The position numbers were made by a program, and so were the translations under genes. Below are positions 1-64,000 of a DNA stretch of 64,000 bases, piece by piece. The notes below the pieces were generated by a model. That model made no database searches. It was not told where the DNA came from and saw nothing but the letters and a program-made list of their open reading frames with translations. Numbering within the stretch: position 1 is the first letter of the stretch; the number at the start of each line of letters is the position of its first letter. The DNA is from Escherichia phage cardinal. The stretch lies in sequence record PQ567651.1; one strand, written 5' to 3'.

Positions 1-276
1 AGCACCTAATGCATTTTTAGACATACGATAAAATTTATTTACTGCTGCACTACGAGACATTTTAAAGAAGCTATCCCACATAGTTACAAGAGCATCAGTA
101 ACTGCTCGACGAATACCTAAAACAATTACACCACGTGCTTCACGATCTGCATAGTGTGCAAAGTTTTTATCATTACGAGGAGTTAAATTAGAGAAAATGA
201 GTTTTGTATTTTGGTTGTACATCTGCTTGTGACCAGGTTTATACCAATCAGTAGCAAAAGGTGCAAAAATATTCAT
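1..276 (-). CDS. NAMPT-family protein (NadV/Namat-like), N-terminal ~92 aa; gene continues past window start
   Basis: Minus-strand translation from ATG at ~276 gives MNIFAPFATDWYKPGHKQMY..., matching the NAMPT N-terminal TD(S/W)YK..H motif; RBS AAGGAGA upstream. Confidence 0.7.
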   Translation of the reverse strand, partial: MNIFAPFATDWYKPGHKQMYNQNTKLIFSNLTPRNDKNFAHYADREARGVIVLGIRRAVTDALVTMWDSFFKMSRSAAVNKFYRMSKNALGA

Positions 277-308
277 AGTTATGTCTCCTTGTTTGTTAGT
301 GTGGGAGT

Positions 309-337
309 ATCTTACTAAGCATACTCCCTATTGTCAA
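309..337 (-). promoter_or_regulatory. sigma70-like promoter (TTGACA-17-TAAGAT) overlapping hairpin gggagtat/atactccc
   Basis: Minus strand reads TTGACAATAGGGAGTATGCTTAGTAAGATACTCCC followed by AAGGAGA and ATG. Confidence 0.5.
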
Positions 338-347
338 CACTTATTAT

Positions 348-1241
348 TTAAAAATTCCACACGTATGGAGATACAATTTGTTGTTGCAAATCTGACTGAT
401 TCTTAACAAGAACACCGGAATCTTCTTGGATGTTATCTTCCCACACATTAAGAGAATGAATGCAGTCAAAGTGCTCACTTAACTCTTTAAGACCTTTAGA
501 AAAGATACCGTGTGTAACATATAACTCAATCTTACCTGCGTTACGAGCACGTAGCACTTTAGCCAATTCAATAAAAGTTCTACCGCCGTCACAGATATCA
601 TCTACGATCATCAGGTTACGCTTATTGAAATCCTGTACAGAAATGTCTGTACGAACAATAGCACCTGTTGCAGTATCTCTAACCTTCTCTGCACAGAACA
701 CATCTAAAGACATTTTCTTAGATAATTTAAATATTTTCTTAAGAGCACCACCATCAGGACTAACAAGAGCAAAATTCTCCATACGTAACTTCCACTTTAA
801 AGTTTCATAAGCAATCTCTTCTTGAGGTATTACACAGAGTCTGTCAAACACCGCTGGAGTAACATCACTATGTGGATCAGCAACGATAACACGTGAGAAA
901 TTTAATGAATTAATTATAGAAGCAAATGCTTTAACTCCGAATGCTTCACCAGGCTCACACACTCTGTCTTGTCGTGCATACGGTACATACAACATGAGCA
1001 AATCAACACAATATGGTTTATGATATAGCATATTGTCCAATGCATTCTTAGTCATAACCAAAGTCATCAAGTCTTTAGCAGATCTTACTTCTAAAGAGAG
1101 TAAGATTCTGTCTGTAGCATGATTGAAACCTGATAGATTCGTGTCTAGTTGAACATGTTGTTCTCCACCAGAGAATGTAAAGACTTTAACGTCTACATCA
1201 GTAACATAACAGTCAACACCATGTAGAATACTAACTTTCAT
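348..1241 (-). CDS. ribose-phosphate pyrophosphokinase (PRPP synthetase)-like protein; possibly Adps-like
   Basis: 297 aa; PRTase motif MIVDDICDGGRTF, SPDGG and THGIFS motifs typical of Prs. Confidence 0.75.
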   Translation of the reverse strand: MKVSILHGVDCYVTDVDVKVFTFSGGEQHVQLDTNLSGFNHATDRILLSLEVRSAKDLMTLVMTKNALDNMLYHKPYCVDLLMLYVPYARQDRVCEPGEAFGVKAFASIINSLNFSRVIVADPHSDVTPAVFDRLCVIPQEEIAYETLKWKLRMENFALVSPDGGALKKIFKLSKKMSLDVFCAEKVRDTATGAIVRTDISVQDFNKRNLMIVDDICDGGRTFIELAKVLRARNAGKIELYVTHGIFSKGLKELSEHFDCIHSLNVWEDNIQEDSGVLVKNQSDLQQQIVSPYVWNF

Positions 1242-1662
1242 TGTTTATCTCCTTAGTTGAGTTAGGACTTTATGTTCTCTACTCTACATACAGATAGATC
1301 TAAAGTCAATAGATATTTATTATTTAATTTATTATTTAATTAATAATAAAATTAATAAAGAATCTATTGTTAGTATAGAGTATGTATGTTAGTATTATAG
1401 ACATAACATAGTGCTATATGTAGACTACTCAGTTGTCTGTTAGATCATGTATCACAAGATTAGATAACACCCCCTCGCTGCGCTCGGCGTTTTTCGGGGG
1501 TTAGGGTAGCATACTTTTTTGCGTTTGTCAACACCTTTTTGGATTATTTTTAAGTACAACCTAAACCTCCTAAAAACGATTGTAACGAGTTTTACTGTGA
1601 GGTAAGGTGATTGCATATCTTAAAGGCTATTAGCTCGTTACAGAGCCGTACAGGAGGGAATA

Positions 1663-2031
1663 ATGAGGGTCACACGCTACGTTAGAAGTGAAACAATAGA
1701 TGGAAGCATAATGTATGCTTTCTACGATGATAAAACTTTTTGTTCTGCGTTCTATGAAGAAGACTTATCTACGGAATGGCAACAAATCATCTTCTTACTT
1801 GACATTTTGAAAAGAAGAGATAACTTTGAAGGTATTGAGTGGACAGTGGGAAGCAAAGTTATCATTCCAGGCTTAAGCAAACATGAGTTGCTTGACTTAG
1901 ATTGCAAACTTTGTAATTATCAATTCTCAAAACGTTTACCATTAGAAAGACAGTTAGGAGTTGAGATTCATGTTGACTTGGGCGATGGAGTATCCTATAC
2001 TCTCAACAAGCATAGTGCTGACGTTAATTAG
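1663..2031 (+). CDS. hypothetical protein
   Basis: track ORF, RBS AGGAGGG upstream; no recognisable motif. Confidence 0.55.
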   Translation: MRVTRYVRSETIDGSIMYAFYDDKTFCSAFYEEDLSTEWQQIIFLLDILKRRDNFEGIEWTVGSKVIIPGLSKHELLDLDCKLCNYQFSKRLPLERQLGVEIHVDLGDGVSYTLNKHSADVN

Positions 2032-2097
2032 TGGGATCACAAAGTGCGTCACGAGCATTTGCGATTGTTTAACACATTTTAAACAAAGGAAAAATAA

Positions 2098-2295
2098 ATG
2101 AATCAAACTATACAAACAAGCTATAGAGTAATTCTTGGTGAGTTCCATGTTGTTAAGTCAACATTGAATTATGAAGAAGCTAAAGAGAATTTCTTGCTTT
2201 GGGTTGAAGCATTCTCTGAAGTTGAAAAGGTAAGTTACAATTGTGTAACTTTGACTGCTGATCACGTACCTGTTTTGGAGTTTATTAAAAAATGA
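2098..2295 (+). CDS. hypothetical protein
   Basis: track ORF colinear with neighbours. Confidence 0.5.
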   Translation: MNQTIQTSYRVILGEFHVVKSTLNYEEAKENFLLWVEAFSEVEKVSYNCVTLTADHVPVLEFIKK

Positions 2296-2531
2296 AAAAA
2301 GAAATTTTAACTGATGTAACATATTCTTGTATTAGCAAAGGTGGTTTATATCGTGTAGTTGGCTTTCCTAAACCAGCGGGTGTATCTAAAGTATTTGATC
2401 CTGTTGTGATCTACGAAGATGTAAGGACTGGTCAACAGTATTGGCGATTCCAGCAAGATTTCTTACACCGTATGGAGGTTGTTGATGGCGAAAACACCGA
2501 AGAAGCGATCCGTAACAAAGCACGCATCTAA
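2292..2531 (+). CDS. hypothetical protein
   Basis: track ORF, start overlaps previous stop (ATGA). Confidence 0.5.
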   Translation: MKKEILTDVTYSCISKGGLYRVVGFPKPAGVSKVFDPVVIYEDVRTGQQYWRFQQDFLHRMEVVDGENTEEAIRNKARI

Positions 2532-2820
2532 AGATGGGGCGGCAAAGGCCGCTCCTAAGAAACAAAAATTTGACACAGAGGCTTTTGTCTTTGATACTCC
2601 AATAGAAAAGATAGAAGAAGCTCTTGCTAAATTTGAAGAACGTGAAGCAGATCCTATGGCAGATCCTTTCACAGAAGATGAATTGTATTGGTTTGGCTGG
2701 TGGGTTTTGAATCTACCAGAAGCTAAAAAACGAGGAATGAAATCAGTTCCTATTTGTGCAAAAGAGTCGGCTGTGTTAGGTTTATACGAGAAGCCTAAAA
2801 GAAGGAGCAAAAAGAAATGA
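2485..2820 (+). CDS. hypothetical lysine-rich protein
   Basis: ATG at 2485 preceded by GGAGG; track ORF 2479 uses TTG; basic N- and C-termini. Confidence 0.5.
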   Translation: MAKTPKKRSVTKHASKDGAAKAAPKKQKFDTEAFVFDTPIEKIEEALAKFEEREADPMADPFTEDELYWFGWWVLNLPEAKKRGMKSVPICAKESAVLGLYEKPKRRSKKK

Positions 2821-3095
2821 GAAAAACCTACCTGAAGTGTTTGTCTGTTGTGCAAAATGAATGGTATTCAGGTTTGCTGACAGCAGGTAAGAAATATGAA
2901 GTGCTCAATAAACCAGGGGCAAGGTTTTCATTAATTAAGAACGATGAAGGCACTGAAATGCTTATTTCAGTTGCAGATTCTGTGTATGGTACTTTTGAGT
3001 TTGTCTATGAACATGCACCAATTATTCTTGAATACAGCGGTACAAACAAACCTTACACAGCTTTAGATGTGATCAACAACAAAAGGAATAAATAA
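2817..3095 (+). CDS. hypothetical protein
   Basis: track ORF, colinear. Confidence 0.5.
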   Translation: MRKTYLKCLSVVQNEWYSGLLTAGKKYEVLNKPGARFSLIKNDEGTEMLISVADSVYGTFEFVYEHAPIILEYSGTNKPYTALDVINNKRNK

Positions 3096-3286
3096 TGTTC
3101 CTTATTTATTCAGGTAAAGCCAAATACATGCAAGGTGTAAAGCGTGTAGAAGTAGTAGATACTGTAACTATAGGAAAATCCTTTATTCTTTATCTGTTTT
3201 ATGTCAATGGAGAAAGATTTGCTGTTTCTAAGCAATTGGTAGATAAAGGTAAAACTTGGAAAGAAGAGAAACAGGAAGGGGGTTGA
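3095..3286 (+). CDS. hypothetical protein
   Basis: track ORF, colinear. Confidence 0.45.
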   Translation: MFLIYSGKAKYMQGVKRVEVVDTVTIGKSFILYLFYVNGERFAVSKQLVDKGKTWKEEKQEGG

Positions 3287-3288
3287 TA

Positions 3289-3630
3289 GTGGCTAAAATT
3301 CTTTGGTTAGACGATTTAAGAGATCCTAAAGATTATGGTTATGAGGATGCCATTTGGTTAAAATCTTTTGAGGATTGGTTATCTTTTGTTTCAGATGAAG
3401 ATAATTTCAATAATATCTCAGAGATACACTTCGATAATGATCTTGGAGAAGATCAAGAAGGATATCATGCGTTCTTAGACGTAGAATGTATGTTGTACGC
3501 GGGTGAATGGGATGCTCTTAAAACTATCTATGTTCATACATCAAATCCTTCTGCTGCTGGTAAATATATGTTAGCTAAGGAAAATTTTATTTCATCCTAT
3601 GGTATTGAAATTAAACGTGTTAACTATTAA
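3289..3630 (+). CDS. hypothetical protein
   Basis: GTG start after GGAAGGGGG RBS; track ORF starts at upstream TTG 3256. Confidence 0.5.
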   Translation: MAKILWLDDLRDPKDYGYEDAIWLKSFEDWLSFVSDEDNFNNISEIHFDNDLGEDQEGYHAFLDVECMLYAGEWDALKTIYVHTSNPSAAGKYMLAKENFISSYGIEIKRVNY

Positions 3631-3788
3631 GTAGGTATTATGCATTACTCAGTTTGGTCAGAGCAAGAAGAGGATGAAGGGCATTTTATCTATAAAGAGG
3701 AAGAAAACTGTAGCGATACGAGTAATGATCTTTTACTTCCTGATTACAGTTTTTTCGCTGATAGATTAAAAGAGTATGGGGAAAATTG

Positions 3789-4148
3789 ATGTGCGCTACT
3801 AATCAACATGATATTTGTTACCAACCTCTTACTTGGATTGGTGAGGATCACTATGCTCAACGTGTTATAGTCTGCGCTGCGAATAAGTATATTCTCAATA
3901 ATGGCGAAGAGTTAATTATTCCTTGTGTTAGGCATGCAAATCCTGTACTATCTGCACAACTTAATGTTTTAAAAGATGCAGGATTGATTGATAAACTGTT
4001 TTGCTTACCTGATAATCAAGGGTTTATTGATCAGTATTATAACTGGTGGAGTCGCAAAGATGCTTATATCATTGCAGATAACGCCAAACAAATTAACTAC
4101 GAAAGAAATGGTCACAACAGTGAACTATTCAGCGAGGGATTATACTAA
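3789..4148 (+). CDS. hypothetical protein
   Basis: track ORF; ATG at 3789. Confidence 0.5.
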   Translation: MCATNQHDICYQPLTWIGEDHYAQRVIVCAANKYILNNGEELIIPCVRHANPVLSAQLNVLKDAGLIDKLFCLPDNQGFIDQYYNWWSRKDAYIIADNAKQINYERNGHNSELFSEGLY

Positions 4149-4699
4149 TGTTTATTACAAGTGATTTGCATTTTATGCACAAACGTATCCGAGAGTTTGC
4201 TCCTGAATATCGCCCGTGGGAAGATATGGAGCATATGACAGAAGCACTGATCGAAGCATGGAATAAATGTGCCACAACACCAGGAGTAAAGATGTACCAT
4301 CTTGGGGACTTCTGTTTCGGGACTGAAGAAGATACCCGTAAGATTGCTTCCCGTCTCCAAGGGGATATTACTTACTGTGTTGGGAACCATGATTATAGTA
4401 AACACAGAAAAGTGCTTGCAGAGTATGGAGAAGTTGTGTATTATGACGAAGTGAAATATCAGAAGCTGTTCTTCGTCTTAAGCCATTACCCTATGGCTGC
4501 CTGGAATAAACAAGGGCATGGATCAATCATGCTACACGGACACTCTCACGGATCATTCCCTGATCATTTGTATGGGAAAATGTTGGATGTTGGTTGGGAT
4601 GCACACGGGAAAATCTTGCATTTTGACGAAATCATCTCTATTATGGATAAGCGTGATATTGTTGTTGTAGACCATCATAAGATAATCAAAGGAGATTAA
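4148..4699 (+). CDS. calcineurin-type metallophosphoesterase
   Basis: MPP motifs SDLHF, GDFCFG, GNHD, HGHSHG in order. Confidence 0.7.
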   Translation: MFITSDLHFMHKRIREFAPEYRPWEDMEHMTEALIEAWNKCATTPGVKMYHLGDFCFGTEEDTRKIASRLQGDITYCVGNHDYSKHRKVLAEYGEVVYYDEVKYQKLFFVLSHYPMAAWNKQGHGSIMLHGHSHGSFPDHLYGKMLDVGWDAHGKILHFDEIISIMDKRDIVVVDHHKIIKGD

Positions 4700-4700
4700 G

Positions 4701-5633
4701 GTGGCTAAGTTCAATTGTGATGACCTGATTGCAAAAGGTTTAGTGCATAAAAAAGAAGTTAAATCTGGAGAGTATGCTGGTCTTGCTGTGCTTAAATACA
4801 AAAACAATGTATTCTGGGATAATTTGTGGAACGTTGACAAACGACTTTTAGATTGTCGTGGGTTGGTTGTTGACTCAGAAGATAATGTTGTTATTTGGCC
4901 TTTTACTAAAATCTTTAATCGTTTTGAAAATGGTACAGATCTTCCAGCAGACGAAATTGTAGATGCTGTCCGTAAAGTAAACGGTTTTATGGCATCTGTA
5001 GGTGTGTACAAAGGGAAACTTGTTGTATCAACAACAGGGAGCCTAGAATCAGATTTCGCAATTATGGCAAAGAACCGTATTGTTTCCGAGTGTGACGACA
5101 TAGAGTATTTCATTAAGTGGACAGAGAGTGCAAAAGCAACTTTTCTTTTTGAAATCTGTGATCCTTCTGATCCACATATTGTCGAAGAAGAACCAGGCGC
5201 ATACTTAATTGGAGCAAGAATTCAAAATCTTGATGGAACAAGTTTCATGTTACCTGAAGGTGTTCTTGATGGGATTGCATCTATTACAAAGTTTAAACGT
5301 CCTGAAGTTTATCCGATGATTAAATTTTCAGATGTTGTTGAAATGTCTAAACATTGTAAACACGAAGGGTTTGTTGTTCGTGAAACAAACTATCCGTTTA
5401 ACTTACTCTTAAAGATTAAGTCACCATACTATCTTGCTAAGAAGTTCCTTATGCGTGGTGGCAATAAGAAGTGGGATATGATTTGGGACAACCCAAACAA
5501 TGCTAAACAAATTGTTGACGAAGAATATTATACTTTGTTAGAATGGCTTCGAAATAACTTTACGAAGGTTCAATGGGCTGCTCTAGATCCACAAGAGCGA
5601 CGTAAAGAAATAGAAAACTTCTTTGGAGGCTAA
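4701..5633 (+). CDS. RNA ligase, T4 Rnl1-like
   Basis: GTG start after AGGAGA; DCRGLVVD...FTKIFNRFENG and KVNG (motif I KxNG) and KIKSPYY resemble recalled T4 Rnl1 segments. Confidence 0.6.
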   Translation: MAKFNCDDLIAKGLVHKKEVKSGEYAGLAVLKYKNNVFWDNLWNVDKRLLDCRGLVVDSEDNVVIWPFTKIFNRFENGTDLPADEIVDAVRKVNGFMASVGVYKGKLVVSTTGSLESDFAIMAKNRIVSECDDIEYFIKWTESAKATFLFEICDPSDPHIVEEEPGAYLIGARIQNLDGTSFMLPEGVLDGIASITKFKRPEVYPMIKFSDVVEMSKHCKHEGFVVRETNYPFNLLLKIKSPYYLAKKFLMRGGNKKWDMIWDNPNNAKQIVDEEYYTLLEWLRNNFTKVQWAALDPQERRKEIENFFGG

Positions 5634-6038
5634 ATGAAACAACTTATCATTTTACGTGGTGTTTCAGGCGCAGGTAAATCTACAGTAGCAGAAATTATTT
5701 CTGAAGGTTATTGGCCTATCTGTGAGGCAGATCAATATCATTACACAGAAAACGGTGTTTACGATTGGAAGCCAGAAAATGTAGGTAAAGCACACTCATG
5801 GTGTCAGAGTATTGTTCGTGATGCTATGGCATCTAATATTAAAAAGATTATTGTCTCTAACACTTCAACCACAGAGAAAGAACTTAAACCTTATTTTACT
5901 ATTGCTGAAGAGTTTGGTTATCAAGTTATCTCTTTAGTTGTTGAAAATAGGCACGGTAACGACTCAATTCATGAGGTTCCACAACATATTCGTGATCAGC
6001 AAGAGAAACGTCTTCGCAGTTCACTTAAGCTACAATAA
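5634..6038 (+). CDS. polynucleotide kinase-like P-loop kinase (T4 Pnk kinase domain-like, no HAD phosphatase domain)
   Basis: N-terminus MKQLIILRGVSGAGKSTVA (Walker A) closely resembles T4 Pnk MKKIILTIGCPGSGKSTWA. Confidence 0.6.
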   Translation: MKQLIILRGVSGAGKSTVAEIISEGYWPICEADQYHYTENGVYDWKPENVGKAHSWCQSIVRDAMASNIKKIIVSNTSTTEKELKPYFTIAEEFGYQVISLVVENRHGNDSIHEVPQHIRDQQEKRLRSSLKLQ

Positions 6039-6047
6039 GGAGAGTGT

Positions 6048-6368
6048 ATGGAAATTTATTCTGGTGAAGGTAAGTATTTTACAGTAGTCGATAATGGTGA
6101 AATTATTATTTATCGCTACGGAAGTGAGTGGAGGAACGAGACAGGAGACGGCTATATCTTATCTTTGCTCAGTTTGATTAATGATCTTACGGAAGAACTT
6201 GAAGAAACAAAACGTTCGTATGATGATCAAGTAGATTCATTAGAAAACATTATTTCAGATCTAAACGAAGAAGTTTCTTGTTTGAATGAACAAGTTTCAG
6301 AATTAACACTGGAATGTGAAGATTTAGGTGATGTTATTGCAGATTTAAATGAACGTCTTAAGGATTAA
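6048..6368 (+). CDS. hypothetical acidic coiled-coil protein
   Basis: track ORF; heptad-like acidic C-terminus. Confidence 0.5.
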   Translation: MEIYSGEGKYFTVVDNGEIIIYRYGSEWRNETGDGYILSLLSLINDLTEELEETKRSYDDQVDSLENIISDLNEEVSCLNEQVSELTLECEDLGDVIADLNERLKD

Positions 6369-6371
6369 TAT

Positions 6372-6596
6372 ATGAGTACAGCTATCTATGTTAAAGGTGT
6401 AAGCGAAGATCAACAAATGTTATTCTCATTTGGTGAGAATACTGAAATGGAAGATATGTTTAATGATATCCTTGATGCCCTTTCTTCGGAAGGGTTCACA
6501 ATGATTACATACTTTATGGCAACATCTTCTGAATACGTTGATACAGATCTTGAAGACTTAATGGAAGAAATTCAAACTCTTGTGTATAATTGGTAA
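6372..6596 (+). CDS. hypothetical acidic protein
   Basis: track ORF, colinear. Confidence 0.5.
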   Translation: MSTAIYVKGVSEDQQMLFSFGENTEMEDMFNDILDALSSEGFTMITYFMATSSEYVDTDLEDLMEEIQTLVYNW

Positions 6597-6604
6597 GGGT
6601 AACT

Positions 6605-6793
6605 ATGACATTTATTGAAGAACTAACGAGAATTGCAAACGCACCTAACAGTAGCGAAGATCCTTACTTTATGGTGGATGATTACACTGGTGGTAATATT
6701 GATGATGCCTATGAACTAGGCAGACTACACGGTGAAATTGAAATGGCTAAATGGGTTCTTTCGCAACTGGAGGTTAAAGATGAAACAAACTAA
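6605..6793 (+). CDS. hypothetical protein
   Basis: ATG at 6605 within track ORF 6590..6793. Confidence 0.45.
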   Translation: MTFIEELTRIANAPNSSEDPYFMVDDYTGGNIDDAYELGRLHGEIEMAKWVLSQLEVKDETN

Positions 6794-7895
6794 TCCTACA
6801 TTATACGGCAAAACTTCTACAGGTAAAATTAAACAATGGTCAGTCTATACCGAAGGTAGTGTTGTAACTGTTGCTCATGGTCAATTAGGTGGAAAGATTA
6901 CTAGCAAATCTTATACAGCAGAACCTAAAAATATTGGTCGCTCAAATGAAACAACAGCAGAAGAACAAGCTGAAATAGAAGCTCTTGCCAAATGGACAAA
7001 GCAACTTAAGAGTGGGTATTATAAAACAAAAGAGGAAGCTGAAAATCATGTTCCTTCCACACCCATGAAATGTCAGGATTATAAAGATTATGCTGATCGT
7101 GTTTTGTTCCCAGGTTATGCACAATATAAATTGAATGGTCTACGTTCAATGATTAACATGCAAGGTGAATGTTTATCTAAAGCTGGGGAGGTATATAAAC
7201 TTCCACCTCACTGGGAAGAAATTCCAACCTTCATTAAAGAAGTAGTTGGTCATCCTCTTGACGGTGAAGTTTTTGCTGGTTTGGGTGTCCTTAGCCTTCA
7301 ACAAATTAATAGTGCGTGGAAAAAGCATAATGCTAACACACCACTTCTTAAATACTATGTATATGATGTTCCTGTGGCATCTGTACCATTTGAGAAGAGG
7401 GTTCAAGTTTTGGCTGCGCTAAAAGAAGTTGTTGAAGATAAAGGTTTAGATGAACTTATTTGTGTAGTACATACAGAGTACATTGAAAACCAAGAACAGT
7501 TTGATGCTTTCTATGCAAAAGCTCTACGTGAGAAAGCGGAAGGTGTGGTGTATCGTAACGCACAAGGTGTTTACGAGTTTGATAAACGTTCTTATGATGT
7601 TATTAAACGTAAACCACGACAGACGCTTGAAGTTAAAGTGGTAAGTGCAAAGCGTGATAAAAATGGTGACGGGGTATTGACAGGCGAGATGGAAAATGGT
7701 AAAGTAGTCGAATTCCTGATGCGTAAGGATTCAGATGAAACCATTAACTATCGTAAAGCAGAAAATGCCGAAATGTTAATTGGTAAATTTGTTGAGATTG
7801 AGTATGAAGAGTTTTCCGATGGTGGAATACCTACGAAACCAACAGGTGTCCGTTTACGTAAGATGATTCCAGGTACTTGGGAACCAGCAGAGTAA
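6780..7895 (+). CDS. ATP-dependent ligase-like nucleotidyltransferase (DNA or RNA ligase)
   Basis: ATG after GGAGG; candidate motif I YKLNGLR (KxNGxR); track ORF starts upstream at 6732. Confidence 0.5.
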   Translation: MKQTNPTLYGKTSTGKIKQWSVYTEGSVVTVAHGQLGGKITSKSYTAEPKNIGRSNETTAEEQAEIEALAKWTKQLKSGYYKTKEEAENHVPSTPMKCQDYKDYADRVLFPGYAQYKLNGLRSMINMQGECLSKAGEVYKLPPHWEEIPTFIKEVVGHPLDGEVFAGLGVLSLQQINSAWKKHNANTPLLKYYVYDVPVASVPFEKRVQVLAALKEVVEDKGLDELICVVHTEYIENQEQFDAFYAKALREKAEGVVYRNAQGVYEFDKRSYDVIKRKPRQTLEVKVVSAKRDKNGDGVLTGEMENGKVVEFLMRKDSDETINYRKAENAEMLIGKFVEIEYEEFSDGGIPTKPTGVRLRKMIPGTWEPAE

Positions 7896-7903
7896 GAGAT
7901 AAT

Positions 7904-8083
7904 ATGGTATTAGTAACAGTTCTTATGATGTTAATTGCTATTGCAATTATAATGTTAGCCTCGTTTCCAGTGGACAAATGGTACTGCAATTTTTGTAGAT
8001 TTGTTGTTTTCCTCTGTGCTGGGGTGTATATGGGCGAATCGGTAGTTCGCATTAGTGTTTTGTTAGAACAATATTTTAAATAA
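7904..8083 (+). CDS. hypothetical small membrane protein
   Basis: hydrophobic stretch VLVTVLMMLIAIAIIMLA; weak RBS. Confidence 0.35.
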   Translation: MVLVTVLMMLIAIAIIMLASFPVDKWYCNFCRFVVFLCAGVYMGESVVRISVLLEQYFK

Positions 8084-8092
8084 GGAGAAACA

Positions 8093-8815
8093 ATGATCGA
8101 GAATTTTTTCAAACAAGTAAAAGTGGACAATAGCTTCTTTATCAAAGCTGCCGATCAAATTGTTGCTTGGAATGCTAAGGCACGTGGTGGAGTAACCCCA
8201 GAATTTACTCAAGAGATGTTTGAAGCTCAACTTTCTTTTGTACGAGAAGAACTTAAAGAGTTTCAAGCAGCAGCACAGGAAAATGATCACGTTGAATTAC
8301 TTGATGCAGCAGCAGATATTTTTGTGGTAGCCTCCTACCTGGCATTTATGTTCTTTGGTAAAGAAGGTGTTGATAAAGCTCTGGAAATGCCGACAGGAGA
8401 TGTTCTGGCAGAAAACATTTACGATGTTATCATTGAATTTGATAAAATGGTAGAAAATGACTTGCAATTTGCCTTAATGTCTCTTACACTTACACGTATG
8501 GCACGAGATACTTTGGTGCGTTCTGTCTATAACGAGAAGAAGGTTATGCGTGAAGTGTTGAATAGCAATGAGTCCAAGTATCCTACCAAGAAGCAACTCC
8601 TGGCTATTTGGGAAACTAAGGATATTATTGAAGCTCTTGAAAAAGAGTGCGATGCTATCGAGATGCGAAGCAAAGATCGTGCAGAAGGTTCTTATACTGG
8701 GGTACATGCTGTATATAACGAAGTTCAAAAGGTGTACGTATTCTTTGATGACAAAGGTAAAATTATGAAACCATCTACCTTTGTTAAACCTAATATCGCA
8801 GCAATCATTGCTTAA
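8093..8815 (+). CDS. hypothetical protein, possibly MazG-like NTP pyrophosphohydrolase
   Basis: EELKEF...ELLDAAADIFVVASYLA resembles the MazG-type all-alpha NTP-PPase motif; weak. Confidence 0.4.
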   Translation: MIENFFKQVKVDNSFFIKAADQIVAWNAKARGGVTPEFTQEMFEAQLSFVREELKEFQAAAQENDHVELLDAAADIFVVASYLAFMFFGKEGVDKALEMPTGDVLAENIYDVIIEFDKMVENDLQFALMSLTLTRMARDTLVRSVYNEKKVMREVLNSNESKYPTKKQLLAIWETKDIIEALEKECDAIEMRSKDRAEGSYTGVHAVYNEVQKVYVFFDDKGKIMKPSTFVKPNIAAIIA

Positions 8816-8822
8816 GAAATAA

Positions 8823-8845
8823 AGCCCCTTCGGGGGCTTATTGGA
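8823..8845 (+). terminator. hairpin agcccc-ttcg-ggggct after gene end
   Basis: GC stem with UUCG loop right after stop; weak T-tract. Confidence 0.4.
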
Positions 8846-8851
8846 GGTATT

Positions 8852-9130
8852 ATGTTAACAGCAGAAGATATCTTTAAACACGGTTTGCGTCAGGTAATCA
8901 AATCCTTGAAGAATGCAGGTATTGAAGATATCACACAGGAAATTGTTGGTTTAGAAAAAGAAGGTAAGAGAACAGAGTTTAAGTTTTACACAGAAGAACA
9001 GTGGCTGAGTAATCCGCAAAACAAAGCTAATGAAGCTGTTAGTCTGTTTGGTAAATCTTATAAAGGATTTAAATATCCTGATCATATTGTCGAATATGAT
9101 GGTGTAAAATATTTTGTAGTTATTATTTGA
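8852..9130 (+). CDS. hypothetical protein
   Basis: track ORF, RBS GGAGG. Confidence 0.5.
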   Translation: MLTAEDIFKHGLRQVIKSLKNAGIEDITQEIVGLEKEGKRTEFKFYTEEQWLSNPQNKANEAVSLFGKSYKGFKYPDHIVEYDGVKYFVVII

Positions 9131-9140
9131 GGAGAAAACT

Positions 9141-10025
9141 ATGTTTGCTAAAAATTTCAAATCTTGCGTAACCCTGATTTCTGGTGATGGTCTGTCTATT
9201 TCCGCACTGAACACAGTAACAGACAAACCGCTGGATTTTGTTGTGGCACAGGGTCAACAAGCACATACCATTGGTCTTGTTCGTTTTGAAGATGATGGTT
9301 CCTATGTAAAAGTGTTCTCTGGTTTAGAGGTTATTAAAGTAGGGCAATCTGTTAAGAAAGTTAACAAGAAAAAAGTTAAACGCATTCTTAATGAAAAACT
9401 CCAAGAGATGGAACAAGAGTTTATTGCTGCAAATCCTACTAAAGAATTCTTCTTGGACAAAGAAAGTAAAAAAGCAATTGAGGCTGATATCGTGTTTTCT
9501 CTGCTCCCAGAAACAGAGGCAGATGATTTCTATAACTATGTTGTTGTAGACACTGAAAACAGTATTACCTACGTTCTTAATGGTTCTAAGAAAATTAGTG
9601 AAGATATTGCTGTATTTCTTCGTGAGGTGTTGGGTACTTTCCCAGTCCTGCCGTTTAGTGTACACGAAGAAGCCATTATTAAAGGTTTTGATACCATCTT
9701 AGAAGAACATGAGGCTGAACGACTGACCCTGGGTAATTATATTAAACTTGAAGATTCGGAAGGTGTGGTTGTATGGAGTAAAGAGTCCCTTTATGAATCT
9801 CGTGCAGTAGAACTTATGGAAGATGGTAAGCACGTCGTTGCCATTGGTCTGGAATATGACGGCTTCGTTAACTTTATTGTTGATAAAGAATTTAAGTTGA
9901 GTGGTATTAAATTCCCTAAATACTTTAATGATGAAGAAGGATCTTTTGAAGCATCTGTCCTTCTGTGCTTTAATGAAATCCGTGGTATTATGCAAGACCT
10001 TATCAAGTCAACTATTCAAAAATAA
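9141..10025 (+). CDS. RdgC-like recombination-associated protein
   Basis: FSLLPETE and LGTFPVLPF segments resemble RdgC conserved regions. Confidence 0.5.
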   Translation: MFAKNFKSCVTLISGDGLSISALNTVTDKPLDFVVAQGQQAHTIGLVRFEDDGSYVKVFSGLEVIKVGQSVKKVNKKKVKRILNEKLQEMEQEFIAANPTKEFFLDKESKKAIEADIVFSLLPETEADDFYNYVVVDTENSITYVLNGSKKISEDIAVFLREVLGTFPVLPFSVHEEAIIKGFDTILEEHEAERLTLGNYIKLEDSEGVVVWSKESLYESRAVELMEDGKHVVAIGLEYDGFVNFIVDKEFKLSGIKFPKYFNDEEGSFEASVLLCFNEIRGIMQDLIKSTIQK

Positions 10026-10099
10026 TACTTGACTTACTAATTTAATATGTGTTAATATGCCTACCTACTCAGTTAGGTGGGCTTTTAAGGAGACACACC

Positions 10100-10312
10100 A
10101 TGAAAAAACTTCTTGTCGGTTTACTTTTAGTAATCAGTTCTTATTCTTATGCTGGTCAAATAACTTTAATTAATTCTGGAGAACAAGTTTCTGGAAGTAC
10201 AAAATACTGTTTTTACTCTAACGGTATGTACGACAAGGTTATAGAGGTTTCTGCAAGTCGTCAGTGTCCCTACACACGAACATTCTCAACAGAGAGTTCA
10301 GATGATGAATAG
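10100..10312 (+). CDS. small secreted protein with signal peptide
   Basis: ATG after AAGGAGA; MKKLLVGLLLVISSYSYA signal-peptide-like N-terminus. Confidence 0.5.
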   Translation: MKKLLVGLLLVISSYSYAGQITLINSGEQVSGSTKYCFYSNGMYDKVIEVSASRQCPYTRTFSTESSDDE

Positions 10313-10404
10313 GAGGTAATATTAGCGGTTACATTTTAATCCAACCGGAAGACCTGCACAAATATGTTGACGAGAACACAATTCTTGCAATAGACTACGA
10401 TCAA

Positions 10405-11439
10405 GTGGCGTTCCAAGCGGCTTCAGCTTTAGAACAAAGAAAAATCCACGCTGTACACAAGGCTTCCGGTAATGTAAAAGAGTTTGAAACAAGAACAGAT
10501 TTTTGGGGTAAATCTTCAAAAAATATTGGAGGATGGTTAGGAGCACTTAACGCGCAACGCGAAGCTGCTGGTAAGAAGTTGTTCTCCAAGGAAGATTTTG
10601 AAATAAAAGATGTTCAAATAGTCCCAGAGAATATTTCTTTTACGTTTCAAGCTGCAAAGACAAAAATAACCCAGATGGTGGATCACCTAAAACTTCAAAA
10701 GTATTGCGGTGTCATCGGGGTAGGAAAAACCTTCCGGCATTCTTTCAAAATGCCAAAAGAATATAAATCAGAACGATCAGATTTAAGACCAATCCAATTA
10801 TCAGATACTAAAGATTATCTAGTTGAAAAACATAACGGTGACGTTGTTACTGGTATTGAGGCAGATGATGCTTTAGAAATCTATGGATATGCAGGGTATA
10901 AAGCCTACAAGGAAACTGGTAAGTTTTCTCATATTGTAGCATCTATCGACAAAGATAGCTTACACACACCAAGTTTACTCTTTAACTTTTATAAAGAGGA
11001 TGGTGTTTATAAAAATCCTTGTGTTATTCTGATTGATGAATCTATCGGTGATATCTGGATCGTAGAAAAAGGTAAGAAAAAAGAAGTTAAGGGTTGGGGT
11101 AGTTACTGGTTAGCTTATCAAATGCTAATGGGCGATAAGACAGATAGTATTCGACCTTACCAAGATTTCGATGTTAAGTTTGGAGATATTACTTGCTTTA
11201 ATCTTATTTCCAAATGTAAAACACAGGCTGAACTTTTTCAGACAGTTAAAGATCAGTATTATGAATGGTTCCCAGATGGCGTTAAATTTACTTCTTGGGA
11301 TGGTGAAGAAGTAGAAATGACAACTGATGAATGGATAGAGACAATTTTTCAGTTGGTATATATGAAACGTTGGGCGAATGATGAAACAACTTTTGAAAGT
11401 ATGCTACAAGCATATATTTCAGAGCAGGAGGAACATTGA
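10405..11439 (+). CDS. RNase H / 5'-3' flap exonuclease (T4 rnh-like); true start probably upstream near 10321
   Basis: GIEADDALEIYG and LMGDKTDSIRP (H3TH-like) motifs; in-frame upstream extension encodes ILAIDYDQVAF resembling T4 RNase H ICLIDFSQIAL. Confidence 0.65.
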   Translation: MAFQAASALEQRKIHAVHKASGNVKEFETRTDFWGKSSKNIGGWLGALNAQREAAGKKLFSKEDFEIKDVQIVPENISFTFQAAKTKITQMVDHLKLQKYCGVIGVGKTFRHSFKMPKEYKSERSDLRPIQLSDTKDYLVEKHNGDVVTGIEADDALEIYGYAGYKAYKETGKFSHIVASIDKDSLHTPSLLFNFYKEDGVYKNPCVILIDESIGDIWIVEKGKKKEVKGWGSYWLAYQMLMGDKTDSIRPYQDFDVKFGDITCFNLISKCKTQAELFQTVKDQYYEWFPDGVKFTSWDGEEVEMTTDEWIETIFQLVYMKRWANDETTFESMLQAYISEQEEH

Positions 11440-12398
11440 GTAAATTAACAGACGAACAGAAAGCCTTGATTGTATCTATGAAAGCACAAGGTTATTCTTC
11501 GCGTAAGATTGCACAAGAGGTGTTGGGAAGTTCTACTAAGAAGAGCACAGTAAATGATTACTTAGCTCGTGTAAATTCACCACATCGCGGTGCTCCGCAA
11601 GATAAAGGTGGGCCAGTAATTAAAATTATTGACGTAGAGACAGCACCGGAGATTGTGTATAGCTTCTCACGTTTCAAAGCCTTTATTGCACCTGAACAAG
11701 TTATTCGTCGAGGTTACTTGCTTTCCTATTCCTCTGCTGATTTAGAAACAGGGGAAGTAGAAGGTAAGAACCTTAGCAATTACCCTTTGTTTGACATAGA
11801 TCATACAGATGATTGGGAATTATGTCAAGATCTCTGGCACTTGCTTGATGATGCAGATATTGTGATCGCGCACAATGGTATTAAGTTTGATAAGGCTTAT
11901 ATTAACCAACGTTTTGCTTTTCACGGTATGGAGCCACCATCACATTACGTTGTAATTGATACACTCAAGGCAGCTAAGAAGCAGTTTGCACTACCTTCTA
12001 ATGCGATTAAAGAAATGTGTTTGTATTTTGATACAGAAAACTTTAAACTTGATAATGAAGGTTTTCCTTTGTGGAAAGCATGTTGTGAAGGAGATAGACA
12101 TGCCTTCTTCCGTATGCAAACATACAACGATGGTGATGTTGTTTCTCTTCGAGATCTTTACATCAAACTTCGTGCATGGATTCCACAACATCCTAACGTA
12201 TCTGCATTCTATGACGATGAAAAACTTCGTTGTCCTCGTTGCGGTAAAGAGCACCTTGAAGTTGTTCCTGGTAAGGTTTACACAACAGCGGTTAGTACAT
12301 TCCAAGTGCTAAGATGCACATCATGTAATAGCCTGTCTCGTGGACGTGTTAATTTGCGTAGCAAAGAGAAGCGTGTAAACACTGTTATTGGAATTTAA
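11436..12398 (+). CDS. DEDD-family 3'-5' exonuclease with N-terminal HTH and C-terminal Cys pairs
   Basis: TTG start after AGGAGG; IIDVETAPE (Exo I), IAHNGIKFD (Exo II), C-terminal CPRCG...CTSCN. Confidence 0.5.
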   Translation: MSKLTDEQKALIVSMKAQGYSSRKIAQEVLGSSTKKSTVNDYLARVNSPHRGAPQDKGGPVIKIIDVETAPEIVYSFSRFKAFIAPEQVIRRGYLLSYSSADLETGEVEGKNLSNYPLFDIDHTDDWELCQDLWHLLDDADIVIAHNGIKFDKAYINQRFAFHGMEPPSHYVVIDTLKAAKKQFALPSNAIKEMCLYFDTENFKLDNEGFPLWKACCEGDRHAFFRMQTYNDGDVVSLRDLYIKLRAWIPQHPNVSAFYDDEKLRCPRCGKEHLEVVPGKVYTTAVSTFQVLRCTSCNSLSRGRVNLRSKEKRVNTVIGI

Positions 12399-12403
12399 TA
12401 AAA

Positions 12404-12428
12404 AAGGGGCGAAAGCCCCTTTATTTTT
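12404..12428 (+). terminator. rho-independent terminator ggggc-gaaa-gcccc + T-tract
   Basis: aaaaaggggcgaaagcccctttattttt immediately after stop. Confidence 0.7.
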
Positions 12429-12437
12429 GGAGGATTT

Positions 12438-12839
12438 ATGACTACAGCACTGGATATTCAAATTGATGGTGATCACTACAAACGTATGCGTATGCAACCT
12501 TTGGAACTTGCATATCTAATTGGTGCAACTCCTTGTTTCACTAAGTTAGCTAAGTATGCTTGTCGAAACAAAGGTGATCGTGTGATCAACCTAAACAAAG
12601 CGATTCACGTTATTCATATTGAAAAAGAATTAAGTGATAAGTATTACAATATGTTGTATGAAGCCTACCCTAACTTAAAAAATCCTGTAAAAATTGAGTT
12701 AGCTAATCAGCTAATTGATTTATACACAGACGATGATCTTGTTCGTAAGGCTTTAAAAGCAATGTACAAAGGTAAGTATATTGAAGCAGCAGATGCTATT
12801 GAAACATTGAAGGAGAGTGTAGATGGCTTCTCACGGTAA
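12438..12839 (+). CDS. hypothetical protein
   Basis: track ORF, RBS GGAGG. Confidence 0.5.
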   Translation: MTTALDIQIDGDHYKRMRMQPLELAYLIGATPCFTKLAKYACRNKGDRVINLNKAIHVIHIEKELSDKYYNMLYEAYPNLKNPVKIELANQLIDLYTDDDLVRKALKAMYKGKYIEAADAIETLKESVDGFSR

Positions 12840-13017
12840 ACAATACGGAGAGGGTGAAGTATATAAAATATACAATAAACGTGGAGATAAACTCCTATAT
12901 ACAATCACAATCCCAGAAAACATGTGTAAAGCTGGTTTAGACCGTATGCTTTTCTTTAAATATAACATTCCACCAGGAGATTATGTAGCTAAAAAGGTGA
13001 GCACTATTGGAAAATAA
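12823..13017 (+). CDS. hypothetical protein
   Basis: track ORF, overlaps neighbours by a few codons. Confidence 0.45.
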   Translation: MASHGKQYGEGEVYKIYNKRGDKLLYTITIPENMCKAGLDRMLFFKYNIPPGDYVAKKVSTIGK

Positions 13018-13582
13018 AGAACCTAAAGTTATTTGGGGAGATGGAACACCTTGGAAAACTCAAGCAGCCTTTTATACATATTTAAGGGGTTGCTTAAGGA
13101 AAGCATGGGTGAGACACCCGAATAAAATAAAAAAGATCCAATCTGTACGATTTAAAGCGGATAGGTTGGATAAAGATGGAAATATAGTTTTAGATAAGAA
13201 AACAGGCAAACCGAAACAGGTTTGGAATTGTAAATGTGAATTGTGTGGACATACAGGAGGTATGAAAGACTTTCAAGTAGACCATATTAATGCAGCAGGT
13301 ACATTAACCTGTTATGAAGATATCCCAAGTTTTGTTTTACGCCTATTGTATGTAACAGAAGACGACCTGCGTGTAGTTTGTAAGCAGTGTAACGCTATCC
13401 TGGCTTATGCTGACAAGCACGATATGACATTCAGGGAAGCAAAAGCGGAGAAAGAAGCGATAGCTTTATGCCAATCTAAAAAGGATAAAAATTGGCTAAC
13501 GAAGCGCGGAATTTCACCAGAAAGTACAGTAAGTAAGCGAAGAAAACAAATAGTAAAAATTCTTCTTGACGAAGAGAAATAA
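13007..13582 (+). CDS. HNH endonuclease (homing-endonuclease-like)
   Basis: CKCELCG...DFQVDHINA...CKQCNA arrangement typical of HNH nucleases; TTG start. Confidence 0.5.
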   Translation: MENKEPKVIWGDGTPWKTQAAFYTYLRGCLRKAWVRHPNKIKKIQSVRFKADRLDKDGNIVLDKKTGKPKQVWNCKCELCGHTGGMKDFQVDHINAAGTLTCYEDIPSFVLRLLYVTEDDLRVVCKQCNAILAYADKHDMTFREAKAEKEAIALCQSKKDKNWLTKRGISPESTVSKRRKQIVKILLDEEK

Positions 13583-13627
13583 TAAAGTATTATCGCTCCC
13601 ACAAATGGGAGCGTTAGAGGAGAAAAT

Positions 13628-14191
13628 ATGGCTAAACTTTATTTCCGATATAGTCCGATGAACAGTGGTAAAAGCACACATTTGCTACAAACAGCTTGGA
13701 ACTATAAAGAAAGAAATATGAAAGTTCTTCTTTTAACTTCAGCTTTAGATACCAGATCTGGTTGTGCTATTGCTTCTAGGATAGGTATTAAAGAGGAAGC
13801 AAAACCAGTTAAAACAAAAGAAGATATGCTGGAAATTTATACACAACTTAAAGAAAATCCAGTAGATGCAGTATTTGTGGACGAATCACAATTCCTAACT
13901 AAAGATATGGTTGACATTCTTGGAGATGTGGTAGATAATTACGATATTCCTGTATTCTGTTATGGGCTTAAAACAGATTTTGCTACAGAATTGTTTGAAG
14001 GTTCTGAACGGTTATTAGCCATAGCAGATTCAATTACAGAATTGAAAAGCATTTGTAAATGTGGAAGAAAAGCTATTTTCAATGCTAGACTTATCGACTC
14101 TAAAGAACAGATTGTTATTGGAGGAGAAGACATTTACGAAACAATGTGTAGAAAATGTTATAACAGGAGAAATAATGCGTCTAGTATGTGA
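13628..14191 (+). CDS. tdk: thymidine kinase
   Basis: N-terminal YFRYSPMNSGKSTHLLQ P-loop and C-terminal CKCG...CRKCY zinc motif. Confidence 0.85.
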   Translation: MAKLYFRYSPMNSGKSTHLLQTAWNYKERNMKVLLLTSALDTRSGCAIASRIGIKEEAKPVKTKEDMLEIYTQLKENPVDAVFVDESQFLTKDMVDILGDVVDNYDIPVFCYGLKTDFATELFEGSERLLAIADSITELKSICKCGRKAIFNARLIDSKEQIVIGGEDIYETMCRKCYNRRNNASSM

Positions 14192-14765
14192 TTGGGATTT
14201 AGTAATAGCTCCTGCCGATGTAGAATGGTTGAGTTGGTTAAATGCGGTAAGTAGATCTAATATCAAATTTGATAAGACACATAAGACTGTGCATTATGAT
14301 ATTACGAAATATTTTCCTGATTTTAAAAAGCAATTTGGTGTAGATCCTTACTCTTTTTGGGATAACCAACATCTATATGATACTATGGGAGTAGTACCTA
14401 ATAGTACAGATGTTGTTCATCGTATAATTGCAAATGGAGCTAATATATCTATAGCAAGCCACACTAAAGGTGGACACCTTAGTTCTAAATATAGACACGT
14501 AACACGATCTTTAGATAAAGTGGACTTTAGTAGAACATCTGGTAATGGCTTTTTTGCAACAAAAGAAAAATACTTATTACCTTGCGACGTAACTATTGAC
14601 GATAGGGCTGAAAATCTTGTCCTATTTCCAGATGAAACGTTGAAAATATATTTCAACACTATTTACGAAGATCCATACTTGGAAGAGTTAAAGAAACTTC
14701 CTAATGTAATTATCACTGGTTTAGATAATCAGTGGGAAGAAATTGAAAGTATTTTACTACCTTAA
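14175..14765 (+). CDS. HAD-family 5'(3')-deoxyribonucleotidase-like protein
   Basis: ATG after GGAGAAATA; N-terminal VCDWDLVIA (DxD HAD motif I); track ORF starts upstream inside tdk. Confidence 0.5.
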   Translation: MRLVCDWDLVIAPADVEWLSWLNAVSRSNIKFDKTHKTVHYDITKYFPDFKKQFGVDPYSFWDNQHLYDTMGVVPNSTDVVHRIIANGANISIASHTKGGHLSSKYRHVTRSLDKVDFSRTSGNGFFATKEKYLLPCDVTIDDRAENLVLFPDETLKIYFNTIYEDPYLEELKKLPNVIITGLDNQWEEIESILLP

Positions 14766-14774
14766 GGAGAAATA

Positions 14775-15746
14775 ATGACAAACTCTATTTCAGCAAAAAT
14801 TATTGCACACTCTCAAACATCTGAAGGTAAGGATATTGTTACCTTTGAACTTGAATATCCTCGAATCATTCACTCTGAATTGATGACGCATCGTTTGTTT
14901 TCTCGTAATGCCGCATCAAGTCGAGCTATCCCTGTTAAAACTCTAATTGAAATGGTACGGCAATCTCCAGCACGTCCTTATCGTTTTGGTGCTAACCAAC
15001 CAGGTATGCAAGATAAAGGCACAGATCACGATGCCCTGATTGATGCAGGTTACACTGCAAAAGAATGGTGGGACTTGGCTGCACTAAGTGCTGCACGTTT
15101 TGCAGAAGAGTTTGCCCTTGCTGGTTATCATAAACAGGTTGCAAACCGCCTACTAGAACCATTCCAGCGTATGAAGACTGTAGTAACCACTACAGAGCTA
15201 GAAAACTTCTTGTGGTTGCGCGTAGATGCTGATGCAGATCCTACTATTGAGGCTCTTGCTAAAGAAATTAAAAAACTGTATGAATCTTCTGAACCATATC
15301 TTCTTTTCCCAGGGGAATGGCATACACCTTACGTTAATCGTGATCGAGATCCAGAAACTGGCATGATCCGTTATTTCTTGGGTGAAACCTTCTCCAACGA
15401 GAAAATGTTGACAGAAGAGGAAGCAAAAGCTATTTCAGCTTCTTGTTGCGCTCAGGTAAGTTATCGTAAATTGAATGATACTAAAGATAAAGCATTGGAC
15501 ATCTATTCTCGTTTGCTGTCTGGACAAAAGGTACATGCATCTCCGTTTGAACACCAGGCAACGCCAATGAAAGAAATGGATTTGTCAGGATTAAAACAAC
15601 AGAAAGGTGGTATTAATATTCCTCCGTTCCCTACTTCTTGGGAAGAAGGTATTACACACATGGATCGTAAACATCGTTTGTGGAGTGGAAACTTCTGTGG
15701 TTGGATTCAACATCGTCAACTTTTGACTAACCATACAAAATGGTGA
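14775..15746 (+). CDS. thyX: flavin-dependent thymidylate synthase ThyX
   Basis: ThyX signature ELMTHRLFSRNAASSRAIP (RHR...S...R). Confidence 0.85.
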   Translation: MTNSISAKIIAHSQTSEGKDIVTFELEYPRIIHSELMTHRLFSRNAASSRAIPVKTLIEMVRQSPARPYRFGANQPGMQDKGTDHDALIDAGYTAKEWWDLAALSAARFAEEFALAGYHKQVANRLLEPFQRMKTVVTTTELENFLWLRVDADADPTIEALAKEIKKLYESSEPYLLFPGEWHTPYVNRDRDPETGMIRYFLGETFSNEKMLTEEEAKAISASCCAQVSYRKLNDTKDKALDIYSRLLSGQKVHASPFEHQATPMKEMDLSGLKQQKGGINIPPFPTSWEEGITHMDRKHRLWSGNFCGWIQHRQLLTNHTKW

Positions 15747-15763
15747 TCAACTTAAAATTATAG

Positions 15764-15792
15764 TTGACTTTTAATTGAGATTCGTGTAGTAT
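15764..15792 (+). promoter_or_regulatory. sigma70-like promoter TTGACT-17-TAGTAT
   Basis: consensus-like -35/-10 with 17-nt spacer in intergenic gap, followed by hairpin ggagagc/gctctcc and RBS. Confidence 0.5.
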
Positions 15793-15843
15793 AGGCTAAC
15801 GTTAGGAGAGCTATGCTCTCCTTAAAAGAGAGAAGGAGAATTT

Positions 15844-16254
15844 ATGTCACTAATTAATACAACCATTTGGGCGACCGTAAGTATGTCTACCATTAAGGCT
15901 ACACCGATCTGGAAAGAAATGGCTAAAAAACACGGAGGAAAAATTCCTCACGAGTATCATAACACTACATTGCGAGCAGCATTAGTAATGCTTGGTATGT
16001 CTACCGATGGACATTATACAGTAGAACGTGGTGTTAATATTCGTAGTAACAACAATCGACGTGTGGTGTTTGCAAATACTACATTGTATACTTTCCCAGT
16101 TCGACAAGACTATAAATATAAGCGAATCTATCAAGGTGTAGATATTTTGCACTTTGGAGAAGAAGATTTTACAGGTTGGGGTAGCTCTCATATCAAAATG
16201 GAAGACTTCGGAAATGAACATGATCCATCACGAGATGATGATTCTGAATTCTAA
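15844..16254 (+). CDS. hypothetical protein
   Basis: track ORF, RBS AAGGAGA. Confidence 0.55.
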   Translation: MSLINTTIWATVSMSTIKATPIWKEMAKKHGGKIPHEYHNTTLRAALVMLGMSTDGHYTVERGVNIRSNNNRRVVFANTTLYTFPVRQDYKYKRIYQGVDILHFGEEDFTGWGSSHIKMEDFGNEHDPSRDDDSEF

Positions 16255-16266
16255 TTGAGAGGCCAA

Positions 16267-16515
16267 ATGACAGAAAGTAATAAATATGAAGGCTGTGAAA
16301 TTGAAGTCTATTTTGATGAAACATTAGGTTGCAATGTAACAGTTATTCTTGATACATCTAAAAGATTATCCCCAAAAAGACAAGAAGCAGACCGCAAAGC
16401 AAAGGCAAAAGGTTTTGAAGGTATAGATCATTTTGAAGGTTTTCTATACGCAAATGGCTTATATAATGAGATGCGTGGCGGTTATGATGTAGATGTTCTA
16501 AACATGCACAATTAA
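16267..16515 (+). CDS. hypothetical protein
   Basis: ATG at 16267 after GAGAGG. Confidence 0.5.
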   Translation: MTESNKYEGCEIEVYFDETLGCNVTVILDTSKRLSPKRQEADRKAKAKGFEGIDHFEGFLYANGLYNEMRGGYDVDVLNMHN

Positions 16516-16526
16516 TAGGAGAGGAA

Positions 16527-18791
16527 GTGACTCAGTATCTAAGCAAATCTATCCGTTATGTAACAAAAACAAACGGCAAGAAAGAAGAATTTAATCCAGA
16601 AAAACTTCGTAAATGGTCAGAGTTTGCTGCTGGTAAATTAAATTGGTCTGAAATTGAACTCGAAGCTGTTAAACGTTGTTACGACGGTGTGCCTACTCGT
16701 GATTTACATAAAGCTATGATAGCAGCATGTATTGATAAGAAAGATCAGGCATATAGTGATATGGCAGGTCGGTTACTTCTTGGTATGATTTATAAACAGG
16801 CTCATGGGGGATATCACAATATCCCCTCCCTCCTGGATTTCTACAATATGTCTGTAAGTAAAGGCTATTGGGGAAAAATGGATTATACAGAAGAAGAAAT
16901 TATTGAGATTGGTAAAATTGTCAATCATGATAAAAACCTAACTTATGGTTATTCCGTACTGCGCCAGATGGTTGATAAGTATCTTGTGAAAGATGCGATC
17001 AATGATGTGGTTTTTGAATCACCACAATTTTTATTCATTGGTGTAGCAATGAAGGTAATGGAAATTCAACCAAAAGATCGCAGAGTAGAAGACATTAAAC
17101 GTCTATATACCTACGTAAGTGATCTTAAGATTAATTTACCATCACCTTATTTAACAACGTTGCGTACTAAGATTAAAGGTAGTGCTTCTTGTTGTCTGTT
17201 TAGAGCAGATGATACAGCAGAATCTTTAGCAATTGCTAACTATCTTGCTCATGAATATACATTGAATAATGCAGGTATTGGTGTTAACCTCCAAACCCGT
17301 GCTACAGGACAAGGTGTTAAGAACAACCGTATCGTTCACGGTGGTCTTTTACCATATCTGAAATGGATGGAAACAAGTGTTGGAGCATCAAAACAAGCAA
17401 GCCGTGGTGGAAGTGCAACAGTAACGTTTACAATATTAGAACCTGATTTTGAAGATCTGGTACGTTTGAAAAACCCAACTACTGTTAGTGAAAAACGAGT
17501 AGATAAACTTGATTACTCTATTGTAGTAAACAATGCTTTCCTGCGCCGTGCAGCAAAAGGTAAAGATTGGATGCTAGTCAGTTATGACGAAGCACCAGAA
17601 CTCTATGAGGCGCTTTATAAAAGCGAGGAAGAGTTTGAAGAAGTATATGAAAAAGTTAGTCGCAAACGAATTAAGAAGAAGTTTGTAAAAGCACGAGATC
17701 TTCTGGCAGAAATTATTACACAAAGAGCAGAGACAGGACGTATTTATATGTTCTTTGCGGATAATGCTAATAAGCATACTCCGTTTAAGGATGTTATTTA
17801 TCAGTCCAACTTGTGCCAAGAAATTTTCTTACCTACGAAAGCATTTCACAGTATGACTGATCTTTTCACAGGTGAGAATACAGAAGACCAAGAATTGGCA
17901 TTATGCTTCCTGTCTTCTATTGTAGCTGGTCGTGTTACACCAGAAGAATATGAAGATGTTGCATATTATACCGTTCTAACTATTGATAATGTTATTGAAA
18001 CAATGCAGTATCCGTTTAAACATAACGAAATCACTGCTAAAGCACGTAGGTCTATCGGTGTAGGTATTACAAACCTGGCACATTATCTGGCAAGTAATTT
18101 TGTTACTTATTCAGATCCTTACGGCAAAAAACTAATTCACGAATTAGCAGAAAGACATTATTACTGGTTAGCAAGAGCTTCTCTTCGTTTGGCAAAAGAG
18201 AAAGGTAATGCAGAATGGATGCATAAAACCAAGTGGCCTGAAGGATGGTTGCCTATTGATACCTACGCTAAAGCTGTAGACGATATTGGCAATTTTAAAC
18301 TTAAAATGGATTGGGAAGGTTTACGACAAGATATCATTGCACAAGGTGGTATCCGAAATAGCGTATTAGCAGCTATTGCTCCAAATGAGTCCAGTAGTCT
18401 TGTAAGTAATACGACTAACTCTGTGTATCCTGTACGTGATACTATAGTTTATAAACAAAGCCAAAAGGGTAATGTTCTGTTTATTGTGCCAGACTACGAT
18501 AAACTAAAAGATATTTACCAATCGGCTTGGGATACACCAGATAAAGATATGGCTGAAGCATATGGACTGTTGACTAAATTCTTAGATCAAGGTGCATCAT
18601 GTGATAAGTGGATTGACTATTCTAAGATGGAAGGTGGTCGTTTATCCATTAAATCAGAAATGCAATATATTCTTCAGTTTGCAAAACTTGGTGGTAAATC
18701 TTTGTACTACCTAAATAGCAGAACAAAATCGGCATCCTCACTCGCTCAAGAAGATTCTGAAGACGAGGGGTGTAGCGCCTGTAAAATGTAA
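16527..18791 (+). CDS. nrdA: ribonucleoside-diphosphate reductase large subunit
   Basis: 754 aa; N-terminal ATP-cone-like region, C-terminal Cys pair CSACKM, overall class Ia NrdA organisation. Confidence 0.85.
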   Translation: MTQYLSKSIRYVTKTNGKKEEFNPEKLRKWSEFAAGKLNWSEIELEAVKRCYDGVPTRDLHKAMIAACIDKKDQAYSDMAGRLLLGMIYKQAHGGYHNIPSLLDFYNMSVSKGYWGKMDYTEEEIIEIGKIVNHDKNLTYGYSVLRQMVDKYLVKDAINDVVFESPQFLFIGVAMKVMEIQPKDRRVEDIKRLYTYVSDLKINLPSPYLTTLRTKIKGSASCCLFRADDTAESLAIANYLAHEYTLNNAGIGVNLQTRATGQGVKNNRIVHGGLLPYLKWMETSVGASKQASRGGSATVTFTILEPDFEDLVRLKNPTTVSEKRVDKLDYSIVVNNAFLRRAAKGKDWMLVSYDEAPELYEALYKSEEEFEEVYEKVSRKRIKKKFVKARDLLAEIITQRAETGRIYMFFADNANKHTPFKDVIYQSNLCQEIFLPTKAFHSMTDLFTGENTEDQELALCFLSSIVAGRVTPEEYEDVAYYTVLTIDNVIETMQYPFKHNEITAKARRSIGVGITNLAHYLASNFVTYSDPYGKKLIHELAERHYYWLARASLRLAKEKGNAEWMHKTKWPEGWLPIDTYAKAVDDIGNFKLKMDWEGLRQDIIAQGGIRNSVLAAIAPNESSSLVSNTTNSVYPVRDTIVYKQSQKGNVLFIVPDYDKLKDIYQSAWDTPDKDMAEAYGLLTKFLDQGASCDKWIDYSKMEGGRLSIKSEMQYILQFAKLGGKSLYYLNSRTKSASSLAQEDSEDEGCSACKM

Positions 18792-18798
18792 TGAAACT

Positions 18799-18822
18799 AG
18801 GGGGCTTTGTCCCCCTTTCTTA
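18799..18822 (+). terminator. hairpin aggggg-ctttgt-ccccct + T-rich tail
   Basis: located right after nrdA stop. Confidence 0.5.
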
Positions 18823-18831
18823 AGGAGGAAT

Positions 18832-19167
18832 ATGCCTACATTAGTTGTATTACCTGGAGCAACACCACAAAGACATTGGGGAAATTATACACTGGTAGAT
18901 AGTAAAGATTTTACATTCGATTGGTGTTGCCATTATATTGCAGGTTTTCAATTTTCCAGTGTTGAAATATGGGCTTCCAATGATCCAGAAGCTACCTGGT
19001 ATGCTTTAACCAGGGCAAGATATGATGGAGAGGTTACTGTACTACTCACAAAGAGTGTATGGAACGCATTAGAGAAGGCTTACATAGAGAATGGTATGGA
19101 GAGAAAACACATTGATACAATAAAAGCAATGTGTGATATTGTGGAGGATTTAAATGGCAGCGATTAA
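18832..19167 (+). CDS. hypothetical protein
   Basis: track ORF between nrdA and nrdB. Confidence 0.5.
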   Translation: MPTLVVLPGATPQRHWGNYTLVDSKDFTFDWCCHYIAGFQFSSVEIWASNDPEATWYALTRARYDGEVTVLLTKSVWNALEKAYIENGMERKHIDTIKAMCDIVEDLNGSD

Positions 19168-20239
19168 TTTATACAACGACACTTACAAAGAAGGTTTCTA
19201 CCCTGTATTTTTGGGAGAACAGTTAGGTATTTTTGATTCTATTAACGTAACATACCCAGAAATGCATCGTCTGTACAAACTACAAAAACAGCAAGATTGG
19301 GATGAAAACGAAGTAAACTTAGATCAGACACGAAAAGATTTCGTAGCTTGTTCTAAAAGCAACTATGATGTTATGATCAAAAACCTATCCTTCCAATGGG
19401 AAAATGATTCACTTGCTAAATCAATCATCACTTTGTTTGCACCATTTTTAAGCAACAACGAAGCATGTGCAATGATGATGAAGCAATCAGAAATGGAAGT
19501 TTTACACGCTTTGACATATTCTGAAATTATTCGTCAGTGTATCCCTAATCCAAATGAAGTTATCGATCAGATTATGGAGAACGAAAGAATCTTCCAGAGG
19601 ATGGGTATAGTTGAAGAGATAATGAGTGATCTGGCAGAGGCAGGGCATAAATATGCTCTAGGTCTGATTGAGAAGGATGATAACCTTCGTCTACTGATTC
19701 TGAAAGGAATGATTGCACTTATCGGTCTGGAAGGCATTCAATTCATATCATCTTTTGCTGCAACATTTGCCTTAGCAGAGCAGCAATTGTTTGTAGGTGC
19801 AGCTAAACTCATTCAAAAAATTATGTTGGATGAACTATTGCACGTTAAAATGGATTATGCTATTATTGATGCACTGCTGAAAGATCCTGTTTGGAGAAAA
19901 GTATACGAAGACAATATCGACGTTCTGACAGAAATTCTTGACACGGTAGTTGGACAAGAGGAAGATTGGTGTGACTATCTGTTTAGTGAAGGAAGGGTTA
20001 TCGTTGGTGGTAACGCAGAGTTGTTCAAACTTTGGGTTTACTTCAATGCCGCGCCTATCTATCGCAGACTGAAAATGAAACACAAATTCCGTGCACCGAA
20101 GAAAAGTCCACTGCCTTGGATGGATGTTTGGTTAAATCCAGATCAAATTCAAGCAGCAGCACAGGAGATCCAAATTACAGCTTACAAACTGAATTCAGCA
20201 AATAAAGATGTAAGTGATGACGAGGAGTTAGACTTCTAA
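19154..20239 (+). CDS. nrdB: ribonucleoside-diphosphate reductase small subunit
   Basis: 361 aa; position after nrdA and iron-ligand-like E/H-containing helices; C-terminal acidic tail DDEELDF. Confidence 0.8.
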   Translation: MAAINLYNDTYKEGFYPVFLGEQLGIFDSINVTYPEMHRLYKLQKQQDWDENEVNLDQTRKDFVACSKSNYDVMIKNLSFQWENDSLAKSIITLFAPFLSNNEACAMMMKQSEMEVLHALTYSEIIRQCIPNPNEVIDQIMENERIFQRMGIVEEIMSDLAEAGHKYALGLIEKDDNLRLLILKGMIALIGLEGIQFISSFAATFALAEQQLFVGAAKLIQKIMLDELLHVKMDYAIIDALLKDPVWRKVYEDNIDVLTEILDTVVGQEEDWCDYLFSEGRVIVGGNAELFKLWVYFNAAPIYRRLKMKHKFRAPKKSPLPWMDVWLNPDQIQAAAQEIQITAYKLNSANKDVSDDEELDF

Positions 20240-20457
20240 TGAAACTACTTTGTGTTGGATTAATTTCTGACTTCAAAGACGTTTTCGAAAAGGGAGCCTC
20301 TTATGAGGCTTCCGAATTACAGAATGGTTTCTGTGATGTTTACGGCAAACGTTTAAAAAAGAATGGTGATCATTGGCTAGGAGTTATGTCTTGCGGTCAT
20401 ATTATAGTTAATGGTGTAGCCAAGTTTGAAATTATCAAAGGAGAAAAAGATGATTGA
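20239..20457 (+). CDS. hypothetical protein
   Basis: track ORF. Confidence 0.45.
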   Translation: MKLLCVGLISDFKDVFEKGASYEASELQNGFCDVYGKRLKKNGDHWLGVMSCGHIIVNGVAKFEIIKGEKDD

Positions 20458-20632
20458 TTTTGTTGATGTAGATATTAATTCTGACTTAACAGAAGATGAA
20501 GGTGGTGCTTTTGTGTGTTCAGATGGAGAGAAATGTTTTACTCTGATGGTAGAAACTTATGATGGTATCACAGAAATTCTGTTAACAGAGAATGAGTTAA
20601 AACAGATGTTAGAAAAGATTGAGGAGCTTTAA
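20450..20632 (+). CDS. hypothetical protein
   Basis: ATG after GGAGAAAAAG within track ORF 20426..20632. Confidence 0.45.
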   Translation: MIDFVDVDINSDLTEDEGGAFVCSDGEKCFTLMVETYDGITEILLTENELKQMLEKIEEL

Positions 20633-20634
20633 TA

Positions 20635-20781
20635 ATGGACGATGTAAGTATTTGTCCTATCTGCGGCGGCACTGGGAATTTTATTGTTAGTATGGAACAA
20701 TTTATTCCTTGTTGGAATTGTAACGGTTTAGGTTTCGTTCATACGGAAGAAAAAGAAGAGGAGGAAGATAATGGGAACTAA
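20635..20781 (+). CDS. small Cys-pair (zinc-ribbon-like) protein
   Basis: 48 aa, CPICGG...CWNCNG; RBS GAGGAG; below track size cutoff. Confidence 0.35.
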   Translation: MDDVSICPICGGTGNFIVSMEQFIPCWNCNGLGFVHTEEKEEEEDNGN

Positions 20782-21097
20782 TATTGAATGGCGTATGTTA
20801 CAGGGTGCGCCTTTTAATAAATGGGAAGAGGCTGTAGGAGAAGATCCTAGAATTGAAGAAGAATTTGATGGAGATTTTAACTGGTTCTTACAAGAAGGTC
20901 TTGATTTAAGTCGTATCTCTCCTTTCTATGACGCTGATGAATCTTACTGCATATATGGCATTTATTTAGAAGGTGGCGAAGGAAGTATAGCTGTAGATCT
21001 TGAGCAACTAAATAAGAATGCAAAAGAAGCCTATGCACAACTTCTTGAAAAATATAACATTGAAACGGAAACTATTATTTCTCAACACGTTTGGTAA
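20771..21097 (+). CDS. hypothetical protein
   Basis: track ORF. Confidence 0.5.
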   Translation: MGTNIEWRMLQGAPFNKWEEAVGEDPRIEEEFDGDFNWFLQEGLDLSRISPFYDADESYCIYGIYLEGGEGSIAVDLEQLNKNAKEAYAQLLEKYNIETETIISQHVW

Positions 21098-21110
21098 GGA
21101 GGATAGTAGA

Positions 21111-21308
21111 ATGATGCTAGATCAACTGATCAATGCTCCTCGCGTAACAGTAAGTCCAAAAACATTTGCATCACTTTTAGAAGATGCTAGAGAGGTTTAT
21201 AACTTTACTGAAGAAGAGATTCCTGTTCCTGTTGAAAAAGGTTCCAGATGGTTGTTTTATGAAGGTATTATTTTTACTGAAGGGAATAATTGGAAGGAGA
21301 CTAAATGA
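21111..21308 (+). CDS. hypothetical protein
   Basis: ATG after AAGGAGG within track ORF 21018..21308. Confidence 0.45.
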   Translation: MMLDQLINAPRVTVSPKTFASLLEDAREVYNFTEEEIPVPVEKGSRWLFYEGIIFTEGNNWKETK

Positions 21309-22213
21309 AATACTTAGTAACAGGTGGTTTAGGCTTTATTGGAAGTGCGGTAGTTCGTTTCCTGGCTAAAAACACTAAGAATGATATTTACGTTATAGAT
21401 AAATGGAGTTACGCTTCAGACCCTAGAAATTTATCAGAAACACCTAATGTAAAGTTTTGTCGTGTTGACTTGACAAATGCTCAGTTAACTGCTAAGATTG
21501 TGGCAGATGTTAATCCAGATTATATAATGCATCTTGCAGCAGAAAGTCACGTAGATAACTCAATAGCATCACCGAGTGTTTTTATAAATTCAAATATTGT
21601 TGGAACATTTAATCTTCTAGAAGCTGTTCGTTTAATGGGAGATAAATCAAATCTTAAAATGTTTCATCATATTTCAACAGACTATGTTTTTGATGGGCAT
21701 GTTGCTGGCACAGAAGATAGTAAAACAAACCCCTTGAACACCTACGGTTACAGTAAACAATTAGGTGAAACTTTAGTACAAACAGTTTGTCCTACAGCAC
21801 TTATTATCAGAACAGCTTCTGTTTATAGTGAATTTGGACATAACTTTTTGAAAACTATGTTGGAACGCTACAACGGTGGTCAAAAAGAATTTAATGTAGT
21901 ATGTGATCATTTATCATGTCCTACTTATGCACCTGATCTTGCAGAAACAATTTTTAAACTTGTAAAAGATGGTGTAAATAGTAAAATTGTACACTATGCA
22001 GGTGCAGATTATATTTCTTGGTATGATTTTGCACGAAAGATATTTCTTGTTATAGATTTATCTGTTACAGTTAATCCTGTATCTGCTTCAACCTATAATT
22101 CCAAAGCAGTCAGACCAGCAACATCTTATTTAAGAACAGATCCTACTTTAAATCCGCGAAGTGTTGATAGCGGTATTGTAAGAGCTTTAACTATACTTTT
22201 AAACAAGGAGTGA
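21305..22213 (+). CDS. NAD(P)-dependent epimerase/reductase, RmlD (dTDP-4-dehydrorhamnose reductase)-like
   Basis: Rossmann VTGGLGFIGS and STDYVFDG motif characteristic of RmlD-type reductases. Confidence 0.5.
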   Translation: MKYLVTGGLGFIGSAVVRFLAKNTKNDIYVIDKWSYASDPRNLSETPNVKFCRVDLTNAQLTAKIVADVNPDYIMHLAAESHVDNSIASPSVFINSNIVGTFNLLEAVRLMGDKSNLKMFHHISTDYVFDGHVAGTEDSKTNPLNTYGYSKQLGETLVQTVCPTALIIRTASVYSEFGHNFLKTMLERYNGGQKEFNVVCDHLSCPTYAPDLAETIFKLVKDGVNSKIVHYAGADYISWYDFARKIFLVIDLSVTVNPVSASTYNSKAVRPATSYLRTDPTLNPRSVDSGIVRALTILLNKE

Positions 22214-22476
22214 AAATGAATTTTATTATCTACGGTAAACCAAATTGTCCTTTCTGCACTAACGCTAAGATTCTACTAGAACAGCGTGAACAGGATTTTA
22301 AATACCTTACCTTAGATGAAGACTATTCTTTAGATCAGATTCAGAATCTGGTTTTAGAGAAAACAGGTGTTCTACCACGCACATTTCCTCAGATTTTTGT
22401 GGAAGATGGTGAACAGCTAACCCACGTAGGAGGTTTTTCTGAACTACGTGAATTCATGGCTCAGATTGCGGAGTAA
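22210..22476 (+). CDS. glutaredoxin / NrdH-like redoxin
   Basis: 88 aa with CPFC active site and thioredoxin-fold length. Confidence 0.75.
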   Translation: MKMNFIIYGKPNCPFCTNAKILLEQREQDFKYLTLDEDYSLDQIQNLVLEKTGVLPRTFPQIFVEDGEQLTHVGGFSELREFMAQIAE

Positions 22477-22480
22477 CAAT

Positions 22481-22624
22481 ATGAAAGGTAAACAGAAACG
22501 TAAAATCTTTTCTCGTGCTTTGGCAACAGAGCTTAAGTCCCAAACTAAAAAGACGAAGCCTAAACGTGAAATGTCTCCTGAACACCTACTGTTTCAAGAG
22601 TTAGATCATGGGGAGGGCGACTGA
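22481..22624 (+). CDS. small basic protein
   Basis: 47 aa ORF with RBS GGAG; below track cutoff. Confidence 0.3.
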   Translation: MKGKQKRKIFSRALATELKSQTKKTKPKREMSPEHLLFQELDHGEGD

Positions 22625-22636
22625 TATAAGGAAAAC

Positions 22637-23137
22637 ATGGCTAAAGTAGTTGATGTGTTTGATATGTTACGTTTTGATGAAGGACTAAAGCTAACTGTGT
22701 ATCCTGATACCGAAGGGTATTGGACAGTTGGTATTGGACACCTTCTGACAAAACTCAAAGATAAAGCAGAAGCTATACGTATTCTTGATAACTTAGTAGG
22801 TAGAAAAACCAATGGGGTTATTACTGAAGCGGAAGCTAGAAGAATCTTTGAGAGTGACGTAAAGAAAGCGATACAACAAATCCATTCAAGTGCCATATTA
22901 TCTCCTATTTACGATAAAGTAAGTCCTAATCGTAAAATGGCTATTATTAATATGGTATTTCAAATGGGATTGAAAGGTGCAGAATCTTTCAAAAATAGCT
23001 TGACTTTAGTGAGTAATTCATATTATACTCAAGCCTCTATAAATTTACGTAAAAGTAAATGGTATCGCCAAACACCTAATCGCGCAGAGCGTGTAATTCA
23101 GGTACTTAAAACTGGAACATTAGACGCTTATAACTAA
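22637..23137 (+). CDS. T4-type lysozyme (GH24 endolysin)
   Basis: MLRFDEGLKLTVYPDTEGYWTVGIGHLLTK and WYRQTPNRAERVI closely match T4 lysozyme. Confidence 0.85.
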   Translation: MAKVVDVFDMLRFDEGLKLTVYPDTEGYWTVGIGHLLTKLKDKAEAIRILDNLVGRKTNGVITEAEARRIFESDVKKAIQQIHSSAILSPIYDKVSPNRKMAIINMVFQMGLKGAESFKNSLTLVSNSYYTQASINLRKSKWYRQTPNRAERVIQVLKTGTLDAYN

Positions 23138-23140
23138 ACA

Positions 23141-23162
23141 AAGGGGCGAAAGCCCCTTTTAT
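23141..23162 (+). terminator. rho-independent terminator ggggc-gaaa-gcccc + TTTT
   Basis: same hairpin sequence as at 12404 and 34425. Confidence 0.7.
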
Positions 23163-23175
23163 AAGGAGTGCAAAC

Positions 23176-23928
23176 ATGGGAAATAAAACCGCAAAGGCTC
23201 GTCGTCAATCAGCAGCCAATGATGACAAACGTGCCAGTCGTTATGCGGCTAAAGCAGTAGGAAATGATGATTACCGTCTTGATGAATTTACCCCTGTTGG
23301 GAATCAAGAAGCTATTGTAAGAAGCATGGTTTGGAATGATTTAACCATTGTTAATGCCCCAGCAGGAACAGGAAAAACGACAACAGCACTATGGAAAGCA
23401 TTGCAAATGCTTAAAGCTGGTGATTTCAGAAAGTTGATTTTCCTTAAAAACCCGACAGAAGTAGGTGATGATCAAATTGGTTTCTTATCTGGAGATAAGA
23501 CTGATAAACTAGCAGCACATTACGAATCAACTAAAAGAATTTTCCAACAGTTTATGACTGCAAATAAATTGGAAAACGATATTGCAAGTGGCAAAATTGA
23601 ACTTAATATTCCAAACTATGCACTAGGTGCTACGTGGGATAACAGCATTATTCTTATTGATGAAGTTCAACTTATGTCACCAAATACAGTAAAACTTCTC
23701 CTTGAGCGAGCAGGTCTTAATACACGTATTGTCATTATGGGTGATGTTAATCAAACATATGCAATTAAACGAAGAGCTAATGGGTTAGGTGATTTGTTAG
23801 ATCGTGTTGTTCCTATTAACGAAGAAGGAGAAAGGGAAGCTATTGTAGATTTTATTGGTTATGTTGAAATGACAACTGCTGATAACCAACGTTCCCGTTT
23901 GTCTCAGTTCATCACGGAAGTATATTAA
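23176..23928 (+). CDS. phoH: PhoH-like ATPase
   Basis: Walker A NAPAGTGKTTTAL and PhoH-like overall organisation. Confidence 0.8.
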   Translation: MGNKTAKARRQSAANDDKRASRYAAKAVGNDDYRLDEFTPVGNQEAIVRSMVWNDLTIVNAPAGTGKTTTALWKALQMLKAGDFRKLIFLKNPTEVGDDQIGFLSGDKTDKLAAHYESTKRIFQQFMTANKLENDIASGKIELNIPNYALGATWDNSIILIDEVQLMSPNTVKLLLERAGLNTRIVIMGDVNQTYAIKRRANGLGDLLDRVVPINEEGEREAIVDFIGYVEMTTADNQRSRLSQFITEVY

Positions 23929-23964
23929 TAATTACAAGGCAAGGATGCCTGTTATGGAGGTTAA

Positions 23965-24456
23965 ATGACGCTAATTGAGATTGATCGCAATGGTATTGAT
24001 GAATGCTATCAAGCTGGCTTAGTTAAGCCGAATGAGTTTAGACAGATTTATATTGACAAGATTGAAAAAGAAATATCTCTTCGTTTAGAGAACATGACAA
24101 CTTTGCAAAAAGTTCAGATGTTTTTTAGTTGGTTGAAAGGAGAGGATTGGCTAACTAAATATTACCAGGAATTATCTGATAGTCAAGAAGGCTTGTTTGA
24201 GTGTATAATAAATGTAGCTGGGTCTAATTCAGAGTTACTCCTGATTGATGAAGAAGATTCTAAACTTCTTTTTCTTAGCAGTATTTTTCACAAGAAATCT
24301 ATGTTAGTAAGAAATTGCAGTGATTTACTAAATCATCCACTAACAAGAACTAATAAAATTCTTGTGGATAAAGAAACACTAAGAGCTATTGATTACCTCC
24401 GTAAATATGTAAGCGGTGGTAAAGCAGTCCTTAAAACACTACAGGAGGAAGTATAA
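23965..24456 (+). CDS. hypothetical protein
   Basis: track ORF. Confidence 0.5.
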   Translation: MTLIEIDRNGIDECYQAGLVKPNEFRQIYIDKIEKEISLRLENMTTLQKVQMFFSWLKGEDWLTKYYQELSDSQEGLFECIINVAGSNSELLLIDEEDSKLLFLSSIFHKKSMLVRNCSDLLNHPLTRTNKILVDKETLRAIDYLRKYVSGGKAVLKTLQEEV

Positions 24457-25109
24457 TGACAACAATTATTGCAACACGTAACAAAATTTTGTCTGACGGT
24501 AAGGTAACAGTAGGTAGTCGTGTAGACACTTTAAACTTCAAGAAAGTGCGTAAAATTGGGGACTACCTTGTTGGTGGTGCAGGACGTCTGTCTTCTATCC
24601 TGACTTTCTTTTCTTGGTTTGAACAAAACTTACAATGCCAGGCAGCACAAGAGACAATCCCAGGTTTGGTGATCCAGTCAGATCCCGATAAAGAAGATGA
24701 AGAGTTTGTGGCATTGGTTGTTCATCCAGATGGTAAAATTTATATGCACGAGGGTAATAATCCAACGCGAGCATATCCTTTAACTGAAGATTATTATGCT
24801 GTTGGTAGTGGGGCAGATTTTGCTTTAGCAGCTTTAGATGCAGGGGCAACTCCAGAAGAAGCGATGGAAGTTGCAAAACTGCGAGATGCTTTTTCCGGCG
24901 GTGAAACTTTTATCGAAGAGATCGAAGAACAACTGGAGTTAACAGCGGAAGATATTCTGAACTTCAGCAAGGAGCAACTAATTAGTATGCTGTTGACTGG
25001 TGATCCTGATAGCGATGAAGCTGAAAGTATTTTAGCAGAAATGAAAGAATCACAAGAAAAAGTATTGACAGTCTCTGAAAAACTTGATAAAGTGTCCTCT
25101 GATAATTAA
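24456..25109 (+). CDS. HslV-like Ntn-hydrolase peptidase with acidic C-terminal extension
   Basis: MTTIIATR (Thr right after Met) and YAVGSGADFALAA resemble HslV TTIV.. and AIGSGG motifs. Confidence 0.5.
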   Translation: MTTIIATRNKILSDGKVTVGSRVDTLNFKKVRKIGDYLVGGAGRLSSILTFFSWFEQNLQCQAAQETIPGLVIQSDPDKEDEEFVALVVHPDGKIYMHEGNNPTRAYPLTEDYYAVGSGADFALAALDAGATPEEAMEVAKLRDAFSGGETFIEEIEEQLELTAEDILNFSKEQLISMLLTGDPDSDEAESILAEMKESQEKVLTVSEKLDKVSSDN

Positions 25110-25117
25110 TCTAGTAT

Positions 25118-25140
25118 AAACCCCCTCAAGGGGGTTATTA
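25118..25140 (+). terminator. hairpin accccct-caa-gggggt
   Basis: GC hairpin after stop; weak T-tract. Confidence 0.4.
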
Positions 25141-25149
25141 GGAGGAGAT

Positions 25150-25578
25150 ATGTTACCAGTACCTGTAACCTTTGTAGAAAAAGCCTACTACTCTTTAGAA
25201 CAAAACTGTAAAAGAGCTAAAAATTTTATTGAAAGTTTAGCAGAACAGCGTTACACTGTATCTAAAAAGGGATGGTTCAGAACTTCACAATATTCAGTCA
25301 ACCCTTTCGGAGAAGTTCGTGTGTTGTACGGCAACACAGAAAATATCTTAGAAAGAATGTTAGAACTAGATAGGATCTCCTCCTGTGATTATCAACTGTT
25401 GAAATTTTACGATTTGTCAGAAAACTTTAAAAACTTTCTTGACGATTTATGTAAACGAAAAACAGAAGAAGATACAATACCAGTATCTATGGAAGAATTA
25501 ACGTTCTTAAGAGATATTATGGTTTTTGAAGAAGACCCTGAAATCACAAAAGAGGAGATTTTAAGTAGTGGCAAATAA
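25150..25578 (+). CDS. hypothetical protein
   Basis: track ORF, RBS AGGAGGAG. Confidence 0.5.
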   Translation: MLPVPVTFVEKAYYSLEQNCKRAKNFIESLAEQRYTVSKKGWFRTSQYSVNPFGEVRVLYGNTENILERMLELDRISSCDYQLLKFYDLSENFKNFLDDLCKRKTEEDTIPVSMEELTFLRDIMVFEEDPEITKEEILSSGK

Positions 25579-26077
25579 GTATGATCGTCCACCAACTGAT
25601 TACTATCCTACTCCACAAAAATGTATAAATGCATTATTTAGTGTAATAGATTTTAATAACCTTAAAGAAGAAGGTTTTATTTTTGCAGAACCGTGTAAAG
25701 GCGCTGCTGCTGCAATTTATCAACATTTTCCAGAAGGATCAGAATATTGTGAGTTAGAAGAAGGGAAAGATTATTTTAACCACGAATGGCATACTAAGCC
25801 GGATATTATAATCACAAATCCCCCATTCAAACTTGCACTTGAGTTCTTGCAAAAGAGCTTAAAAGAAGCAGACGTTTGCATATACTTGTTGCGTCTTGGG
25901 TTCCTAGAGTCTATTAAACGAAGGGAATTCCATAAACAGAATCCACCAACAAATTTGATTGTTCTTTCTGAACGACCATCTTTTGTTGCAGGTGGTACTG
26001 ATAAGACAGCATATGCTTGGTACGTCTACGACCCAAAAAACAGGCTGGGTTTAACTCAACCTTTCTATTTTGTTTAA
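25568..26077 (+). CDS. small DNA N6-adenine methyltransferase-like protein (NPPF motif)
   Basis: EPCKGAAA (SAM-binding-like) and IITNPPF (motif IV). Confidence 0.45.
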   Translation: MANKYDRPPTDYYPTPQKCINALFSVIDFNNLKEEGFIFAEPCKGAAAAIYQHFPEGSEYCELEEGKDYFNHEWHTKPDIIITNPPFKLALEFLQKSLKEADVCIYLLRLGFLESIKRREFHKQNPPTNLIVLSERPSFVAGGTDKTAYAWYVYDPKNRLGLTQPFYFV

Positions 26078-26090
26078 GAGGAGCATTTTT

Positions 26091-26321
26091 ATGACCGAGA
26101 AATTTATTGTTACTATGGAACTCACCTTTGATGAAGAAGATTTTGATCTTCATGTATCAACTAAAGCAGATAACATTCACACAACACAGAGTGTTGCAAT
26201 CGCTATGTTCTTTAAACAAGCTATTGCAAAACAAGCTGAAGTATGTGCTGGTTTAGCTGTAGAGTATGCAGAAGTTGTCAAGGTTCTTGAAAGTGCTCGT
26301 AACGGCGATTGGGATGAATAG
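26091..26321 (+). CDS. hypothetical acidic protein; ends at TAG followed by in-frame open extension
   Basis: ATG after GGAGCA; TAG stop at 26319..26321. Confidence 0.5.
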   Translation: MTEKFIVTMELTFDEEDFDLHVSTKADNIHTTQSVAIAMFFKQAIAKQAEVCAGLAVEYAEVVKVLESARNGDWDE

Positions 26322-26528
26322 TGGCATACAATTACTATCTGGTATATTTTTAACGAAACTAAGAAAAAAGACACAGGAACTAATGTTTATGCGGAATCCG
26401 AAGAACACGCAAAAGCTATTGGTTCAGTGCTTCTTTCTAGAATAGCAGGTGAAGAAATTCCTGTAGAGGCTATCTTTGCAGAAGTTGACCCTAGTATTCA
26501 AGAGGATGGTATTACCACTACTTAACTG

Positions 26529-26557
26529 TTGACTTTAACATTAAGGTAGTGCATACT
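26529..26557 (+). promoter_or_regulatory. sigma70-like promoter TTGACT-17-CATACT upstream of recombinase gene
   Basis: -35/-10-like hexamers followed by AGGAGGG RBS. Confidence 0.4.
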
Positions 26558-26582
26558 TCCTGTAACAGAACAGGAGGGTATT

Positions 26583-27245
26583 ATGAAGTTTGTACTATAT
26601 CATCGACTTTCTAAGAAGAAACAACAAGGCAACCAGTATGGTATAGAATCACAGGAAGCAGATATTCAACGCTTCCTGGATTCACAAGAAAATTATACTA
26701 TTGTAGGTAGCTTTGCAGAGTTTTATTCGGGTAAAGGCGATTGGAAGCAACGTAGAGAGCTTGTAAAAGCTGTTAATCTTTGCAAAGAAACAGGTGCTAC
26801 ACTTGTTGTTGCTAAGGTTGACCGTCTTGGACGTAACACAGCTTCTGTTGCAACCTTGTTAGAGATGATCAATGTACGAATAGCAACTATGCCCTCCGCT
26901 GAAAATATGATAATAAATATTTTAGCAGTTCTGGCAGAAGAAGAGGCTCGTGCAATATCTGATCGTGTTAAGAAGAGCCTTAAGGTAGCAAAAGCGAAGG
27001 GAACGCTTCTTGGTGCAGCAAACCCTAAATACAAAAGAACAGATTATAAGAAAACGGAAGAAGCAAAACGCTCAAGAGAGTTTGCGCTTTCTTTAAAAGA
27101 TTCTTTAGTTGCATACAGAGCTTGTAAAACGCCATATATGACGATTGCAAAGCATCTGAATGAATCAGGAAAGAGAACTATTCGTGGGAGTTTGTTCGAT
27201 GCCAAAGCGGTACAACGTCTTTGTGCAAAATTGAATATTAAATAA
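26583..27245 (+). CDS. serine recombinase (resolvase/invertase family)
   Basis: YHRLS (catalytic Ser context), VAKVDRLGRN, EEEARAISDRVKKSL motifs. Confidence 0.75.
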   Translation: MKFVLYHRLSKKKQQGNQYGIESQEADIQRFLDSQENYTIVGSFAEFYSGKGDWKQRRELVKAVNLCKETGATLVVAKVDRLGRNTASVATLLEMINVRIATMPSAENMIINILAVLAEEEARAISDRVKKSLKVAKAKGTLLGAANPKYKRTDYKKTEEAKRSREFALSLKDSLVAYRACKTPYMTIAKHLNESGKRTIRGSLFDAKAVQRLCAKLNIK

Positions 27246-27254
27246 GGAGGAAAC

Positions 27255-27458
27255 ATGGCAGTTCAATCTTTTGAGGAGACTGTTAAAAAACAATTCCTAT
27301 CGAAGCGAGCGATGGTTGAATTTTTGCATTTTCTCGAAGTAGATAGGGTACTTATTGAGACTACACCAGATGGTAACTGGCAAGTCTCGTATATTGCCAC
27401 CAGGCATATCGTAGACAGTACGAAAGAAGAAAGTTCGGAAGTTACGGTTGCTAGTTAA
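27255..27458 (+). CDS. hypothetical protein
   Basis: track ORF, RBS AAGGAGG. Confidence 0.5.
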   Translation: MAVQSFEETVKKQFLSKRAMVEFLHFLEVDRVLIETTPDGNWQVSYIATRHIVDSTKEESSEVTVAS

Positions 27459-27469
27459 AGGAGTTAAGT

Positions 27470-28042
27470 ATGCGTTTAGCTTTTAACGGGAAGATAAGCA
27501 CAGCAAACATATTATCAGCCATAGGATTATTAGGTAAAAAATTCACACCTTTCAGTTTACCTGTTTGTGTAGATTTTGATCATGTATTTGATATTAATAA
27601 TCCTTCACGTTGTATCGCCAGAAGTAATATTGATAACCCAAGTGAAAATCTGTTTTATATTACTAAACCATCCCAGGCAATTTTGAATCAATGGGAAGCA
27701 GGTCTGATTAAACCAGGTAAATATTTTGCATTACTACCTTGTAAATCATTGGCTATAGAGGACAGTCTAAACTATGCAAACAATCTTGTTGTTACAGCAT
27801 TCATTGTCTCAGAAAAAGAAGAAACTGCGGCACTTGCAAACACTGTTAAATCTTTGTATGATGCTTTGGGTGTTACTTACACTACCTTCGTTTGTGAAGA
27901 TATTCCACATTGCGTTGAATTCGTGGTGAATGGTGTAACTGTATGTCGTGTAGAAACAACTCAAGACGAAGACGTTTTTATTACTGTAGCCGATGTAATA
28001 TCTGAACCTGTGTTTAGTTATGCAGTTTCATTAACACATTAA
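27470..28042 (+). CDS. hypothetical protein
   Basis: track ORF. Confidence 0.5.
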   Translation: MRLAFNGKISTANILSAIGLLGKKFTPFSLPVCVDFDHVFDINNPSRCIARSNIDNPSENLFYITKPSQAILNQWEAGLIKPGKYFALLPCKSLAIEDSLNYANNLVVTAFIVSEKEETAALANTVKSLYDALGVTYTTFVCEDIPHCVEFVVNGVTVCRVETTQDEDVFITVADVISEPVFSYAVSLTH

Positions 28043-28052
28043 GGAGAAGGGG

Positions 28053-28379
28053 ATGAAAATAACGACAGAACAGGCTTTAATAGACAAAGGAAGGGAAATC
28101 TTAGAAAGTCATTTGGAGGATATTCAAAGGACTCCAGGGTATCTCGGCTGGCGTATACAAGAAGCCGTCGATTTTCTACCCCGTAAAAATAAAGAGATTG
28201 AAGTAAGATCTCTATTCCTCCTTGTTAAAGTAGATGGTGACGCTATATACAAAGATGTAGCGTCTCACATTGAACAAATAGAAGAAAAAGCCTACAAAGA
28301 ATTTGCAGATCTTGTTGTAGAACATAATATAGAAGGTAAAGTTAATATCTTTATACTTATGGATTTTGAGGAGAGTTGA
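28053..28379 (+). CDS. hypothetical protein
   Basis: track ORF, RBS AAGGAGAAGGGG. Confidence 0.5.
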   Translation: MKITTEQALIDKGREILESHLEDIQRTPGYLGWRIQEAVDFLPRKNKEIEVRSLFLLVKVDGDAIYKDVASHIEQIEEKAYKEFADLVVEHNIEGKVNIFILMDFEES

Positions 28380-29121
28380 TGCTAGTATATCAAGAAATTA
28401 GTGTAAAAGATGATCAAGACCTGTTTATTATTGGTGATTTACATGGTTGCTTTGATTGTACCAGAAAGGTGTTAATACTTTAGGTATCCGAGATCAAGAT
28501 GTTGTTGTATCTTTAGGAGATCTTACAGATCGCGGCAAGCAGAATTTTCGTTGTGTTGTTGAATTCACCAGAAAGCTAAATCGTTATGGTATTCGTGGAA
28601 ACCATGAAGATATGATGATTAAAGGGTTGCTAGAAGGTGATAGACGATATTACGAATGTTGGTTTCAGAACGGAGGCCATACAGTTCTAGACGAGTGTGG
28701 AGAAGAGGGTGCAACTGCTCTTGCTTCGATGCTAGAAGATTTACCTGTTGTACTTGTTGTCAATTATCGTAATATGAAACTAGGCTTTATTCACGGTGGG
28801 TATCCTTCAGTTTTGGAACATTTGCCAATAACAGAAGTTTTGCCATTTTGTTTGAATATGAATAAAGAGCAAGTTTCTCGATTCACAGAATCTTTAATGT
28901 GGGATCGTGATATGATAGATTGCGCACTTGAAGGGATTCTTCTTCCTAGAGTTTCAGGAGTAGATTATGTATTTCACGGGCATTCTTATGTTCCTAAACC
29001 TGTGATTAGCAGTAATAGGGTATATATGGACACAGGATCTTGCTTCAATGGTAATTTAACCTTTGCATATTTTGATGATTCAAATACGTTACAATTTTAT
29101 TCTACTTTAGAGGAGGACTAA
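28379..29121 (+). pseudogene. lambda-type Ser/Thr protein phosphatase (PPP family) interrupted by apparent 1-nt frameshift near 28465..28483
   Basis: GDLHGC in frame of ATG 28379, then GDLTDRG, GNHE, HGG, GH in the track frame 28456..29121. Confidence 0.6.
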
Positions 29122-29441
29122 TGTATAAAATCACAATTAAAGAAACAGTAGGAGAACTTACGAAAGAAACTACTATTGAGACGGAAGATGTTGAGTTAGT
29201 CAAAGAGCTTTTATTTCCAAAACCAGAAATAAAAGATAATGATGAACAGTTGGATGAAGATAATGAGACAGCAAGGGATAAATGGAAGAAACAACTAGCG
29301 GAGATTTGGAAAAAGCCTGAAGTAACTCCTCCATTTGATCCTCGTAGACCTTATAATCCTTGGGAAATTGGAAGCCCTTGGTTTACGTACCCTATTACTC
29401 CAATTGTTAATCCAATTGTTACTCCCAATATTACTTGTTAA
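29121..29441 (+). CDS. hypothetical protein
   Basis: track ORF. Confidence 0.5.
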   Translation: MYKITIKETVGELTKETTIETEDVELVKELLFPKPEIKDNDEQLDEDNETARDKWKKQLAEIWKKPEVTPPFDPRRPYNPWEIGSPWFTYPITPIVNPIVTPNITC

Positions 29442-29451
29442 GGAGAAAACC

Positions 29452-30030
29452 ATGAGCGATTTATTCTACACAGGTGTTGGTAGCAGAGATATTACAGACG
29501 AAGAATGGGATACTATGGTATCTGTTGCAAAATGGCTATCTACATGGTTCATTTTGCGATCTGGTAAAGCAGAAGGTGCAGATTCCGCATTTGAATGCGG
29601 GGTATATGATAGTGGGAACAATACAAAGAAAGAAATATACATCCCTTGGCTCTCGTTTAAAGGTAATGAAATAGAGGGAGAGGTTATTGTTCTTGACAGA
29701 CCAGATAGTGTAAACTATGCTCTAACCTTGCAATATGCAAAAGAATTGCATCCAGCTTGGGACAGATTATCTCAAGGTGCTAAAAAATTACATCAAAGAA
29801 ATATCCACCAAGTTCTTGGAAGAGACCTTGAGAATCCAAAACCATCTTGTTTTCTTTTAGCTTGTGCAAATACAGATAAAAATGGAGATCCTTTAGGTGG
29901 TACAAGAACAGCTTGGATGTTGGCTAAAAAGTTTAATGTCCCTTGTTTTAATATTCGAGGTAAAAGTAAAAAACAAATTTTCGAATTTATTAAGCCTATT
30001 TTAGAGGAGAATGGTCTTGTCCAGAAATAA
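29452..30030 (+). CDS. SLOG/DprA-like Rossmann-fold protein
   Basis: ATG after AAGGAGA; YTGVGSRDIT and SGKAEGADSAFECG resemble DprA/YpsA-type motifs. Confidence 0.4.
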   Translation: MSDLFYTGVGSRDITDEEWDTMVSVAKWLSTWFILRSGKAEGADSAFECGVYDSGNNTKKEIYIPWLSFKGNEIEGEVIVLDRPDSVNYALTLQYAKELHPAWDRLSQGAKKLHQRNIHQVLGRDLENPKPSCFLLACANTDKNGDPLGGTRTAWMLAKKFNVPCFNIRGKSKKQIFEFIKPILEENGLVQK

Positions 30031-30535
30031 TATAAGCGTCATTAAAGATAGTTTTATTGATGTAACAAACGATATTGTACCTACAATACAATATATAGTT
30101 GAGGCACAAGGTTTAAACTTTATACGTGATAAAGTTAAGATTGTTTTTCATAACACTCCAGGTTTTGTAACAGTAGGTTCAACAAAAACGCCGTGCTCTA
30201 CAGATCTGATTACTTTAGACAAAAACTTAACACAAGAAGAAGTAGAAATTCTTAACCTCTATTGGCTAGGTTTTAAAAGATATGAGGATACAGCTTTATC
30301 CCGAATGTCAACTATTTTAGCTAACATTCTGGTTCGGAAAATTTCTAAACTATGGGATGAAGAAAACCCAGATGAAATAGTTTTACACTTTGCTAAACCG
30401 GAAGACGGGGCATATGATATAGACACATCTGAAATGGCTTATGGGTTTATTATTTCTGGTAATGTATTACAGATGGAATCTTTATTGTATGTTGAGACAG
30501 TAAAACACAATAACAATTACGAGGAGGTTGTATGA
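30011..30535 (+). CDS. hypothetical protein
   Basis: track ORF. Confidence 0.5.
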   Translation: MVLSRNNISVIKDSFIDVTNDIVPTIQYIVEAQGLNFIRDKVKIVFHNTPGFVTVGSTKTPCSTDLITLDKNLTQEEVEILNLYWLGFKRYEDTALSRMSTILANILVRKISKLWDEENPDEIVLHFAKPEDGAYDIDTSEMAYGFIISGNVLQMESLLYVETVKHNNNYEEVV

Positions 30536-30789
30536 AAGGTTTAGAGTTTAACTTTGTAGATGCGTGGGAAGGATGGGATGAACTAGGAGTAGGGGATTTA
30601 TGTTTTTATGATGTTACCTTGAAGGAAGAATACAAACATCTAGCTCCTAGTGAAGATTGCGATGTGATTCTAACTATCCTATTAAGTCAGTCTATAGTGC
30701 AATTTGATTTTCTAAAAGGTAGTGAGTGTATTGAAAGTAAAGCATTCCGTTTAGAAGTTTCTCTTGGTGAAGAAGTTCCTGTAGAATAA
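30532..30789 (+). CDS. hypothetical protein
   Basis: track ORF. Confidence 0.5.
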   Translation: MKGLEFNFVDAWEGWDELGVGDLCFYDVTLKEEYKHLAPSEDCDVILTILLSQSIVQFDFLKGSECIESKAFRLEVSLGEEVPVE

Positions 30790-30792
30790 TAT

Positions 30793-30817
30793 AAACCCGC
30801 TTCGGCGGGTTTTTTGT
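30793..30817 (+). terminator. rho-independent terminator cccgc-ttcg-gcggg + TTTTTT
   Basis: strong hairpin and T-tract after stop. Confidence 0.75.
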
Positions 30818-30845
30818 TGACAACACCAGTTTTTTCGAATAAACT
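30817..30845 (+). promoter_or_regulatory. sigma70-like promoter TTGACA-17-TAAACT
   Basis: directly after terminator, upstream of 30872 gene. Confidence 0.45.
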
Positions 30846-30871
30846 ACAGAAAAACAGAAGAGGAGTTTAGC

Positions 30872-31282
30872 ATGTATTATAGTGATTATTTTGTAAACCC
30901 AACAAAAGAACAACTTCAATCAGCAGTGGATAAGATGCAGATTGTAGTTAAAGAATGTGAAAAAATAAGAAAACAACTACAAGAAGAGACTGTTGTTGTT
31001 AATAAATGGTTTGGTCTTAGGAAGAAAGTTGTTAGTAAACACAATATCATCCTTGAAAAAGCAAAAACGACAGGAACTAGTTACGCCTTACAAGCCTTGT
31101 TACTAAATTACATTGATATAGAACAACATTCTCTTCTGCACTGTTGGCTTAACAGTCCTGGTATTGAGGATCTCTTGTTCTGGTTATCGTGTGAATCTGT
31201 ACTTTTAAATGAGAATGAGGCTTACCGTTTAAACTTCTGCCTCAAGGCAGAATTACCAGCTAGTGTTAAGGAGAAGAAGTAA
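30872..31282 (+). CDS. hypothetical protein
   Basis: track ORF, RBS GAGGAG. Confidence 0.5.
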   Translation: MYYSDYFVNPTKEQLQSAVDKMQIVVKECEKIRKQLQEETVVVNKWFGLRKKVVSKHNIILEKAKTTGTSYALQALLLNYIDIEQHSLLHCWLNSPGIEDLLFWLSCESVLLNENEAYRLNFCLKAELPASVKEKK

Positions 31283-31284
31283 TA

Positions 31285-32274
31285 ATGAAAGTTTTAAGTC
31301 TTTTTGATGGTATGTCAGGAGGAATGCTTGCGCTAAAAAGTGCAGGTATTGAAGTAGATACATATTATGCTTCAGAATTAGACAAATTCGCCATAGCTGA
31401 AAGCCAAGCAAATTTTCCAGATATTATTCAGTTAGGTGATGTTACAAAATGGAGAGAATGGGATATCCCGTGGGGAGAAATTGATCTTTTGTTAGGTGGT
31501 AGTCCGTGTCAAGGCTTCTCTTCTTCTGGTAAGGGTTTGAACTTTCAAGATCCGCGATCTAAGCTATTCTTCGAATATGTTGAGATTCTTGAACATATTA
31601 AAAAGTTTAACCCTAATGTTAAGTTCATGCTTGAAAACGTTAAGATGAAAGTGGAGTGGGAAAACGTGATCACAAGTTACTTAGGTGTTGATCCCGTATT
31701 CATTAACTCCGCAGATTTCACGGCACAGAATAGACAACGTTTATACTGGTGCAACTGGGAAATAAAGCCTTGGGATATTACCAATGCAGTGCTGCAAGAT
31801 ATCATTGAAGATGATAGTATTGTAGACAGAGATAAGGCTTATTGCATAGATGCAAATTATGCCAAAGGTGGTAATATAGAACAGTATTTTGAAAAGAGTC
31901 GCAGACAACTGGTTTTTTATCCGGCAGCAATATATGGGCGTAGAATTAATGAAAATGGCAAACGTAGTACATCTAAAACTGATCGTTTGGTACATTGTTT
32001 GGAAGTTCAGGACAGTGAAAAAACTCGTTGCCTCACGACTGTGCCTAAAGACGTACTATTAGCTTACATTCCACCTGGAAGATATCTAGATGCCTTTGAA
32101 AAATTAAGTGAAGGCGTACATTATAGAAAGTTAACGGTTAAAGAGTGTTGCCGCTTGCAAGGTGTGCCAGATGACTACTTTAAAGTGAGTAGTAACACAC
32201 AAGCATATAAGATGTTAGGTAACGGTTGGACTATACCTGTCATTGCACATATTCTTAAATGTATGGAGGAATAG
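31285..32274 (+). CDS. DNA (cytosine-5)-methyltransferase
   Basis: SLFDGMSGG (motif I), GGSPCQGFS (PCQ motif IV), ENV, CCRLQGVPDDY, GNGWTIPVI. Confidence 0.8.
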   Translation: MKVLSLFDGMSGGMLALKSAGIEVDTYYASELDKFAIAESQANFPDIIQLGDVTKWREWDIPWGEIDLLLGGSPCQGFSSSGKGLNFQDPRSKLFFEYVEILEHIKKFNPNVKFMLENVKMKVEWENVITSYLGVDPVFINSADFTAQNRQRLYWCNWEIKPWDITNAVLQDIIEDDSIVDRDKAYCIDANYAKGGNIEQYFEKSRRQLVFYPAAIYGRRINENGKRSTSKTDRLVHCLEVQDSEKTRCLTTVPKDVLLAYIPPGRYLDAFEKLSEGVHYRKLTVKECCRLQGVPDDYFKVSSNTQAYKMLGNGWTIPVIAHILKCMEE

Positions 32275-32397
32275 TGGAAACATTGTGGAAAGGCTGGAAG
32301 ACTGCTCTGATAGCTTTTATAATTCCATTAACTTTTCTTGGTTGGTGTTTTTGGGAATTTATCTTTTGGTTAATTTCCCATATACATTGGGGGTAAT

Positions 32398-33006
32398 ATG
32401 ACTCAAAAAGTTGCATATCAAGTAGATCGTGAAGATGGTGAAGGTAGTGTTGTAGTTTTTGATACACATGGTCTTGCAGCAAGACGCAAAGGCGCTTGTC
32501 TACTGGACATTGGTGGTGAAGATGAATACTGCACTGTACGTAGAGTAAAAGAATTTGATCAATATGCTGAAAAAGGTTTTGTACCCGTGAAAGCACTATT
32601 AGAAGCTGGATGGTGGATACCTAGTGCACATGATTATGATATTTTGGAAGATACAGATGAATTCAACAGTGAAGATTTTGTTTTTTCTCTGGATGAAAAA
32701 TGCGTTTGGAAAAACTGGGATGAAATGGAACGCCATGCTTATTTTATAAACGAAGCATTAGATCGTAAAACTTGGTTTGAAAATACAGTTAAAGCAGCGT
32801 ATCCTCAATTTACTTTTATACAGTTTTGGGGTGGCCCACATCATATTACTCATACAGCATATTTCGAGTTCCCAGGTTCACGTTATAAAGGTACTGTTTA
32901 TTGGGATTGGGACGAGGACAAAGAACCTTCTGCTCAAGACTTCCGTTGCTATGTTTGTCAAGGTGATCAAGAAGCCCTTGACAAGTACCTTAAAAGTCTG
33001 GTATAA
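32398..33006 (+). CDS. hypothetical protein
   Basis: track ORF. Confidence 0.5.
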   Translation: MTQKVAYQVDREDGEGSVVVFDTHGLAARRKGACLLDIGGEDEYCTVRRVKEFDQYAEKGFVPVKALLEAGWWIPSAHDYDILEDTDEFNSEDFVFSLDEKCVWKNWDEMERHAYFINEALDRKTWFENTVKAAYPQFTFIQFWGGPHHITHTAYFEFPGSRYKGTVYWDWDEDKEPSAQDFRCYVCQGDQEALDKYLKSLV

Positions 33007-33023
33007 TCCGTAAAACTTAACCA

Positions 33024-33050
33024 AAGCCCCCCAAGCAGGGGCTTTATTTG
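33024..33050 (+). terminator. hairpin agcccc-ccaagca-ggggct + T-rich tail
   Basis: after stop of 32398..33006. Confidence 0.55.
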
Positions 33051-33062
33051 TCTGGAGGATAT

Positions 33063-33617
33063 ATGGGTTTTGATGATATGTTATTATATGAGGAGGCTTG
33101 TGTGAAAGAAGCTATGGCTTTACCAGTTTTATCTATTGATATTACAACAGTAGACACTTTTTCAGATTGTGAAACGTGTGGATCGTATTCAAGTATTGTA
33201 CATGTGGTCTGTGGGGATTTAGGCACTTACGAAGATGGAGATTATGCAAGTTGTTTAGGTGATAATCAAGATGGTGAAGTGGCAAATGTTGCAAACTGGA
33301 TTGCTTCTAAGTTAAAAGAAAGAAATCGTCCGTTCCCTAATCTTCTTACACCAGAAGCTATGCTTAAAGCTGAACAAGAGATGTATGATTATGGTTATAA
33401 AGTAGATTATGACTATAATGATCCTAATTATAAAAAATTGAGTGACAAGTATTGGGAACTAGCTAACGCTTATGATAAATACTACTCTACAGAAAACATT
33501 GTTAAATTGTTTTTAGATTTTGGAGTAGAAATTAATTGGGATTTCGAAGAGGAAGAGCGTTACGACGCATCTTCTTGGGATGATGATTACGAAGAGGATA
33601 TTGAATGCGAAGAGTAA
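33063..33617 (+). CDS. hypothetical acidic protein
   Basis: ATG after GGAGG within track ORF 33048..33617. Confidence 0.5.
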   Translation: MGFDDMLLYEEACVKEAMALPVLSIDITTVDTFSDCETCGSYSSIVHVVCGDLGTYEDGDYASCLGDNQDGEVANVANWIASKLKERNRPFPNLLTPEAMLKAEQEMYDYGYKVDYDYNDPNYKKLSDKYWELANAYDKYYSTENIVKLFLDFGVEINWDFEEEERYDASSWDDDYEEDIECEE

Positions 33618-34417
33618 TTTTTGTTAGTGGCGCAGGACTATCTGTGGATAGCGGTATCCCAGCTTTTAGAACAGATACTTCTTCAGGGGAGGCGTTATGG
33701 TCTTCTTATGATCTTTCTGAGGTTTGTGACATTTTCAACTTCCGTGACGGTTATCAGCAAGAACAAGGTGTTCTTGATGCTATGGGTGGTTTAGATGCGG
33801 AAGGATATAACCTCTACCGTAAAACTCACGACTTTTACAATAAACGTCGCGTGGAATTAGAGAAAGTTGACCCGAATCCAGCACATCTTCAGATTGGAGA
33901 ATGGTTCAAAAAATATGGCCCAGAACGAATTATTAACATTACTACTAACGTGGATGACCTCCTTGAACGAGCAGGAGTAGATAGGGAAGAAGTGCTACAT
34001 GTGCACGGTTTTCTTCCTGAAATTACTTTTCAAAGAAAAGCCGGACAACCTACAATTGTAAAAGATGTTGGTTATCAAGCCATAGATGTAGATGACTACC
34101 ATTATGTAAAACCTAATGTAATTTTCTTTGGGGAAGCTGCTCCACTTTACACGGATATGTATTATATTTTTGATACACTGACGGCTCAAGATTTGGTTGT
34201 AGTAGTAGGATGTTCAAACCAAGTTATCAATTTTAATTGGGAATTATTCCCTGCACTTAATATGGGTACAAAAATGATCGTTGTTAACCCAGGAATTAAT
34301 TACGAAGAAACTCTTCTTTACGAAGATAGAGGAGTCTTTGTTTATCGAGAAAAGGCCGCAGATGCTTTTAGCAATCCTGCTTTCATAAAAATGATAGAAG
34401 ATCATTTGACTAAATAA
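33605..34417 (+). CDS. Sir2-family (sirtuin-like) NAD-dependent protein
   Basis: VSGAGLSVDSGIPAFR, TTNVDDL, HG, PNVIFFGE, VVGCS match sirtuin motifs. Confidence 0.7.
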   Translation: MRRVIFVSGAGLSVDSGIPAFRTDTSSGEALWSSYDLSEVCDIFNFRDGYQQEQGVLDAMGGLDAEGYNLYRKTHDFYNKRRVELEKVDPNPAHLQIGEWFKKYGPERIINITTNVDDLLERAGVDREEVLHVHGFLPEITFQRKAGQPTIVKDVGYQAIDVDDYHYVKPNVIFFGEAAPLYTDMYYIFDTLTAQDLVVVVGCSNQVINFNWELFPALNMGTKMIVVNPGINYEETLLYEDRGVFVYREKAADAFSNPAFIKMIEDHLTK

Positions 34418-34424
34418 CTTAACC

Positions 34425-34448
34425 AAGGGGCGAAAGCCCCTTTTCTTA
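34425..34448 (+). terminator. rho-independent terminator ggggc-gaaa-gcccc + TTTT
   Basis: third copy of the same terminator hairpin. Confidence 0.7.
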
Positions 34449-34460
34449 TAGGAGAATATT

Positions 34461-34718
34461 ATGACCACAGAACAAATCGTTAAAGACCATTTTATGATGC
34501 ACTACGTTTATTACTTCAATAATAATCAACAGAAAGGTGAGGGATTTTGTTATCTATCCGCACAACAAGGTTTTGGTATCCGTCAAGCAGATATTAACGG
34601 AGCAGTGGCTGGAATTACAAAAGGCTTGGTTGCAAACCTTAAAGACAATGTTGTTGTTGTCCCAACGTGCATCTCTTACCTCTCAACCTGCCCTGAAGAA
34701 GATTTTATGCATTCCTAA
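34461..34718 (+). CDS. hypothetical protein
   Basis: track ORF, last gene of plus block. Confidence 0.5.
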   Translation: MTTEQIVKDHFMMHYVYYFNNNQQKGEGFCYLSAQQGFGIRQADINGAVAGITKGLVANLKDNVVVVPTCISYLSTCPEEDFMHS

Positions 34719-34783
34719 AACCTCCTGTAACGAATTCTAACGCACTTTTTATTTTAGTAATACGTTTCCCTATCCAATGCAAA

Positions 34784-34820
34784 CAAAAGCCCCTAGAATC
34801 GCTTCTAGGGGCTTTATTTT
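34784..34820. terminator. bidirectional terminator at convergence of plus and minus blocks
   Basis: aaaagcccctagaatcgcttctaggggctttatttt: 9-bp stem flanked by A-tract and T-tract. Confidence 0.65.
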
Positions 34821-34893
34821 AGTCTTCTGTAAAATATCCTATGACAACAATGATAAAGATGATTAACACTACGATACTCTCTAGTAAAGTCAT

Positions 34894-35115
34894 CTATAAA
34901 TCTCGTTCATATAGTTCAATTATCAATTCATCCTCTGCTGTTATCGTACCAATTTGCCAAGTGTGAAGATAAACCTCTGTGTAAGAGTGTATCTTACTAT
35001 CTAACAAGCACAACCACGTATTGTTGCTTACCTTTTCTTGAATATGAACCTTAACCACGAAAGGGTGAGGGTTATCTACTAAGAAACCAATACTACCTTC
35101 TACAACTACAGACAT
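34894..35115 (-). CDS. hypothetical protein
   Basis: track ORF. Confidence 0.5.
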   Translation of the reverse strand: MSVVVEGSIGFLVDNPHPFVVKVHIQEKVSNNTWLCLLDSKIHSYTEVYLHTWQIGTITAEDELIIELYERDL

Positions 35116-35176
35116 AATACCTCCTATTATTTATGCTAAGAAAATACTTATAACAAATAAAGAACACACATACAAG

Positions 35177-35198
35177 AAAACCCGCCGAAGCGGGTTTA
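35177..35198 (-). terminator. hairpin cccgc-cgaag-gcggg flanked by A/T tracts
   Basis: identical core to hairpins at 30795 (reverse orientation) and 60976. Confidence 0.5.
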
Positions 35199-35202
35199 TG
35201 TG

Positions 35203-35526
35203 TTATACAATGTGTTTTGTTTTAACGTGCGAAGATTTAAAAATCTTATTATGTAATGAAATACGATTATCACGGAACACATAATAGTTAACAACATCTG
35301 GTTTATCAACACAGAGTGTAGCCACAACTTTCATAGGTATAGATACATTCTCACGAAGAGTAACACTACCTTTCAAACGTTCAGATGAAATGTGAATCAA
35401 ACCTTCTTTTTCATCAATGATAACTTCTTTAACATTTTTGAAATTATAACAAGAGTTGTCAACATAAGATACCCTTGCTTTTGTTTGCTTCTGTTTAGGA
35501 CGAGAACCAGTGTTTATTTTTTGCAT
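35203..35526 (-). CDS. hypothetical protein
   Basis: track ORF. Confidence 0.5.
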   Translation of the reverse strand: MQKINTGSRPKQKQTKARVSYVDNSCYNFKNVKEVIIDEKEGLIHISSERLKGSVTLRENVSIPMKVVATLCVDKPDVVNYYVFRDNRISLHNKIFKSSHVKTKHIV

Positions 35527-35534
35527 AGTTTTCC

Positions 35535-35822
35535 TTATTTGCTTTCACGAGCAAAATAATAATTTTCATATTCATTACGTGTAACGATTTCTGGATGATC
35601 AGGTTCACCGTAACTAAGTTTAATTTCAGGATACACTTTGGTGTTGAATAGACACGTAACACCTCTCATATAATATCCTGTAGGACTTAAAACAACATCA
35701 TCTTCACTTACACTTGAGAATTTTATTTCACCATTAGTATCTTTGACGACAATAAGAGCATGTTCAGGCCAATCAAGATTCTCTTCTTTCAGTTTTTCAT
35801 AAACTTCTTGCACTAGTTCCAT
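35535..35822 (-). CDS. hypothetical protein
   Basis: track ORF. Confidence 0.5.
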   Translation of the reverse strand: MELVQEVYEKLKEENLDWPEHALIVVKDTNGEIKFSSVSEDDVVLSPTGYYMRGVTCLFNTKVYPEIKLSYGEPDHPEIVTRNEYENYYFARESK

Positions 35823-35829
35823 ATTGCCT

Positions 35830-36005
35830 CCTCAGATTACAAATTTTTCTTCTTCTGGTTTCTCGTAGTTGGGAGAATAAACGTGGGATGGATTAAAACC
35901 TTTAAAGCTACCCCGCCCTTTTCGTGGACAATTGAATGTTTTAGCTTTGTGATCACCAAAAGATTTACCACAATGTACACATTTATAATTGGTATCTTTG
36001 AACAT
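35830..36005 (-). CDS. small Cys-rich protein (CxxC...C)
   Basis: 57 aa MFKDTNYKCVHCGKSFGDHK... with RBS GGAGAG; preferred over overlapping track ORF 35837..36034. Confidence 0.35.
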
Positions 36006-36160
36006 TTTACTCTCCTTTGAAAGATAGGCTGCACAGCAGTACAGCCTTTTAAAAATTAGTGTTTAAATTTTTCGATTACTTCGTCAACTTTAGCGATGAT
36101 AACATCTTGGTACTTGTGACCAAAATAACCAACAACAACACCAACAATAAACGTCATCAT

Positions 36161-36760
36161 TTACTTCTCCTTTTTAACTATAATTGCTTCTTCATTCAGG
36201 GTAAACAGCAAGGAAGATGTATCACCAACACACCTTGCACCTGGAATGAGTTCTAAAATCTTAGAGGATATAGCAATAGTATCTTCATCCAGTACATATT
36301 CTCCAGGTAACAATCTTAATGTTATTGGAAAATCTACGGATGCCAAACCAGAGAACATCCCATCATTAAGAAGAACAACTTCTAAACCGTTGCCTTCTTG
36401 TTGTGCATTATGCACTTTTTCAGGTAAGAAGTCAATACATTGATTTAAAATTTCCACATTTAATTCTACGCCAGTCCGAGCTTTATAAACTCTAGCCAAA
36501 TCTATGATCCGAGGATCAATACTGGCGTAAGGAGATTCTAGGTGTTTTGGGTCAATAGGAGCAACGCGCAATTTACCATCGAGAGATATCCACGTTACAA
36601 TCCACATTTCACCAACCCCAGGTTGATCTCGCTCAGTAAGGAATTCTACTAATGCTCCAGGGTTAGGCATTATGTAATCTTGTGTGATCAACATGTTCTT
36701 TACTCGCAAAAGCATTCCTGGCTTTAGTAAGCCCCTCTCACCACTCCAATATTCTTTCAT
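36161..36760 (-). CDS. hypothetical protein
   Basis: track ORF, start moved to ATG with AGGAG RBS. Confidence 0.5.
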   Translation of the reverse strand: MKEYWSGERGLLKPGMLLRVKNMLITQDYIMPNPGALVEFLTERDQPGVGEMWIVTWISLDGKLRVAPIDPKHLESPYASIDPRIIDLARVYKARTGVELNVEILNQCIDFLPEKVHNAQQEGNGLEVVLLNDGMFSGLASVDFPITLRLLPGEYVLDEDTIAISSKILELIPGARCVGDTSSLLFTLNEEAIIVKKEK

Positions 36761-36773
36761 TTTTACTCCTGAT

Positions 36774-37046
36774 TTAATGTCGTAGTTCACTAAACTTACA
36801 AACAAAGTGAACGTTAAGAAAAGTTAGTTTTCGATCTGGTGTAAACTCTGTTACTGTTTTATACACCTGTGCAATACCGAACCTGTTGATAGCAGGTACT
36901 GACAATTGGCTTATACATTTCATAGCTGACAGTTTTGCCTCTTCTTCAGATGCAAAATAAGTAAAGATACCTTCTTCGTCAACTATAATTTCTTGTGTAA
37001 CACAATCTACAAAACAAAAGAAAACATTAGGTAATTTTTCCGACAT
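36774..37046 (-). CDS. hypothetical protein
   Basis: track ORF. Confidence 0.5.
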   Translation of the reverse strand: MSEKLPNVFFCFVDCVTQEIIVDEEGIFTYFASEEEAKLSAMKCISQLSVPAINRFGIAQVYKTVTEFTPDRKLTFLNVHFVCKFSELRH

Positions 37047-37047
37047 A

Positions 37048-37260
37048 TTAGTTGTTCCTGTACTTAGAGAACAAAGTATTGACTAACCAGTCAGCAAACA
37101 GTAATCCAAGTGTACCAATACCGTAACCGATAAGCATAATGTAAGGCACTGCCTTATTTTCATTACCTGTCATTACTTCAGGAAAAATCAAAAACACAAT
37201 ACCGTTACCAACGATAATCCAGAACATAAGAAACACAAACATACGAAGCAACATTGTCAT
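37048..37260 (-). CDS. hypothetical membrane protein
   Basis: two hydrophobic segments. Confidence 0.5.
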   Translation of the reverse strand: MTMLLRMFVFLMFWIIVGNGIVFLIFPEVMTGNENKAVPYIMLIGYGIGTLGLLFADWLVNTLFSKYRNN

Positions 37261-37261
37261 A

Positions 37262-37444
37262 TTATTCTTCCTCCTTCACTTCTTCAACTTTACGAAGCAT
37301 ACGTTTATCAAATGTAGCTTTCTGTAGTTGTTCATTAACATCAAACCACACCACTTCGCAAGTATCGTAGGTAGATACCATTACAGTCATTAACATTTCT
37401 TCACTGGCAAGACGTACAATATCACCTGTTTTAATATTTACCAT
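37262..37444 (-). CDS. hypothetical protein
   Basis: track ORF. Confidence 0.45.
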   Translation of the reverse strand: MVNIKTGDIVRLASEEMLMTVMVSTYDTCEVVWFDVNEQLQKATFDKRMLRKVEEVKEEE

Positions 37445-37848
37445 AACTCCTCCAGAAGTTTACCAAGTTTAGTTTTAAATTCATTATCCCACGCTATACG
37501 AACTATGTCAAGATCACCTTGTGCATTACGTTTTGTATCTAAGTAGTAACCACCATGCTCATAGCGGTGTTTTATATGCTCGATCAGACGTTCTTTACCA
37601 CTCTTAGATAAATAATCATCAAATTCCCCATTGAAAAGGTCTAAGATTGTTTGTCTATTATCTCCTAATTGAGTGATTCTAAAGCTAATCAAACATCCCT
37701 GTAAACCTATATCTGTTTGTTTAAGAGAAAACTCATGACCAAAGCCGCCTGTAACTATAACAAGCGGTTTTCCTGTGATAGAGCTTTTAATAACATCTTG
37801 CTTAGGTTCTGCCAAAGATGTTAGAAACTCTTTTAACCATTTGAACAT
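37438..37848 (-). CDS. hypothetical protein
   Basis: track ORF. Confidence 0.5.
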   Translation of the reverse strand: MFKWLKEFLTSLAEPKQDVIKSSITGKPLVIVTGGFGHEFSLKQTDIGLQGCLISFRITQLGDNRQTILDLFNGEFDDYLSKSGKERLIEHIKHRYEHGGYYLDTKRNAQGDLDIVRIAWDNEFKTKLGKLLEELW

Positions 37849-38008
37849 AAACTCTCCTGTGTGGCGTGGCTTTGCCTAAGCGCCGAAGGCGCGGATCAAA
37901 TATAAGCTGAATTTATTACGCCCAGGTAGCCAGGGCGCATAAATATCAGAAATTTACCATCGAATAACTATTCGAGTAAAATTTTCATCGTAATGAGATG
38001 TTTCTGTA

Positions 38009-38203
38009 TCAATAAAAGTTGAAAAAACCTTCAGCATCCAAGCTAACTTTTGCGAAAGTTGGATAAAGCGTGTATATAGCAACTTCTCTGTCTCCATCTT
38101 TAGCTGCTCTCTCAATATACGCGTAGATATTTTGTAAACTCTCCTTTGCTTTGTTAAGTTCTGCGTTTTCTGCCAGTTCTCTCATTTTATCTGCTACAGT
38201 CAT
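38009..38203 (-). CDS. hypothetical protein
   Basis: track ORF. Confidence 0.45.
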   Translation of the reverse strand: MTVADKMRELAENAELNKAKESLQNIYAYIERAAKDGDREVAIYTLYPTFAKVSLDAEGFFNFY

Positions 38204-38472
38204 TTGTCAGTATCCTTTTCAATAAATCCTGTGGTTTTACAAGGCACACATTCATACATCTGTCCAACATCTGCAACTACCCAACCCATTCCATTGCAAT
38301 AAGGACAGATTGTTTTGTTCTCTTTAGCATACACAGCCAGAAGTCTTTCTTCTAGCTTGTTGTAATCAGCAAGAAGAACATAGTCTCCTTCTGGATCTGG
38401 TACAATATCACATTGACCAGCAGCACCTTGGCTGTACACCTCTAAATCATATCGTGTAACCATTATTCCCAC
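38200..38472 (-). CDS. hypothetical protein with two Cys pairs
   Basis: CPYCNG...CVPCK. Confidence 0.5.
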   Translation of the reverse strand: MGIMVTRYDLEVYSQGAAGQCDIVPDPEGDYVLLADYNKLEERLLAVYAKENKTICPYCNGMGWVVADVGQMYECVPCKTTGFIEKDTDK

Positions 38473-38681
38473 TCCGCAATCAGTTTTGGATTTTCTGCAC
38501 GAGAATAGAATGTTGTAATGTCACCGTAAGTGTACTCTTGTTCCGACAGTTTTACAAGAGAGATCATTTCACGATCTGGAGTACCAGGAATCCAATCAAA
38601 TACGGCAACGCCACGTGGTGTTACATAGAAACCAGATGTATTACCCGTAAACTTATCTTTTCCTTTATATAATTTGTACAC
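38463..38681 (-). CDS. hypothetical protein
   Basis: track ORF. Confidence 0.5.
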   Translation of the reverse strand: MYKLYKGKDKFTGNTSGFYVTPRGVAVFDWIPGTPDREMISLVKLSEQEYTYGDITTFYSRAENPKLIAEWE

Positions 38682-38888
38682 TTTCTACTCCTCATAGATA
38701 GAATCTATTAAAAACCTGCTATCAATCGGTATAAACAGTTTTACTTTTCGTAAAAAACATGCTACCCTAATCTTATATACCGAGCGATAGCGAGGTAGAG
38801 AATATTCCATGTTATACATGGAAAGAGTATATGTAATGTTACTAACTCTATAACTAACTATATACTCTTTATACCTTACTTACTACTC

Positions 38889-39152
38889 TTATTGAAGTTC
38901 AAAGATATCCCCATCTCCATCATATCCATACTCTAACTCTCCTGTATCATATAATACAATAAAGTCTGTATCATCTTCAATAAAAGATTTAGCATAATCT
39001 ACTAACTCTTCATTATCTTCATACCCTTCCAGGTACTCAATACGACCATTGATACATTTAGCTGCAACAACTCCTGGGCCATTGCTTGGAGTCCACTCAC
39101 TGTATACTCGCATACCTAATTCTTTAATCATTGTTTGTCTCCTCATAATCAA
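38889..39152 (-). CDS. hypothetical protein
   Basis: track ORF. Confidence 0.5.
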   Translation of the reverse strand: MIMRRQTMIKELGMRVYSEWTPSNGPGVVAAKCINGRIEYLEGYEDNEELVDYAKSFIEDDTDFIVLYDTGELEYGYDGDGDIFELQ

Positions 39153-39348
39153 TGTAGTTGTAACACTTATTCTTTAAGAAATCTTCTGCTTGTTTCTTGT
39201 GTTTTAGAATGATGCACTTCTCTTTATTCTGTTCTACATCATTATGTAGATTGTATAAGTTAGATGCACCATACAGAATACCAATTAACAAAAGCAAAAA
39301 GATTGCTGTTGATAACAAAAATTGTTGCAACTTGTTTACAGACTTCAT
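39124..39348 (-). CDS. small membrane-anchored protein (paralog of 44134..44343)
   Basis: N-terminal TM helix; C-terminal KCIILKHKKQAEDFLKNKCYNYIDYEE. Confidence 0.5.
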   Translation of the reverse strand: MKSVNKLQQFLLSTAIFLLLLIGILYGASNLYNLHNDVEQNKEKCIILKHKKQAEDFLKNKCYNYIDYEETNND

Positions 39349-39402
39349 AAACCCTCCTTATCGTTAGTACACATTGATACTAACAAGAAGTTAAGATCGT
39401 GT

Positions 39403-39575
39403 CAACATCTTTGTGTTAATTTTATCCACTGTTCACATTCTTCTTTTGTGTCGTACTCTACAGGCTTTCCTGTATCATTTCCACAACCATCTCCGAACGT
39501 AGCCCACCAGGAGAATAGAAAACAAGTTTCTCTTACTCTCCACTTATTGGCATAAGGTACAACATAATAACTCAT
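39403..39575 (-). CDS. small hypothetical protein
   Basis: 57 aa ORF below track cutoff; fills gap on coding strand. Confidence 0.3.
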
Positions 39576-39823
39576 AAGATTGTGATCCTTAGTTCATTTT
39601 CTAAGGTATGTCTCACACATTCTTTGAAATTGTTATCAATATAAACAACACGTACTCCATGAGGTGTTTCTTTACATTCAAACACATTATATACAGTGTC
39701 AGATAAGACATGTTGTACGTTTACTTGTCCAATACCATCTTTAACCACAACCATCACTTTCAGTAAACTTGTATGGTTTTTAACTTCATCTTCTACGTAT
39801 GCTACAACATCTTTGATATTCAT
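39572..39823 (-). CDS. hypothetical protein
   Basis: track ORF. Confidence 0.5.
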   Translation of the reverse strand: MNIKDVVAYVEDEVKNHTSLLKVMVVVKDGIGQVNVQHVLSDTVYNVFECKETPHGVRVVYIDNNFKECVRHTLENELRITIL

Positions 39824-40119
39824 TGTTTCTCCTGTTTAAGTACGATATAAGATTGACGAGATTTCCATCGTCCTATCTTAACAAGGCAAATAATGCCTCT
39901 CTTTAACAGATATTTCATATCTTCGTCATAAGCTGTTTGCAATTGCCACTTACTGTTAACAGGAAGAGAACCATGTACCCTTAAATGAGCTAACAGATAC
40001 TTTCTTCGCTCCTTCCCATAAGGCAGATATTGCCATTCTTTCTTTGATACAGGTTCATGTACTTTACGATGCCAGTAAGTAAGGTGTCTTCTTTTATGTA
40101 AACCCCTATTCCTTACCAT
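39820..40119 (-). CDS. hypothetical basic protein
   Basis: track ORF. Confidence 0.5.
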   Translation of the reverse strand: MVRNRGLHKRRHLTYWHRKVHEPVSKKEWQYLPYGKERRKYLLAHLRVHGSLPVNSKWQLQTAYDEDMKYLLKRGIICLVKIGRWKSRQSYIVLKQEKQ

Positions 40120-40358
40120 TATACCTCTACCTCCGTTACCCCAGGATCTCTAGTCCAGGTGTAGTAGAGCATACCATCTTCTTTCAGTGCAATGCGATCA
40201 CTTTCGTCTCGAAGATATAGGTCACATACTACGCGCAGTTGCGGATCTGATCCGAGTAGTTCTGAAACAATAAGGTCATCACCGCTCATACGAGCAACAA
40301 TCACTGCATATTGACCAGTATCTGCATCAAAAATTGGTTGTCCGATGTTTAATTGCAT
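40119..40358 (-). CDS. hypothetical protein
   Basis: track ORF. Confidence 0.5.
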   Translation of the reverse strand: MQLNIGQPIFDADTGQYAVIVARMSGDDLIVSELLGSDPQLRVVCDLYLRDESDRIALKEDGMLYYTWTRDPGVTEVEV

Positions 40359-40543
40359 TGTGTTGTCTCCTTATTCAGTACGTTGTTTTGTGCTGCGCAC
40401 CAGCACTCATAAAAACCTTGGGTTAATGGCATAGTGTAGTTTCCAGAAGGATCTCTTTCGAGATCCCCATCTGCATAACAACCACTACCTAAGAACCATT
40501 TTTCAAAATCGGATAAATCATCCCAATCTACACTATTTTTCAT
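40349..40543 (-). CDS. hypothetical protein
   Basis: internal ATG of track ORF 40349..40630, avoids overlap. Confidence 0.4.
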   Translation of the reverse strand: MKNSVDWDDLSDFEKWFLGSGCYADGDLERDPSGNYTMPLTQGFYECWCAAQNNVLNKETTQCN

Positions 40544-40544
40544 A

Positions 40545-41003
40545 TTATACTGTCTTATATCCGACAATAGCAACCTGATTCGTAGGCTTCCAACGACCAA
40601 TAATCTCACCAGAAATCTCTGTGCTACCATTTATGTATTGGTAATGGGTATCATCATGATTAACCCATGCCATAACGTCAAGAGTAGGGGTTTTGACGTG
40701 TACCAGTAGTGTAGCCCATTCTGGGGCTTCTTTAATATCCACAGAATCTTGCCAATCTTCTTCGATGTGCCAAGTAGGTTCGCCATCAACATCTGTAACG
40801 AAGAAACGAGCTTTCATACGTTTAAAGAACATTGGTGTATACCCATGATCGCACTCTGGGATAAAATCATCCATCGTTTCGTCATAGGTGAAATATTGTC
40901 CATCTTTATAATGAAAAGATGCACAAAACAGTTCATTACGAGCAGGAACATGCCATACAGCTACAAAACTACGACCATGTGGATAATGTTTAACCTCTTT
41001 CAT
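40545..41003 (-). CDS. hypothetical protein
   Basis: track ORF. Confidence 0.5.
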   Translation of the reverse strand: MKEVKHYPHGRSFVAVWHVPARNELFCASFHYKDGQYFTYDETMDDFIPECDHGYTPMFFKRMKARFFVTDVDGEPTWHIEEDWQDSVDIKEAPEWATLLVHVKTPTLDVMAWVNHDDTHYQYINGSTEISGEIIGRWKPTNQVAIVGYKTV

Positions 41004-41018
41004 AGTTTTCTCCTTATT

Positions 41019-41363
41019 TTATTCAAAAGAATCAATTCGATTTTGTTCTATGTCAATTGCAGCTTCTAAGATAAGTTTTAATGCTTCAAATTGCAAGTCT
41101 TCCTCTAAAGAGAAGACATATAAAACAACGGATTCCAAGTAAGACAGCACTCCAAGACTAAGCGTTGCAATCTCTACTCCTGCATCGGAGAAACCTGTTT
41201 GCAAAACTTCTTTGAAGAAACGTTGTTTATCAACAATAGCAGATAAGATAAGCGTTTTACGCTCGTCTGCTGATCGTACTGTGCAGTATATGTTGCTAAA
41301 AGAATCTAGCCACATTTTGATCATACCTTGTCGGTACATAAGGATTTCAATATCAGCCAACAT
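41019..41363 (-). CDS. hypothetical protein
   Basis: ATG with GGAGAG RBS within track ORF 41019..41462. Confidence 0.45.
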   Translation of the reverse strand: MLADIEILMYRQGMIKMWLDSFSNIYCTVRSADERKTLILSAIVDKQRFFKEVLQTGFSDAGVEIATLSLGVLSYLESVVLYVFSLEEDLQFEALKLILEAAIDIEQNRIDSFE

Positions 41364-41364
41364 A

Positions 41365-41532
41365 TTATCTCTCCTCTGGAGAAAGATTTGCATTAATTTG
41401 ATAGTAAAAATCAAAATCCTTGTGTTGATCGCACCATTCTTGAGCTTCTTTAAATGACGCAAATTGCATAGTGAATGTTGCCATCCACGTGTTCATACTT
41501 TTATTGAACTTGTCGATAAAAAATGTTTGCAT
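41365..41532 (-). CDS. hypothetical protein
   Basis: ATG with GGGAGG RBS within track ORF. Confidence 0.45.
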   Translation of the reverse strand: MQTFFIDKFNKSMNTWMATFTMQFASFKEAQEWCDQHKDFDFYYQINANLSPEER

Positions 41533-41750
41533 TATTCCTCCCATTTTATCCAAAGGCAGTATTCTGGAACATAAACCTCCTTCCCTTTGTTATTTACAAA
41601 GGTGTACTCCACAAATTCTGCTTTATATGTTTTGTTATATTCCTGTGCTGCTGGCACAGGACATTTTGTAATGCGCGTTTCAGTCCAACGGCGGTGTATA
41701 ACCGCCTTGTTCTTTGGATCAAACGGATGTATAAAGTGTGTTTTACTCAT
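41532..41750 (-). CDS. hypothetical protein
   Basis: track ORF, internal ATG. Confidence 0.45.
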   Translation of the reverse strand: MSKTHFIHPFDPKNKAVIHRRWTETRITKCPVPAAQEYNKTYKAEFVEYTFVNNKGKEVYVPEYCLWIKWEE

Positions 41751-42147
41751 GCGCCATTTCCACAAGATTTTTAATCATAGTTTCTCGACAGAGATTCCAC
41801 ATGTCCGAAGCAACCATAGCAGCATATTCATCGGGGTTGGATTCTGGTAAAATCTCTTTAACTGCTTCTGGTGTCGGGTTGCACATAGCAGGTAGTGCTT
41901 TAAGTGCATCTTCAATAGAGAGCTTTTTACCTTCACTGTAAATAACTTCGTAAGCATAGTCATTTACATCTTCTGGAATATCTTGATCCAGGTAACGCAC
42001 AGTAGAGTTATGCATTTTGTTCATAGCTTCACTAACACCAGCGCCACAAAGCTGTGCAACTTCTTTAGAGATACAGTCACAAATAACAACTTCGTAAGGC
42101 TTTCCACCATAATACTGCGCATTATATTTGATTTTAACAGACCACAT
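41743..42147 (-). CDS. hypothetical protein
   Basis: track ORF. Confidence 0.5.
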   Translation of the reverse strand: MWSVKIKYNAQYYGGKPYEVVICDCISKEVAQLCGAGVSEAMNKMHNSTVRYLDQDIPEDVNDYAYEVIYSEGKKLSIEDALKALPAMCNPTPEAVKEILPESNPDEYAAMVASDMWNLCRETMIKNLVEMAHE

Positions 42148-42157
42148 ATTACTCTCC

Positions 42158-42844
42158 TTATTTAACGTGTTTTAGCAATTCAATGTTGGCAGAATAGTTT
42201 TCACCACAATTAGTAACGCTCAACAGTGACCATTTACAAGAGAATACACCTTTTAGATGATCTGGAACACACATCAGCGGAACATAAACTGTTTCTGAAT
42301 CTTGTGTTTGCTCTGTTTTGTTAACATTGCAACAAAATGGCAATACATCATCATGAATCATTTTACATTCACTCAAATTATCTAACATATGTGAAACTTG
42401 TTCTGAAGTTTCAAACATTTGTGCTTCACAAGCCAGCGCACCAACCACTTGATAAGCCTCTCCACACAAATCTTCTAGTTCTAAAATACGTTCAGACATA
42501 GCTTCGATGATTGCTGATCGTGCTTTCACCTTAGTTTCTGCTTCTTTAATTTTCTTCTCAAGTTCTGTAATGTACTTCAGTAGTGCACTAACAACATCTG
42601 GAGTATTTTCTTGATCATCTTGGGAAATTTTTACCAAAGAAGAAGCTGCTTTGCAGCGCACTTTAGGCTCTACGTAGCCAAAAGTCATATTTTCCGAAGA
42701 AGATTGTTGTGAAAACCAGTGTTTGTTCGAAGAAAACACAGGTTCATCTTCAAACCAGAACACATCTCCAGTGATATCACGAGCCATGAAATTTGCATTG
42801 TCTGGAACTTCGTAACGATGCCCTTCAAACATAATCTCTTTCAT
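42158..42844 (-). CDS. hypothetical protein
   Basis: track ORF. Confidence 0.5.
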   Translation of the reverse strand: MKEIMFEGHRYEVPDNANFMARDITGDVFWFEDEPVFSSNKHWFSQQSSSENMTFGYVEPKVRCKAASSLVKISQDDQENTPDVVSALLKYITELEKKIKEAETKVKARSAIIEAMSERILELEDLCGEAYQVVGALACEAQMFETSEQVSHMLDNLSECKMIHDDVLPFCCNVNKTEQTQDSETVYVPLMCVPDHLKGVFSCKWSLLSVTNCGENYSANIELLKHVK

Positions 42845-43254
42845 TACACATCCTCCATTTGGAACATCTTCTTGTGGTTAGAATAGATCTGTTTGAAAAT
42901 CTTGTCAAGGCGTTCATATGATTCTTTATGCTCTTGTTTCCATCCATGATTTCGGATTTTATCTGCCAGGTCATAAGCCTCGCATAAAACTTTGGCAAAG
43001 TTGGTATTATCTATAGCACAAGCCTCAAAACCTTGAACTAAACCCTCTACATCATACCACGTATAGTCAGAGTCACTAGGAGTCTTTCCTGCATCGGCTA
43101 AACGTTGCCTCACCCATTCGATACGTTTTTCATTTAAATGGCACTTACCTTCTCTACACTCTTGTTCTAATTCTTCTTTAGATTCGTTGAATGGGTGAAG
43201 GACAGGAAGTTCTGCTTTTTGCAATTGCTCCAGGTATTCACCTACAATGCGCAT
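42844..43254 (-). CDS. hypothetical protein
   Basis: track ORF. Confidence 0.5.
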   Translation of the reverse strand: MRIVGEYLEQLQKAELPVLHPFNESKEELEQECREGKCHLNEKRIEWVRQRLADAGKTPSDSDYTWYDVEGLVQGFEACAIDNTNFAKVLCEAYDLADKIRNHGWKQEHKESYERLDKIFKQIYSNHKKMFQMEDV

Positions 43255-43258
43255 AGCT

Positions 43259-43426
43259 TCACTGTGTACACTTTCTGCCTGTGTGCCAATAACGGAAGAT
43301 ACTTTCTGTTAAACAGATGTTTTTACTAAACATCGCATTGTCTTTAACATTCGATCTATTAACCCAGTCTAAGTAATATACATAAAACTGCAATAATTCA
43401 TAACTGCTTGGTATAACTTTACTCAT
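43259..43426 (-). CDS. small hypothetical protein
   Basis: 55 aa ORF with AAGGAGA RBS, below track cutoff. Confidence 0.35.
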   Translation of the reverse strand: MSKVIPSSYELLQFYVYYLDWVNRSNVKDNAMFSKNICLTESIFRYWHTGRKCTQ

Positions 43427-43435
43427 AACCTCTCC

Positions 43436-43603
43436 TTAATTGTGCAAAATGTTATCGATCAGTATGACTAATAGTACGAGGATAGAAGGGAGTAGGAATA
43501 GAAATCTTAACATTATGTGATGCGTGTGAGAAGCGGCTTTAGCGCCAGCCGCCAATAAGCCTACTAATCCTACAATAAAGAGCAGTTGTTCAGGGACACC
43601 CAT
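43436..43603 (-). CDS. small hydrophobic membrane protein
   Basis: 55 aa ORF, start overlaps upstream stop (TAATATG). Confidence 0.3.
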   Translation of the reverse strand: MGVPEQLLFIVGLVGLLAAGAKAASHTHHIMLRFLFLLPSILVLLVILIDNILHN

Positions 43604-43607
43604 ATTA

Positions 43608-43829
43608 TGGAACACTTGGATACTCCGTAAGTTCGGCTAATAGTTGGATATGTGGACACGTGAATTGTTGTCCTGGATAGCGTGAGCTAATATCATCCAG
43701 TAAAGCAATCACAGCATTGTGCAATGCTTCGTAATCTTCATAATACACCATCTCTCCATTAGGATCTTCAACAATATCACAGTGGCAAGCGTGAGCAGTA
43801 CACGCATCCCATTCCAGACGTTTTACCAT
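43608..43829 (-). CDS. hypothetical protein
   Basis: track ORF. Confidence 0.5.
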
Positions 43830-43875
43830 AAACCCTCCTATTTATATATCAAGAAACACAAAAGAATAACATCTA

Positions 43876-44124
43876 TCACCAAACCGTTACTACTCCGGTA
43901 CGTAGCGTCTCTTCATGTCCCCAAATATCCGCTTCAATTGTAATTACAACCCACTCCGTGCTCCACTGAATACCAGTGATCTCTGTGAGATGTGCAGCTT
44001 CACGTTGTAGTGAGGCTGTGTCTGTAAGAGACGCACGTAAAGCATCCAATTCTTGTTCAATTTTGGTACGTTCTTCTTCGGTAATCGGTGTACCAACACG
44101 ATCAAAGGTAAAAATATCTAACAT
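43876..44124 (-). CDS. hypothetical protein
   Basis: track ORF. Confidence 0.5.
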   Translation of the reverse strand: MLDIFTFDRVGTPITEEERTKIEQELDALRASLTDTASLQREAAHLTEITGIQWSTEWVVITIEADIWGHEETLRTGVVTVW

Positions 44125-44133
44125 ACTTCCCTC

Positions 44134-44343
44134 CTAATTATAATTCACATAGCGCCCACAATCCTGTTCAAGAAATTTTTCAGCATCCCTTTGGTGCTTT
44201 AACACGATGCACTGTTCTTTTTTAGCTTCACTTTCACGAGCTTCTCTTGCCATATACTCACCTAAACGAATGATACTAGAGAATAACACGTATGCAAGAA
44301 TAAGACAAACAGTGATTGCACAGAAAGTTTTAAACTTAACCAT
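44134..44343 (-). CDS. small membrane-anchored protein (paralog of 39124..39348)
   Basis: ATG after GGAGG; TM helix; EQCIVLKHQRDAEKFLEQDCGRYVNY. Confidence 0.5.
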   Translation of the reverse strand: MVKFKTFCAITVCLILAYVLFSSIIRLGEYMAREARESEAKKEQCIVLKHQRDAEKFLEQDCGRYVNYN

Positions 44344-44686
44344 TGTATTCCTCCATATCACGAATACGATCAATCACCCATTGTACACGTTCTTTATTAA
44401 GGTGTGCAATGCCTAGTTCTGTTTCCGTAAAGTAGTGCGAGAAATCCGTATTAAACGGATGTAAATGGTTCAAACCCGCTTTCTTAAATTGTTCCTTCAT
44501 TTCCTCTCGTACAGAGGATTGGAGCTTTGATACATTCTCAACATCTTTTATCCAAGCAATATTGTACAAGAAGTCTACAAGACACGTGCAAAGACCATAA
44601 TGCTTTTTGCTAAAGTTTGTATCTTCTTGTTCTAACCACCACTCATAAAATTGTAGCAAATAGGAGCTGCTTTTCATGTTACACAC
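44336..44686 (-). CDS. hypothetical protein
   Basis: track ORF. Confidence 0.5.
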   Translation of the reverse strand: MCNMKSSSYLLQFYEWWLEQEDTNFSKKHYGLCTCLVDFLYNIAWIKDVENVSKLQSSVREEMKEQFKKAGLNHLHPFNTDFSHYFTETELGIAHLNKERVQWVIDRIRDMEEYNG

Positions 44687-44699
44687 TTTATTATTCTCC

Positions 44700-44999
44700 T
44701 TAATACCAGTCTACGATCACTGAATCTACAAAGCCCTCTTTGGTGTTTAAAGCATACACCTTACTAAGCCCATGCTCTCGTAGTGCTTCCATAGCAAGAT
44801 CAATCAAATCAACTTGTCGTTTCTTTGCTTGTTCATTTTTTGGATAGTCATCCAAACCGAAAACAGACGGTTTAAATGCTTTGGAGTATTTGCCAGTTTT
44901 AGCCTGATCATAACAGTCCTGAATAATTTCCTCAATAGGAAACCATAAACCTTCTCCACTTTGCTTTGCAATACAGCGCAGTTTTTCTGTAATAGTCAT
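44700..44999 (-). CDS. hypothetical protein
   Basis: track ORF. Confidence 0.5.
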   Translation of the reverse strand: MTITEKLRCIAKQSGEGLWFPIEEIIQDCYDQAKTGKYSKAFKPSVFGLDDYPKNEQAKKRQVDLIDLAMEALREHGLSKVYALNTKEGFVDSVIVDWY

Positions 45000-45208
45000 T
45001 CTTCCTCTCCTTTCAATTTACACTCAAAGATACCATTCTTAATGTTATCTGTCAAATAAAGGCTATCTTCTATCTCTTCTTTTGTATACACATAAGCCTC
45101 CTTTTCCACGTCTGTCAGACCTTGCATCGGAGCTAGTAGCCACCAGCCCCGCCAGTCAAACATAGGAGACTTATCAGATACACGAAGAATGTATCTGTCA
45201 TTACACAT
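44996..45208 (-). CDS. hypothetical protein
   Basis: track ORF. Confidence 0.45.
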   Translation of the reverse strand: MCNDRYILRVSDKSPMFDWRGWWLLAPMQGLTDVEKEAYVYTKEEIEDSLYLTDNIKNGIFECKLKGEEE

Positions 45209-45211
45209 ATA

Positions 45212-45664
45212 TTATACGATGTTCACACTAATATCTGCAACACCAACAAGAGAATAGACTTCAACTACACTTTGTGTACGATCCAGCTTGTAACGTTTCG
45301 CCTCTTTTTCAACTTCCTCACGGGAGATGGTTTCCATGATCGGAACTCCATCCACTACAAGCAGGTATTTCTCTTCGTGTTTACTTTTTGGTGCTTCCTC
45401 TAAGACTTCTACAAAATACTCAAACTCACTTTTTGCAAGCAACGTGTAACACTGAAGAAAGTCTCCTTCATTTTGAGCGATAATTTCTTGTTCTCCTGCT
45501 AAGGATTGCAAAGCAGTGACACCATACCAATCATCCACATCTAATACACGAAAATAAGAATCACCTAAAAAAGAAGCAATCCTGCTATTGCACTCAGACA
45601 CGTTAGCAAACTTACGGATATAAGATGGGTTTTTAAAACGATACACTTTACCAATTTCAAACAT
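45212..45664 (-). CDS. hypothetical protein
   Basis: track ORF. Confidence 0.5.
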   Translation of the reverse strand: MFEIGKVYRFKNPSYIRKFANVSECNSRIASFLGDSYFRVLDVDDWYGVTALQSLAGEQEIIAQNEGDFLQCYTLLAKSEFEYFVEVLEEAPKSKHEEKYLLVVDGVPIMETISREEVEKEAKRYKLDRTQSVVEVYSLVGVADISVNIV

Positions 45665-45674
45665 TACACAAATC

Positions 45675-45852
45675 CTTATTGTTCAAGAGTAAAAGGAATG
45701 ATTTCACCATAGCTGTATTGCATGGCATTCACTTCTGCTTCTGCACGTTGTGCTAGTTCTAATGTTGCACAGATTTTGTAAGGTACAGTGCTGCATTGGC
45801 TCCAGCCTGGGGTATTCTTTGTTACTAAGTACACAGTAGTCTCTTTATCCAT
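45675..45852 (-). CDS. small hypothetical protein
   Basis: 59 aa ORF with GAGGAAAAG RBS. Confidence 0.35.
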
Positions 45853-45866
45853 CTTCTTTTCCTCTT

Positions 45867-46082
45867 TTAAACAGTATATTCGTGTGGAAGGAAAACATAG
45901 TCTTCTCCTTCAACAACATCAACTACTTCCCACTTCCAGCCAGGTACTTGGCTCATTGTCTTGAATGACACATAAGCAACTCCGCTGTAAGCGATATCGG
46001 CATCTAACATAAGAGGGAAAGCAACGTGTGTCAATCCCAGATAACCACAATTATTTTCAATACACACCTGAATGCTTTTCAT
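45867..46082 (-). CDS. hypothetical protein
   Basis: internal ATG of track ORF 45867..46127 just after upstream stop. Confidence 0.45.
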   Translation of the reverse strand: MKSIQVCIENNCGYLGLTHVAFPLMLDADIAYSGVAYVSFKTMSQVPGWKWEVVDVVEGEDYVFLPHEYTV

Positions 46083-46083
46083 G

Positions 46084-46542
46084 TTATGCTCCATTAAAGA
46101 CGGGGCGTGTAGCATTACGTTCATCATTCACTGTAATAAGGTTTTTCATAACCATAACACCCTGAATATAGCCTAACCAACGATGGCGTTTGGTTTCAGA
46201 CATACCATTACACCCATCCTGAATTTCATTCAACATCCACAGTAAGTGGGAAGCACCTGTTTCACTGGTATCTGGATCTTCTACAGAACTAAGAATCGTT
46301 TCATAGCGTTCACAAATTTCTGGGTAGAATTCATAATCCTGTTGTACATCTCGCATTTCTCGAATGAAGTGACGAGCAATAGGCTTCCCACGAAAATATT
46401 CATTGATGAAATCAATAACACACATCTCACTGCCTGTCACCACGGAAGGCGTTCCTATGTTAAATTGAACACTCACACCGCATTCTTTTACAAGATTATG
46501 TACACGCTCAGTGTTAGCAAGATACAAAGATACAGTTTTCAT
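46084..46542 (-). CDS. hypothetical protein
   Basis: track ORF, first gene of minus block. Confidence 0.5.
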   Translation of the reverse strand: MKTVSLYLANTERVHNLVKECGVSVQFNIGTPSVVTGSEMCVIDFINEYFRGKPIARHFIREMRDVQQDYEFYPEICERYETILSSVEDPDTSETGASHLLWMLNEIQDGCNGMSETKRHRWLGYIQGVMVMKNLITVNDERNATRPVFNGA

Positions 46543-47000
46543 TTACACCTCTCATTAGTAGTTTGTTATGCGCGATATTGCATATTTTATGGAACACAGT
46601 GTACAGACATTTCTATTCAATGCAAGCATTATTTGCATCTTATAAATTTACGTCTCATGCCACACATCATACAGCGTCTTTTCATCTATTACAAGAACAG
46701 CAACCTAGGAACATCATTAATGGAGGGATTAGTATAGGGATTAGTATAGGATTTCCCTATCAATTATTCTATATATACCTAATATTTTTAACACACCCCT
46801 TTGTACATAATATAGACAAATAAATATCTATGCCACAAAAATTTTCTGGTATACCCGATTTATTTCGACACACCCCCTTTTCATAAGCGTAAAGTCAATA
46901 ATATCAATAACTTGCCGCAAAATACTGCTCGCTTGCGAGAGGTGCTTAACGCGATTTTCAGCGCCCCCCCGATTTCTGCCGACCGTCCCCCTCAAATATC

Positions 47001-47037
47001 AATGAGAATAATTATCATTTGCATTATCATTCAATGA
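47001..47037. promoter_or_regulatory. Fur-box-like AT palindrome cluster
   Basis: aatgagaataattatcatttgcattatcattcaatga. Confidence 0.35.
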
Positions 47038-47198
47038 CTTATAAGACTTTTGATTATTTTCTGAGCAAGAAAGGTACTACTCACAACAAAACAGATAAAT
47101 TCTAAGTAAATCAATGGCTTGGCAAGTCTAAACATCTATATACACCTTGCCAAATGAAATGATCTGGCGTGAAATAGTGCCACCCGTGGAAGATAGCT

Positions 47199-47219
47199 GA
47201 TAATGATTATCATTTGCAT
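47199..47219. promoter_or_regulatory. Fur-box-like palindrome
   Basis: gataatgattatcatttgcat vs Fur box GATAATGATAATCATTATC. Confidence 0.4.
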
Positions 47220-47451
47220 ACTTTCTGTACTATAAAACCGACTAAAAATCAAGATAATTCTGATTTATTGCGCTTTTAAGAGAGTAGGCTCAACAAATAA
47301 CAACAAATGAGGTATGTTATAGGGGCAATAGTATGAAAAATCATCTATTCAGATGTAAATAATTTTGCGCAATAGTGGTAATATTTTTCTTGACAAGAAA
47401 GATTTCTTTGTGTGCACATAGCGCCCCTGGAGGGTGGCGCATTATGATCAT

Positions 47452-47505
47452 CAGTGTCATTATTCATTTCAGTGTCATTATTCATTTCAGTGTCATTATT
47501 CACCA
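47452..47505. repeat. 3 tandem copies of 18-bp unit cagtgtcattattcattt
   Basis: perfect copies 1-2, third diverges at end. Confidence 0.8.
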
Positions 47506-48120
47506 TGTTTATTATTGCATAGCTTATTATATGGAGCTTATATTATAGCCAATGTTCTAAACATTAGCTAATAATAACGCACCGCAACAATGTAAGGGAT
47601 ACAATATACCATGTATATTGTTGCGCTTGCAATTGTTGCAAGCTACATAAGCACAAATAATAACTATCGGTGATGGTTATTATGTGGGGTGTGTAGTTGC
47701 GTTATTATTAGCCGCCTATGTGTCCGGCATAGGCTGCTAATGATACGCTTGCGAATTATATTTCTTGTTATAGTTATTGTATGGAATGATTACTACATGA
47801 AATGGTTACTGTATGAAATGATTATCTAAGTAATAGATAGGAAGGTAAAGATTAGATCATAAATAGATAGGATGTGAATTATTTAGTAATGTTACTAACA
47901 ATTTAATAGTTACTTTGTGCAACAATTCGATAGATTATAATTGTAGTTTTAAGGGTTAGATAGATTATATTTAGCTTAGTAATGATTTATATTAGTTATT
48001 ATTGTTTAATACAATGTTATCAATGAGATAGTAACAGTAAGTTATAAATAAAGGTGAGATAATTAGTTTTAATTTAGTTAGATAACTTATTATTTTATAG
48101 GTTAGATGGTCTTAAGTTAA

Positions 48121-48196
48121 GAATGATTCTCATTATTGCATTATGCAATTTATTGCATAAATAATCAGCTATAAATAAGAATGATTATCATTTAAG
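48121..48196. promoter_or_regulatory. Fur-box-like palindromes
   Basis: gaatgattctcattattgcattatgcaat...aagaatgattatcatttaag. Confidence 0.35.
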
Positions 48197-48406
48197 AGGA
48201 AAGACAAGAAAAAGGCTGTTTTTGCCAGGTAATTACATGAAGAAATTAAAAATAAGCGGTCTAAAACACGTTGTAAGCGCCTTATGATCTTCATGGTATG
48301 GTTGTTCATCTGCTCCTTGATTAGCTCGATACCGCGATCTATTCACTTTTTTCGGTGAACGTTTTTGATAGGTAAAAGCTATCATCTTTATTTAGGTAAA
48401 AAGAAA

Positions 48407-48423
48407 GGGCGCAATAAGCGCCC
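48407..48423 (-). terminator. terminator hairpin gggcgc-aataa-gcgccc at end of minus block
   Basis: minus strand reads hairpin then TTTCTTTTT; same hairpin (opposite orientation) at 52283. Confidence 0.6.
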
Positions 48424-48439
48424 TTGTTTGAAATGTTAT

Positions 48440-48811
48440 TTACTGATAAGCTGGATCGTTTGTTATATCAATCCAATGAGATAAATTAATTTTATTTTTT
48501 GCTTTCATTTTCTCGATCAAACGTTCGGCTAATGTTTCTGAACGAATATAAACATGCTCGCTAAAATCTTGCCCCGTTTCTTCGTCGATCATTTCTCTAT
48601 ATTCAACCTTGCCGATAAACGCATAAGTTTTACCCGTGTACCAGTTATGTAAATGGATCTCGCATTTATAATCATCGCTATACCCTTCGGTTGTTCTAAC
48701 TTCAACCAAGTCACCTTTAAACACTGATAAGCACCACATAGGATCACGATCTACAGCGCCGTTAAAATCTTTACCGTTTACAGTAGCCGCCAGGTTGATG
48801 ATATTGCTCAT
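48440..48811 (-). CDS. hypothetical protein
   Basis: track ORF. Confidence 0.5.
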   Translation of the reverse strand: MSNIINLAATVNGKDFNGAVDRDPMWCLSVFKGDLVEVRTTEGYSDDYKCEIHLHNWYTGKTYAFIGKVEYREMIDEETGQDFSEHVYIRSETLAERLIEKMKAKNKINLSHWIDITNDPAYQ

Positions 48812-48886
48812 GGTGATTCCTCGTTTACCGTTTAAAATGATTTGCCCTACACGATAACTATAAGTTAACAGAGGCTATAAAGCAAG

Positions 48887-49117
48887 TTATTTTTCAAAAA
48901 ATTTTTCTACTGTGATATTCTTCCCAGTGGGATTAGCTACTTTCAAAATTTTATCATGTACTGGACGCCCAAAAGAATAAGATCCGTATACAGTAAACCA
49001 ATAATCACCGTCAGGCTGTACTATCACCGCTGCATAGGGTACGCCTTTTTCGTTATTGCTGACAGAATAGATCACATTGCCGTTAATAGCTTCAGCGCGT
49101 TTAATTTGTTCGATCAT
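48887..49117 (-). CDS. hypothetical protein
   Basis: track ORF. Confidence 0.5.
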   Translation of the reverse strand: MIEQIKRAEAINGNVIYSVSNNEKGVPYAAVIVQPDGDYWFTVYGSYSFGRPVHDKILKVANPTGKNITVEKFFEK

Positions 49118-49136
49118 GATATGATTCCTATATTGA

Positions 49137-49196
49137 GCGGGAAACCACTTCCCGCCTTACGTGATACATCTTAGTATAAGGGCGATCCGGTGTCAA
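49137..49196 (-). promoter_or_regulatory. promoter + stem-loop cassette (PeSL-like)
   Basis: minus: TTGACA-17-TAAGAT-GTATCAC..GGCGGGAAGTGGTTTCCCGC. Confidence 0.55.
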
Positions 49197-49324
49197 TAGG
49201 TAGAATTGTAAAGATTTGATAGTTTATTTCTTTGATGTTTTGTTATTTGATAGGTGGAAGCTATCAATATATAATAAGATCGTCCGGTGATTATCTTCCC
49301 CTGCTCCCAGGTGCCGCCCGTTCA

Positions 49325-49365
49325 ATAAGCATAACAAAAAACAGGACAAAAACAAGCCCTGTTTT
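49325..49365 (-). terminator. rho-independent terminator after 49373..49576
   Basis: minus: ACAGG-loop-CCTGT followed by TTTTTTGTT. Confidence 0.5.
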
Positions 49366-49372
49366 GTAAAGA

Positions 49373-49576
49373 TTAGATGATCTGCATATCCTCCACGATA
49401 ATTTCTAATTTCCAAACAAGATGATCTAAGCTCCCTGATAAAAATGATTCCGATACATAACCGCCATCTGACACCGTAGCAAGGATCTCGCCATTTGCTT
49501 GCTCTTTGATTTGAACATCCAGGCGGTTAGCCTTTGCTTTATTCAGGACGGCGATCAGGCGGTTAGCTGTAGTCAT
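49373..49576 (-). CDS. hypothetical protein
   Basis: track ORF. Confidence 0.5.
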   Translation of the reverse strand: MTTANRLIAVLNKAKANRLDVQIKEQANGEILATVSDGGYVSESFLSGSLDHLVWKLEIIVEDMQII

Positions 49577-49598
49577 GGTGTTTTCCTTCCAGTTGTGA

Positions 49599-49654
49599 GC
49601 GGCACTATTGCCGCCCTACGAAATACATTCTACCCGATTTATAATTGTTGTCAA
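49599..49654 (-). promoter_or_regulatory. promoter + stem-loop cassette (PeSL-like)
   Basis: minus: TTGACA-16-TAGAAT...GGCGGCAATAGTGCCGC. Confidence 0.5.
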
Positions 49655-49655
49655 A

Positions 49656-49925
49656 CTATTTTTTCAAGCTCGACCAGTCAAAACACGGGGCGATCTCGTT
49701 AAAACTTGTACCATGTAAAGCACATAATTTTTTAGCAATAGCCGCCGTAACCTGGCGTTGTACGCGCGGATCTGCTACTGATTGGAGAAAATAGGCGGTT
49801 TTATATGTGATCATGCTTTCGCCTGTTTCCTTGTTAACGTGGTGCACGGTTTTAGCCTTATCATCTTTTACCAGGGTGTAACCGGATTCGATGGCCTTGA
49901 TTGCAACGTCCAAAGATATTTTCAT
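49656..49925 (-). CDS. hypothetical protein
   Basis: track ORF. Confidence 0.5.
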   Translation of the reverse strand: MKISLDVAIKAIESGYTLVKDDKAKTVHHVNKETGESMITYKTAYFLQSVADPRVQRQVTAAIAKKLCALHGTSFNEIAPCFDWSSLKK

Positions 49926-49945
49926 GATTTACCTCTTTATTGACG

Positions 49946-49965
49946 GCGGGGAATACTCCCCCGCC
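49946..49965 (-). promoter_or_regulatory. leader stem-loop ggcgggg/ccccgcc
   Basis: GC hairpin of cassette family upstream of 49656..49925; no clear -35. Confidence 0.4.
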
Positions 49966-49972
49966 TTATTAA

Positions 49973-50143
49973 TTACTCTTCATCGTCGCCGTTATAGTAT
50001 TCAATGCCGTTTTCATCGGTTACAGTAATGTTAACGCCACCGATAGCAACACGATCACGGGCAAACGTCATGGCTTCATTTAAATCTTCAGACCAAAAAA
50101 TATTGTGACCTTTGCGCGATACATAAAACATAGTTGGGATCAT
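49973..50143 (-). CDS. small hypothetical protein
   Basis: 57 aa ORF filling gap between cassettes. Confidence 0.35.
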   Translation of the reverse strand: MIPTMFYVSRKGHNIFWSEDLNEAMTFARDRVAIGGVNITVTDENGIEYYNGDDEE

Positions 50144-50165
50144 GATTTGTTTCTCTTCTGTTGTG

Positions 50166-50226
50166 AGCGGGAAACCATTTCCCGCCCTATGTGATAAACT
50201 TTACTACGTTGTTTGCCTAGTGTCAA
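50166..50226 (-). promoter_or_regulatory. promoter + stem-loop cassette (PeSL-like)
   Basis: plus: gcgggaaaccatttcccgccctatgtgata...tgtcaa. Confidence 0.5.
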
Positions 50227-50227
50227 A

Positions 50228-50512
50228 TTATTTTTTAATGTTTTGCCCTACAAAATTGATCACTTCCTTAAGCTGTTTCTCAGTCATGATCGTGCCTGGT
50301 AATTCTTCTTTGATTTCTTCCGGTAGATAGATATTACCGCGCCAGGTTAATAAACAACCGTTTTGATCTTCGCAGATAGAATAAGAGAAGATCCACTCAT
50401 TATCATTCTCAAGCTCCCAAAAGCACAAAAAATCTTCTTTCCCTAAATTTTCAACGGTTAAACATAATCCGCGACGTGCTGCATAGTTGGAAAGTGCTTT
50501 TGTGATCTTCAT
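50228..50512 (-). CDS. hypothetical protein
   Basis: track ORF. Confidence 0.5.
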   Translation of the reverse strand: MKITKALSNYAARRGLCLTVENLGKEDFLCFWELENDNEWIFSYSICEDQNGCLLTWRGNIYLPEEIKEELPGTIMTEKQLKEVINFVGQNIKK

Positions 50513-50531
50513 AGCTTATCTCTTCTGTTAA

Positions 50532-50594
50532 GGCGGGGAAACCATTTCCCCGCTCTATGAGATACAATATACTATCTGTTAGGTGTGCTGTCAA
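50532..50594 (-). promoter_or_regulatory. promoter + stem-loop cassette (PeSL-like)
   Basis: plus: ggcggggaaaccatttccccgc...tgtcaa. Confidence 0.5.
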
Positions 50595-50918
50595 TCAATA
50601 ATCTTTAAGATTTTCTACATTTACAAAAGTGCGTTTATTTTCTAAGTTTTCGCCGTACCATTGCCCCATGTTGATTTCTGCGGTGCGCAACCAGGACATG
50701 CCGCGCTCTATCTTTTTACTTGCAATCTCGATCCGGCTTTTGCATAGTGCTTTCGCTTGCAATGTAAAAACACTATTGCCCTGTAATGCTTCCAGGTCAT
50801 CATGTGCAAGGCGATACTCTTTAAAGCCTGATTCTATCATTTCAATAGCATCAAGTAAACGCGCGCGATGATAGAAAAAATCAGAGTTATCCAAATAAAC
50901 ACCGATCACAGATTTCAT
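50595..50918 (-). CDS. hypothetical protein
   Basis: track ORF, internal ATG start. Confidence 0.45.
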   Translation of the reverse strand: MKSVIGVYLDNSDFFYHRARLLDAIEMIESGFKEYRLAHDDLEALQGNSVFTLQAKALCKSRIEIASKKIERGMSWLRTAEINMGQWYGENLENKRTFVNVENLKDY

Positions 50919-51247
50919 AATTTTACCCTTTTGTTTGCGGCCTTTGCCGTTTTCAAGATATAGTTTAAAGCATAACAAAAAATTGTCAAGCCTTTAAAGC
51001 GTACAACTATAAAACCTATTAAAACACAATGTATAACAACATGGCTATAGTAGCAATACAACATAAAGCCATGCTTGTTTTCCTTCCTTCCTCGTATGCT
51101 GGATTTATTACGCTATATTGTACGGGAATAATTTTCATGCTGTTTCCTTAATGTCTTAAAACGTGGTTTACAATAGAAACAAGCATACAGAAGAAAAAAG
51201 ATCCTGTCAATAAGATACCGAAAAATAAATGTAAATAGGGCATGGTT

Positions 51248-51550
51248 TTACTCCTTAAAAAAATCATTGACAATTAAACTGATAACGCCCAGCACCAGAT
51301 CACCAGGTAGTGCCGCGCTTTCGTTGTTGCTTGTTTGCACTTCCTCACTAGTACCAGCACGATAGATTGCATGGTAAGCAATAGTATAATAACCTTTCGT
51401 TATTTCTTTAAGATTAATGATTAGCACGTTATTTGTTTCATCTTGAAACAATTTAGCGGTGATAGTATTGTTTTCTTTTACACTATCGACTTTTATTGAT
51501 GGATCATTTACACCAGAAAAAAGAAAAAACGTTTTAGCTATGCCGTTCAT
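51248..51550 (-). CDS. hypothetical protein
   Basis: track ORF. Confidence 0.5.
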   Translation of the reverse strand: MNGIAKTFFLFSGVNDPSIKVDSVKENNTITAKLFQDETNNVLIINLKEITKGYYTIAYHAIYRAGTSEEVQTSNNESAALPGDLVLGVISLIVNDFFKE

Positions 51551-51597
51551 GTAGTTCTCCTTTGTTGTGTGTATCTTATAACGTGCTTTCTATGTTG

Positions 51598-51999
51598 TCA
51601 ATCTTTTATCTCGGTGCATTTTGCCAGGGTATACGTTGCAAGTGCTGACACTAGTTTTTCATTGCTACGATCTGCGGCTGTACTGTGTACTTTTTGAATA
51701 CTTTTTAACCACGGCGTAAAATTTTGAGTAGTCAGCACACTGGTAATAATTTCACATGGCACATCTTCATTTAAGCCGTTAACAATAGATTTATCTATTT
51801 TTGCCGTTAGTTGTGTAACAGCACCATAAGCGATCATGTGTGAATCCTCCATGATTTCATCGGGGATCGCATTATTAATAAGCATGACGTTTTCCATTGC
51901 ATCAACGGCGCTTAATTCTGCTACTGTGGAGGATATCGCCGCGCTAGATGTTCCAACCATGCCAAAAGAGATTAAACCAGCGATCAATAATTTTTTCAT
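51598..51999 (-). CDS. secreted protein with signal peptide
   Basis: MKKLLIAGLISFGMVGTSSAA signal-peptide-like. Confidence 0.5.
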   Translation of the reverse strand: MKKLLIAGLISFGMVGTSSAAISSTVAELSAVDAMENVMLINNAIPDEIMEDSHMIAYGAVTQLTAKIDKSIVNGLNEDVPCEIITSVLTTQNFTPWLKSIQKVHSTAADRSNEKLVSALATYTLAKCTEIKD

Positions 52000-52007
52000 T
52001 TCTTGCC

Positions 52008-52190
52008 TCATATATGTTTTATTGAGATTATATTGTCACTATATACAACGTTTTTCAACGTGTCAATAAAAATCTTATTGCCTTCAATCCCCAGGATCAC
52101 GCCGCTAGTTATGAAGCCATATTGATCACGATATCGGGCGCATAACCTTTGCCCCTGGGCTAGTGCCTTGCTTATTTCGTCTAATTTCAT
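52008..52190 (-). CDS. hypothetical protein
   Basis: track ORF. Confidence 0.45.
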   Translation of the reverse strand: MKLDEISKALAQGQRLCARYRDQYGFITSGVILGIEGNKIFIDTLKNVVYSDNIISIKHI

Positions 52191-52282
52191 TTTTAAAGCT
52201 CCTGTAAAGCCGTCTAACGTTGATTTATAGGCTTATCCTGGCGTTACCATTGCCTATGGGTAACAAGCCTCTATATAAGCTA

Positions 52283-52310
52283 AAAGGGCGCTTATTGCGC
52301 CCTTTTTTGT
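52283..52310. terminator. bidirectional terminator hairpin gggcgc-ttatt-gcgccc
   Basis: aaaagggcgcttattgcgcccttttttg. Confidence 0.55.
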
Positions 52311-52447
52311 TATTCGTTCCAGTATCTTTTTGTGCTGCGATCTCTTTTTGTTTTGTTCCGCTTGTCGCCTTTTTTGGTGATCTCTTCGTTCCAATTTTTA
52401 CGCGCCTTGCTGCGGTTGAATTTTTCGATCTGCTGTGATGCGTTCAT
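52310..52447 (-). CDS. small basic protein
   Basis: 45 aa ORF with AAGAGGAAG RBS. Confidence 0.3.
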   Translation of the reverse strand: MNASQQIEKFNRSKARKNWNEEITKKGDKRNKTKRDRSTKRYWNE

Positions 52448-52462
52448 GTTTCTTCCTCTTAA

Positions 52463-52822
52463 TTACGCCACGTTATGCTGTTTTGCCAGGATTACGATCA
52501 TGCTTGCAATATATAACCAATAATTTTCCCGCTCACGGGTAACGGTTGTTTCTTTGCTTGTTTCTTTTATGTACTTCCATTCAATTAACAAGTGATCGAT
52601 CTCGTTATAATCAAAAGCAATATTGATTTCTGACGGTAAACCTTGTAACCAGGAGGCTATCGCCTTGATCATGTTGTGATTGTAACGTTTTTGATTATCG
52701 GGATACCAGTATTCAGATGTAAAACGGCGCATCAGTTCGGTGATCTTTTCTTTTTCTGTTGTAGTACCCTCAAAAGAAATAGCCGACACAATGTAAGTTT
52801 TAATTGCTTTTACTGATTTCAT
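52463..52822 (-). CDS. hypothetical protein
   Basis: track ORF. Confidence 0.5.
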   Translation of the reverse strand: MKSVKAIKTYIVSAISFEGTTTEKEKITELMRRFTSEYWYPDNQKRYNHNMIKAIASWLQGLPSEINIAFDYNEIDHLLIEWKYIKETSKETTVTRERENYWLYIASMIVILAKQHNVA

Positions 52823-52842
52823 AATCTTATCTCTTTATTGTT

Positions 52843-52901
52843 GGCGGGAAACCATTCCCCGCCGTTGTTGTTACTTTACTTATAAATGATGCTACTGTCA
52901 A
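52843..52901 (-). promoter_or_regulatory. promoter + stem-loop cassette (PeSL-like)
   Basis: plus: ggcgggaaaccattccccgcc...tgtcaa. Confidence 0.5.
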
Positions 52902-52908
52902 ACGGATA

Positions 52909-53079
52909 TTATTTGTTTTTTAACGTTAATGTTCCCAGCTTATCAGCGTGACGCAGACCAGGAAAGATCCATTTTCCTGATTCATCTTTTACCGGGGCTT
53001 TAAGCGTAGCGCCCAGGTTGGCGGCATTAACTTTACGTGCAACGTTGCGAGCGGCTTCACGGGTAGCGAAAGTGATCAT
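52909..53079 (-). CDS. small hypothetical protein
   Basis: 56 aa ORF with GAAGAGGAAA RBS. Confidence 0.35.
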   Translation of the reverse strand: MITFATREAARNVARKVNAANLGATLKAPVKDESGKWIFPGLRHADKLGTLTLKNK

Positions 53080-53103
53080 GATGTTTTCCTCTTCTCTTTG
53101 TTA

Positions 53104-53188
53104 GGCGGTGGGCTATTCCACCGCCTTGATGAATACAGTTTACTTTATTTTTGCAGTATTGCAAGCGGTTTTATGAAATAAATGTCAA
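53104..53188 (-). promoter_or_regulatory. stem-loop + TTGACA element (cassette variant)
   Basis: plus: ggcggtgggctattccaccgcc...tgtcaa. Confidence 0.4.
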
Positions 53189-53386
53189 AGTAAAATCATA
53201 ATCTTTTGACAGTTTATATTGCACCTTGTTACCGTATATGTCACCTTTACGTAAAGATCCGCGAATACCTATTACATCCTTTACATCTTTAAGATTTTTC
53301 ACGCCTGTAATGTCTTTATTGAAATGATCGTGATCAGAAAATAAAACCTGCTTTGCATTTTTTAACAGTGTGCGGATATTAGCCAT
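53171..53386 (-). CDS. hypothetical protein
   Basis: track ORF. Confidence 0.5.
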   Translation of the reverse strand: MANIRTLLKNAKQVLFSDHDHFNKDITGVKNLKDVKDVIGIRGSLRKGDIYGNKVQYKLSKDYDFTLTFIS

Positions 53387-53407
53387 TTGATAATCTCTCT
53401 TACTAGG

Positions 53408-53464
53408 GGCGGCACTATTGCCGCCCTATGCATTACATTTTACTGATTTTAGTTATCTTGTCAA
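53408..53464 (-). promoter_or_regulatory. promoter + stem-loop cassette (PeSL-like)
   Basis: plus: ggcggcactattgccgcc...tgtcaa. Confidence 0.5.
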
Positions 53465-53472
53465 TATTATTT

Positions 53473-53700
53473 TTAGTTTAATTGATCCAGGCACAACAAG
53501 CGATCAACATTCAGATCGGTTAGGCTAATCGTTGGCACCTGGTAGGATTCGATGTACTCAACGCTCGACCATTGCCCGAAGTTAGCGACCGCCCAGCTAT
53601 TCAAGGAAGAGTGAAGATCATCCCCTTTCTTCTCGGTGATAACTGCTACTACCTGGGAGCTTCCAACCGTACCGGATACGCGAACAATAACGATAGCCAT
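53473..53700 (-). CDS. hypothetical protein
   Basis: track ORF. Confidence 0.5.
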   Translation of the reverse strand: MAIVIVRVSGTVGSSQVVAVITEKKGDDLHSSLNSWAVANFGQWSSVEYIESYQVPTISLTDLNVDRLLCLDQLN

Positions 53701-53722
53701 AATGATAACCTTTCTTTGATTT

Positions 53723-53782
53723 GGCGGGAAACCATTTCCCGCCCTATGTGATATATCTTACACTAATTTAAAACGTTGTCAA
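53723..53782 (-). promoter_or_regulatory. promoter + stem-loop cassette (PeSL-like)
   Basis: plus: ggcgggaaaccatttcccgccctatgtgatatatctta...tgtcaa. Confidence 0.55.
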
Positions 53783-53877
53783 ATTATTTTCTATTTCTTC
53801 CGTAATAGCCCAATTTATGATCTAAGCTAAAACGTTTTGTGAGATAGGTCGAACGATGTTTCATTTTTATGTCTCCT

Positions 53878-54117
53878 TTACATTCCAACCATAGCGGCAC
53901 GGATCGCGGTTTTACTGAACTTGAATCCGTCTGGCGTTTTATCTTGATCCATACTTTCAAGAAATAACATCATATCCCGCGCTGCGTCATTCTTATTGGT
54001 GTTAGCTGCGATAAATTCACGCGCAAGATTATAAAAACCTTCATCGTTGTTGATCCAAAGGCTTACATTCCAATGAGTTTTGTTTTTGTGACCTAAGAAC
54101 ATTTTAGATTTAGCCAT
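53878..54117 (-). CDS. hypothetical protein
   Basis: track ORF. Confidence 0.5.
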   Translation of the reverse strand: MAKSKMFLGHKNKTHWNVSLWINNDEGFYNLAREFIAANTNKNDAARDMMLFLESMDQDKTPDGFKFSKTAIRAAMVGM

Positions 54118-54141
54118 GATGTTAATCTCTTTTTCAGTGAG

Positions 54142-54199
54142 GCGGGAACTATTCCCGCTCTCGATATAAGTATTATATGCTTTTTATTCGTGCTGTCAA
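54142..54199 (-). promoter_or_regulatory. promoter + stem-loop cassette (PeSL-like)
   Basis: plus: gcgggaactattcccgc...tgtcaa. Confidence 0.5.
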
Positions 54200-54205
54200 T
54201 GCTTT

Positions 54206-54571
54206 TTATAAATCTTTTTTACGTTTAACATCGCTTGCATGACTGTATACAGCGATCCCATTATCACGGCAAAAACGGGAAAGATACGCGCCGCGTGAAA
54301 ACTCTTTGCCCTCCAGGTTGATAACCTTGCTAAACTCTTCCAGGGCGACGGTATCAAAATGATCCCCATAACCATATTGAAACGGAACGTTAACGACTTC
54401 AATCAGTTTACCGCCGATCTCAACGTCAACCATCAAAGAGAAATAAGTATTACCATAAGACTTTTGAAACCAGCGACGGGCGCTAATATGTACCGCTTCA
54501 ATGCTGGATAGTTCAATTTTAGCAGTGTTAGCCAGGGTAGCATAAGCAGAAACATTGATATTTTTAGCCAT
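54206..54571 (-). CDS. hypothetical protein
   Basis: track ORF; preferred over overlapping 54196..54402. Confidence 0.5.
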   Translation of the reverse strand: MAKNINVSAYATLANTAKIELSSIEAVHISARRWFQKSYGNTYFSLMVDVEIGGKLIEVVNVPFQYGYGDHFDTVALEEFSKVINLEGKEFSRGAYLSRFCRDNGIAVYSHASDVKRKKDL

Positions 54572-54666
54572 AGTCTTTAATCTCTTTTGATTAGTTAGGA
54601 GTATTCCCGATAAAAGTTATTATGCTTGTACTATCGTTCGTTGTCAATAGCACAAGACTAAAACTT

Positions 54667-54848
54667 TTAACGATAATCATCATAGGCTTTATTGACCTGG
54701 CGAATATAGCATTCAAAAGCTAGATCAATAGATTTATATTCACGGATATAATCACCATAGGAAACCACATACATTTCTATAGCTTCCTCATATGCCAGGA
54801 TGATAGAATCTAAACCTACGATCTCAGTCTTTGCAATAATAGCCATGC
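54667..54848 (-). CDS. small hypothetical protein
   Basis: 59 aa ORF with TAAGGAA RBS. Confidence 0.35.
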
Positions 54849-54932
54849 TTTTATTCCTTAGTAATGTTTCAATCTATATAAGCATTATAGCTTACTGATT
54901 TCAGGTGTCAAGTGATTTTTTATTTCACCTTA

Positions 54933-54989
54933 TGGGGCGTTGCCCCGCTTTATGTGGTACATATTACGGGGCTTGTTCGCATATGTCAA
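54933..54989 (-). promoter_or_regulatory. stem-loop + TTGACA element (cassette variant)
   Basis: plus: ggggcgttgccccgc...tgtcaa. Confidence 0.4.
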
Positions 54990-54992
54990 GCC

Positions 54993-55547
54993 TTACACAA
55001 GACAATTTTCATAATTTTTTAGGGCTTGTCTTTTTTCCTCTTCCGTCGGCATGTATGGCTGGATCTCTTCCTCTTCCAGGGTAGGCATGATTTCTTCCTC
55101 TTCCTCCTGGTCGTCCTGGTCTTCCTCTTGCGCTACTGCAACAAGTTTATTGATCTTCTCCTGGGCTTTAATCAATTTTGCATCTAGCACCATTTTAGCG
55201 GTGTTGTATACCGTCCATGCCATGCGTTTTTCTTCGTATGCTTTATCTAGTGCGGCTAATTTAGCGGGATACTCTTCCAACACCTTAAAAGCCGGATCAA
55301 TGCTGTATAAGGGATTATTTTTAGCGTCATCGCTTGGATCTGCGGCGCTTGCAATGTCAGCGTTGCCATTCGCCAGCCATCCAGGGCGAACGGATCGCGC
55401 CTTTGTGTTGCCGTTGCTCTTTGCCGCTCGATTTCCTATCTGCTCCCCGCTATACCCTACCATGTGATCGATCATGTCATCTGGTATTATGCGCGGATCA
55501 TTAGCGTCATGCTTTACCCAGGACTGGATCACATATTCACGCCCCAT
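54993..55547 (-). CDS. hypothetical protein with acidic C-terminus
   Basis: track ORF. Confidence 0.5.
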   Translation of the reverse strand: MGREYVIQSWVKHDANDPRIIPDDMIDHMVGYSGEQIGNRAAKSNGNTKARSVRPGWLANGNADIASAADPSDDAKNNPLYSIDPAFKVLEEYPAKLAALDKAYEEKRMAWTVYNTAKMVLDAKLIKAQEKINKLVAVAQEEDQDDQEEEEEIMPTLEEEEIQPYMPTEEEKRQALKNYENCLV

Positions 55548-55809
55548 GTTCGTTCGCCTCTTCTGTTAGTAGTTTACATACCTTAAACATGCTTGCCGCG
55601 TCTTTTGACGGTAGCCAGCCTATGCGATACACTCCAGGATCTGGATTCGTTATATCTGTTAATTGAGCGTTACGATGATTAAAAATAGTGTAACCGCCGC
55701 CAGCACGGGGATAAACATTATCTTTAAACCTGATAGCGTATCTCGCCAGGTTGAACGTTGTAGCATGTTCAAAAGCGATCACATTATCAAAAACTTTTAG
55801 AAAAAACAA
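55537..55809 (-). CDS. hypothetical protein
   Basis: track ORF. Confidence 0.5.
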   Translation of the reverse strand: MFFLKVFDNVIAFEHATTFNLARYAIRFKDNVYPRAGGGYTIFNHRNAQLTDITNPDPGVYRIGWLPSKDAASMFKVCKLLTEEANEHGA

Positions 55810-55810
55810 G

Positions 55811-55957
55811 ATTATCCTCCCCAGCGTTTAAAGCCCGTTGCACGGTTATTTTTTAACTCTCGTTTTAGTCTCTTGCAACGGTTTACAAGTGCAAACCGTG
55901 CCGGAGTGGTAACAGTAGCGCCGTTTTTGGTGTGAATACTCATTACATATTGTTTCA
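55811..55957 (-). CDS. small basic protein
   Basis: 48 aa ORF with AGGA RBS. Confidence 0.3.
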
Positions 55958-55976
55958 TAAAGTTTTATCCTATGTA

Positions 55977-56030
55977 AGCGGGAACTATTCCCGCTTTAAG
56001 ATAGCTTATCAGGTTTTAGTGCAATGTCAA
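55977..56030 (-). promoter_or_regulatory. promoter + stem-loop cassette (PeSL-like)
   Basis: plus: gcgggaactattcccgctttaagatagc...tgtcaa. Confidence 0.5.
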
Positions 56031-56036
56031 CCGTTT

Positions 56037-56399
56037 TTATTCGTAAATTTTACCGCTTTCTACCCATACCATAACGCGGCGCATATTATCCCATGCATCT
56101 TGTCGCAGATTTAAGGCATGCAATTCTTCGGTTGTGCTCATACCTGGTACGGGCTTGCTATATGTTACAAAGAGATCGCCAGCATATTCATAAGCCAGGG
56201 TAAGATCACATTGAATCATCTTTTTAAGCATAGCATTAAGCATCATATTAGCGGCATGTTGATCACGTTTTAGCGGTAGCGTTGCGATCTGTGAGCGATA
56301 GCTTTCGATCCGTGCATCCACTGCATCACGTGGAAGATTTTTCACGTCGTCGCGGAAAGATACCAGGTTTAACATGATAGTATTGATTTGCTTGCTCAT
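56037..56399 (-). CDS. hypothetical protein
   Basis: track ORF. Confidence 0.5.
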   Translation of the reverse strand: MSKQINTIMLNLVSFRDDVKNLPRDAVDARIESYRSQIATLPLKRDQHAANMMLNAMLKKMIQCDLTLAYEYAGDLFVTYSKPVPGMSTTEELHALNLRQDAWDNMRRVMVWVESGKIYE

Positions 56400-56424
56400 T
56401 GTGTTACCCTTTCTTTGATGGCCT

Positions 56425-56484
56425 GGCGGGAAACCATTTCCCGCCCTATGTGATACATCTTATCAGATTAAAAAACGTTGTCAA
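56425..56484 (-). promoter_or_regulatory. promoter + stem-loop cassette (PeSL-like), best consensus copy
   Basis: minus: TTGACA-16-TAAGAT-GTATCACATAG-GGCGGGAAATGGTTTCCCGCC, about 25 nt before ATG. Confidence 0.6.
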
Positions 56485-56503
56485 GAATATTTTTTAGATA
56501 ATT

Positions 56504-56785
56504 TTAACTATATGATCCACATTGTTCGCAGTAGTGATCATCGTCGCCATCAGCTACCTGGCTGATAAAGTGATCTACTTTTGCTTTTAGGTTATTATAA
56601 TTGTTTTCTACTTCCTTTAATCGCTCCTGATAGTAGCCCAGGGCTTTAATATACGCCGCCTCTTCTGTTTTTTCACGCATGGCTAAATTCATGCCGCGCG
56701 TATCATCATACAGCCAAAAGCCATCGGTACATTCACTCATTGAAAGGGTAGGGCTTAACTCTTTATGATTAATTACCTTGCTCAT
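56504..56785 (-). CDS. hypothetical protein
   Basis: track ORF, internal ATG start; C-terminal CEQCG. Confidence 0.45.
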   Translation of the reverse strand: MSKVINHKELSPTLSMSECTDGFWLYDDTRGMNLAMREKTEEAAYIKALGYYQERLKEVENNYNNLKAKVDHFISQVADGDDDHYCEQCGSYS

Positions 56786-56796
56786 AGTGTGCGCCT

Positions 56797-56901
56797 TATA
56801 GAATGATTGAAACAACAATTGCTACAGTGATCCACACTGGAACGGCTAACAAAATAGCGTTAATCGTTCCAACCGTCAAGCTGTTTTCTTTCTTGATCAT
56901 C
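56797..56901 (-). CDS. small membrane peptide
   Basis: 34 aa hydrophobic ORF with AAAAGG RBS. Confidence 0.3.
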
Positions 56902-57169
56902 GTTATCAACCTTTTATAAGTAATGTTATTGTGACGGTGGATTGTGGAGATCCTCACCTTTGCCCGTCCTGCATTGCGCCCTCCTTTTGTTTATTGTCGT
57001 TGTGCCTCGCCCCCCTCGACAAGATGAATAATACGCTACCAGGTGAGGAACGTCAACCCCTTTTTTAATCTTTTTTTCATTTCTTTTTTTTGCTTGCTAT
57101 CTATAAAGGAAAGGGCTATTATCTTTCTACCACGCCAACCAGGGCGCACATCAAAGAAAGGGCGATACC

Positions 57170-57436
57170 ATGACAAATACTACTTTACACCTCATGCACT
57201 CATTAGGCTGGCAAGGCGGCACGGTGCACCAGGTAGCAAGCGCAACGGGCTTAAAGGTTGAAACCGTTCTCAACCTGGGCGATCATAAGGTGGAAGAAAT
57301 AGATCATTTTGATACGTTCGCAAATGGTTATCTATGGGCTTGCAGTGGCGGCGGGGAAAGCAAGATCCCACCAGGGGCGCGGGGTGATATATATTTTTGG
57401 TTAGGTGTCCTATCCTGGCAAGAAAACAAAAAATAA
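57170..57436 (+). CDS. hypothetical protein
   Basis: track ORF. Confidence 0.5.
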   Translation: MTNTTLHLMHSLGWQGGTVHQVASATGLKVETVLNLGDHKVEEIDHFDTFANGYLWACSGGGESKIPPGARGDIYFWLGVLSWQENKK

Positions 57437-57438
57437 TA

Positions 57439-57467
57439 TTGACAAGCCCAGGGATCGGGCTTATACT
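57439..57467 (+). promoter_or_regulatory. sigma70-like promoter TTGACA-17-TATACT with palindromic spacer
   Basis: TTGACAagcccagggatcgggctTATACT. Confidence 0.5.
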
Positions 57468-57586
57468 GTTTTACATACAGAAGAGGAAGCGCCACCCCCA
57501 CGGCGTAAAGGCGGGGCTAACATACCAGGGCACTACTGGTTGGAAGGTTGATCGCTGGTACAACGTATTTACAAAGGAGGTTAGCA

Positions 57587-58180
57587 ATGAAAAAAGTTTT
57601 TGGAGTAGGCATTAACGATAGTGCAAAGCCGATCAAAGGTTGTCGATTCTATGCAACATGGCGCAACATGTTACAACGTTGTTATAGTGAATCATATCAG
57701 GACAAAAGGCCATCTTATAAAGGTTGTAGTGTTTGTGATGAATGGTTGACGTTTAGCACTTTTCGTGCTTGGATGGAACAGCAGGATCACCAGGGAAAAC
57801 AATTAGATAAAGATATAATAACACCGGGTAATAAACTCTATTGTCCTGATCGTTGCGTATTTGTAACGCAAGAAATGAATAGTTTGTTAACAGTTACAAA
57901 GAGTAACAAAGGGGATCATCCTTTGGGTGTTTCATTTTTGAATCATAAACCATTGCCGCGCCCTTATTTAGCAACAATACGTTATAATAACGTAGTGGAA
58001 AGATTAGGGTACTATGTAGATCCTTTATCCGCTCATTTGGCCTGGAATAGGCGCAAACGTGAAATAATCATAGAGATTATTAGTAATGAAACGGATTCAA
58101 GGATCGCCGCTGGCTTGGCTTTACGTGTTGACGCTCTCGATCTGGCTTATGAAAATAAAGCGGAAATAACTTGCTTATGA
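57587..58180 (+). CDS. putative homing-endonuclease-like DNA-binding protein
   Basis: ATG after AAGGAGG; N-terminal FYATWRNMLQRCYSESY...GCSVCDEW motif and AP2-like GVSF...RLGYY segment. Confidence 0.4.
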   Translation: MKKVFGVGINDSAKPIKGCRFYATWRNMLQRCYSESYQDKRPSYKGCSVCDEWLTFSTFRAWMEQQDHQGKQLDKDIITPGNKLYCPDRCVFVTQEMNSLLTVTKSNKGDHPLGVSFLNHKPLPRPYLATIRYNNVVERLGYYVDPLSAHLAWNRRKREIIIEIISNETDSRIAAGLALRVDALDLAYENKAEITCL

Positions 58181-58183
58181 CGC

Positions 58184-58212
58184 TTGACAAGCGCCCGACA
58201 AGGGCGCATAAT
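58184..58212 (+). promoter_or_regulatory. TTGACA + palindrome + CATAAT element at start of non-coding region
   Basis: cTTGACAagcgcccgacaagggcgCATAATc. Confidence 0.4.
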
Positions 58213-58436
58213 CTCTTACATAGACAGGAACGCCTACCAATGGCGCTAAACTTGGTGATGATAGCCGCAGGGCATCGACAGCTATAATCGCCGGTAGCTC
58301 GTCTAAAATAAATTTGTAAAGAAATGTAAAGATAAAAATAATCGCTTGCTTTTGTTGTTGGTTATGCTATTCTTATTGTATGGCGAGGGGACACGGGAGC
58401 GCGAGACAAACACCGCCCCTGCGCGTTATTTTCTAA

Positions 58437-58546
58437 ATGAGAAAATTCTCATTTGCTAATGATTCTCATTCTCTTACTGAGAATGATTATCACTTACATA
58501 ATTAAATGATAATGATTCTCATTTACAAATGAGAATGATTATCATA
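58437..58546. promoter_or_regulatory. cluster of Fur-box-like palindromes
   Basis: repeated aatgattctcatt / gagaatgattatcat units. Confidence 0.4.
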
Positions 58547-58569
58547 CGCATACCTATAAAAACACGAAA

Positions 58570-58766
58570 TTGAACTTTTCATTTTTGATTTTTCTACGGA
58601 AAAAGGCAAAAAAACTTTAAATAAACTGGGGAATTTTTAAAAAATTGAAGTTTTCATTTTCAAAATCTGGATAGAAATACGTACAAAAACTTTAAATAAT
58701 TTTGACCAAACTTGAACTTTTCATTTTCAAAATTTGTACCCAAAAATCTGTAAAAACTTTAAATAA
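58570..58766. repeat. 3 direct repeats of ~55-bp unit TTGAACttttcattttcaaaat...aaaaactttaaataa
   Basis: three similar units at about 70-bp period. Confidence 0.7.
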
Positions 58767-59082
58767 TTTTGTACTTTTTATAAAAATGATTTTACTGTTC
58801 TGTTATAAGTAGTAGTTAAGAGATAGTATGCCTTTTAAAGATCAGATACCATAGTCAAACAAACAAATTAAATACTTTATTAACAGAGTACAGAATAATA
58901 TTTACTCTGGATATATTATTCAGAGGGTGGATTTCCGTACATGAAACCCACACCCCTTTTTATAAAAATAAAAATTTTCAAAATATCAGTAAATATCAGA
59001 TTGTGCTTTTAGATAAACAGCAAGGTCTGTATGCCATTTTCCTAAAAGATTTTGTCCTTTCCAACAGTCCTTATTTTCCACA

Positions 59083-59538
59083 TCACGATCCCACATTCCC
59101 ATTTTTGATACCATAAATAGAATCATAAGGGCTTGCCTCTACGAACTCCTTATCTGCGTAAGCGATAAGTTTATTTTTGAGATCTTCATTTTGTGTGTAT
59201 TTAAGATACAAACCACGTTTGACAATCTTCTCCCGTAAAGAAGTCCAGGTATCTTCATCATAATCTTTAACTAATCTGCCTAGACGTTTATAATATGCTT
59301 GTTCTTTTTCTCCTGTATATCTTAGATCTCCGGTTAAAATAGAAGATGCAATATTGTAATCATAAAACAAACATGCTTTTCTCCACATCATATATTGTTC
59401 CACACAAGTAAATTCGACAGAACTTGTGATAGAATTATTATACTTGGGAGCTAAAGGTTCAATAAAAGATGATAGATACCAGTTGCTAAATTCATCTTTT
59501 GCCGAGAAAAAGAACACATACTTGTCAGTAATCCGCAT
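59083..59538 (-). CDS. NADAR (YbiA-like, DUF1768) domain protein; C-terminus apparently frameshifted
   Basis: FTCVEQYMMWRKACLF, RLGRLVKDYDEDTW, EFVEASPYDSIYGI match NADAR; conserved C-terminal WKGQNLLG lies in +1 frame. Confidence 0.6.
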   Translation of the reverse strand: MRITDKYVFFFSAKDEFSNWYLSSFIEPLAPKYNNSITSSVEFTCVEQYMMWRKACLFYDYNIASSILTGDLRYTGEKEQAYYKRLGRLVKDYDEDTWTSLREKIVKRGLYLKYTQNEDLKNKLIAYADKEFVEASPYDSIYGIKNGNVGS

Positions 59539-60936
59539 TTACACCTCCTTATTGTATACTAATTTGCCACCATATTGTGTAACAATTTTTTGAAGATTTT
59601 CCAAATCAGAAACACTTACTGTTTCTGTATGACCATCTTTCAACTCTCTTGCCGTTAAAATACCAGTTTTTAATTTTTTCTTTATAGCTCTTTCAGCAGC
59701 CTTACATTGTTTCACTGTGCTAAAATCATATAAACAAATACGCTCCATAGGAAACATATTACAGCTATTTTGACGTTTTAATCGACTATCACTATTTTTA
59801 GCTATACCAAACTTAAGAGCAACTATAATATTATCATCCTTAACAATATTAATATATAACTGCTGCTGACTATGACCAGCACACATAGGACAACCTCGAC
59901 CGTGGCTTAATAAGGCATTAGCCCTCCCTGTCTGTTCCCCATGCACAAGACAAAGATATTTAAACTTACCGTGACTTCTAGACGGTTTACCGATCCAACC
60001 TACCCAGACATACCCTTTCCCTTCTACTTCCTTTTTTACCCTGTAGGTAATCTGATTTTCTGTATAGTGATAACTAGTTGCACAGCGGCAAGGGATACTT
60101 CCTTGTTTTAGGGGCCACCCTTTAGAGTAAAATTTACCATCGCAAACACCTGCTTGAACATATTCATCATGGGAGCAAACAGGACACTCAACCATCCATA
60201 CTGCATCACGCTTGTTACGTTTCCCTGTATTGGTGAAGATAGTGCCTTCCTTAAATTTCCCTGTAGAAAAGAAATCTGCAATATGTTGATCGTCGGACAT
60301 TGTTAGTGCCTTCCTTGTATTCTCATACCTACATAAAGGACAACCATAACCACGTTTAAAATTGTTAATACTTGTAGTATCCCATTTATAACCACAGTGA
60401 CACAACAAATCAAGTTTTGTTTTATGTCCTTTCCATTTTCCAACGTACCCTAACACCTGATACCCCTTCTTCTGTGCTATCTCTTCCAAGATCGGTAATT
60501 CTGTTTCCCATGCTAACGGTTTATTACTTGCACATGCCGGACAACCACGTCCATTCCTAAAATCAATAATGTTTGTGGTGTTCCACTCTCCATGTTTAGG
60601 GCAAATTATGCGAATTTTTGTTCGCACACCTCGCCACTCCTCGGCAAGACCTATAAAAGTAAACCCTCTTTCTTTAGCAATATCAACAAGGGAGATACAT
60701 TCCTTTTCTTCTGTTACTTTTCTATGACCATTGCAATCGGAGCAACATTTACCGCCTTTAGTTTTAAATACATTGATTATGGTACTTTCCCACTCTCCAT
60801 GATCAGAGCAAGATAGCTTAAGCCTAGTCCTGCTACCTTTCCATTCACCAACATAACCCAAGATTTGAATATTGTGATTTTTAGCAAGGGGTATTAATTC
60901 TTCTTTATATTGTTCCCATGATTTTAGTGCTACCAT
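59539..60936 (-). CDS. protein with five N-terminal Cys-rich (zinc-ribbon-like) repeats and C-terminal T5orf172/GIY-YIG-like domain
   Basis: repeats of LGYVGEWKG..TKL.L.C..HGEW.TT.IN.F..G.GCP.C; C-terminal LYINIV...FGIAKNSDSRLKRQ. Confidence 0.5.
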   Translation of the reverse strand: MVALKSWEQYKEELIPLAKNHNIQILGYVGEWKGSRTRLKLSCSDHGEWESTIINVFKTKGGKCCSDCNGHRKVTEEKECISLVDIAKERGFTFIGLAEEWRGVRTKIRIICPKHGEWNTTNIIDFRNGRGCPACASNKPLAWETELPILEEIAQKKGYQVLGYVGKWKGHKTKLDLLCHCGYKWDTTSINNFKRGYGCPLCRYENTRKALTMSDDQHIADFFSTGKFKEGTIFTNTGKRNKRDAVWMVECPVCSHDEYVQAGVCDGKFYSKGWPLKQGSIPCRCATSYHYTENQITYRVKKEVEGKGYVWVGWIGKPSRSHGKFKYLCLVHGEQTGRANALLSHGRGCPMCAGHSQQQLYINIVKDDNIIVALKFGIAKNSDSRLKRQNSCNMFPMERICLYDFSTVKQCKAAERAIKKKLKTGILTARELKDGHTETVSVSDLENLQKIVTQYGGKLVYNKEV

Positions 60937-60973
60937 CTACTACTCCTTTTATTAAATCTGGCATCAATACAAG

Positions 60974-61000
60974 AAAACCCGCCGAAGCGGGTTTTTATTT
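60974..61000. terminator. terminator hairpin cccgc-cgaag-gcggg with A/T flanks
   Basis: caagaaaacccgccgaagcgggtttttattt; identical core at 35177. Confidence 0.6.
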
Positions 61001-61010
61001 GCTGGCTTAC

Positions 61011-62045
61011 TTAAAACACACTTGCCAAAGTTGCACCATTGGTGATAGTTGGTTCCAGAACAATACGGAAAGAATCTTCTGGATCATCACTAAACACAAC
61101 GATTTTACCGCCTGTAATAAGGTCTGCTTTCATTTTTGTCGCATTCAATGGAATTCGAGCATCTCCTTCATCATCAAAAACCACGTAAGAGCTATTAGCA
61201 AGGGCTTCTTTAGAGTCTGCATCACTTGGAGATGACAAGTACACGTCTAGTGTGCACGAACCACCTAAAAAGATTGCAGGTGTGAAGTTATGCCAACTAG
61301 ATACCCAGCTAACTTTCTGAAGTTTTCCATTAATAACAACGCTGCTGATATCCCATTTATTACCACCACCTAAAGAAACACCCATCATAGAGATGCATTC
61401 TTTAAAGGATAAATCAGGGTAGAAATTAAGTTCTTCTACTATACCTTGGATCACATCAAAGGACAACTCTAAACTTACATCCCAAAGTCTTTGGAAATTA
61501 TCAAAGTGTGCTTTGTTATCCAGGTTTTTATCTAAATAGTCAATCATAGTTTCTAGTGAGATTTTATCATAATTAAAATTATAAAACACACGACTAGGAC
61601 GATTTAAAAAGAATTCAGAGATAAAACCACTGTTTTTAGTCAGAATAAACAGTTTATTACCACTGCCAGTACCATCTAACAAAGTGAGAAGTGCTTCTTG
61701 ATCTTGTTTCTTCTCATACACTTTATCAAACTCGTCAAAAATAATCACTGCTTTGTCGGTGATCTTGCTAATAAGTTCAATGAAATTAGCATCGCTGTAG
61801 GCTTGAGTAACCATAATAGTTGGAATACCTTCTTCTACAAGGTCACGACTAATGAGTTTGGCTAACATAGTTTTACCACTGCCCTTAGTTCCTGTCAGGA
61901 GCAAACCTGTATTTTTACCTTGTGCACTCCGGCGATGGAATGTACGAATAACGTGATTTGCTCGTTTTTCTGTTTCACCATACAGAACATCCGGTACACC
62001 TGTTAGATTACCACGGCTTAAAAAAATAATTGCCAAGGGGATCAC
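61011..62045 (-). CDS. AAA+/P-loop ATPase; N-terminus may extend to ATG near 62140 through a frameshift at an A7/T7 run
   Basis: Walker A GTKGSGKTML, Walker B VIIFDEFD; GTG start lacks RBS while upstream ATG has AAGGGG RBS in +1 frame. Confidence 0.6.
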   Translation of the reverse strand: MIPLAIIFLSRGNLTGVPDVLYGETEKRANHVIRTFHRRSAQGKNTGLLLTGTKGSGKTMLAKLISRDLVEEGIPTIMVTQAYSDANFIELISKITDKAVIIFDEFDKVYEKKQDQEALLTLLDGTGSGNKLFILTKNSGFISEFFLNRPSRVFYNFNYDKISLETMIDYLDKNLDNKAHFDNFQRLWDVSLELSFDVIQGIVEELNFYPDLSFKECISMMGVSLGGGNKWDISSVVINGKLQKVSWVSSWHNFTPAIFLGGSCTLDVYLSSPSDADSKEALANSSYVVFDDEGDARIPLNATKMKADLITGGKIVVFSDDPEDSFRIVLEPTITNGATLASVF

Positions 62046-62151
62046 GACTAACAGTATAGAATCCAGGTGGAAGATAGTTAGATTCCACGCCCATATCTTT
62101 ATTTACACTTACAATATCACCATAAATCGTGTATTTCATTTTAAACCCCTT

Positions 62152-62589
62152 TTATTTTTGTTGAGATGAACGAATTAAATCAGCAGCAAATTCAATCAGA
62201 TACACTTTTGGTGCAATAATGATTTTTAGCCAATCAAAATTCGAAAAGAAAATAACAAATCCTAAAAAGAAAAAGAAAGCACAGACAACAAGACCAACAA
62301 TAGGTAAAGCAGATACTTCACCATAGCGATCTCGTGACCACAGGCATTCTTTATCTTTAATTGCTTTTACGAGGTTCCGTACAGCAATAAAAGTAATAAA
62401 CATAAAGCAAATACTAAAAAGTTGCCATAAACCTGCGGATACTGCTTTCCACAATAACAATTGATGGATTACTTCTGGAATTTGTTGTTTTCCAAACTCC
62501 ACAACATCACTCATTGTTTGAATAGTGACGTTAACCATGTTCAGAAGTACATCCGTTGCTTTATCTGCGATTGCGTTTGTTTTACTCAT
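62152..62589 (-). CDS. hypothetical membrane protein
   Basis: two or three hydrophobic helices. Confidence 0.5.
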   Translation of the reverse strand: MSKTNAIADKATDVLLNMVNVTIQTMSDVVEFGKQQIPEVIHQLLLWKAVSAGLWQLFSICFMFITFIAVRNLVKAIKDKECLWSRDRYGEVSALPIVGLVVCAFFFFLGFVIFFSNFDWLKIIIAPKVYLIEFAADLIRSSQQK

Positions 62590-62603
62590 TCTTTATTCCT
62601 CAC

Positions 62604-62778
62604 TTACCTTTTAAGGAAACCAATCATAATGAAGAACCACATCCAGGCAGGAGAGATAATAAAGCCAAAGAAACCGCAAATAACCGCTTTCTTAATCTCT
62701 TCCAGACAACCCACCAGGAAAAGACCGAGTGAGACTACAATCCAGATAGCCATAAATACTGTAACAAAGAAACTCATA
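62604..62778 (-). CDS. small membrane protein
   Basis: 58 aa hydrophobic ORF with GGGAGAAAGG RBS. Confidence 0.35.
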
Positions 62779-62797
62779 CCTTTCTCCCGTCTGTATT

Positions 62798-63049
62798 TTA
62801 AAATTCAACCACCACTTTATCGAGGTGCTCTGCTTCAACTTGATCTAATGTTAACACCTCAACTAAACCCTTGTCAATACCTAATTTAATAACATCAACA
62901 TATTGTCCAAACAGATCCTGAATAGATATCTTGTGTTCGACAACAACCACTACTTCATTCCCTTTTGTGAATTCTCTCCATACACGTCCACATTTGAAAA
63001 TAAAGTCTGCTTCATCTGCTGTTATCATTTTAGGTTTGATACTTAACAT
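62798..63049 (-). CDS. hypothetical protein
   Basis: track ORF. Confidence 0.5.
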   Translation of the reverse strand: MLSIKPKMITADEADFIFKCGRVWREFTKGNEVVVVVEHKISIQDLFGQYVDVIKLGIDKGLVEVLTLDQVEAEHLDKVVVEF

Positions 63050-63600
63050 TATAAAACTCCGTATTCCGGCTCAAAATCATATTTTTCACAAATCATGTCC
63101 CAGCGTTCGTTGCCGAAGCTGCGACCACAAATTGCATCGTAAGCATAATGCTCTGCTAACCATTTTACAACAGTGTCTACATCGTTATCAAGTGGTAATC
63201 TGAATTCTTTGCCATATCGCATACGAAGAACAAATTCATCCCCTTCTTCAAACAAGTGCATATGGCTTTTTGCATAAGAAGCCAAGTTGAAAAAAGATAC
63301 CTCTTCCCAGCATTCTTTTTCCACTGCAATCCCGTGATCAACAACTAAAGCACCGATAACGCGATACATAATAGGGCTAAACAGTGCGCTTGAGCTAGGC
63401 TGCTCTTCAACTACAGACCAACCTGTTCCCTGCCAAATTTCATTTTTGAACCATTGTTGCATGTCATTCCCTTTTTCATCTACAAGGGATCGGTTACGCA
63501 TTTCAAACCATTCTCCTTCGCAAAAGTATTTATGTTTAACACGTTTGCCTTTTAACATTGCTTCTTTGGCTTCTATCCAAGTCAGATCGGTGTTTTGCAT
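63049..63600 (-). CDS. DUF2829-like (Tad2-fold-like) N-terminal domain fused to unknown C-terminal domain
   Basis: ATG after GGAGATAAACGA; TWIEAKEAMLKGKRVKH...EIWQGTGWSVVEE resembles DUF2829 consensus. Confidence 0.4.
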   Translation of the reverse strand: MQNTDLTWIEAKEAMLKGKRVKHKYFCEGEWFEMRNRSLVDEKGNDMQQWFKNEIWQGTGWSVVEEQPSSSALFSPIMYRVIGALVVDHGIAVEKECWEEVSFFNLASYAKSHMHLFEEGDEFVLRMRYGKEFRLPLDNDVDTVVKWLAEHYAYDAICGRSFGNERWDMICEKYDFEPEYGVL

Positions 63601-63719
63601 TCGTTTATCTCCTCTCATTTGTGTATGCATTAAGATTAGCACAATAAAACAGTATGTCAATACTTGATCTGAAATTAATTTCTGGTATTCTGTGTGTATC
63701 GTAACAAAAGAGGTTAGAT

Positions 63720-64000
63720 ATGAACATCACACTAGCAACTAAGAATATTACAGAAACTTTTGATGGTTTTGGCATTATTATTGCTGTTCATGGGCATAAC
63801 GAAAAATGGTTAGCCTCTTTTGAAGAGGACAAAGAACGCAATGTACGTTTGAATGCACCAATCAAAGTTTTACACCAGGTAGGTGAGAATAAGAAACAAT
63901 GGAGATCATACAAAGAGTGGAACATTACGAACGAGTTAATACACAAACTTGACAAAGTGATAAACATGTTCGACAATGCACCAAGCAGTGCAAAACGTGT
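63720..64000 (+). CDS. hypothetical protein, 5' part; continues past window end
   Basis: ATG after AAGAGG, open to window end; absent from track because no stop in window. Confidence 0.4.
   Translation, partial: MNITLATKNITETFDGFGIIIAVHGHNEKWLASFEEDKERNVRLNAPIKVLHQVGENKKQWRSYKEWNITNELIHKLDKVINMFDNAPSSAKR

Follow-up and report, generated by a model that had tools for sequence, protein, structure and literature searches.

Two small genes in this phage, here called A and B, almost certainly form a genuine paralogous family of single-pass membrane proteins. The source is a phi92-like Justusliebigvirus of E. coli, and the window is the whole 64,000-nucleotide stretch analysed. The first-pass annotation had located the two open reading frames correctly, but the strand needs correcting: both genes are on the minus strand, and translation of the plus strand is full of stops. 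The features of the two genes and their surroundings are listed here, with the basis for each in brackets.

38805..38823, minus strand: weak terminator-like hairpin downstream of gp023, 8-pair stem with 3 G-C pairs and a poor T-tail (consensus match only)
38889..39131, minus strand: gp023 orthologue, 80 aa, acidic, phrog_23012 (ORF listing, phi92 comparison)
39124..39348, minus strand: gene A, orthologue of phi92 gp022, 74 aa, phrog_23204 (ORF listing)
39145..39222, minus strand: conserved C-terminal mini-domain of A, E43-x-C45...C62...Y68 (family conservation, Cys spacing)
39268..39330, minus strand: hydrophobic transmembrane or signal-anchor segment of A, residues 7–27 (Kyte-Doolittle mean 2.41, best 19-residue window)
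39353..39359, minus strand: ribosome-binding site AAGGAGG of A (sequence; annotated ribosome-binding site in phi92)
39377..39405, minus strand: sigma-70-type promoter-like site TTGACA-17-(TG)TAGTAT, directly upstream of A (pattern match)
42844..43426, minus strand: gp010 orthologue, a gp006 paralogue, split into ORFs of 55 and 136 aa (BLASTP, phrog_27059)
44134..44343, minus strand: gene B, phi92 gp007 type, bas61_0153, 69 aa, phrog_15662 (ORF listing)
44140..44217, minus strand: conserved C-terminal mini-domain of B, E43, C45 ... C62 ... Y68 (conservation and AlphaFold)
44269..44328, minus strand: transmembrane segment of B, residues 6–25 (Kyte-Doolittle mean 2.55; uncharged span 6–25)
44336..44686, minus strand: gp006-like gene, 116 aa, phrog_2510 (its stop overlaps the start of B, AATGGTTAA)

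The product of gene A (MKSVNKLQQF...EETNND, 74 aa) is 96% identical to Phi92_gp022. In relatives, gene B (MVKFKTFCAI...RYVNYN, 69 aa) is annotated from the ATG at 44343, served by a GGAGG ribosome-binding site, in preference to the longer TTG reading frame. Both genes have strong ribosome-binding sites and are annotated in all relatives examined. Gene A matches phrog_23204 at E 1e-49 and cross-hits phrog_15662 at E 1.5e-8; gene B matches phrog_15662 at E 9.5e-33 and cross-hits phrog_23204 at E 6.9e-7. Each protein has one 19-residue window above a mean Kyte-Doolittle value of 2.4, in agreement with the single N-terminal hydrophobic helix first described for both. The phi92 record annotates residues 1–27 of the A orthologue as a SignalP 3.0 signal peptide.

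The paralogy that the first-pass annotation had proposed is borne out by BLASTP (E 4e-11, 32% identity across 66 aa), by a six-frame search and by a shuffle test. Searching A against 1350 six-frame segments of the window returned B at E 2.5e-8, with the next match at 0.45. The Smith-Waterman score of A against B is 93, compared with 24.1±4.7 for shuffled sequences, and none of 20,000 shuffles reached it. All of the similarity lies in the C-terminal ~30 residues, where 15 of 30 positions are identical (EQNKEKCIILKHKKQAEDFLKNKCYNYIDY versus EAKKEQCIVLKHQRDAEKFLEQDCGRYVNY). The annotation had also asked whether pairwise alignment would confine the similarity to low-complexity residues; the match is significant and is not so confined, as the identical residues include C, H, F, L, and Y. 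No similarity was detectable between the N-terminal hydrophobic segments (score 18; shuffles 19.4), and the membrane helices are alike in architecture only. Core DNA identity between A and B is 59%, third positions match at 12 of 30, and the duplication is old, with anciently diverged copies. The two are distinct subtypes, each with relatives in other phages. Gene B, which is syntenic with phAPEC8 gp232, is the ancestral copy. A family HMM found no further copies in the 64-kb window.

Both copies are found in all 55 Justusliebigvirus records, and gene A is intact in 55 phage records. Public assemblies include ±1 frameshift variants of gene B at an A6 run, among them one on a 147.6-kb contig. 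These may be sequencing errors, or else B may not be essential. Purifying selection acts on both genes, with dN/dS values of 0.25 for A (0.19 in the C-terminal half) and 0.31 for B (0.14 in the C-terminal half).

The family is very narrow and phage-only. An exhaustive profile search of 1.84e9 representatives returned only 18 clusters, all of 54–83 aa except for a 131-aa chimera. In each of the 24 members analysed, a single hydrophobic span is followed by exactly two cysteines at a spacing of 16 (Cys-X16-Cys). The layout is a very short N-terminal stub, a membrane helix of ~20 residues, a charged helical linker, and a C-terminal mini-domain of ~27 residues with the motif E-x-C-[IV]-[IV]-x-K-[HY]-x-x-x-A-x-x-F-L-x-x-x-C-x-x-[YLW]-[VIT]-x-[YW]. 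E43, C45, L58, and C62 are invariant in the 24 members, and K49, A54, and F57 nearly so. From the E. coli phages to a Pseudomonas phage, the C-terminal domain stays ~50–60% identical while the membrane helix and linker are replaced, which suggests that the domain, and not the anchor, carries specificity. Searches of Pfam, PHROGs, NCBIfam, PADLOC, and the PDB gave no match of A or B to a characterised family. We found no literature on either gene.

We used AlphaFold to model B from a 22-sequence alignment (pLDDT 87.6). The model has a helix at residues 2–50, which includes the transmembrane segment, a turn at 51–53, a helix at 54–59, and a short turn at 62–64; that is, a membrane helix predicted to run on into a small helix-turn-helix. 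C45 is close to the end of the long helix and C62 directly follows the short one. A first run with a shallow alignment gave a single straight helix. Superposed on the B model, the BFVD prediction for an A orthologue reaches a TM score of 0.93. The cysteine pair probably forms a periplasmic disulfide hairpin. Hints at this topology are the invariance of the Cys pair and the charges near the membrane helix: the N-terminal flanks carry 0–2 positive charges and almost no negative ones, the net charge of the C-terminal parts is close to zero, and in several members an acidic residue immediately follows the helix. The charge pattern does not settle the matter, however, since the B protein has an Arg right after its helix.

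The genomic setting of A and B looks early, as the first-pass annotation had suggested. In phage UAB_1, the left terminal repeat is 3.2 and 7.9 kb away from the two genes, which belong to a run of ~75 small co-oriented genes. Matches to TTGACA-N17-TAnnnT number 21 in the window, where 1.57 would be expected, and all those within 39–55 kb are on the gene strand. The 75 bp upstream of A, promoter-like site included, are essentially invariant in nine genomes, as is the ribosome-binding site. Gene A is probably co-transcribed and translationally coupled with gp023, since gp023 begins, with its ATG, 8 nt before A ends, and the hairpin at 38805..38823 is a possible end of this unit. Klebsiella phage phi1_175008 has a single family member and, three genes further downstream, a gp023-like gene.

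We propose, tentatively and as a chain that falls somewhat short of probable, that A and B are early, periplasm-facing binders of an envelope component. Host RNA polymerase would make both early. The N-terminus would sit in the cytoplasm and the C-terminal domain in the periplasm, where the two cysteines would form a disulfide stapling the helix-turn-helix hairpin. The products would then act as membrane-tethered periplasmic ligands (A possibly released) that bind and block their target. As a leading guess, that target belongs to the entry apparatus of related phages and is conserved in the lineage. The effect would be superinfection exclusion of the kind seen with T4 Spackle or Imm, and each of the two paralogues would deal with different variants of the target. 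Exclusion is the leading guess for the specific function, though rather unlikely in itself. The first-pass annotation had suggested superinfection exclusion or envelope takeover, and no observation made here speaks against either.

T4 Spackle (Sp, gp61.3), the product of an early gene, is exported to the periplasm, where this small helical protein with a single disulfide binds and blocks the gp5 tail lysozyme of the incoming phage (PMC7677548). It resembles the A/B model in its early gene, N-terminal hydrophobic export signal, small helical periplasmic part, and single disulfide, without any match in sequence or fold. Once its signal has been cleaved, Spackle is a soluble multi-helix bundle of 75 aa, whereas the conserved A/B domain has only ~27 residues and, unlike Spackle, probably stays tethered, as B has no plausible cleavage site and that of A is ambiguous. 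T4 Imm, a small early membrane protein, cooperates with Spackle to exclude superinfecting phages (PMC7677548). Imm and Spackle, as a pair of small envelope proteins with separate genes, recall A and B, yet Imm has no homology to these (Pfam, PHROGs, E ≤ 10). We know of no equivalent of the Cys-X16-Cys domain in Imm. More generally, no homology of A or B to Spackle, Imm, RI, holins, or any characterised family was detected, and at E ≤ 10 neither Pfam nor PHROGs gave a match to an annotated exclusion family.

An unlikely competitor is that A and B are host-takeover effectors, in which the periplasmic mini-domain or the membrane helix binds and modulates a conserved host inner-membrane machine such as the divisome (FtsQLB/FtsWI), a PBP, a sensor kinase, or a protease. 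The models here are SPO1 Gp56 acting on FtsL, and MgrB and SafA acting on PhoQ. The many small early genes that make up the long block around A and B are of a host-takeover type. The domain is kept in phages that infect E. coli, Klebsiella, and Pseudomonas, which would fit a host-conserved target equally well. MgrB and SafA, at under 70 aa, resemble A and B as modelled in their cytoplasmic N-terminus, single membrane helix, and short periplasmic tail, which in MgrB has two conserved cysteines essential for function (PMC8404706). However, MgrB and SafA are bacterial regulators of the sensor kinase PhoQ, of host and not phage origin, and unrelated to A/B in sequence. The MgrB cysteines are 10 residues apart (C28, C39) and not 16, and its membrane helix is itself needed for function, whereas that of the A/B family is freely replaced. 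SPO1 Gp56 is a small phage protein from an early host-takeover module that blocks division through the single-pass FtsL (PMC8892312). It differs in coming from a Gram-positive phage with no periplasmic disulfide context. Pfam and PHROG scans showed no homology of A/B to MgrB, SafA, or Gp56, and the family is limited to one phage lineage, while a useful host inhibitor might spread wider.

A role in lysis timing appears improbable. Here, A and B would either be small holins or act like antiholins, using the periplasmic domain to bind the holin of the same phage, as T4 RI does with holin T. A target within the lineage would explain the lineage-restricted family, and phi92 gp022 is annotated with a signal peptide or anchor. 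The RI periplasmic domain binds holin, and the RI gene lies apart from the endolysin gene (PMC6832632 and references therein). However, that domain has ~70 aa and no homology to A/B, and no holin or antiholin family was matched in Pfam and PHROG scans. There is no annotated lysis gene within 14 kb on either side of A/B, and the near-end position and sigma-70-type promoters argue for the earliest gene class. We know of no holin partner or report of lysis inhibition for phi92-like phages.

An inverted topology is quite doubtful. The C-terminal domain would then be cytoplasmic, and the two proteins would be membrane anchors recruiting a soluble phage partner, the gp006-like product of the overlapping upstream gene for B and gp023, encoded by the overlapping downstream gene, for A. 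The start of B overlaps the gp006-like stop in Justusliebigvirus, phAPEC8 (gp233/gp232), and a further contig (L014); in Pseudomonas phage PsgM04F, the homologue is flanked by gp006-like genes. There is little charge bias from one side of the helix to the other, and translocation is possible for N-termini that are very short; the N-flanks, though, are net positive where charged. A cysteine pair that is invariant and fixed in spacing, with no other metal ligands, would be more usual in an oxidised periplasmic domain. The gp006-like family is also multi-copy, at two to six places per genome, and is present in phages that gave no tblastn match to a family member, so the adjacency may reflect abundance and shared synteny. 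Finally, very short ORFs with hydrophobic segments can draw spurious matches (here weak Pfam matches to CD20 and COX14), but chance similarity or non-coding ORFs is a negligible prospect, refuted by the shuffles, the PHROG cross-hits, the same positions kept in 24 sequences from several phage genera, dN/dS far under 1, the ribosome-binding sites, and the annotation in relatives.

As context only for A and B, the gp010 orthologue between them is split by a 2-bp deletion within an (AC)n run. Its two pieces cover positions 1–54 and 59–194 of phrog_27059, and the 136-aa piece matches the gp006-like protein at a BLASTP E value of 2.7e-8.

This DNA comes from a phi92-like Justusliebigvirus phage of Escherichia. 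The 6 kb from 38800 to 44800, which contain both genes of interest, share 98.6% identity with phages Antha and Eryne, and matches to this stretch at 95–99% identity come from 55 records. Four or five GenBank records named "Campylobacter jejuni phage" (MG065645.1, Campylobacter phage A145, and similar) are also 95–99% identical in DNA to E. coli phi92-like phages over the region, and these labels probably reflect a wrong host or contaminated samples. The two genes, here called A and B, and two features next to them are listed below.

Features of the A and B loci
39124..39348, minus strand: A, 74 aa, orthologue of Phi92_gp022
44134..44343, minus strand: B, 69 aa, corresponding to phi92 gp007 and EmilieFrey bas61_0153
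43876..44124, minus strand: extra ORF after B (82 aa, phrog_17168); the affected 3' end of B is 44134..44170
39377-39405, minus strand: promoter-like site with an extended -10, directly upstream of A

Plus-strand translations at both loci are riddled with stops. Each gene is preceded by a strong ribosome-binding site, AAGGAGG in the case of A and GGAGG in that of B.

The first-pass annotation described A and B as paralogous membrane proteins with a similar C-terminal motif, and our comparison confirms and sharpens this observation. BLASTP aligns the two at 32% identity over 66 aa (E = 4e-11). With A as the query, a phmmer search of the full set of 1350 six-frame segments from the window found B at 2.5e-8, with the next match at 0.45, and the local alignment score of 93 was reached by none of 20,000 shuffles (24.1 ± 4.7). 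The signal is wholly C-terminal, where 15 of 30 residues are identical. As these include Cys, His, Phe, Leu, and Tyr, the similarity is not confined to low-complexity residues. Hydropathy shows a single N-terminal hydrophobic helix in both proteins, as it shows one span in all 24 family members. The hydrophobic segments of A and B have no detectable relatedness (score of 18 versus 19.4 for shuffles), and only the architecture is common to them. The core DNA is 59% identical with third positions matching at 12 of 30 codons; the split is old. A family HMM built here recovers B at 1.5e-31 and A at 4.1e-29 and found no third copy in the 64-kb window.

A matches phrog_23204 (E = 1e-49) and phrog_15662 (E = 1.5e-8), B matches the same PHROGs in the opposite order (phrog_15662, E = 9.5e-33; phrog_23204, E = 6.9e-7), and each protein thus cross-matches the other's family; both PHROGs are annotated as unknown function. 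When 1.84 billion representative proteins were searched exhaustively with an HMMER profile, only 18 matched at E ≤ 1e-3, with lengths of 54–83 aa, a range that includes A and B, save for one of 131 aa. This exception (P0041), a chimeric assembly or a recombinant, consists of A residues 1–43 joined to 88 aa of unrelated sequence. Using tblastn against 50,697 phage records, we found both copies in 55 of 55 Justusliebigvirus records. Phapecoctavirus carries one B-like copy (phAPEC8 gp232), some of the unclassified Klebsiella and E. coli phages in Stephanstirmvirinae carry a single copy each, and Pseudomonas phage PsgM04F carries one. A word-index search returned almost only Justusliebigvirus proteins, and an IMG/VR scan, seeded with the B-type alignment as the diverse family alignment was too variable, gave only two near-identical loci. 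This is a real, narrow, and uncharacterized family, represented here by a well-supported but ordinary duplicated gene in a phage early region.

Four positions never vary in the 24-member alignment (E43, C45, L58, and C62) and three hardly vary (K49, A54, and F57); both A and B conform. Every member has one hydrophobic span (mean Kyte-Doolittle 2.0–3.3) and exactly two cysteines downstream of it, 16 residues apart. The membrane helix and linker are freely exchanged across the family while the domain is retained; for example, two database proteins (P0035 and P0036) carry a C-terminal domain close to that of B joined to a different N-terminus. Selection was estimated from nine genomes by pooled Nei-Gojobori dN/dS, which is 0.25 for A and 0.31 for B, and 0.19 and 0.14 for the respective C-terminal halves. 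Very few synonymous differences underlie the high value for the N-terminal part of B, and no meaning should be read into it.

AlphaFold2 modeled B from a 22-sequence alignment with a pLDDT of 87.6. The model has a helix at residues 2–50 comprising the membrane helix, the linker, and CIVLKH, followed by a turn (51–53), a second helix (54–59), and a short turn (62–64), so that C45 would lie on one arm and C62 on the other arm of a small hairpin. The same shape is seen in the BFVD models for an A orthologue (TM 0.93) and for a third member of the family, from phage ESCO13 (TM 0.76). An earlier run on A with nine sequences gave a single helix at pLDDT 69, which is uninformative and was superseded by the run on B. 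The N-terminal flanks of family members carry 0–2 positive charges and almost no negative ones, and the C-terminal parts are highly charged but net neutral. Given this charge distribution, the invariant cysteine pair, and the AlphaFold model, the proteins are more likely than not oriented N-in/C-out with a disulfide in the periplasm. The phi92 record lists a SignalP 3.0 signal peptide at residues 1–27 of gp022 (A) and none on gp007 (B). However, the hydrophobic region of A is ~19–21 residues, the length of a membrane anchor, so A may be either cleaved or anchored. If A is cleaved, it would yield a soluble periplasmic peptide of ~45 aa while B stays tethered.

Gene order marks B as the ancestral, syntenic copy. 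The phAPEC8 order gp237, gp233, gp232 corresponds to gp005, gp006, B in the window, with extra genes separating gp237 and gp233, and phAPEC8 gp233 and gp232 are adjacent and overlapping. A belongs to a distinct subtype; its nearest outside relative is P0039, a protein from a 151.5-kb metagenomic phage contig with 40% identity and the common motifs GILY..S and FLKNKCY. The pair therefore stems from either an old duplication or a second acquisition. We also considered a larger segmental duplication, as a gp008/gp025 pair parallels the B/A gene order, but the similarity is a short N-terminal motif (E = 3e-4) and the intervening genes differ, so this is not established. The motif spans ~44 aa of the gp008-like (43605..43829, minus strand) and gp025-like (38200..38472, minus strand) products. 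Separately, gp008 weakly matches a Lar-like restriction-alleviation PHROG (E = 7.7e-4), and the zinc-finger part of gp025 resembles a short ORF at 20635..20781 on the plus strand (E = 2e-4).

B occurs with two C-terminal tails. In the window, EmilieFrey, and PD06, the protein is 69 aa, ends in ...EQDCGRYVNYN, and is followed by the extra 82-aa ORF. In phi92, PHB05, BME3, UAB_1, and EC_OE_11, it is 72 aa, ends in ...ALDCNRYVSYQMY(E/K), and lacks the ORF. The two alleles suggest a recombination junction inside the end of the gene. B also contains an A6 run (44218..44223, minus strand; codons K41-K42), where variants in public assemblies (P0031-P0034) are frameshifted by ±1 and cut off right after ...EAKK; one of them sits on a contig of 147.6 kb. 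The variants reflect either sequencing errors in the homopolymer or genuine loss or phase variation.

Both genes lie in a run of ~75 small same-strand genes that diverges from an opposite-strand block of larger genes, including methyltransferases, a recombinase, and a sirtuin. The annotated left direct terminal repeat of Salmonella phage UAB_1 covers 1-343, and the starts of B and A in that genome are at 3157 and 7865, respectively. A generic promoter scan of the window showed no enrichment (34 sites versus 34.1 expected), and enrichment appeared only with the stricter pattern TTGACA-N17-TAnnnT, which occurs 21 times versus 1.57 ± 1.26 expected. Between 39 and 55 kb, all 12 matches fall on the gene strand. 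The matches in the window run in the direction of the local genes, an arrangement that points to densely packed host-type promoters among the small genes. Examples are found on the minus strand at 39377-39405, 42880-42908, 45027-45055, 46006-46034, and 49168-54989. The 75 bp preceding A show essentially no variation across nine genomes, though coding synonymous divergence is ~0.10. The A stop codon overlaps the gp023 start, with a weak terminator-like hairpin downstream of gp023; A-gp023 and gp005-gp006-B are predicted to form transcription units.

The B start codon overlaps the stop of a gp006-like gene, and the same overlapping pair is found in phAPEC8 and in a further contig (L014), whose upstream gene is a double-domain version of 213 aa. 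The gp006-like family is multi-copy, with 475 places spread over 180 phage records, and some of the phages that contain it gave no tblastn match to the A/B family. The linkage to B is therefore suggestive rather than compelling. A word-index search for the gp006-like protein returned one cluster.

A and B belong to none of the families with which we compared them: Spackle, Imm, RI, MgrB, and Gp56. PHROG and Pfam scans gave only families of unknown function or sub-threshold noise, and NCBIfam and PADLOC scans (the latter at E ≤ 1) gave nothing. The Pfam matches to CD20, ATP-synt_E, SecD-TM1, COX14, and RBR all fell below curated cut-offs and were driven by the membrane helix or linker. Foldseek found no matches in the PDB. 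A PDB sequence profile search returned no Spackle chain at E ≤ 10, nor at E ≤ 1 with the 22-sequence alignment, and no MgrB family match was found in Pfam or NCBIfam. A C-type lectin resemblance through the EDCV...WND..C region was rejected: L-selectin was the sole lectin chain matched (19 bits, E of about 0.007-0.01), the match needs a two-residue gap so that the cysteine spacing differs, and the B model is helical, which makes this a short Cys-motif coincidence. Our literature search turned up no work on the two genes, and neither transcriptome nor essentiality data for phi92-like phages.

By architecture only, the closest functional analogues are T4 Spackle, an early protein that is small and helical, is exported to the periplasm, carries one disulfide, and inhibits the tail lysozyme (PMC7677548); T4 Imm; the T4 RI antiholin (PMC6832632); MgrB, a small single-pass bacterial regulator that inhibits PhoQ and has two essential periplasmic cysteines (PMC8404706); and SPO1 Gp56, which acts on FtsL (PMC8892312). 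The A/B family varies the familiar theme of small early phage membrane proteins. Our analysis shows homology, architecture, conservation, and genomic setting, and the functional steps beyond these are inferred. A and B would be made early and anchored in the inner membrane, with disulfide-stapled mini-domains facing the periplasm. We tentatively propose that these domains bind and block an envelope component, a chain from early expression to binding that may hold but falls short of probable. The interpretation in the first-pass annotation, superinfection exclusion or host-envelope takeover, is plausible. A lineage-conserved phage component is a possible target, in which case related superinfecting phages would be excluded; we slightly favor it because the family does not extend beyond a single phage lineage, and yet phages with different hosts keep its domain conserved. 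A conserved host target is a doubtful alternative. Control of lysis timing, for which RI offers an architectural precedent, is unlikely: A and B match no holin or antiholin profile in Pfam, PHROGs, or the PDB profile search, and the annotation of phage EmilieFrey shows no endolysin, holin, or spanin within ±14 kb, although the missing linkage is weak evidence, as T4 rI is likewise unlinked to its endolysin gene (PMC6832632). An inverted topology in which A and B recruit the gp006-like protein or gp023 to the membrane would suit the gene overlaps, but it runs against the charge distribution and cysteine pair and is improbable.

Returning to exclusion of related phages, the proteins matched no annotated exclusion family, T4 Imm or other (Pfam and PHROGs at E ≤ 10, PADLOC at E ≤ 1). 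It is conceivable, if rather unlikely, that they form a previously unrecognized class of superinfection-exclusion or entry-blocking proteins in phi92/phAPEC8-like phages (Stephanstirmvirinae). Here, tethered, disulfide-stapled mini-domains of ~27 residues would act in the periplasm by binding some conserved element of the machinery with which the incoming phage penetrates the cell, and two diverged paralogues would protect Justusliebigvirus against two classes of relatives. If true, this reading would bear on mutual exclusion when phages of the group share one preparation. The domains would then be among the smallest periplasmic effectors known in phages and a handle on how the phi92-like and phAPEC8-like phages, whose host range is notably broad, protect or remodel the infected-cell envelope. 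The family is tiny and simple, with an exchangeable anchor and a 27-residue domain with one putative disulfide, which makes it easily tested.

Several neighboring genes have features of their own. The gp006-like (44336..44686, minus strand) and gp010-like (42844..43426, minus strand) genes are paralogues (BLASTP E = 2.7e-8) of a family without annotated function (phrog_2510/27059) that occupies 2–6 places per Stephanstirmvirinae genome and is present in phages of Salmonella, Erwinia, and Rhizobium as well. Contig L014 has three such genes, one of them the tandem double-domain 213-aa form. The phi92 gp010 orthologue (194 aa, phrog_27059) is split in the window into ORFs of 55 and 136 aa by a 2-bp deletion in an (AC)n run between ~43267 and 43268, which reads GTGTACACACAGTG in phi92 and EmilieFrey and GTGTACACAGTG in the window. 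The split marks either a pseudogene or an error of sequencing. The small gp009 (43436..43615, minus strand; 55–59 aa) looks hydrophobic with two apparent membrane segments, and the phi92 record notes a weak signal peptide and "bad prodigal statistics" for it. Relatives also annotate a 70-aa "membrane protein" further along the block, so the early region encodes several small membrane proteins. Lastly, a DNA invertase/site-specific recombinase gene at 26583..27245 on the plus strand matches, at E = 2e-72, the gene directly downstream of the family member in PsgM04F (L005:2604-3278); the window homologue lies ~12 kb from the family genes on the opposite strand.

What the first reader, a model, noticed from the sequence alone, without database searches (positions are those of the whole stretch)
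46543..48439. 1.9-kb AT-rich non-coding region between two minus-strand gene blocks
No plausible ORF lies on the local coding strand. Instead it holds tandem gggattagtata units near 46728, two cacaccccc boxes, a TTGACA promoter-like site followed by hairpin gcgcc..ggcgc near 47385..47440, three tandem 18-bp repeats at 47452..47505, many short AT repeats and several Fur-box-like palindromes. This looks like a regulatory or replication hub such as an origin, packaging site or non-coding RNA locus.
Basis: seen in the sequence. Interest (0 to 1): 0.6.

Follow-up and report, generated by a model that had tools for sequence, protein, structure and literature searches.

The report
Genome-end repeat region of phi92-like phage
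This 1.9-kb gene-free stretch is where the linear DNA of a phi92-like E. coli phage begins and ends (a 343-bp terminal repeat already annotated in phage phi92), and next to that repeat lie near-perfect host iron-regulator (Fur) binding sites and a strongly conserved folded element that I found described nowhere.

Summary

The main answer is ordinary. Window 46947/8-47290 is about 98% identical to the 343-bp direct terminal repeat (DTR) annotated at both ends of phi92. Records of BME3 (DTR found with PhageTerm), Mt1B1_P17, Schickermooser and phi1_175008 start or end at exactly these two positions. Both boundaries lie in one direct-repeat motif, GAGAG-N2-3-GCT-Y-AAC, which occurs twice in 64 kb against 0.02 expected.

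So the region is the junction between genome copies, where packaging cuts are made. A terminator lies on one side and the early-gene leader on the other.

Two sub-features appear in no paper I could search:
- Near-consensus Fur boxes, one inside each DTR boundary and two more near 48.1 kb. A second cluster lies at 58.4 kb.
- A 165-185-nt multi-helix element at 47562-47744, with 51 pairs, 14 of them compensatory, 99.9% pairing in 21 sequences, a bias to the + strand and no Rfam match.

An origin of replication is neither shown nor excluded. Overall this is a known kind of feature, with moderately interesting unexplained parts.

The parts
48405..48425 (-). Intrinsic terminator (8-bp stem, 6 G-C pairs, then a T-run) that ends the minus-strand operon finishing with the gp248-like gene
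   Evidence: It is conserved with loop changes in the other lineages aligned, and annotated as a terminator in PATM and Schickermooser.
48118..48190 (.). Two Fur-like boxes (48118-48132 and 48176-48190) flanking the palindrome TTATGCAATttATTGCATAA
   Evidence: One box (AATGATAAyCATT) is kept in the Phapecoctavirus and Klebsiella-phage lineages aligned.
47745..48117 (.). AT-rich spacer with short repeat arrays (16-nt unit x2.8 at 47781-47824; TAGATAG-type units about 30 nt apart at 47817-47972). It cannot be aligned between genera.
47562..47744 (+). Conserved structured element: a 14-bp closing helix around two arms, followed by a 3' hairpin. It is flanked by, and partly built from, GCTAATRATA boxes.
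   Evidence: 51 pairs, 14 with compensatory changes, 99.9% of 1063 cells paired. The + strand folds 12-23 kcal/mol better than the minus strand in all 13 sequences. No Rfam match.
47451..47502 (.). 18-nt tandem repeat with 2.9 copies here and a single copy in phi92
47385..47440 (.). Short palindromes (TTCTTGACAAGAA, AGAAAGATTTCTTT) and the hairpin GCGCC-N10-GGCGC. Function unknown; it is not a terminator.
   Evidence: The stretch is conserved in phi92.
46947..47290 (-). Direct terminal repeat homolog (343-344 bp), taken to be the two physical ends of virion DNA. The 46947 end is uncertain by 1 nt: phi92's annotation includes T46947, while the BME3, P17 and phi1_175008 records start at A46948.
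47280..47294 (+). Boundary motif copy 2, GAGAGTAGGCT|CAAC, a candidate terminase cut site
46937..46950 (+). Boundary motif copy 1, GAGAGGTGCT(T)|AAC, a candidate terminase cut site
47198..47212 (.). Fur box B, TGATAATGATTATCA: a perfect 7-1-7 match and 17 of 19 to the classical consensus. It ends 78 nt inside the 47290 boundary.
47003..47017 (.). Fur box A, TGAGAATAATTATCA. It starts 55 nt inside the 46948 boundary and its 15-mer is identical in both genera.
47125..47153 (-). Best candidate early promoter inside the DTR, reading toward gp001: TTGGCA-17-TAGACT here, TTGACA in phi92
   Evidence: This is a consensus match only.
46543..46946 (-). Leader between the DTR and the first early gene. 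It holds two GGGGTGTG boxes (46792-46799, 46869-46876), the 12-nt tandem repeat (46724-46750), and the site at 46640 where relatives carry a 2-gene insertion.

Best explanation
The gap is the genome-terminus (concatemer-junction) region of a phi92-like myovirus.

Window 46947/8-47290 is the short direct terminal repeat. It occurs once in this assembly, and in replicating concatemers, but at both ends of the packaged linear DNA. During packaging the terminase is inferred to cut at the two copies of GAGAG-N2-3-GCT|YAAC that bracket the repeat. The repeat is then duplicated so that each packaged genome carries it at both ends, as in other short-DTR phages such as T7; that step is inferred.

Reading on the minus strand, which is the gene direction, the order is:
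- the gp248 operon stops at the terminator at 48405-48425;
- about 1.1 kb of right-end non-coding DNA follows, holding the structured element, the repeat arrays and two Fur boxes;
- then the DTR, with one Fur box inside each boundary and a candidate early promoter;
- then a 400-nt leader into the block of small early genes that starts with gp001.

Shown here: homology to the DTR, boundary positions and boundary motifs across lineages, absence of genes, the terminator, the Fur-box matches, and the conserved structure. Inferred: the cutting chemistry, which protein binds the boxes, and the role of the structured element.
For: Identity of the phage and the gap:
- The window is 94-96% identical to Justusliebigvirus genomes. 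The flanking genes are the phi92 gp001 and gp248 homologs.

Homology to a defined DTR:
- phi92 RefSeq annotates identical 343-bp DTR-L and DTR-R. These align to window 47290->46947 with 5 mismatches and 1 indel.

Independent evidence for the same boundaries:
- The BME3 record starts at window 46948 and ends at 47290. Its DTR of 342 bp came from PhageTerm (PMC12210895).
- In Mt1B1_P17 the first 328 nt equal the last 328 nt. In Schickermooser this is 329 nt, and its paper reports 328 bp (PMC6563267).
- The phi1_175008 record ends exactly at AACGCG.
- A 2025 paper states that members of this subfamily terminate with DTRs (PMC12695924).

Boundary motif:
- The motif and a DTR length of 320-344 bp are kept in the 13 loci and junctions examined, although the DTR interior has diverged.
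- The motif occurs exactly twice in 64 kb, against 0.02 expected.

Gap size:
- A non-coding gap of about 1.5-1.9 kb is kept across genera.
Against: - No reads or virion-end data exist for this particular phage, so its ends are placed by homology only.
- The window holds one copy of the repeat, so terminal duplication itself is not seen.
- Some records that start at 47290 (W22, PHB05) may simply have been re-opened to match phi92 and are not independent evidence.
- The BME3 record has an offset DTR annotation, N's and an odd arrangement at its end.
- The DTR accounts for only 344 of the 1897 nt. The remaining roughly 1.5 kb is described but not functionally explained.
Confidence: 0.9

Rival explanations
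1. Host Fur protein binds the near-consensus boxes in and beside the DTR, and at the second cluster near 58.4 kb. It would either make early transcription from the DTR respond to iron, or serve as an architectural host factor for terminus recognition, as IHF does at lambda cos. This would complement the DTR explanation rather than replace it.
For: - Box B is a perfect 7-1-7 Fur motif and matches 17 of 19 positions of the classical consensus.
- With at most 1 mismatch there are 5 hits in the window against 0.03 expected, all in two non-coding regions.
- Box A's 15-mer is identical in both genera and sits 55-58 nt from the boundary, although the surrounding DTR has diverged.
- The best matches to the box-B 30-mer among 28 Gb of E. 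coli genomes (two hits inspected) lie about 70-90 nt upstream of an FTR1-family iron permease gene. That site shares TGAnAATAATTATCATTTGCAT with box A.
Against: - No box overlaps a convincing promoter, and the distance to the nearest TATAAA-like hexamer varies from 10 to 22 nt.
- Most copies read TGAGAAT rather than TGATAAT. Vequintavirus LL12 has related TGAGAA..TATCATT boxes in its DTR that fit Fur poorly, with 3 mismatches. A phage-encoded protein is therefore equally possible.
- The second cluster lies between convergent gene ends, which is not a typical operator position.
- The searches I ran found no paper reporting Fur involvement.
Confidence: 0.4
2. The conserved element at 47562-47744 is a + strand non-coding RNA, antisense to the direction of the flanking genes. 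On this view the region is partly an RNA locus.
For: - The + strand MFE is -82.2 kcal/mol with z = -7.2.
- There are 51 pairs, 13-14 of them with compensatory changes, and 99.9-100% of cells are paired. No shuffle of 500 reached the observed values, and slid controls gave 23-55% pairing.
- One-sided changes are almost all to G.U on the + strand: 31 of 32 cells.
- The + strand folds 12-23 kcal/mol better than the minus strand in all 13 sequences, and the consensus has 51 pairs against 46.
- It occurs once in every relative locus searched that holds this region, always on the same strand.
Against: - No conserved promoter lies upstream and no terminator lies downstream.
- The only -10-like hexamers would place the transcription start inside or beyond the 5' arm of the closing helix.
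- There is no Rfam family and no expression data.
- The closing helix is made of inverted GCTAATAATA boxes, and further copies of that box flank the element. This suggests protein-binding sites in DNA.
- G.T wobble also stabilises single-stranded DNA hairpins, so the strand bias does not prove RNA.
Confidence: 0.3
3. The 1.1 kb between the DTR and gp248 is, or contains, the replication origin or a single-strand initiation / packaging-recognition signal. The structured element would act as a strand-specific DNA hairpin, and the GCTAAT, AATGAT and TAGATAG repeats as protein-binding iterons.
For: - It is the most AT-rich stretch of the window (47001-48000, GC 0.315) and holds several short repeat arrays.
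- The GCTAATRATA box occurs three times in the window, all of them here.
- The strand-specific fold is compatible with single-stranded DNA.
- The position beside the DTR is kept across genera, at 197-277 nt from the boundary.
- From my own memory, not tested here: in T7 an inverted repeat beside the concatemer junction has been proposed to form a hairpin intermediate in end processing.
Against: - There are no DnaA boxes in the gap.
- Repeat copy numbers vary between close relatives, and the AT-rich spacer cannot be aligned between genera.
- GC skew in this genome follows transcription direction, so it gives no origin signal (PMC3606486 reports the same for rV5).
- No initiator gene is evident next to the region.
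Confidence: 0.25
4. The gap is decayed coding sequence, that is, pseudogenes or missed small genes.
For: - Several GenBank records annotate up to 10-13 tiny hypothetical proteins under the matched stretch.
- Relatives PATM and inny carry two real small genes inserted at window 46640.
Against: - The tiny ORF calls disagree between records in position and strand.
- The small ORFs in the gap have no PHROG or Pfam hit.
- The best candidate ORF loses its Shine-Dalgarno sequence and ATG in Phapecoctavirus.
- The two-gene difference is a clean 718-nt indel that leaves only a 9-codon remnant.
- Conservation follows base-pairing and palindromes, not codons.
Confidence: 0.03

Closest known systems
Direct terminal repeats of Escherichia phage phi92 (NC_023693, PHI92_DTR-L and DTR-R, 343 bp) and relatives (BME3 342 bp, Schickermooser 328 bp, Mt1B1_P17 328 bp)
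   Same: The sequence is homologous (about 98% to phi92). The position between gp248 and gp001 is the same, the boundaries are the same, and so is the boundary motif.
   Different: Nothing substantive differs. This genome is assembled with one collapsed copy, has 2.9 copies of the 18-nt unit instead of 1, and lacks the two-gene insertion that some relatives carry at 46640.
Short-DTR packaging of T7-like phages (concatemer junction with one repeat copy, sequence-specific cuts, repeat duplication)
   Same: It has a short, non-permuted terminal repeat of a few hundred bp in a non-coding junction, with early genes next to one end. This comparison rests on textbook knowledge plus the anatomy found here.
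   Different: The phage is an unrelated myovirus with a 146-kb genome and no sequence similarity to T7. The cut-site motif is a direct repeat at both boundaries. The mechanism has not been studied in this group.
Vequintavirus LL12 terminal repeat (459 bp, PhageTerm)
   Same: The repeat lies in a large (2.5 kb) non-coding region and contains TGAGAA..TATCATT-type boxes.
   Different: There is no alignable sequence, no AACGCG or GCT|YAAC boundary motif and no copy of the structured element. It lies between convergent transcripts rather than between two co-oriented gene blocks.
E. coli Fur operators (19-bp consensus GATAATGATAATCATTATC, also read as the 7-1-7 motif TGATAATnATTATCA)
   Same: Box B matches 15 of 15 (7-1-7) and 17 of 19 (classical consensus). 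Box A is nearly identical to the box upstream of an E. coli FTR1 iron permease gene.
   Different: The boxes lie in a virulent phage's terminal repeat and non-coding regions, not over an identifiable promoter of an iron gene. Binding has not been tested.
Strand-specific single-strand initiation signals and hairpin promoters (plasmid sso/ssi elements, N4 early promoters), or a structured non-coding RNA
   Same: It is a strand-biased, covariation-supported set of hairpins of about 170 nt in non-coding DNA.
   Different: It has no sequence or covariance-model match to any Rfam family. The resemblance to the DNA elements is recalled from memory, not tested.

Membership tests
Stephanstirmvirinae short direct terminal repeat (phi92 type) | Sequence homologous to a DTR defined in a relative | tested here: met
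   Window 47290->46947 aligns to the phi92 DTR (identical copies at 1-343 and 148270-148612) with 5 mismatches and 1 indel.
Stephanstirmvirinae short direct terminal repeat (phi92 type) | Lies in the large non-coding gap between the gp248-like and gp001-like genes | tested here: met
Stephanstirmvirinae short direct terminal repeat (phi92 type) | Boundaries coincide with record ends or termini found independently in other members, and carry the conserved boundary motif | tested here: met
   BME3, Mt1B1_P17, Schickermooser and phi1_175008 support the same boundaries. The motif is kept in the 13 loci and junctions examined and occurs twice in 64 kb against 0.02 expected.
Stephanstirmvirinae short direct terminal repeat (phi92 type) | Physical ends of this phage's virion DNA at those positions, with twofold read coverage across the repeat | not testable with these tools
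   No reads or virion DNA data are available for this genome.
Stephanstirmvirinae short direct terminal repeat (phi92 type) | The repeat is present at both ends of the linear genome | not testable with these tools
   The window holds a single internal copy, as expected when an assembly collapses the repeat.
Fur operator | Match to the Fur consensus above chance | tested here: met
   There are 5 hits with at most 1 mismatch, against 0.03 expected.
Fur operator | Resembles a Fur-type box in the promoter region of a host iron-uptake gene | tested here: met
   The best E. coli matches (two hits inspected) lie upstream of an FTR1 iron permease gene. That this promoter is Fur-regulated is my inference.
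Fur operator | Overlaps the -35/-10 elements of a regulated promoter | tested here: inconclusive
   No consistent promoter geometry was found.
Fur operator | Fur protein binds the site | not testable with these tools
   This needs EMSA, ChIP or a Fur titration assay.
Replication origin (iterons, AT-rich unwinding region, DnaA boxes) | DnaA boxes | tested here: not met
   TTATCCACA with at most 1 mismatch has no hit between 45540 and 50886.
Replication origin (iterons, AT-rich unwinding region, DnaA boxes) | Conserved iteron array | tested here: inconclusive
   Arrays exist. However, copy number varies within the genus and the spacer cannot be aligned between genera.
Replication origin (iterons, AT-rich unwinding region, DnaA boxes) | Replication initiates here | not testable with these tools
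   GC skew follows transcription direction and gives no origin signal.
Known structured RNA family (Rfam) | Match to a curated covariance model | tested here: not met
   There were no matches at E <= 1 for 45500-49500, and none at gathering score for the whole window.
Structured RNA in general | Structure supported by covariation, with a strand bias | tested here: met
Structured RNA in general | Own promoter and terminator, or evidence of transcription | tested here: inconclusive
   No conserved signals were found. No expression data are available.
Intrinsic terminator | G+C-rich hairpin followed by a T-run, downstream of a gene | tested here: met
   48425-48405 on the minus strand, conserved across lineages.

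The most novel reading that the evidence does not exclude
The 165-185-nt strand-specific structured element next to the terminal repeat is a new functional RNA, or a single-stranded-DNA signal, needed for concatemer processing or end replication in Stephanstirmvirinae. In addition, the near-consensus Fur boxes placed symmetrically inside the repeat recruit host Fur, so that packaging or early transcription of a virulent phage is tied to the iron status of the host.
Probability: 0.2. Interest if true: 0.65.

Novelty: already known. Interest (0 to 1): 0.38.

Why it matters
The main result has practical value only. It fixes where this genome should be opened and shows that a 343-bp repeat is collapsed in the assembly. 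It also warns against the many tiny 'hypothetical proteins' that some depositors annotate in this gap.

The by-products could matter more:
- A 14-15-nt motif at both repeat boundaries gives a testable terminase cut site for a widely isolated group of broad-host-range coliphages, some of which are studied for therapy.
- Genuine-looking Fur boxes inside a virulent phage's terminal repeat would be an unusual link between host iron sensing and phage DNA ends.
- The covariation-rich element is a clean candidate for a new RNA family or DNA hairpin signal, with no model in Rfam.

Tried and rejected
- **Rfam and tRNAs.** Rfam at E <= 1 on the gap and at gathering score on the whole window found nothing. 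ARAGORN found no tRNA or tmRNA in the window.
- **DnaA boxes.** None lie in the gap.
- **Sigma-70 promoters.** The scan showed no enrichment, and I could not define a conserved promoter for either strand around the structured element or at a fixed distance from the Fur boxes.
- **Small ORFs.** They have no family hits, and the only ORF with a Shine-Dalgarno sequence is not conserved. Coding was rejected.
- **Degraded-gene idea.** The two extra genes of relatives are a clean indel.
- **Vequintavirus LL12.** Its terminal region has no nucleotide or flanking-protein similarity to either non-coding region of this window, and no copy of the element.
- **Extra copies of the element.** The covariance-model search found none in the window.
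- **Wider homologs.** Pattern scans of IMG/VR and metagenomes added only close relatives, 3 and 7 loci.
- **Literature.** Searches for Fur boxes, or for transcriptomes of these phages, found nothing relevant. The phi92 genome paper (PMC3457257) is not held.
- **GC skew.** It tracks transcription direction only.
Full report
**What the window is.** The gap and its flanks are 94-96% identical to many Justusliebigvirus (phi92-like, Stephanstirmvirinae) coliphages of about 146-148 kb. The minus-strand gene to the left of the gap (46084..46542) is the phi92 gp001 homolog. The one to the right (48440..48811) is the gp248 homolog, Pfam Phage_30_8. In phi92 numbering, then, the gap lies between the last gene and the first gene.

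**Check of the observation.**
- The 12-nt unit has 2.2 copies at 46724-46750, and the 18-nt unit has 2.9 copies at 47451-47502.
- Two CACACCCC boxes are there. The window has 4 copies of GGGGTGTG against 0.56 expected.
- TTGACA is at 47390-47395 and the GCGCC..GGCGC hairpin at 47421-47440.
- Four Fur-like palindromes are present.
- The gap is non-coding. Its longest stop-free stretch is 92 aa, below the 100-aa minimum of the 1897-nt tiles sampled across the window. Seven small ORFs have no PHROG or Pfam match. The one ORF with a Shine-Dalgarno sequence is lost in the sister genus.
- Some relatives carry two extra small genes, but as a clean 718-nt insertion at window 46640.
- Both tandem arrays are shorter in phi92, and sigma-70-like sites are not enriched.

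**What it is: the genome ends.**
- The phi92 RefSeq record annotates identical 343-bp left and right direct terminal repeats. They lie 355 nt upstream of gp001 and 1110 nt downstream of gp248.
- Aligning the gap with the phi92 end-to-end junction places this repeat at window 47290->46947 on the minus strand, with 5 mismatches and one 1-nt indel.

Several records support the same two boundaries independently.
- The BME3 record begins at window 46948 and ends at 47290. Its authors obtained a 342-bp repeat with PhageTerm (PMC12210895).
- In the sister genus Phapecoctavirus, the Mt1B1_P17 record has identical first and last 328 nt. Schickermooser has 329 nt, and its paper reports a 328-bp terminal repeat (PMC6563267).
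- The record of the unclassified Klebsiella phage phi1_175008 ends exactly at the same AACGCG.
- A 2025 paper states that members of this subfamily terminate with direct terminal repeats (PMC12695924).

**Boundary motif.** In the 13 loci and junctions examined, the repeat runs from ...GTGCTT|AACGCGA... to ...TTTAAGAGAnnnnGCT|CAAC... and is 320-344 nt long. This holds even though its interior can hardly be aligned between genera. The two boundaries are copies of one motif in the same orientation. In this window GAGAG-N2-3-GCT-Y-AAC occurs exactly twice in 64 kb, at 46937-46950 and 47280-47294, against 0.02 expected. I read these as the terminase cut sites. That is an inference from position and conservation, not a tested function.

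**How it most likely works.** Replicating concatemers, like this assembly, carry one copy of the repeat between successive genomes. Packaging cuts at the two motif copies, and the 343 bp between them is duplicated, so that each virion DNA carries the repeat at both ends. This is the general scheme for short-DTR phages such as T7; it is textbook knowledge and was not tested here. On the minus strand the order of features is:
- the gp248 operon, ending at a strong intrinsic terminator at 48405-48425, conserved across lineages;
- about 1.1 kb of right-end non-coding DNA;
- the repeat, containing the best early-promoter candidate (TTGGCA-17-TAGACT here, TTGACA in phi92);
- a 400-nt leader and then the block of small early genes.

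**Unexplained part 1: Fur boxes.**
- Box B (47198-47212, TGATAATGATTATCA) is a perfect 7-1-7 Fur motif and matches 17 of 19 positions of the classical consensus. Box A (47003-47017) has one mismatch.
- With at most 1 mismatch the window has 5 hits against 0.03 expected, all in two non-coding regions. The gap alone has 2 against 0.0 in 300 shuffles.
- Box A's 15-mer is identical in Justusliebigvirus and Phapecoctavirus and starts 55-58 nt inside the AACGCG boundary. A second box lies some 75-120 nt inside the other boundary. One or two more lie about 250 nt from gp248.
- As an outside check, I searched the box-B 30-mer against 28 Gb of E. coli genomes. The two top hits I inspected lie about 70-90 nt upstream of an FTR1-family iron permease gene. 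The sequence there, TGATAATAATTATCATTTGCAT, differs from phage box A plus its 3' flank at one position.
- These are therefore as good as native Fur-type boxes.
- Against a simple operator role, I found no consistent promoter geometry. Most copies read TGAGAAT. The DTR of Vequintavirus LL12 has related boxes that fit Fur poorly. The second cluster (58436-58546) lies between convergent gene ends. A phage-encoded binding protein is thus a live alternative.
- The searches I ran found no paper mentioning Fur boxes in these phages.

**Unexplained part 2: a conserved structured element.**
- Window 47562-47744 folds into a 14-bp closing helix around two arms, followed by a 3' hairpin. The + strand MFE is -82.2 kcal/mol (z = -7.2) and the minus strand -64.4 (z = -6.1).
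- In 13 sequences from five lineages, RNAalifold predicts 51 pairs, 13 with compensatory changes and none broken. All 663 cells are paired, no shuffle of 500 reaches this, and slid controls give 23-54%.
- A covariance model finds exactly one copy in every relative locus searched that holds this region, always on the same strand. It finds no second copy in the window and none in LL12.
- With sequences not used to build the model (21 distinct in all), pairing stays at 99.9%, with 14 compensatory pairs.
- One-sided changes are G.U on the + strand in 31 of 32 cells. Every sequence folds 12-23 kcal/mol better on the + strand. This points to a single-stranded + strand molecule, either RNA or DNA.
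- Rfam has no match.
- I could not find a conserved promoter or terminator. The closing helix is built from inverted GCTAATAATA boxes, with further copies nearby, which would also suit a protein-bound DNA site.
- I therefore leave its nature open, between a non-coding RNA and a strand-specific DNA signal for replication or packaging next to the repeat.

**Origin of replication.** This is not supported and not excluded. There are no DnaA boxes. Repeat arrays vary within the genus, and the AT-rich spacer cannot be aligned between genera. GC skew follows transcription direction.

**Comparison and novelty.** The core feature is already known. It is the phi92-type terminal repeat, annotated in a genome whose repeat is about 98% identical. 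The boundary motif, the Fur boxes inside the repeat and the structured element appear in none of the papers I could search, but the phi92 genome paper itself was not available. I score the finding as a correct observation with an ordinary main explanation, plus moderately interesting unexplained sub-features.

Noticed in passing
window 58181-59082: This is a second gene-free, AT-rich region, lying between convergent gene ends. It holds a TTGACA-17-TAATCT promoter-like site with an embedded hairpin (58185-58213), five tandem Fur-like boxes 18-29 nt apart (58436-58546), three copies of an approximately 65-75-nt unit (gaacttttcattt...aactttaaataa; 58571-58770) and another GGGGTGTG box (58949-58956, minus strand). 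It is partly conserved in Phapecoctavirus. It could be an origin or a regulatory hub.
   Followed up: partly
window 58287-58332: A 46-nt piece of the second non-coding region is about 89% identical in distant phages such as Cronobacter CR3 and CR8, Pectobacterium phiTE and Klebsiella phages. That is far more conserved than its surroundings, and it has no Rfam match.
   Followed up: no
window 46640 (PATM locus L002 3215-3950; inny L001 3096-3831): Relatives carry a clean 718-nt insertion of two paralogous small genes. They are paralogs of the window gene at 44336..44686. Only a 9-codon remnant is left here.
   Followed up: yes
window 48397-48425 and 52284-52312: The terminator hairpin after gp248 recurs at 93% identity, in inverted orientation, about 3.9 kb away.
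   Followed up: no
GenBank MG065639, MG065645, MG065656, MG065689 ('Campylobacter phage' A150, A145, C3, A110a): These records are labelled as Campylobacter jejuni phages but are about 93% identical to this phi92-like coliphage region across the whole query. They are probably mislabelled or contaminant genomes.
   Followed up: no
BME3 record PP239276, locus L011: The record ends coincide with the DTR boundaries. However, the annotated 'DTR-L' feature is offset by 73 nt and contains N's, and the 657 nt before it align to window 47080-47729 rather than to the gp001 leader. This may be an assembly or annotation artefact.
   Followed up: partly
GenBank records VivaForever, Eryne, Nernie, 92CQ, Tr1, FKP3 and phi1_175008 in the region homologous to window 46543-48439: Several depositors annotate many tiny 'hypothetical proteins' here (up to 10-13 under the matched stretch; about 32-80 aa in the three records inspected). 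They fall on both strands and disagree between records. They look like over-calling in non-coding DNA.
   Followed up: partly
window 47547-47745, about 48319-48327, and homologous loci: GC(T/C)AAT(A/G)(A/T)T boxes recur in both orientations around and inside the structured element, and once more in a conserved block after the gp248 terminator. AATGATT half-sites are also frequent nearby. They may be sites for an unidentified DNA-binding protein.
   Followed up: partly

Follow-up and report, generated by a model that had tools for sequence, protein, structure and literature searches.

Fur-box-like palindromes in the terminal repeat and at the early-gene borders of a phi92-like coliphage

The stretch of DNA analysed here (64 kb, hereafter the window) comes from a phi92-like coliphage, a Justusliebigvirus, and all of its strong Fur-type palindromes are located in two non-coding regions. 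These regions flank, on both sides, a block of small early genes, and the first of them includes the terminal repeat. The palindromes match the binding sites of the Escherichia coli iron regulator Fur, they are greatly enriched over chance, and their positions are held across phage genera. We give about an even chance to the explanation that they are genuine, selectively maintained, high-affinity host Fur operators which the phage would use in cis, as iron-dependent roadblocks.

The motif and its likeness to E. coli Fur operators

With at most one mismatch, AATGATWMTCATT yields 20 strand-hits, or about 10 sites, compared with 1.2 in whole-window shuffles; the matches fall at 47001-47019, 47202-47214, 48122-48134, 48180-48192 and 58458-58546, and nowhere else in the window. 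The classical 19-mer, GATAATGATAATCATTATC, is matched four times with three or fewer mismatches, where 0.03 matches would be expected in the whole window. As a control for AT-richness, only the two non-coding regions were shuffled (300 shuffles, dinucleotides preserved) and an independent 9-1-9 consensus, AATGATAATNATTATCATT, was used: at four or fewer mismatches the real regions contain 10 matches, while the shuffles have a mean of 0.23 and a maximum of 4, an enrichment of at least 40-fold over composition-matched sequence. The remaining 61.5 kb of the window contain two weak AATGATAATNATTATCATT matches at the same tolerance, and no site there reaches 14 bits. Among the best sites is one perfect 7-1-7 box, the others having one or two mismatches to the 9-1-9 consensus; when the two non-coding regions are compared, the boxes are the sole sequence that they have in common.

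Pairs of registers 6 bp apart occur at 47001/47007, 58505/58511 and 58528/58534, a spacing typical of genuine Fur clusters (Chen et al. 2007, PMC2189734). Moreover, when 40 kb of E. coli K-12 were searched with a matrix built from eight phage sites only, the top five matches were exactly the fepB-entC, fepD-entS and fepA-fes control regions, and no other match above 9 bits was found in these 40 kb. The phage boxes share sequence with the E. coli Fur boxes of these operons (described as a 19-bp iron box, as 7-1-7 or 9-1-9 units and as 6-bp clusters), including one perfect 7-1-7 unit, and like the native operators they are clustered, with registers overlapping 6 bp apart. Unlike them, they are carried on the DNA of a virulent phage, do not overlap -35 or -10 elements, and are situated within a terminal repeat and in non-coding regions where transcription converges or terminates, with no iron-related gene nearby. 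The phage half-site consensus also favours G at position 4 (TGAGAAT), a slight but systematic shift from TGATAAT.

A previous sequence-only reading of this DNA had described Fur-box-like palindromes, and the strings that it quoted are present at the coordinates it gave. Its near-match to the E. coli Fur box at 47199 is confirmed, with two mismatches to the 19-mer at 47199-47217. The Fur-box-like identity itself is strongly supported in silico by the consensus match, the 6-bp register pairs, the cross-recognition of E. coli operators and the conservation across genera.

Genomic position and conservation of the boxes

The features of the two non-coding regions and of the block between them are as follows.

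46947..47290, minus strand: counterpart of the phi92 direct terminal repeat (DTR, 343 bp; 98% identity to the phi92 DTRs by blastn)
47001..47019, unstranded: Fur box S1, one mismatch to 9-1-9; 7-1-7 unit TGAGAATAATTATCA at 47003-47017
47125..47153, minus strand: sigma-70-like promoter in the DTR, between S2 and S1 (promoter scan and phi92 DTR; consensus match only)
47196..47214, unstranded: Fur box S2, perfect 7-1-7 unit TGATAATGATTATCA at 47198-47212; 17/19 of the classical 19-mer
47750..48115, plus strand: AT-rich part of non-coding region 1 that separates the DTR from S3/S4 (22% GC, GC skew +0.49)
48116..48134, unstranded: Fur box S3, 7-1-7 unit TAAGAATGATTCTCA at 48118-48132
48174..48192, unstranded: Fur box S4, AATAAGAATGATTATCATT
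48405-48425, minus strand: terminator of the last early gene, with S4 213 bp beyond it
48440..57100, minus strand: block of small early genes (about 25), in most cases each under a strong sigma-70 promoter of its own
57439..57562, plus strand: strong sigma-70 promoter (TTGACA-17-TATACT) whose spacer contains a GC hairpin, then a conserved structured element of about 95 nt
57587..58180, plus strand: HNH homing-endonuclease gene inserted in non-coding region 2 (PHROG 953, E = 2e-81)
58184-58212: second hairpin-spacer promoter, after the HNH gene
58435..58546, unstranded: Fur-box array, four strong 7-1-7 units (58454-58468, 58478-58492, 58507-58521, 58530-58544) and one degenerate element
58567..58787, plus strand: three direct repeats of about 70 bp each, containing AACTTTAAAT, directly right of the array

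The phi92 record (NC_023693.1) annotates DTR-L at 1-343 and DTR-R at 148270-148612. Because the DTR identity is 98%, this phage probably has the same termini as phi92, which would put its physical ends at about 47290 (left) and 46947 (right), with the cut contexts GTTG/AGCC and GTTA/AGCA. Measured to these ends, the centre of S1, which has a second register 6 bp off at 47007-47025, is 65 bp from the right one and the centre of S2 is 83 bp from the left one. The candidate promoter between them (TTGGCA-17-TAGACT in this phage, TTGACA-17-TAGACT in phi92) reads toward the first left-end genes, and its presumed start would place S2 at about -87 and S1 at about +108. Further inward, the AT-rich stretch has few C on the plus strand and contains iteron-like repeats of the TAGATAG type; it may be an origin or an unwinding element.

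None of the approximately 20 strong sigma-70 early promoters has a Fur box, and no box overlaps the -35 or -10 of any recognisable promoter, as it would in the classical Fur arrangement; the boxes are placed instead at the ends or convergence points of transcription units. Iron control of phage transcription, one of the functions proposed from the sequence alone, is possible, but its classical promoter-operator form is disfavoured by these early promoters without a box.

In non-coding region 2, the dense array previously reported at 58437..58546 is borne out as far as its four strong units are concerned. The last two of these each have a second register 6 bp off, and six registers in the array reach at least 14 bits. 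The leftmost element (58435-58456, AAATGAGAAAATTCTCATTTGC) is mis-spaced in this phage, its half-sites being one base too close, and it attains the 7-1-7 spacing only in phi92 and arall, by means of an extra A. The array is 11.6 kb (7.8%) from the right end and adjoins the block of small early genes, and its boxes are 216-330 nt downstream of a strong conserved promoter. The promoter at 57439..57562 faces the array, and is about 240 nt upstream in relatives without the HNH insert, which is found in this phage only; the relatives align only from 58287 on. This promoter segment is 95-98% identical in Justusliebigvirus and Phapecoctavirus, 84% in Mydovirus and 75% in the Klebsiella phage phi1_175008. 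Its structured element has compensatory changes in 2 of 19 predicted base pairs, and an Rfam search with it gave no match. The decamer AACTTTAAAT is also repeated in phAPEC8.

Seven Justusliebigvirus genomes retain the complete set of four boxes in non-coding region 1; in these genomes S1 scores at least 23.7 bits, S2 at least 27 bits and S3 18-23 bits, and fully conserved columns make up 91% of the boxes versus 74% of the remainder of the region. S1 is also kept in Schickermooser and phi1_175008; S2 is kept in the former and lost in the latter. The spacing of S1 and S2 to the DTR cut sites is the same in Schickermooser (65 and 83 bp), and in Phapecoctavirus the layout of two boxes in the DTR recurs despite the divergence of the remaining DTR. 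In the region-2 array, copy number and sequence differ between genomes, but two to four strong boxes of at least 24 bits are always kept and the substitutions maintain the score. In the whole 147-kb genome of inny, a phi92-like relative that is 96% identical to the window, every site of at least 14 bits is within the two non-coding regions, except for one 14.8-bit site at 49538.

The motif in T5 and other phages

The motif is also present in the unrelated enterobacterial phages T5, BF23, Gostya9, Mydovirus BIS47 and jumbo K64-1, and by blastn the array itself matches the injection-stop region of T5, BF23 and Gostya9 as well as sequences of phAPEC8, Mydovirus and K64-1. In a scan of T5 (111 kb), all sites of at least 14 bits but one (14.8 bits) are in the terminal repeat; a perfect TGATAATCATTATCA is located 240 bp in from the left end, and the annotated injection stop signal contains an array at 9564-9709. 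BF23 resembles T5 (array 9103-9237, repeat end 9743). Like region 2 of our phage, the T5 injection-stop region is a large non-coding segment at the inner border of a terminal early block under host promoters, about 8% from the genome end. The first-step transfer of T5 amounts to 7.9% of its genome (Davison preprint), and the distance of the array from the right end is 7.8% in phi92, 9.3% in Schickermooser and 8.7% in phi1_175008. Both arrays have the same Fur-type palindromes (70-83% identity by blastn, 19-31 bits) and both are followed by further direct repeats. Several T5 features, however, are missing from the phi92-like phage: the long terminal repeat (about 10 kb), the paired DnaA boxes, the A1 and A2 proteins, and the strong hairpin terminator beside the array. 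The boxes in the DTR and the likeness of the array to the T5 injection-stop region are the decisive context that was absent from the sequence-only reading.

In the literature that we searched, we found neither a link of the T5 repeats to Fur nor a prior description of phage Fur-box arrays like these. Among temperate phages, the cargo gene stx1 has an upstream Fur box. Another such box precedes the cargo operon sitABCD in temperate lambdoid coliphages (PMC6969025). These too are host Fur operators borne on phage DNA, but they are single promoter operators through which a cargo operon joins the host regulon in the lysogen, whereas here there are about ten sites, in an obligately lytic phage, linked to genome architecture and not to cargo.

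Possible functions of the boxes

Fe2+-Fur is abundant in E. coli. Were the palindromes host Fur operators, it would occupy about ten sites per phage genome, many of them as two overlapping dimers, and the occupied boxes would act as iron-dependent nucleoprotein roadblocks in three constant places: within the 343-bp DTR, flanking the terminal sigma-70 promoter at 65-83 bp from the DNA termini; at the inner border of non-coding region 1, shortly beyond the early-block terminator; and at the region-2 array, 216-330 nt past the strong conserved promoter, on the other border of the terminal early block. In iron-replete cells Fur would block transcription, and perhaps other DNA-tracking machines, at these borders, and under iron starvation the borders would open. 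A host factor, as opposed to a phage factor, is the best reading of the motif's presence in unrelated phages and of the inny genome, in which we found no homologue of Fur or of T5 A1 or A2 and no regulator common to inny and T5. Against the roadblocks, several other functions fit the box positions equally well and the terminal promoter is a consensus match only. Furthermore, such strict conservation is hard to reconcile with an accessory iron-dependent role, unless the natural hosts are often iron-limited. In a preprint on RB-TnSeq screens with eight Justusliebigvirus phages, the main text names receptor genes only and fur is absent from it; this is a weak indication that Fur is probably not essential for plating.

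The boxes could alternatively serve a DNA transaction at the genome ends, with bound Fur or some other binder as a host accessory factor, a suggestion that we regard as rather unlikely. Such a binder might aid the terminase in recognising and cutting the borders of the DTR, the part that IHF plays at lambda cos. The packaging region of lambda has the IHF site I1 in cosB, and S1 and S2 would similarly be conserved sites for an abundant host DNA-binding protein tens of bp from a terminase cut, both distances being unchanged in Schickermooser. Fur differs from IHF in being metal-dependent, however, its role in cutting is putative, and the majority of the boxes (S3/S4 and those of the region-2 array) are away from any cut site. 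Otherwise the array might act as the analogue of the T5 injection stop signal in a pause of DNA entry. This is favoured by the confinement of nearly all T5 sites to the terminal repeat, with the array within the stop signal and BF23 alike, by the similarity of the array distances to the first-step transfer, and by the small early genes under host promoters that are enclosed in both kinds of phage. But the DTR is 343 bp here versus 10 kb in T5, the non-coding regions have no DnaA-box pairs, A1/A2 homologues are lacking, and we know of no published screen in which Fur emerged as a host factor of T5.

It is improbable that the binder is a phage-encoded protein (a repressor, the small terminase subunit or an origin-binding protein) with a half-site that is Fur-like by chance. 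A hidden regulator is conceivable because most early genes have no known function, the G at half-site position 4 would suit it, and T5 and the phi92-like phages share a T5orf172-domain protein whose gene is two genes from the array in the window. Nevertheless, such a protein would be needed in phages with hardly any proteins in common (T5-like siphoviruses, Stephanstirmvirinae, Mydovirus and jumbo K64-1), and its specificity would extend to the host Fur regulon; a scan of approximately 20 ORFs revealed neither a Fur-family nor an obvious helix-turn-helix regulator. The phage repressor proposed from the sequence alone is thus disfavoured. Fur titration, also proposed there, is arithmetically feasible, but we think it a shade more doubtful still. 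Replicating phage DNA would act as a decoy that derepresses the host regulon (iron uptake, RyhB iron sparing, NrdHIEF), with a payoff of iron and dNTPs for the iron-dependent ribonucleotide reductase of the phage, which encodes NrdA, NrdB and NrdD/G. Each genome offers about 10 near-consensus sites, many with room for two dimers; a few hundred genome copies would rival a Fur pool of several thousand molecules, and the classical Fur titration assay relies on just such derepression by multicopy Fur boxes. A decoy would work from any position, though, and the boxes hold their places at the DTR and both early-block borders across genera. Titration would also come late in the cycle, when new host expression is of little help, and T5, which has the same arrays, destroys host DNA minutes after infection; host derepression therefore cannot be a function shared with T5. 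Very improbable, finally, is a by-product without function, AT-rich palindromic repeats that are merely Fur-like and were spread by slippage, recombination or cassette transfer. The array does shift in copy number by inter-repeat recombination (e.g., a 52-bp deletion in arall), its 70-83% identity between unrelated phages suggests horizontal transfer of a cassette, and a homing endonuclease has inserted beside it. Yet the isolated boxes S1-S4 are better conserved than the neighbouring non-coding DNA, the enrichment exceeds what composition yields, and box positions are held across genera while the flanks diverge and the substitutions within the boxes keep the motif score.

Fur-type boxes in the two large non-coding regions

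Up to ~34.4 kb the window carries + strand genes of replication and nucleotide metabolism, NrdA and NrdB among them, and from ~35.2 kb on the gene direction is that of the - strand. This - strand run is broken by two large non-coding regions (NCRs):

46830-48440: NCR1, lying among - strand genes
58181-59082: NCR2, which in cardinal is extended leftward by the insertion of an HNH endonuclease gene (57587-58180)

Both regions match phi92-like coliphages (Justusliebigvirus, Stephanstirmvirinae), inny, EmilieFrey and alia among them, with 94-98% identity in NCR1 and up to 99% in NCR2. Scans of the 64-kb window for tRNAs and for Rfam families gave no match.

The sequence-only reading had proposed that both NCRs contain palindromes like the Fur box of E. 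coli. All the strings that it quoted are present in the window and the likeness is substantial: positions 47199-47217 agree with the 19-bp consensus GATAATGATAATCATTATC at 17 of 19 positions, and a perfect 7-1-7 unit, TGATAATGATTATCA, occupies 47198-47212 (site S2). With at most one mismatch, the 13-mer AATGATWMTCATT has 20 strand-hits in the window (1.2 expected), all of them in NCR1 or NCR2, and four matches to the classical 19-mer Fur consensus were found at a tolerance of three mismatches, where 0.03 are expected. Because the NCRs are AT-rich, the enrichment was retested against shuffles of the NCRs alone with an independent 9-1-9 consensus; allowing at most 4 mismatches in 18, there were 10 sites versus 0.23 expected. 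No site of at least 14 bits occurs in the other 61.5 kb of the window. Several boxes form register pairs spaced by 6 bp (47001/47007, 58505/58511 and 58528/58534), as they also do in phi92, T5, BF23 and K64-1, and overlapping sites 6 bp apart are typical of real Fur clusters (Chen et al. 2007; PMC2189734).

The confinement to the NCRs is repeated in the relative inny (147,483 bp), where all sites of at least 14 bits lie in the two regions except one of 14.8 bits at 49538. None of the four NCR1 boxes falls below 18 bits in any of seven Justusliebigvirus genomes, and 91% of the columns in these boxes are invariant versus 74% elsewhere in NCR1. The array of boxes in NCR2 is more variable (49% invariant columns), and a loss of boxes was considered as the cause; the low figure is instead due to a single 52-bp deletion between repeats, by which phage arall lost two array boxes, and to substitutions that exchange allowed bases and so retain the scores. 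Every one of the seven genomes has 2-4 strong array boxes of at least 24 bits. The idea that NCR1 and NCR2 are remnants of a longer repeat was rejected, since the boxes are the sole similarity that they share.

The terminal repeat and the borders of the early block

The 343-bp direct terminal repeat (DTR) annotated in phi92 (NC_023693.1) corresponds to 47290..46947 of the window, on the - strand, with 98% identity, and this mapping places two of the NCR1 boxes, S2 and S1 (47003-47017), inside the terminal repeat. Their centres lie 83 bp from the left end (S2) and 65 bp from the right end (S1). Between them is a sigma-70-like promoter (TTGACA-17-TAGACT in phi92; score 9/12 in the window and 10/12 in phi92) that points toward the first left-end genes; the boxes lie at about -87 (S2) and +108 (S1) from its predicted start. 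The Phapecoctavirus Schickermooser, with a published terminal repeat of 328 bp (PMC6563267), has the same layout: counted from the end of the record, its sites are centred at 69 and 248 bp, and the second of these is ~80 bp inside a repeat of that length. Elsewhere the repeat has diverged. In Klebsiella phage phi1_175008 only the right-end one of the two DTR boxes is retained, at a distance of 64 bp from the end. Both phi92 cut sites share GTTR|AGC (left GTTG|AGCC at 47290, right GTTA|AGCA at 46947), a terminal context that may be a terminase cleavage motif. The last 13 bases, GAAAATCGCGTTA, are kept in Phapecoctavirus and in a Klebsiella relative, with one indel or with the last base missing.

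The two remaining NCR1 boxes, S3 (48118-48132) and S4 (48176-48190), are located just beyond the terminator of the last early gene. They adjoin a stretch of ~365 bp (47750-48115) with 22% GC, a GC skew of +0.49 and few C on the + strand, within which there are ~8 iteron-like repeats (TAGATAG/GAGATA); situated between the terminal repeat and S3/S4, this stretch may be an origin or an unwinding element. NCR1 also contains, at 47440-47502, a GC hairpin GCGCCCCTGGAGGGTGGCGC followed by three tandem 18-bp repeats (CATTATTCATTTCAGTGT...), annotated as a repeat_region in related records.

At the opposite border of the early block stands the NCR2 array (58435-58546), which has one degenerate element and four strong 7-1-7 units. 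The block itself, between the array and the right end, consists of ~25 small genes with ~20 strong TTGACA-type promoters on the - strand, none of which carries a Fur box. The distance from the array to the right physical end, 11.6 kb, is 7.8% of the 148.6-kb phi92 genome; it amounts to 9.3% in Schickermooser and 8.7% in phi1_175008. NCR2 is a zone of convergent transcription, in which the - strand NADAR gene ends at 59083, and the array has these neighbours:

57439-57467, +: strong sigma-70 promoter TTGACAagcccagggatcgggctTATACT with a GC hairpin in its spacer, firing toward the array
57439-57562, continuing at 58287-58430, +: this promoter with a conserved element
57587-58180, +: HNH homing-endonuclease gene (PHROG 953), directly after the conserved element
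58184-58212: second hairpin-spacer promoter, TTGACAagcgcccgacaagggcgCATAAT, on the 3' side of the HNH gene
58567-58787: three direct repeats of ~70 bp, each holding AACTTTAAAT

The conserved element, ~95 nt long, is 95-98% identical among Justusliebigvirus and Phapecoctavirus genomes, its identity falls to 84% in Mydovirus and to 75% in phi1_175008, and its predicted structure includes two compensatory pairs and a helix with a loop of variable length. It has no match in Rfam; pointing at the array, it is a candidate for a new phage small RNA or for a leader. The HNH insert is absent from the relatives examined, and in those genomes the array starts ~240 nt downstream of the first promoter; in cardinal it lies 216-330 nt downstream of the second. 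These hairpin-spacer promoters resemble the promoter-early-stem-loop (PeSL) cassettes of T4-type phages. The decamer AACTTTAAAT occurs nowhere else in the 64 kb and is repeated in phAPEC8 too; the ~70-bp repeats around it hold no convincing promoter on either strand and no known motif could be assigned to them.

The same motif in T5-like and other phages

The motif found here fills the repeats of the T5 injection-stop region, an element that has been on the map for decades and still lacks an explanation. In a blastn search the array matched 382 phage records, almost all belonging to Enterobacterales phages, and in T5 (AY692264) the match is within the annotated injection stop signal, with similarity at 9604-9709. 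When the 111 kb of T5 were scanned, all sites of at least 14 bits fell in the terminal repeat except one of 14.8 bits at 24432: a perfect TGATAATCATTATCA stands within dmp at a distance of 240 bp from the left end, and 9564-9709 is occupied by an array. The BF23 sites are at 236 and 9103-9237 and its repeat ends at 9743, so that the coordinates of these two phages put the T5-like array within the repeat, ~0.5 kb short of its inner boundary. According to the T5 record there is a major nick 40 bp beyond the last box. The T5 boxes fall at the coordinates of the DRE repeats, which were described by Davison as adjoining an inverted repeat of DnaA boxes and as containing the calculated shear point of first-step transfer; Fur is not mentioned in that paper. 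In T5, too, an HNH gene is inserted between the repeat regions (Davison preprint).

The phi92-like NCR2 and the T5 injection stop region resemble one another in having a large non-coding region with an array ~8% from the genome end, and in that the array borders a block of early genes with host-type promoters (TTGACA promoters here). There are also differences. The T5 terminal repeat of ~10 kb includes the pre-early genes, with the transfer proteins A1 and A2, whereas the phi92-like DTR has 343 bp. No tblastx match at E <=1e-3 was found between T5 1-12000 (the pre-early region including A1 and A2) and the inny genome, nor was a homologue of T5 dmp found in inny; what the T5 and inny genomes have in common is limited to nucleotide-metabolism enzymes (NrdA, NrdB and NrdD), Sir2, a phosphatase, a cell-wall hydrolase and one protein with a T5orf172 domain. 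The paired DnaA boxes of T5 (the inverted repeat IRD'-spacer-IRC') have no equivalent in the NCRs of cardinal: DnaA boxes TTWTNCACA are not enriched in the window (16 versus 11 expected), none is in NCR1, and the only one in NCR2 (59074-59082) is 528 bp away from the array, at the edge of the region that adjoins the NADAR gene. The major T5 nick (9748-9749) and the annotated end of its left repeat come directly after GCCCTGCGC, by the box array, and in phi92-like phages GCCCCTGCGCG lies beside the array (window 58420-58427). The GC-rich segment 58384-58427, which shares ...CCCTGCGC, was considered as a homologue of the T5 hairpin/nick site, but it folds no better than shuffles (z = -0.1), whereas in T5 a strong hairpin (z = -3.9) precedes a T-run; hence no homology is claimed.

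Arrays in non-coding DNA were also found in Gostya9, phAPEC8, Mydovirus BIS47 and the jumbo phage K64-1, the last with at least 8 strong sites in an iteron-rich region. A scan of IMG/VR with the exact 15-mer gave mostly single chance matches, and clusters in only 12 of 120 loci; in loci L029, L116, L023, L099, L030 and L010, clusters of 6-9 strong sites of Fur type span no more than a few hundred bp, and one cluster-bearing uncultivated viral contig is 360 kb long. These clusters indicate that the phenomenon is wider than the named phage groups.

The reader of the boxes and their function

A matrix made from eight phage sites only was used to scan one 40-kb host region, E. coli K-12 600001-640000. 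The top five matches in this segment were in the fepB-entC (23.1 and 17.5 bits), fepD-entS (11.7 and 9.7) and fepA-fes (9.3) regions, which are its three classical Fur-controlled control regions; the next-best match had 6.1 bits. This retrieval of native Fur operators implies that the reader of the phage sites has the specificity of Fur. On their own matrix the phage sites score 21-29 bits, a circular measure; in their match to the consensus, they equal or surpass the best native site of the K-12 segment. The sequence-only reading had also thought of a phage repressor with a similar half-site, and the mild, systematic preference of the phage half-site for TGAGAAT over TGATAAT speaks for a phage-encoded reader. 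We consider such a reader improbable: the common denominator of the motif-bearing phages is their host, which argues for host Fur as the parsimonious reader. In inny, tblastn detected no Fur homologue (best E = 3.9), and among 20 ORFs scanned with Pfam or PHROGs no regulator family was detected.

If host Fur does read the boxes, its role would hardly be classical promoter occlusion, against which the box positions argue: no box is on a promoter-like site scoring at least 10/12, and the promoter scan of the window found no sigma-70 promoter overlapping any box. The positions and the comparison with T5 favor a role in cis, to which we would give an even chance: bound Fe2+-Fur would act as a roadblock in the terminal repeat and on either side of the early block. 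Its strongest competitor, which we regard as possible but unlikely, is that the boxes serve a DNA transaction at the genome ends, be it the cutting by terminase or a staged DNA entry like that of T5. Titration of host Fur by a decoy, another early suggestion, seems more improbable even than a phage-encoded reader; a pure decoy needs no fixed positions, and the boxes have them. Moreover, T5 destroys host DNA early in infection, and therefore host derepression cannot be a function common to T5 and cardinal. That the boxes are a functionless repeat is very improbable. A caveat for every reading based on Fur comes from a preprint on RB-TnSeq screens with eight Justusliebigvirus phages, whose main text names receptor genes only and never fur; plating in rich medium is thus unlikely to require Fur. 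A more general proposal, unlikely as a whole, is that arrays of host-Fur boxes would be a shared cis-element which large virulent DTR phages of enterobacteria have where their repeats end and where an early block, covering the terminal 8%, has its inner edge; the T5 injection stop signal would be, at least partly, a Fur-binding array, and the phi92-like myoviruses would have a T5-like staged DNA entry or end processing dependent on Fur and hence on the iron status of the host.

Fur operators are a textbook element, known as promoter switches of host and prophage cargo genes. Those controlling cargo genes of temperate phages include that of sitABCD (PMC6969025). For phi92-like, rV5-like and T5-like phages, and for terminal repeats, we found no literature that reports Fur boxes, in a search mostly outside subscription journals, so an older description is possible. 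Here ~10 near-consensus sites of Fur type are conserved on obligately lytic phages, where they lie inside the terminal repeat, tens of bp from the physical ends, and on either border of the terminal early-gene block. If Fur binds them, a host metal sensor would be wired into the architecture of the phage genome, infection or therapy with phi92-, phAPEC8- and T5-like phages could depend on the iron of the gut or of the infected tissue, and the question of the T5 stop signal would become directly testable. Even in an accessory role, the sites would be a ready-made natural cassette for Fur titration, and they also mark the genome termini in this phage group.

A 465-aa protein (59539-60936, -), encoded two genes away from the array, combines five CapR-homology repeats with a T5orf172 domain at its C terminus, and by tblastx it is the only non-metabolic protein in common with T5 (T5p137). 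Identity of 90-97% to these coliphage regions is also shown by records of the Campylobacter phages C3, A110a and B15, of Acinetobacter phage ABPW7, of Serratia phage KKP_3264 and of Pseudomonas phage Ep020, which probably bear the wrong host name or else are contaminants.
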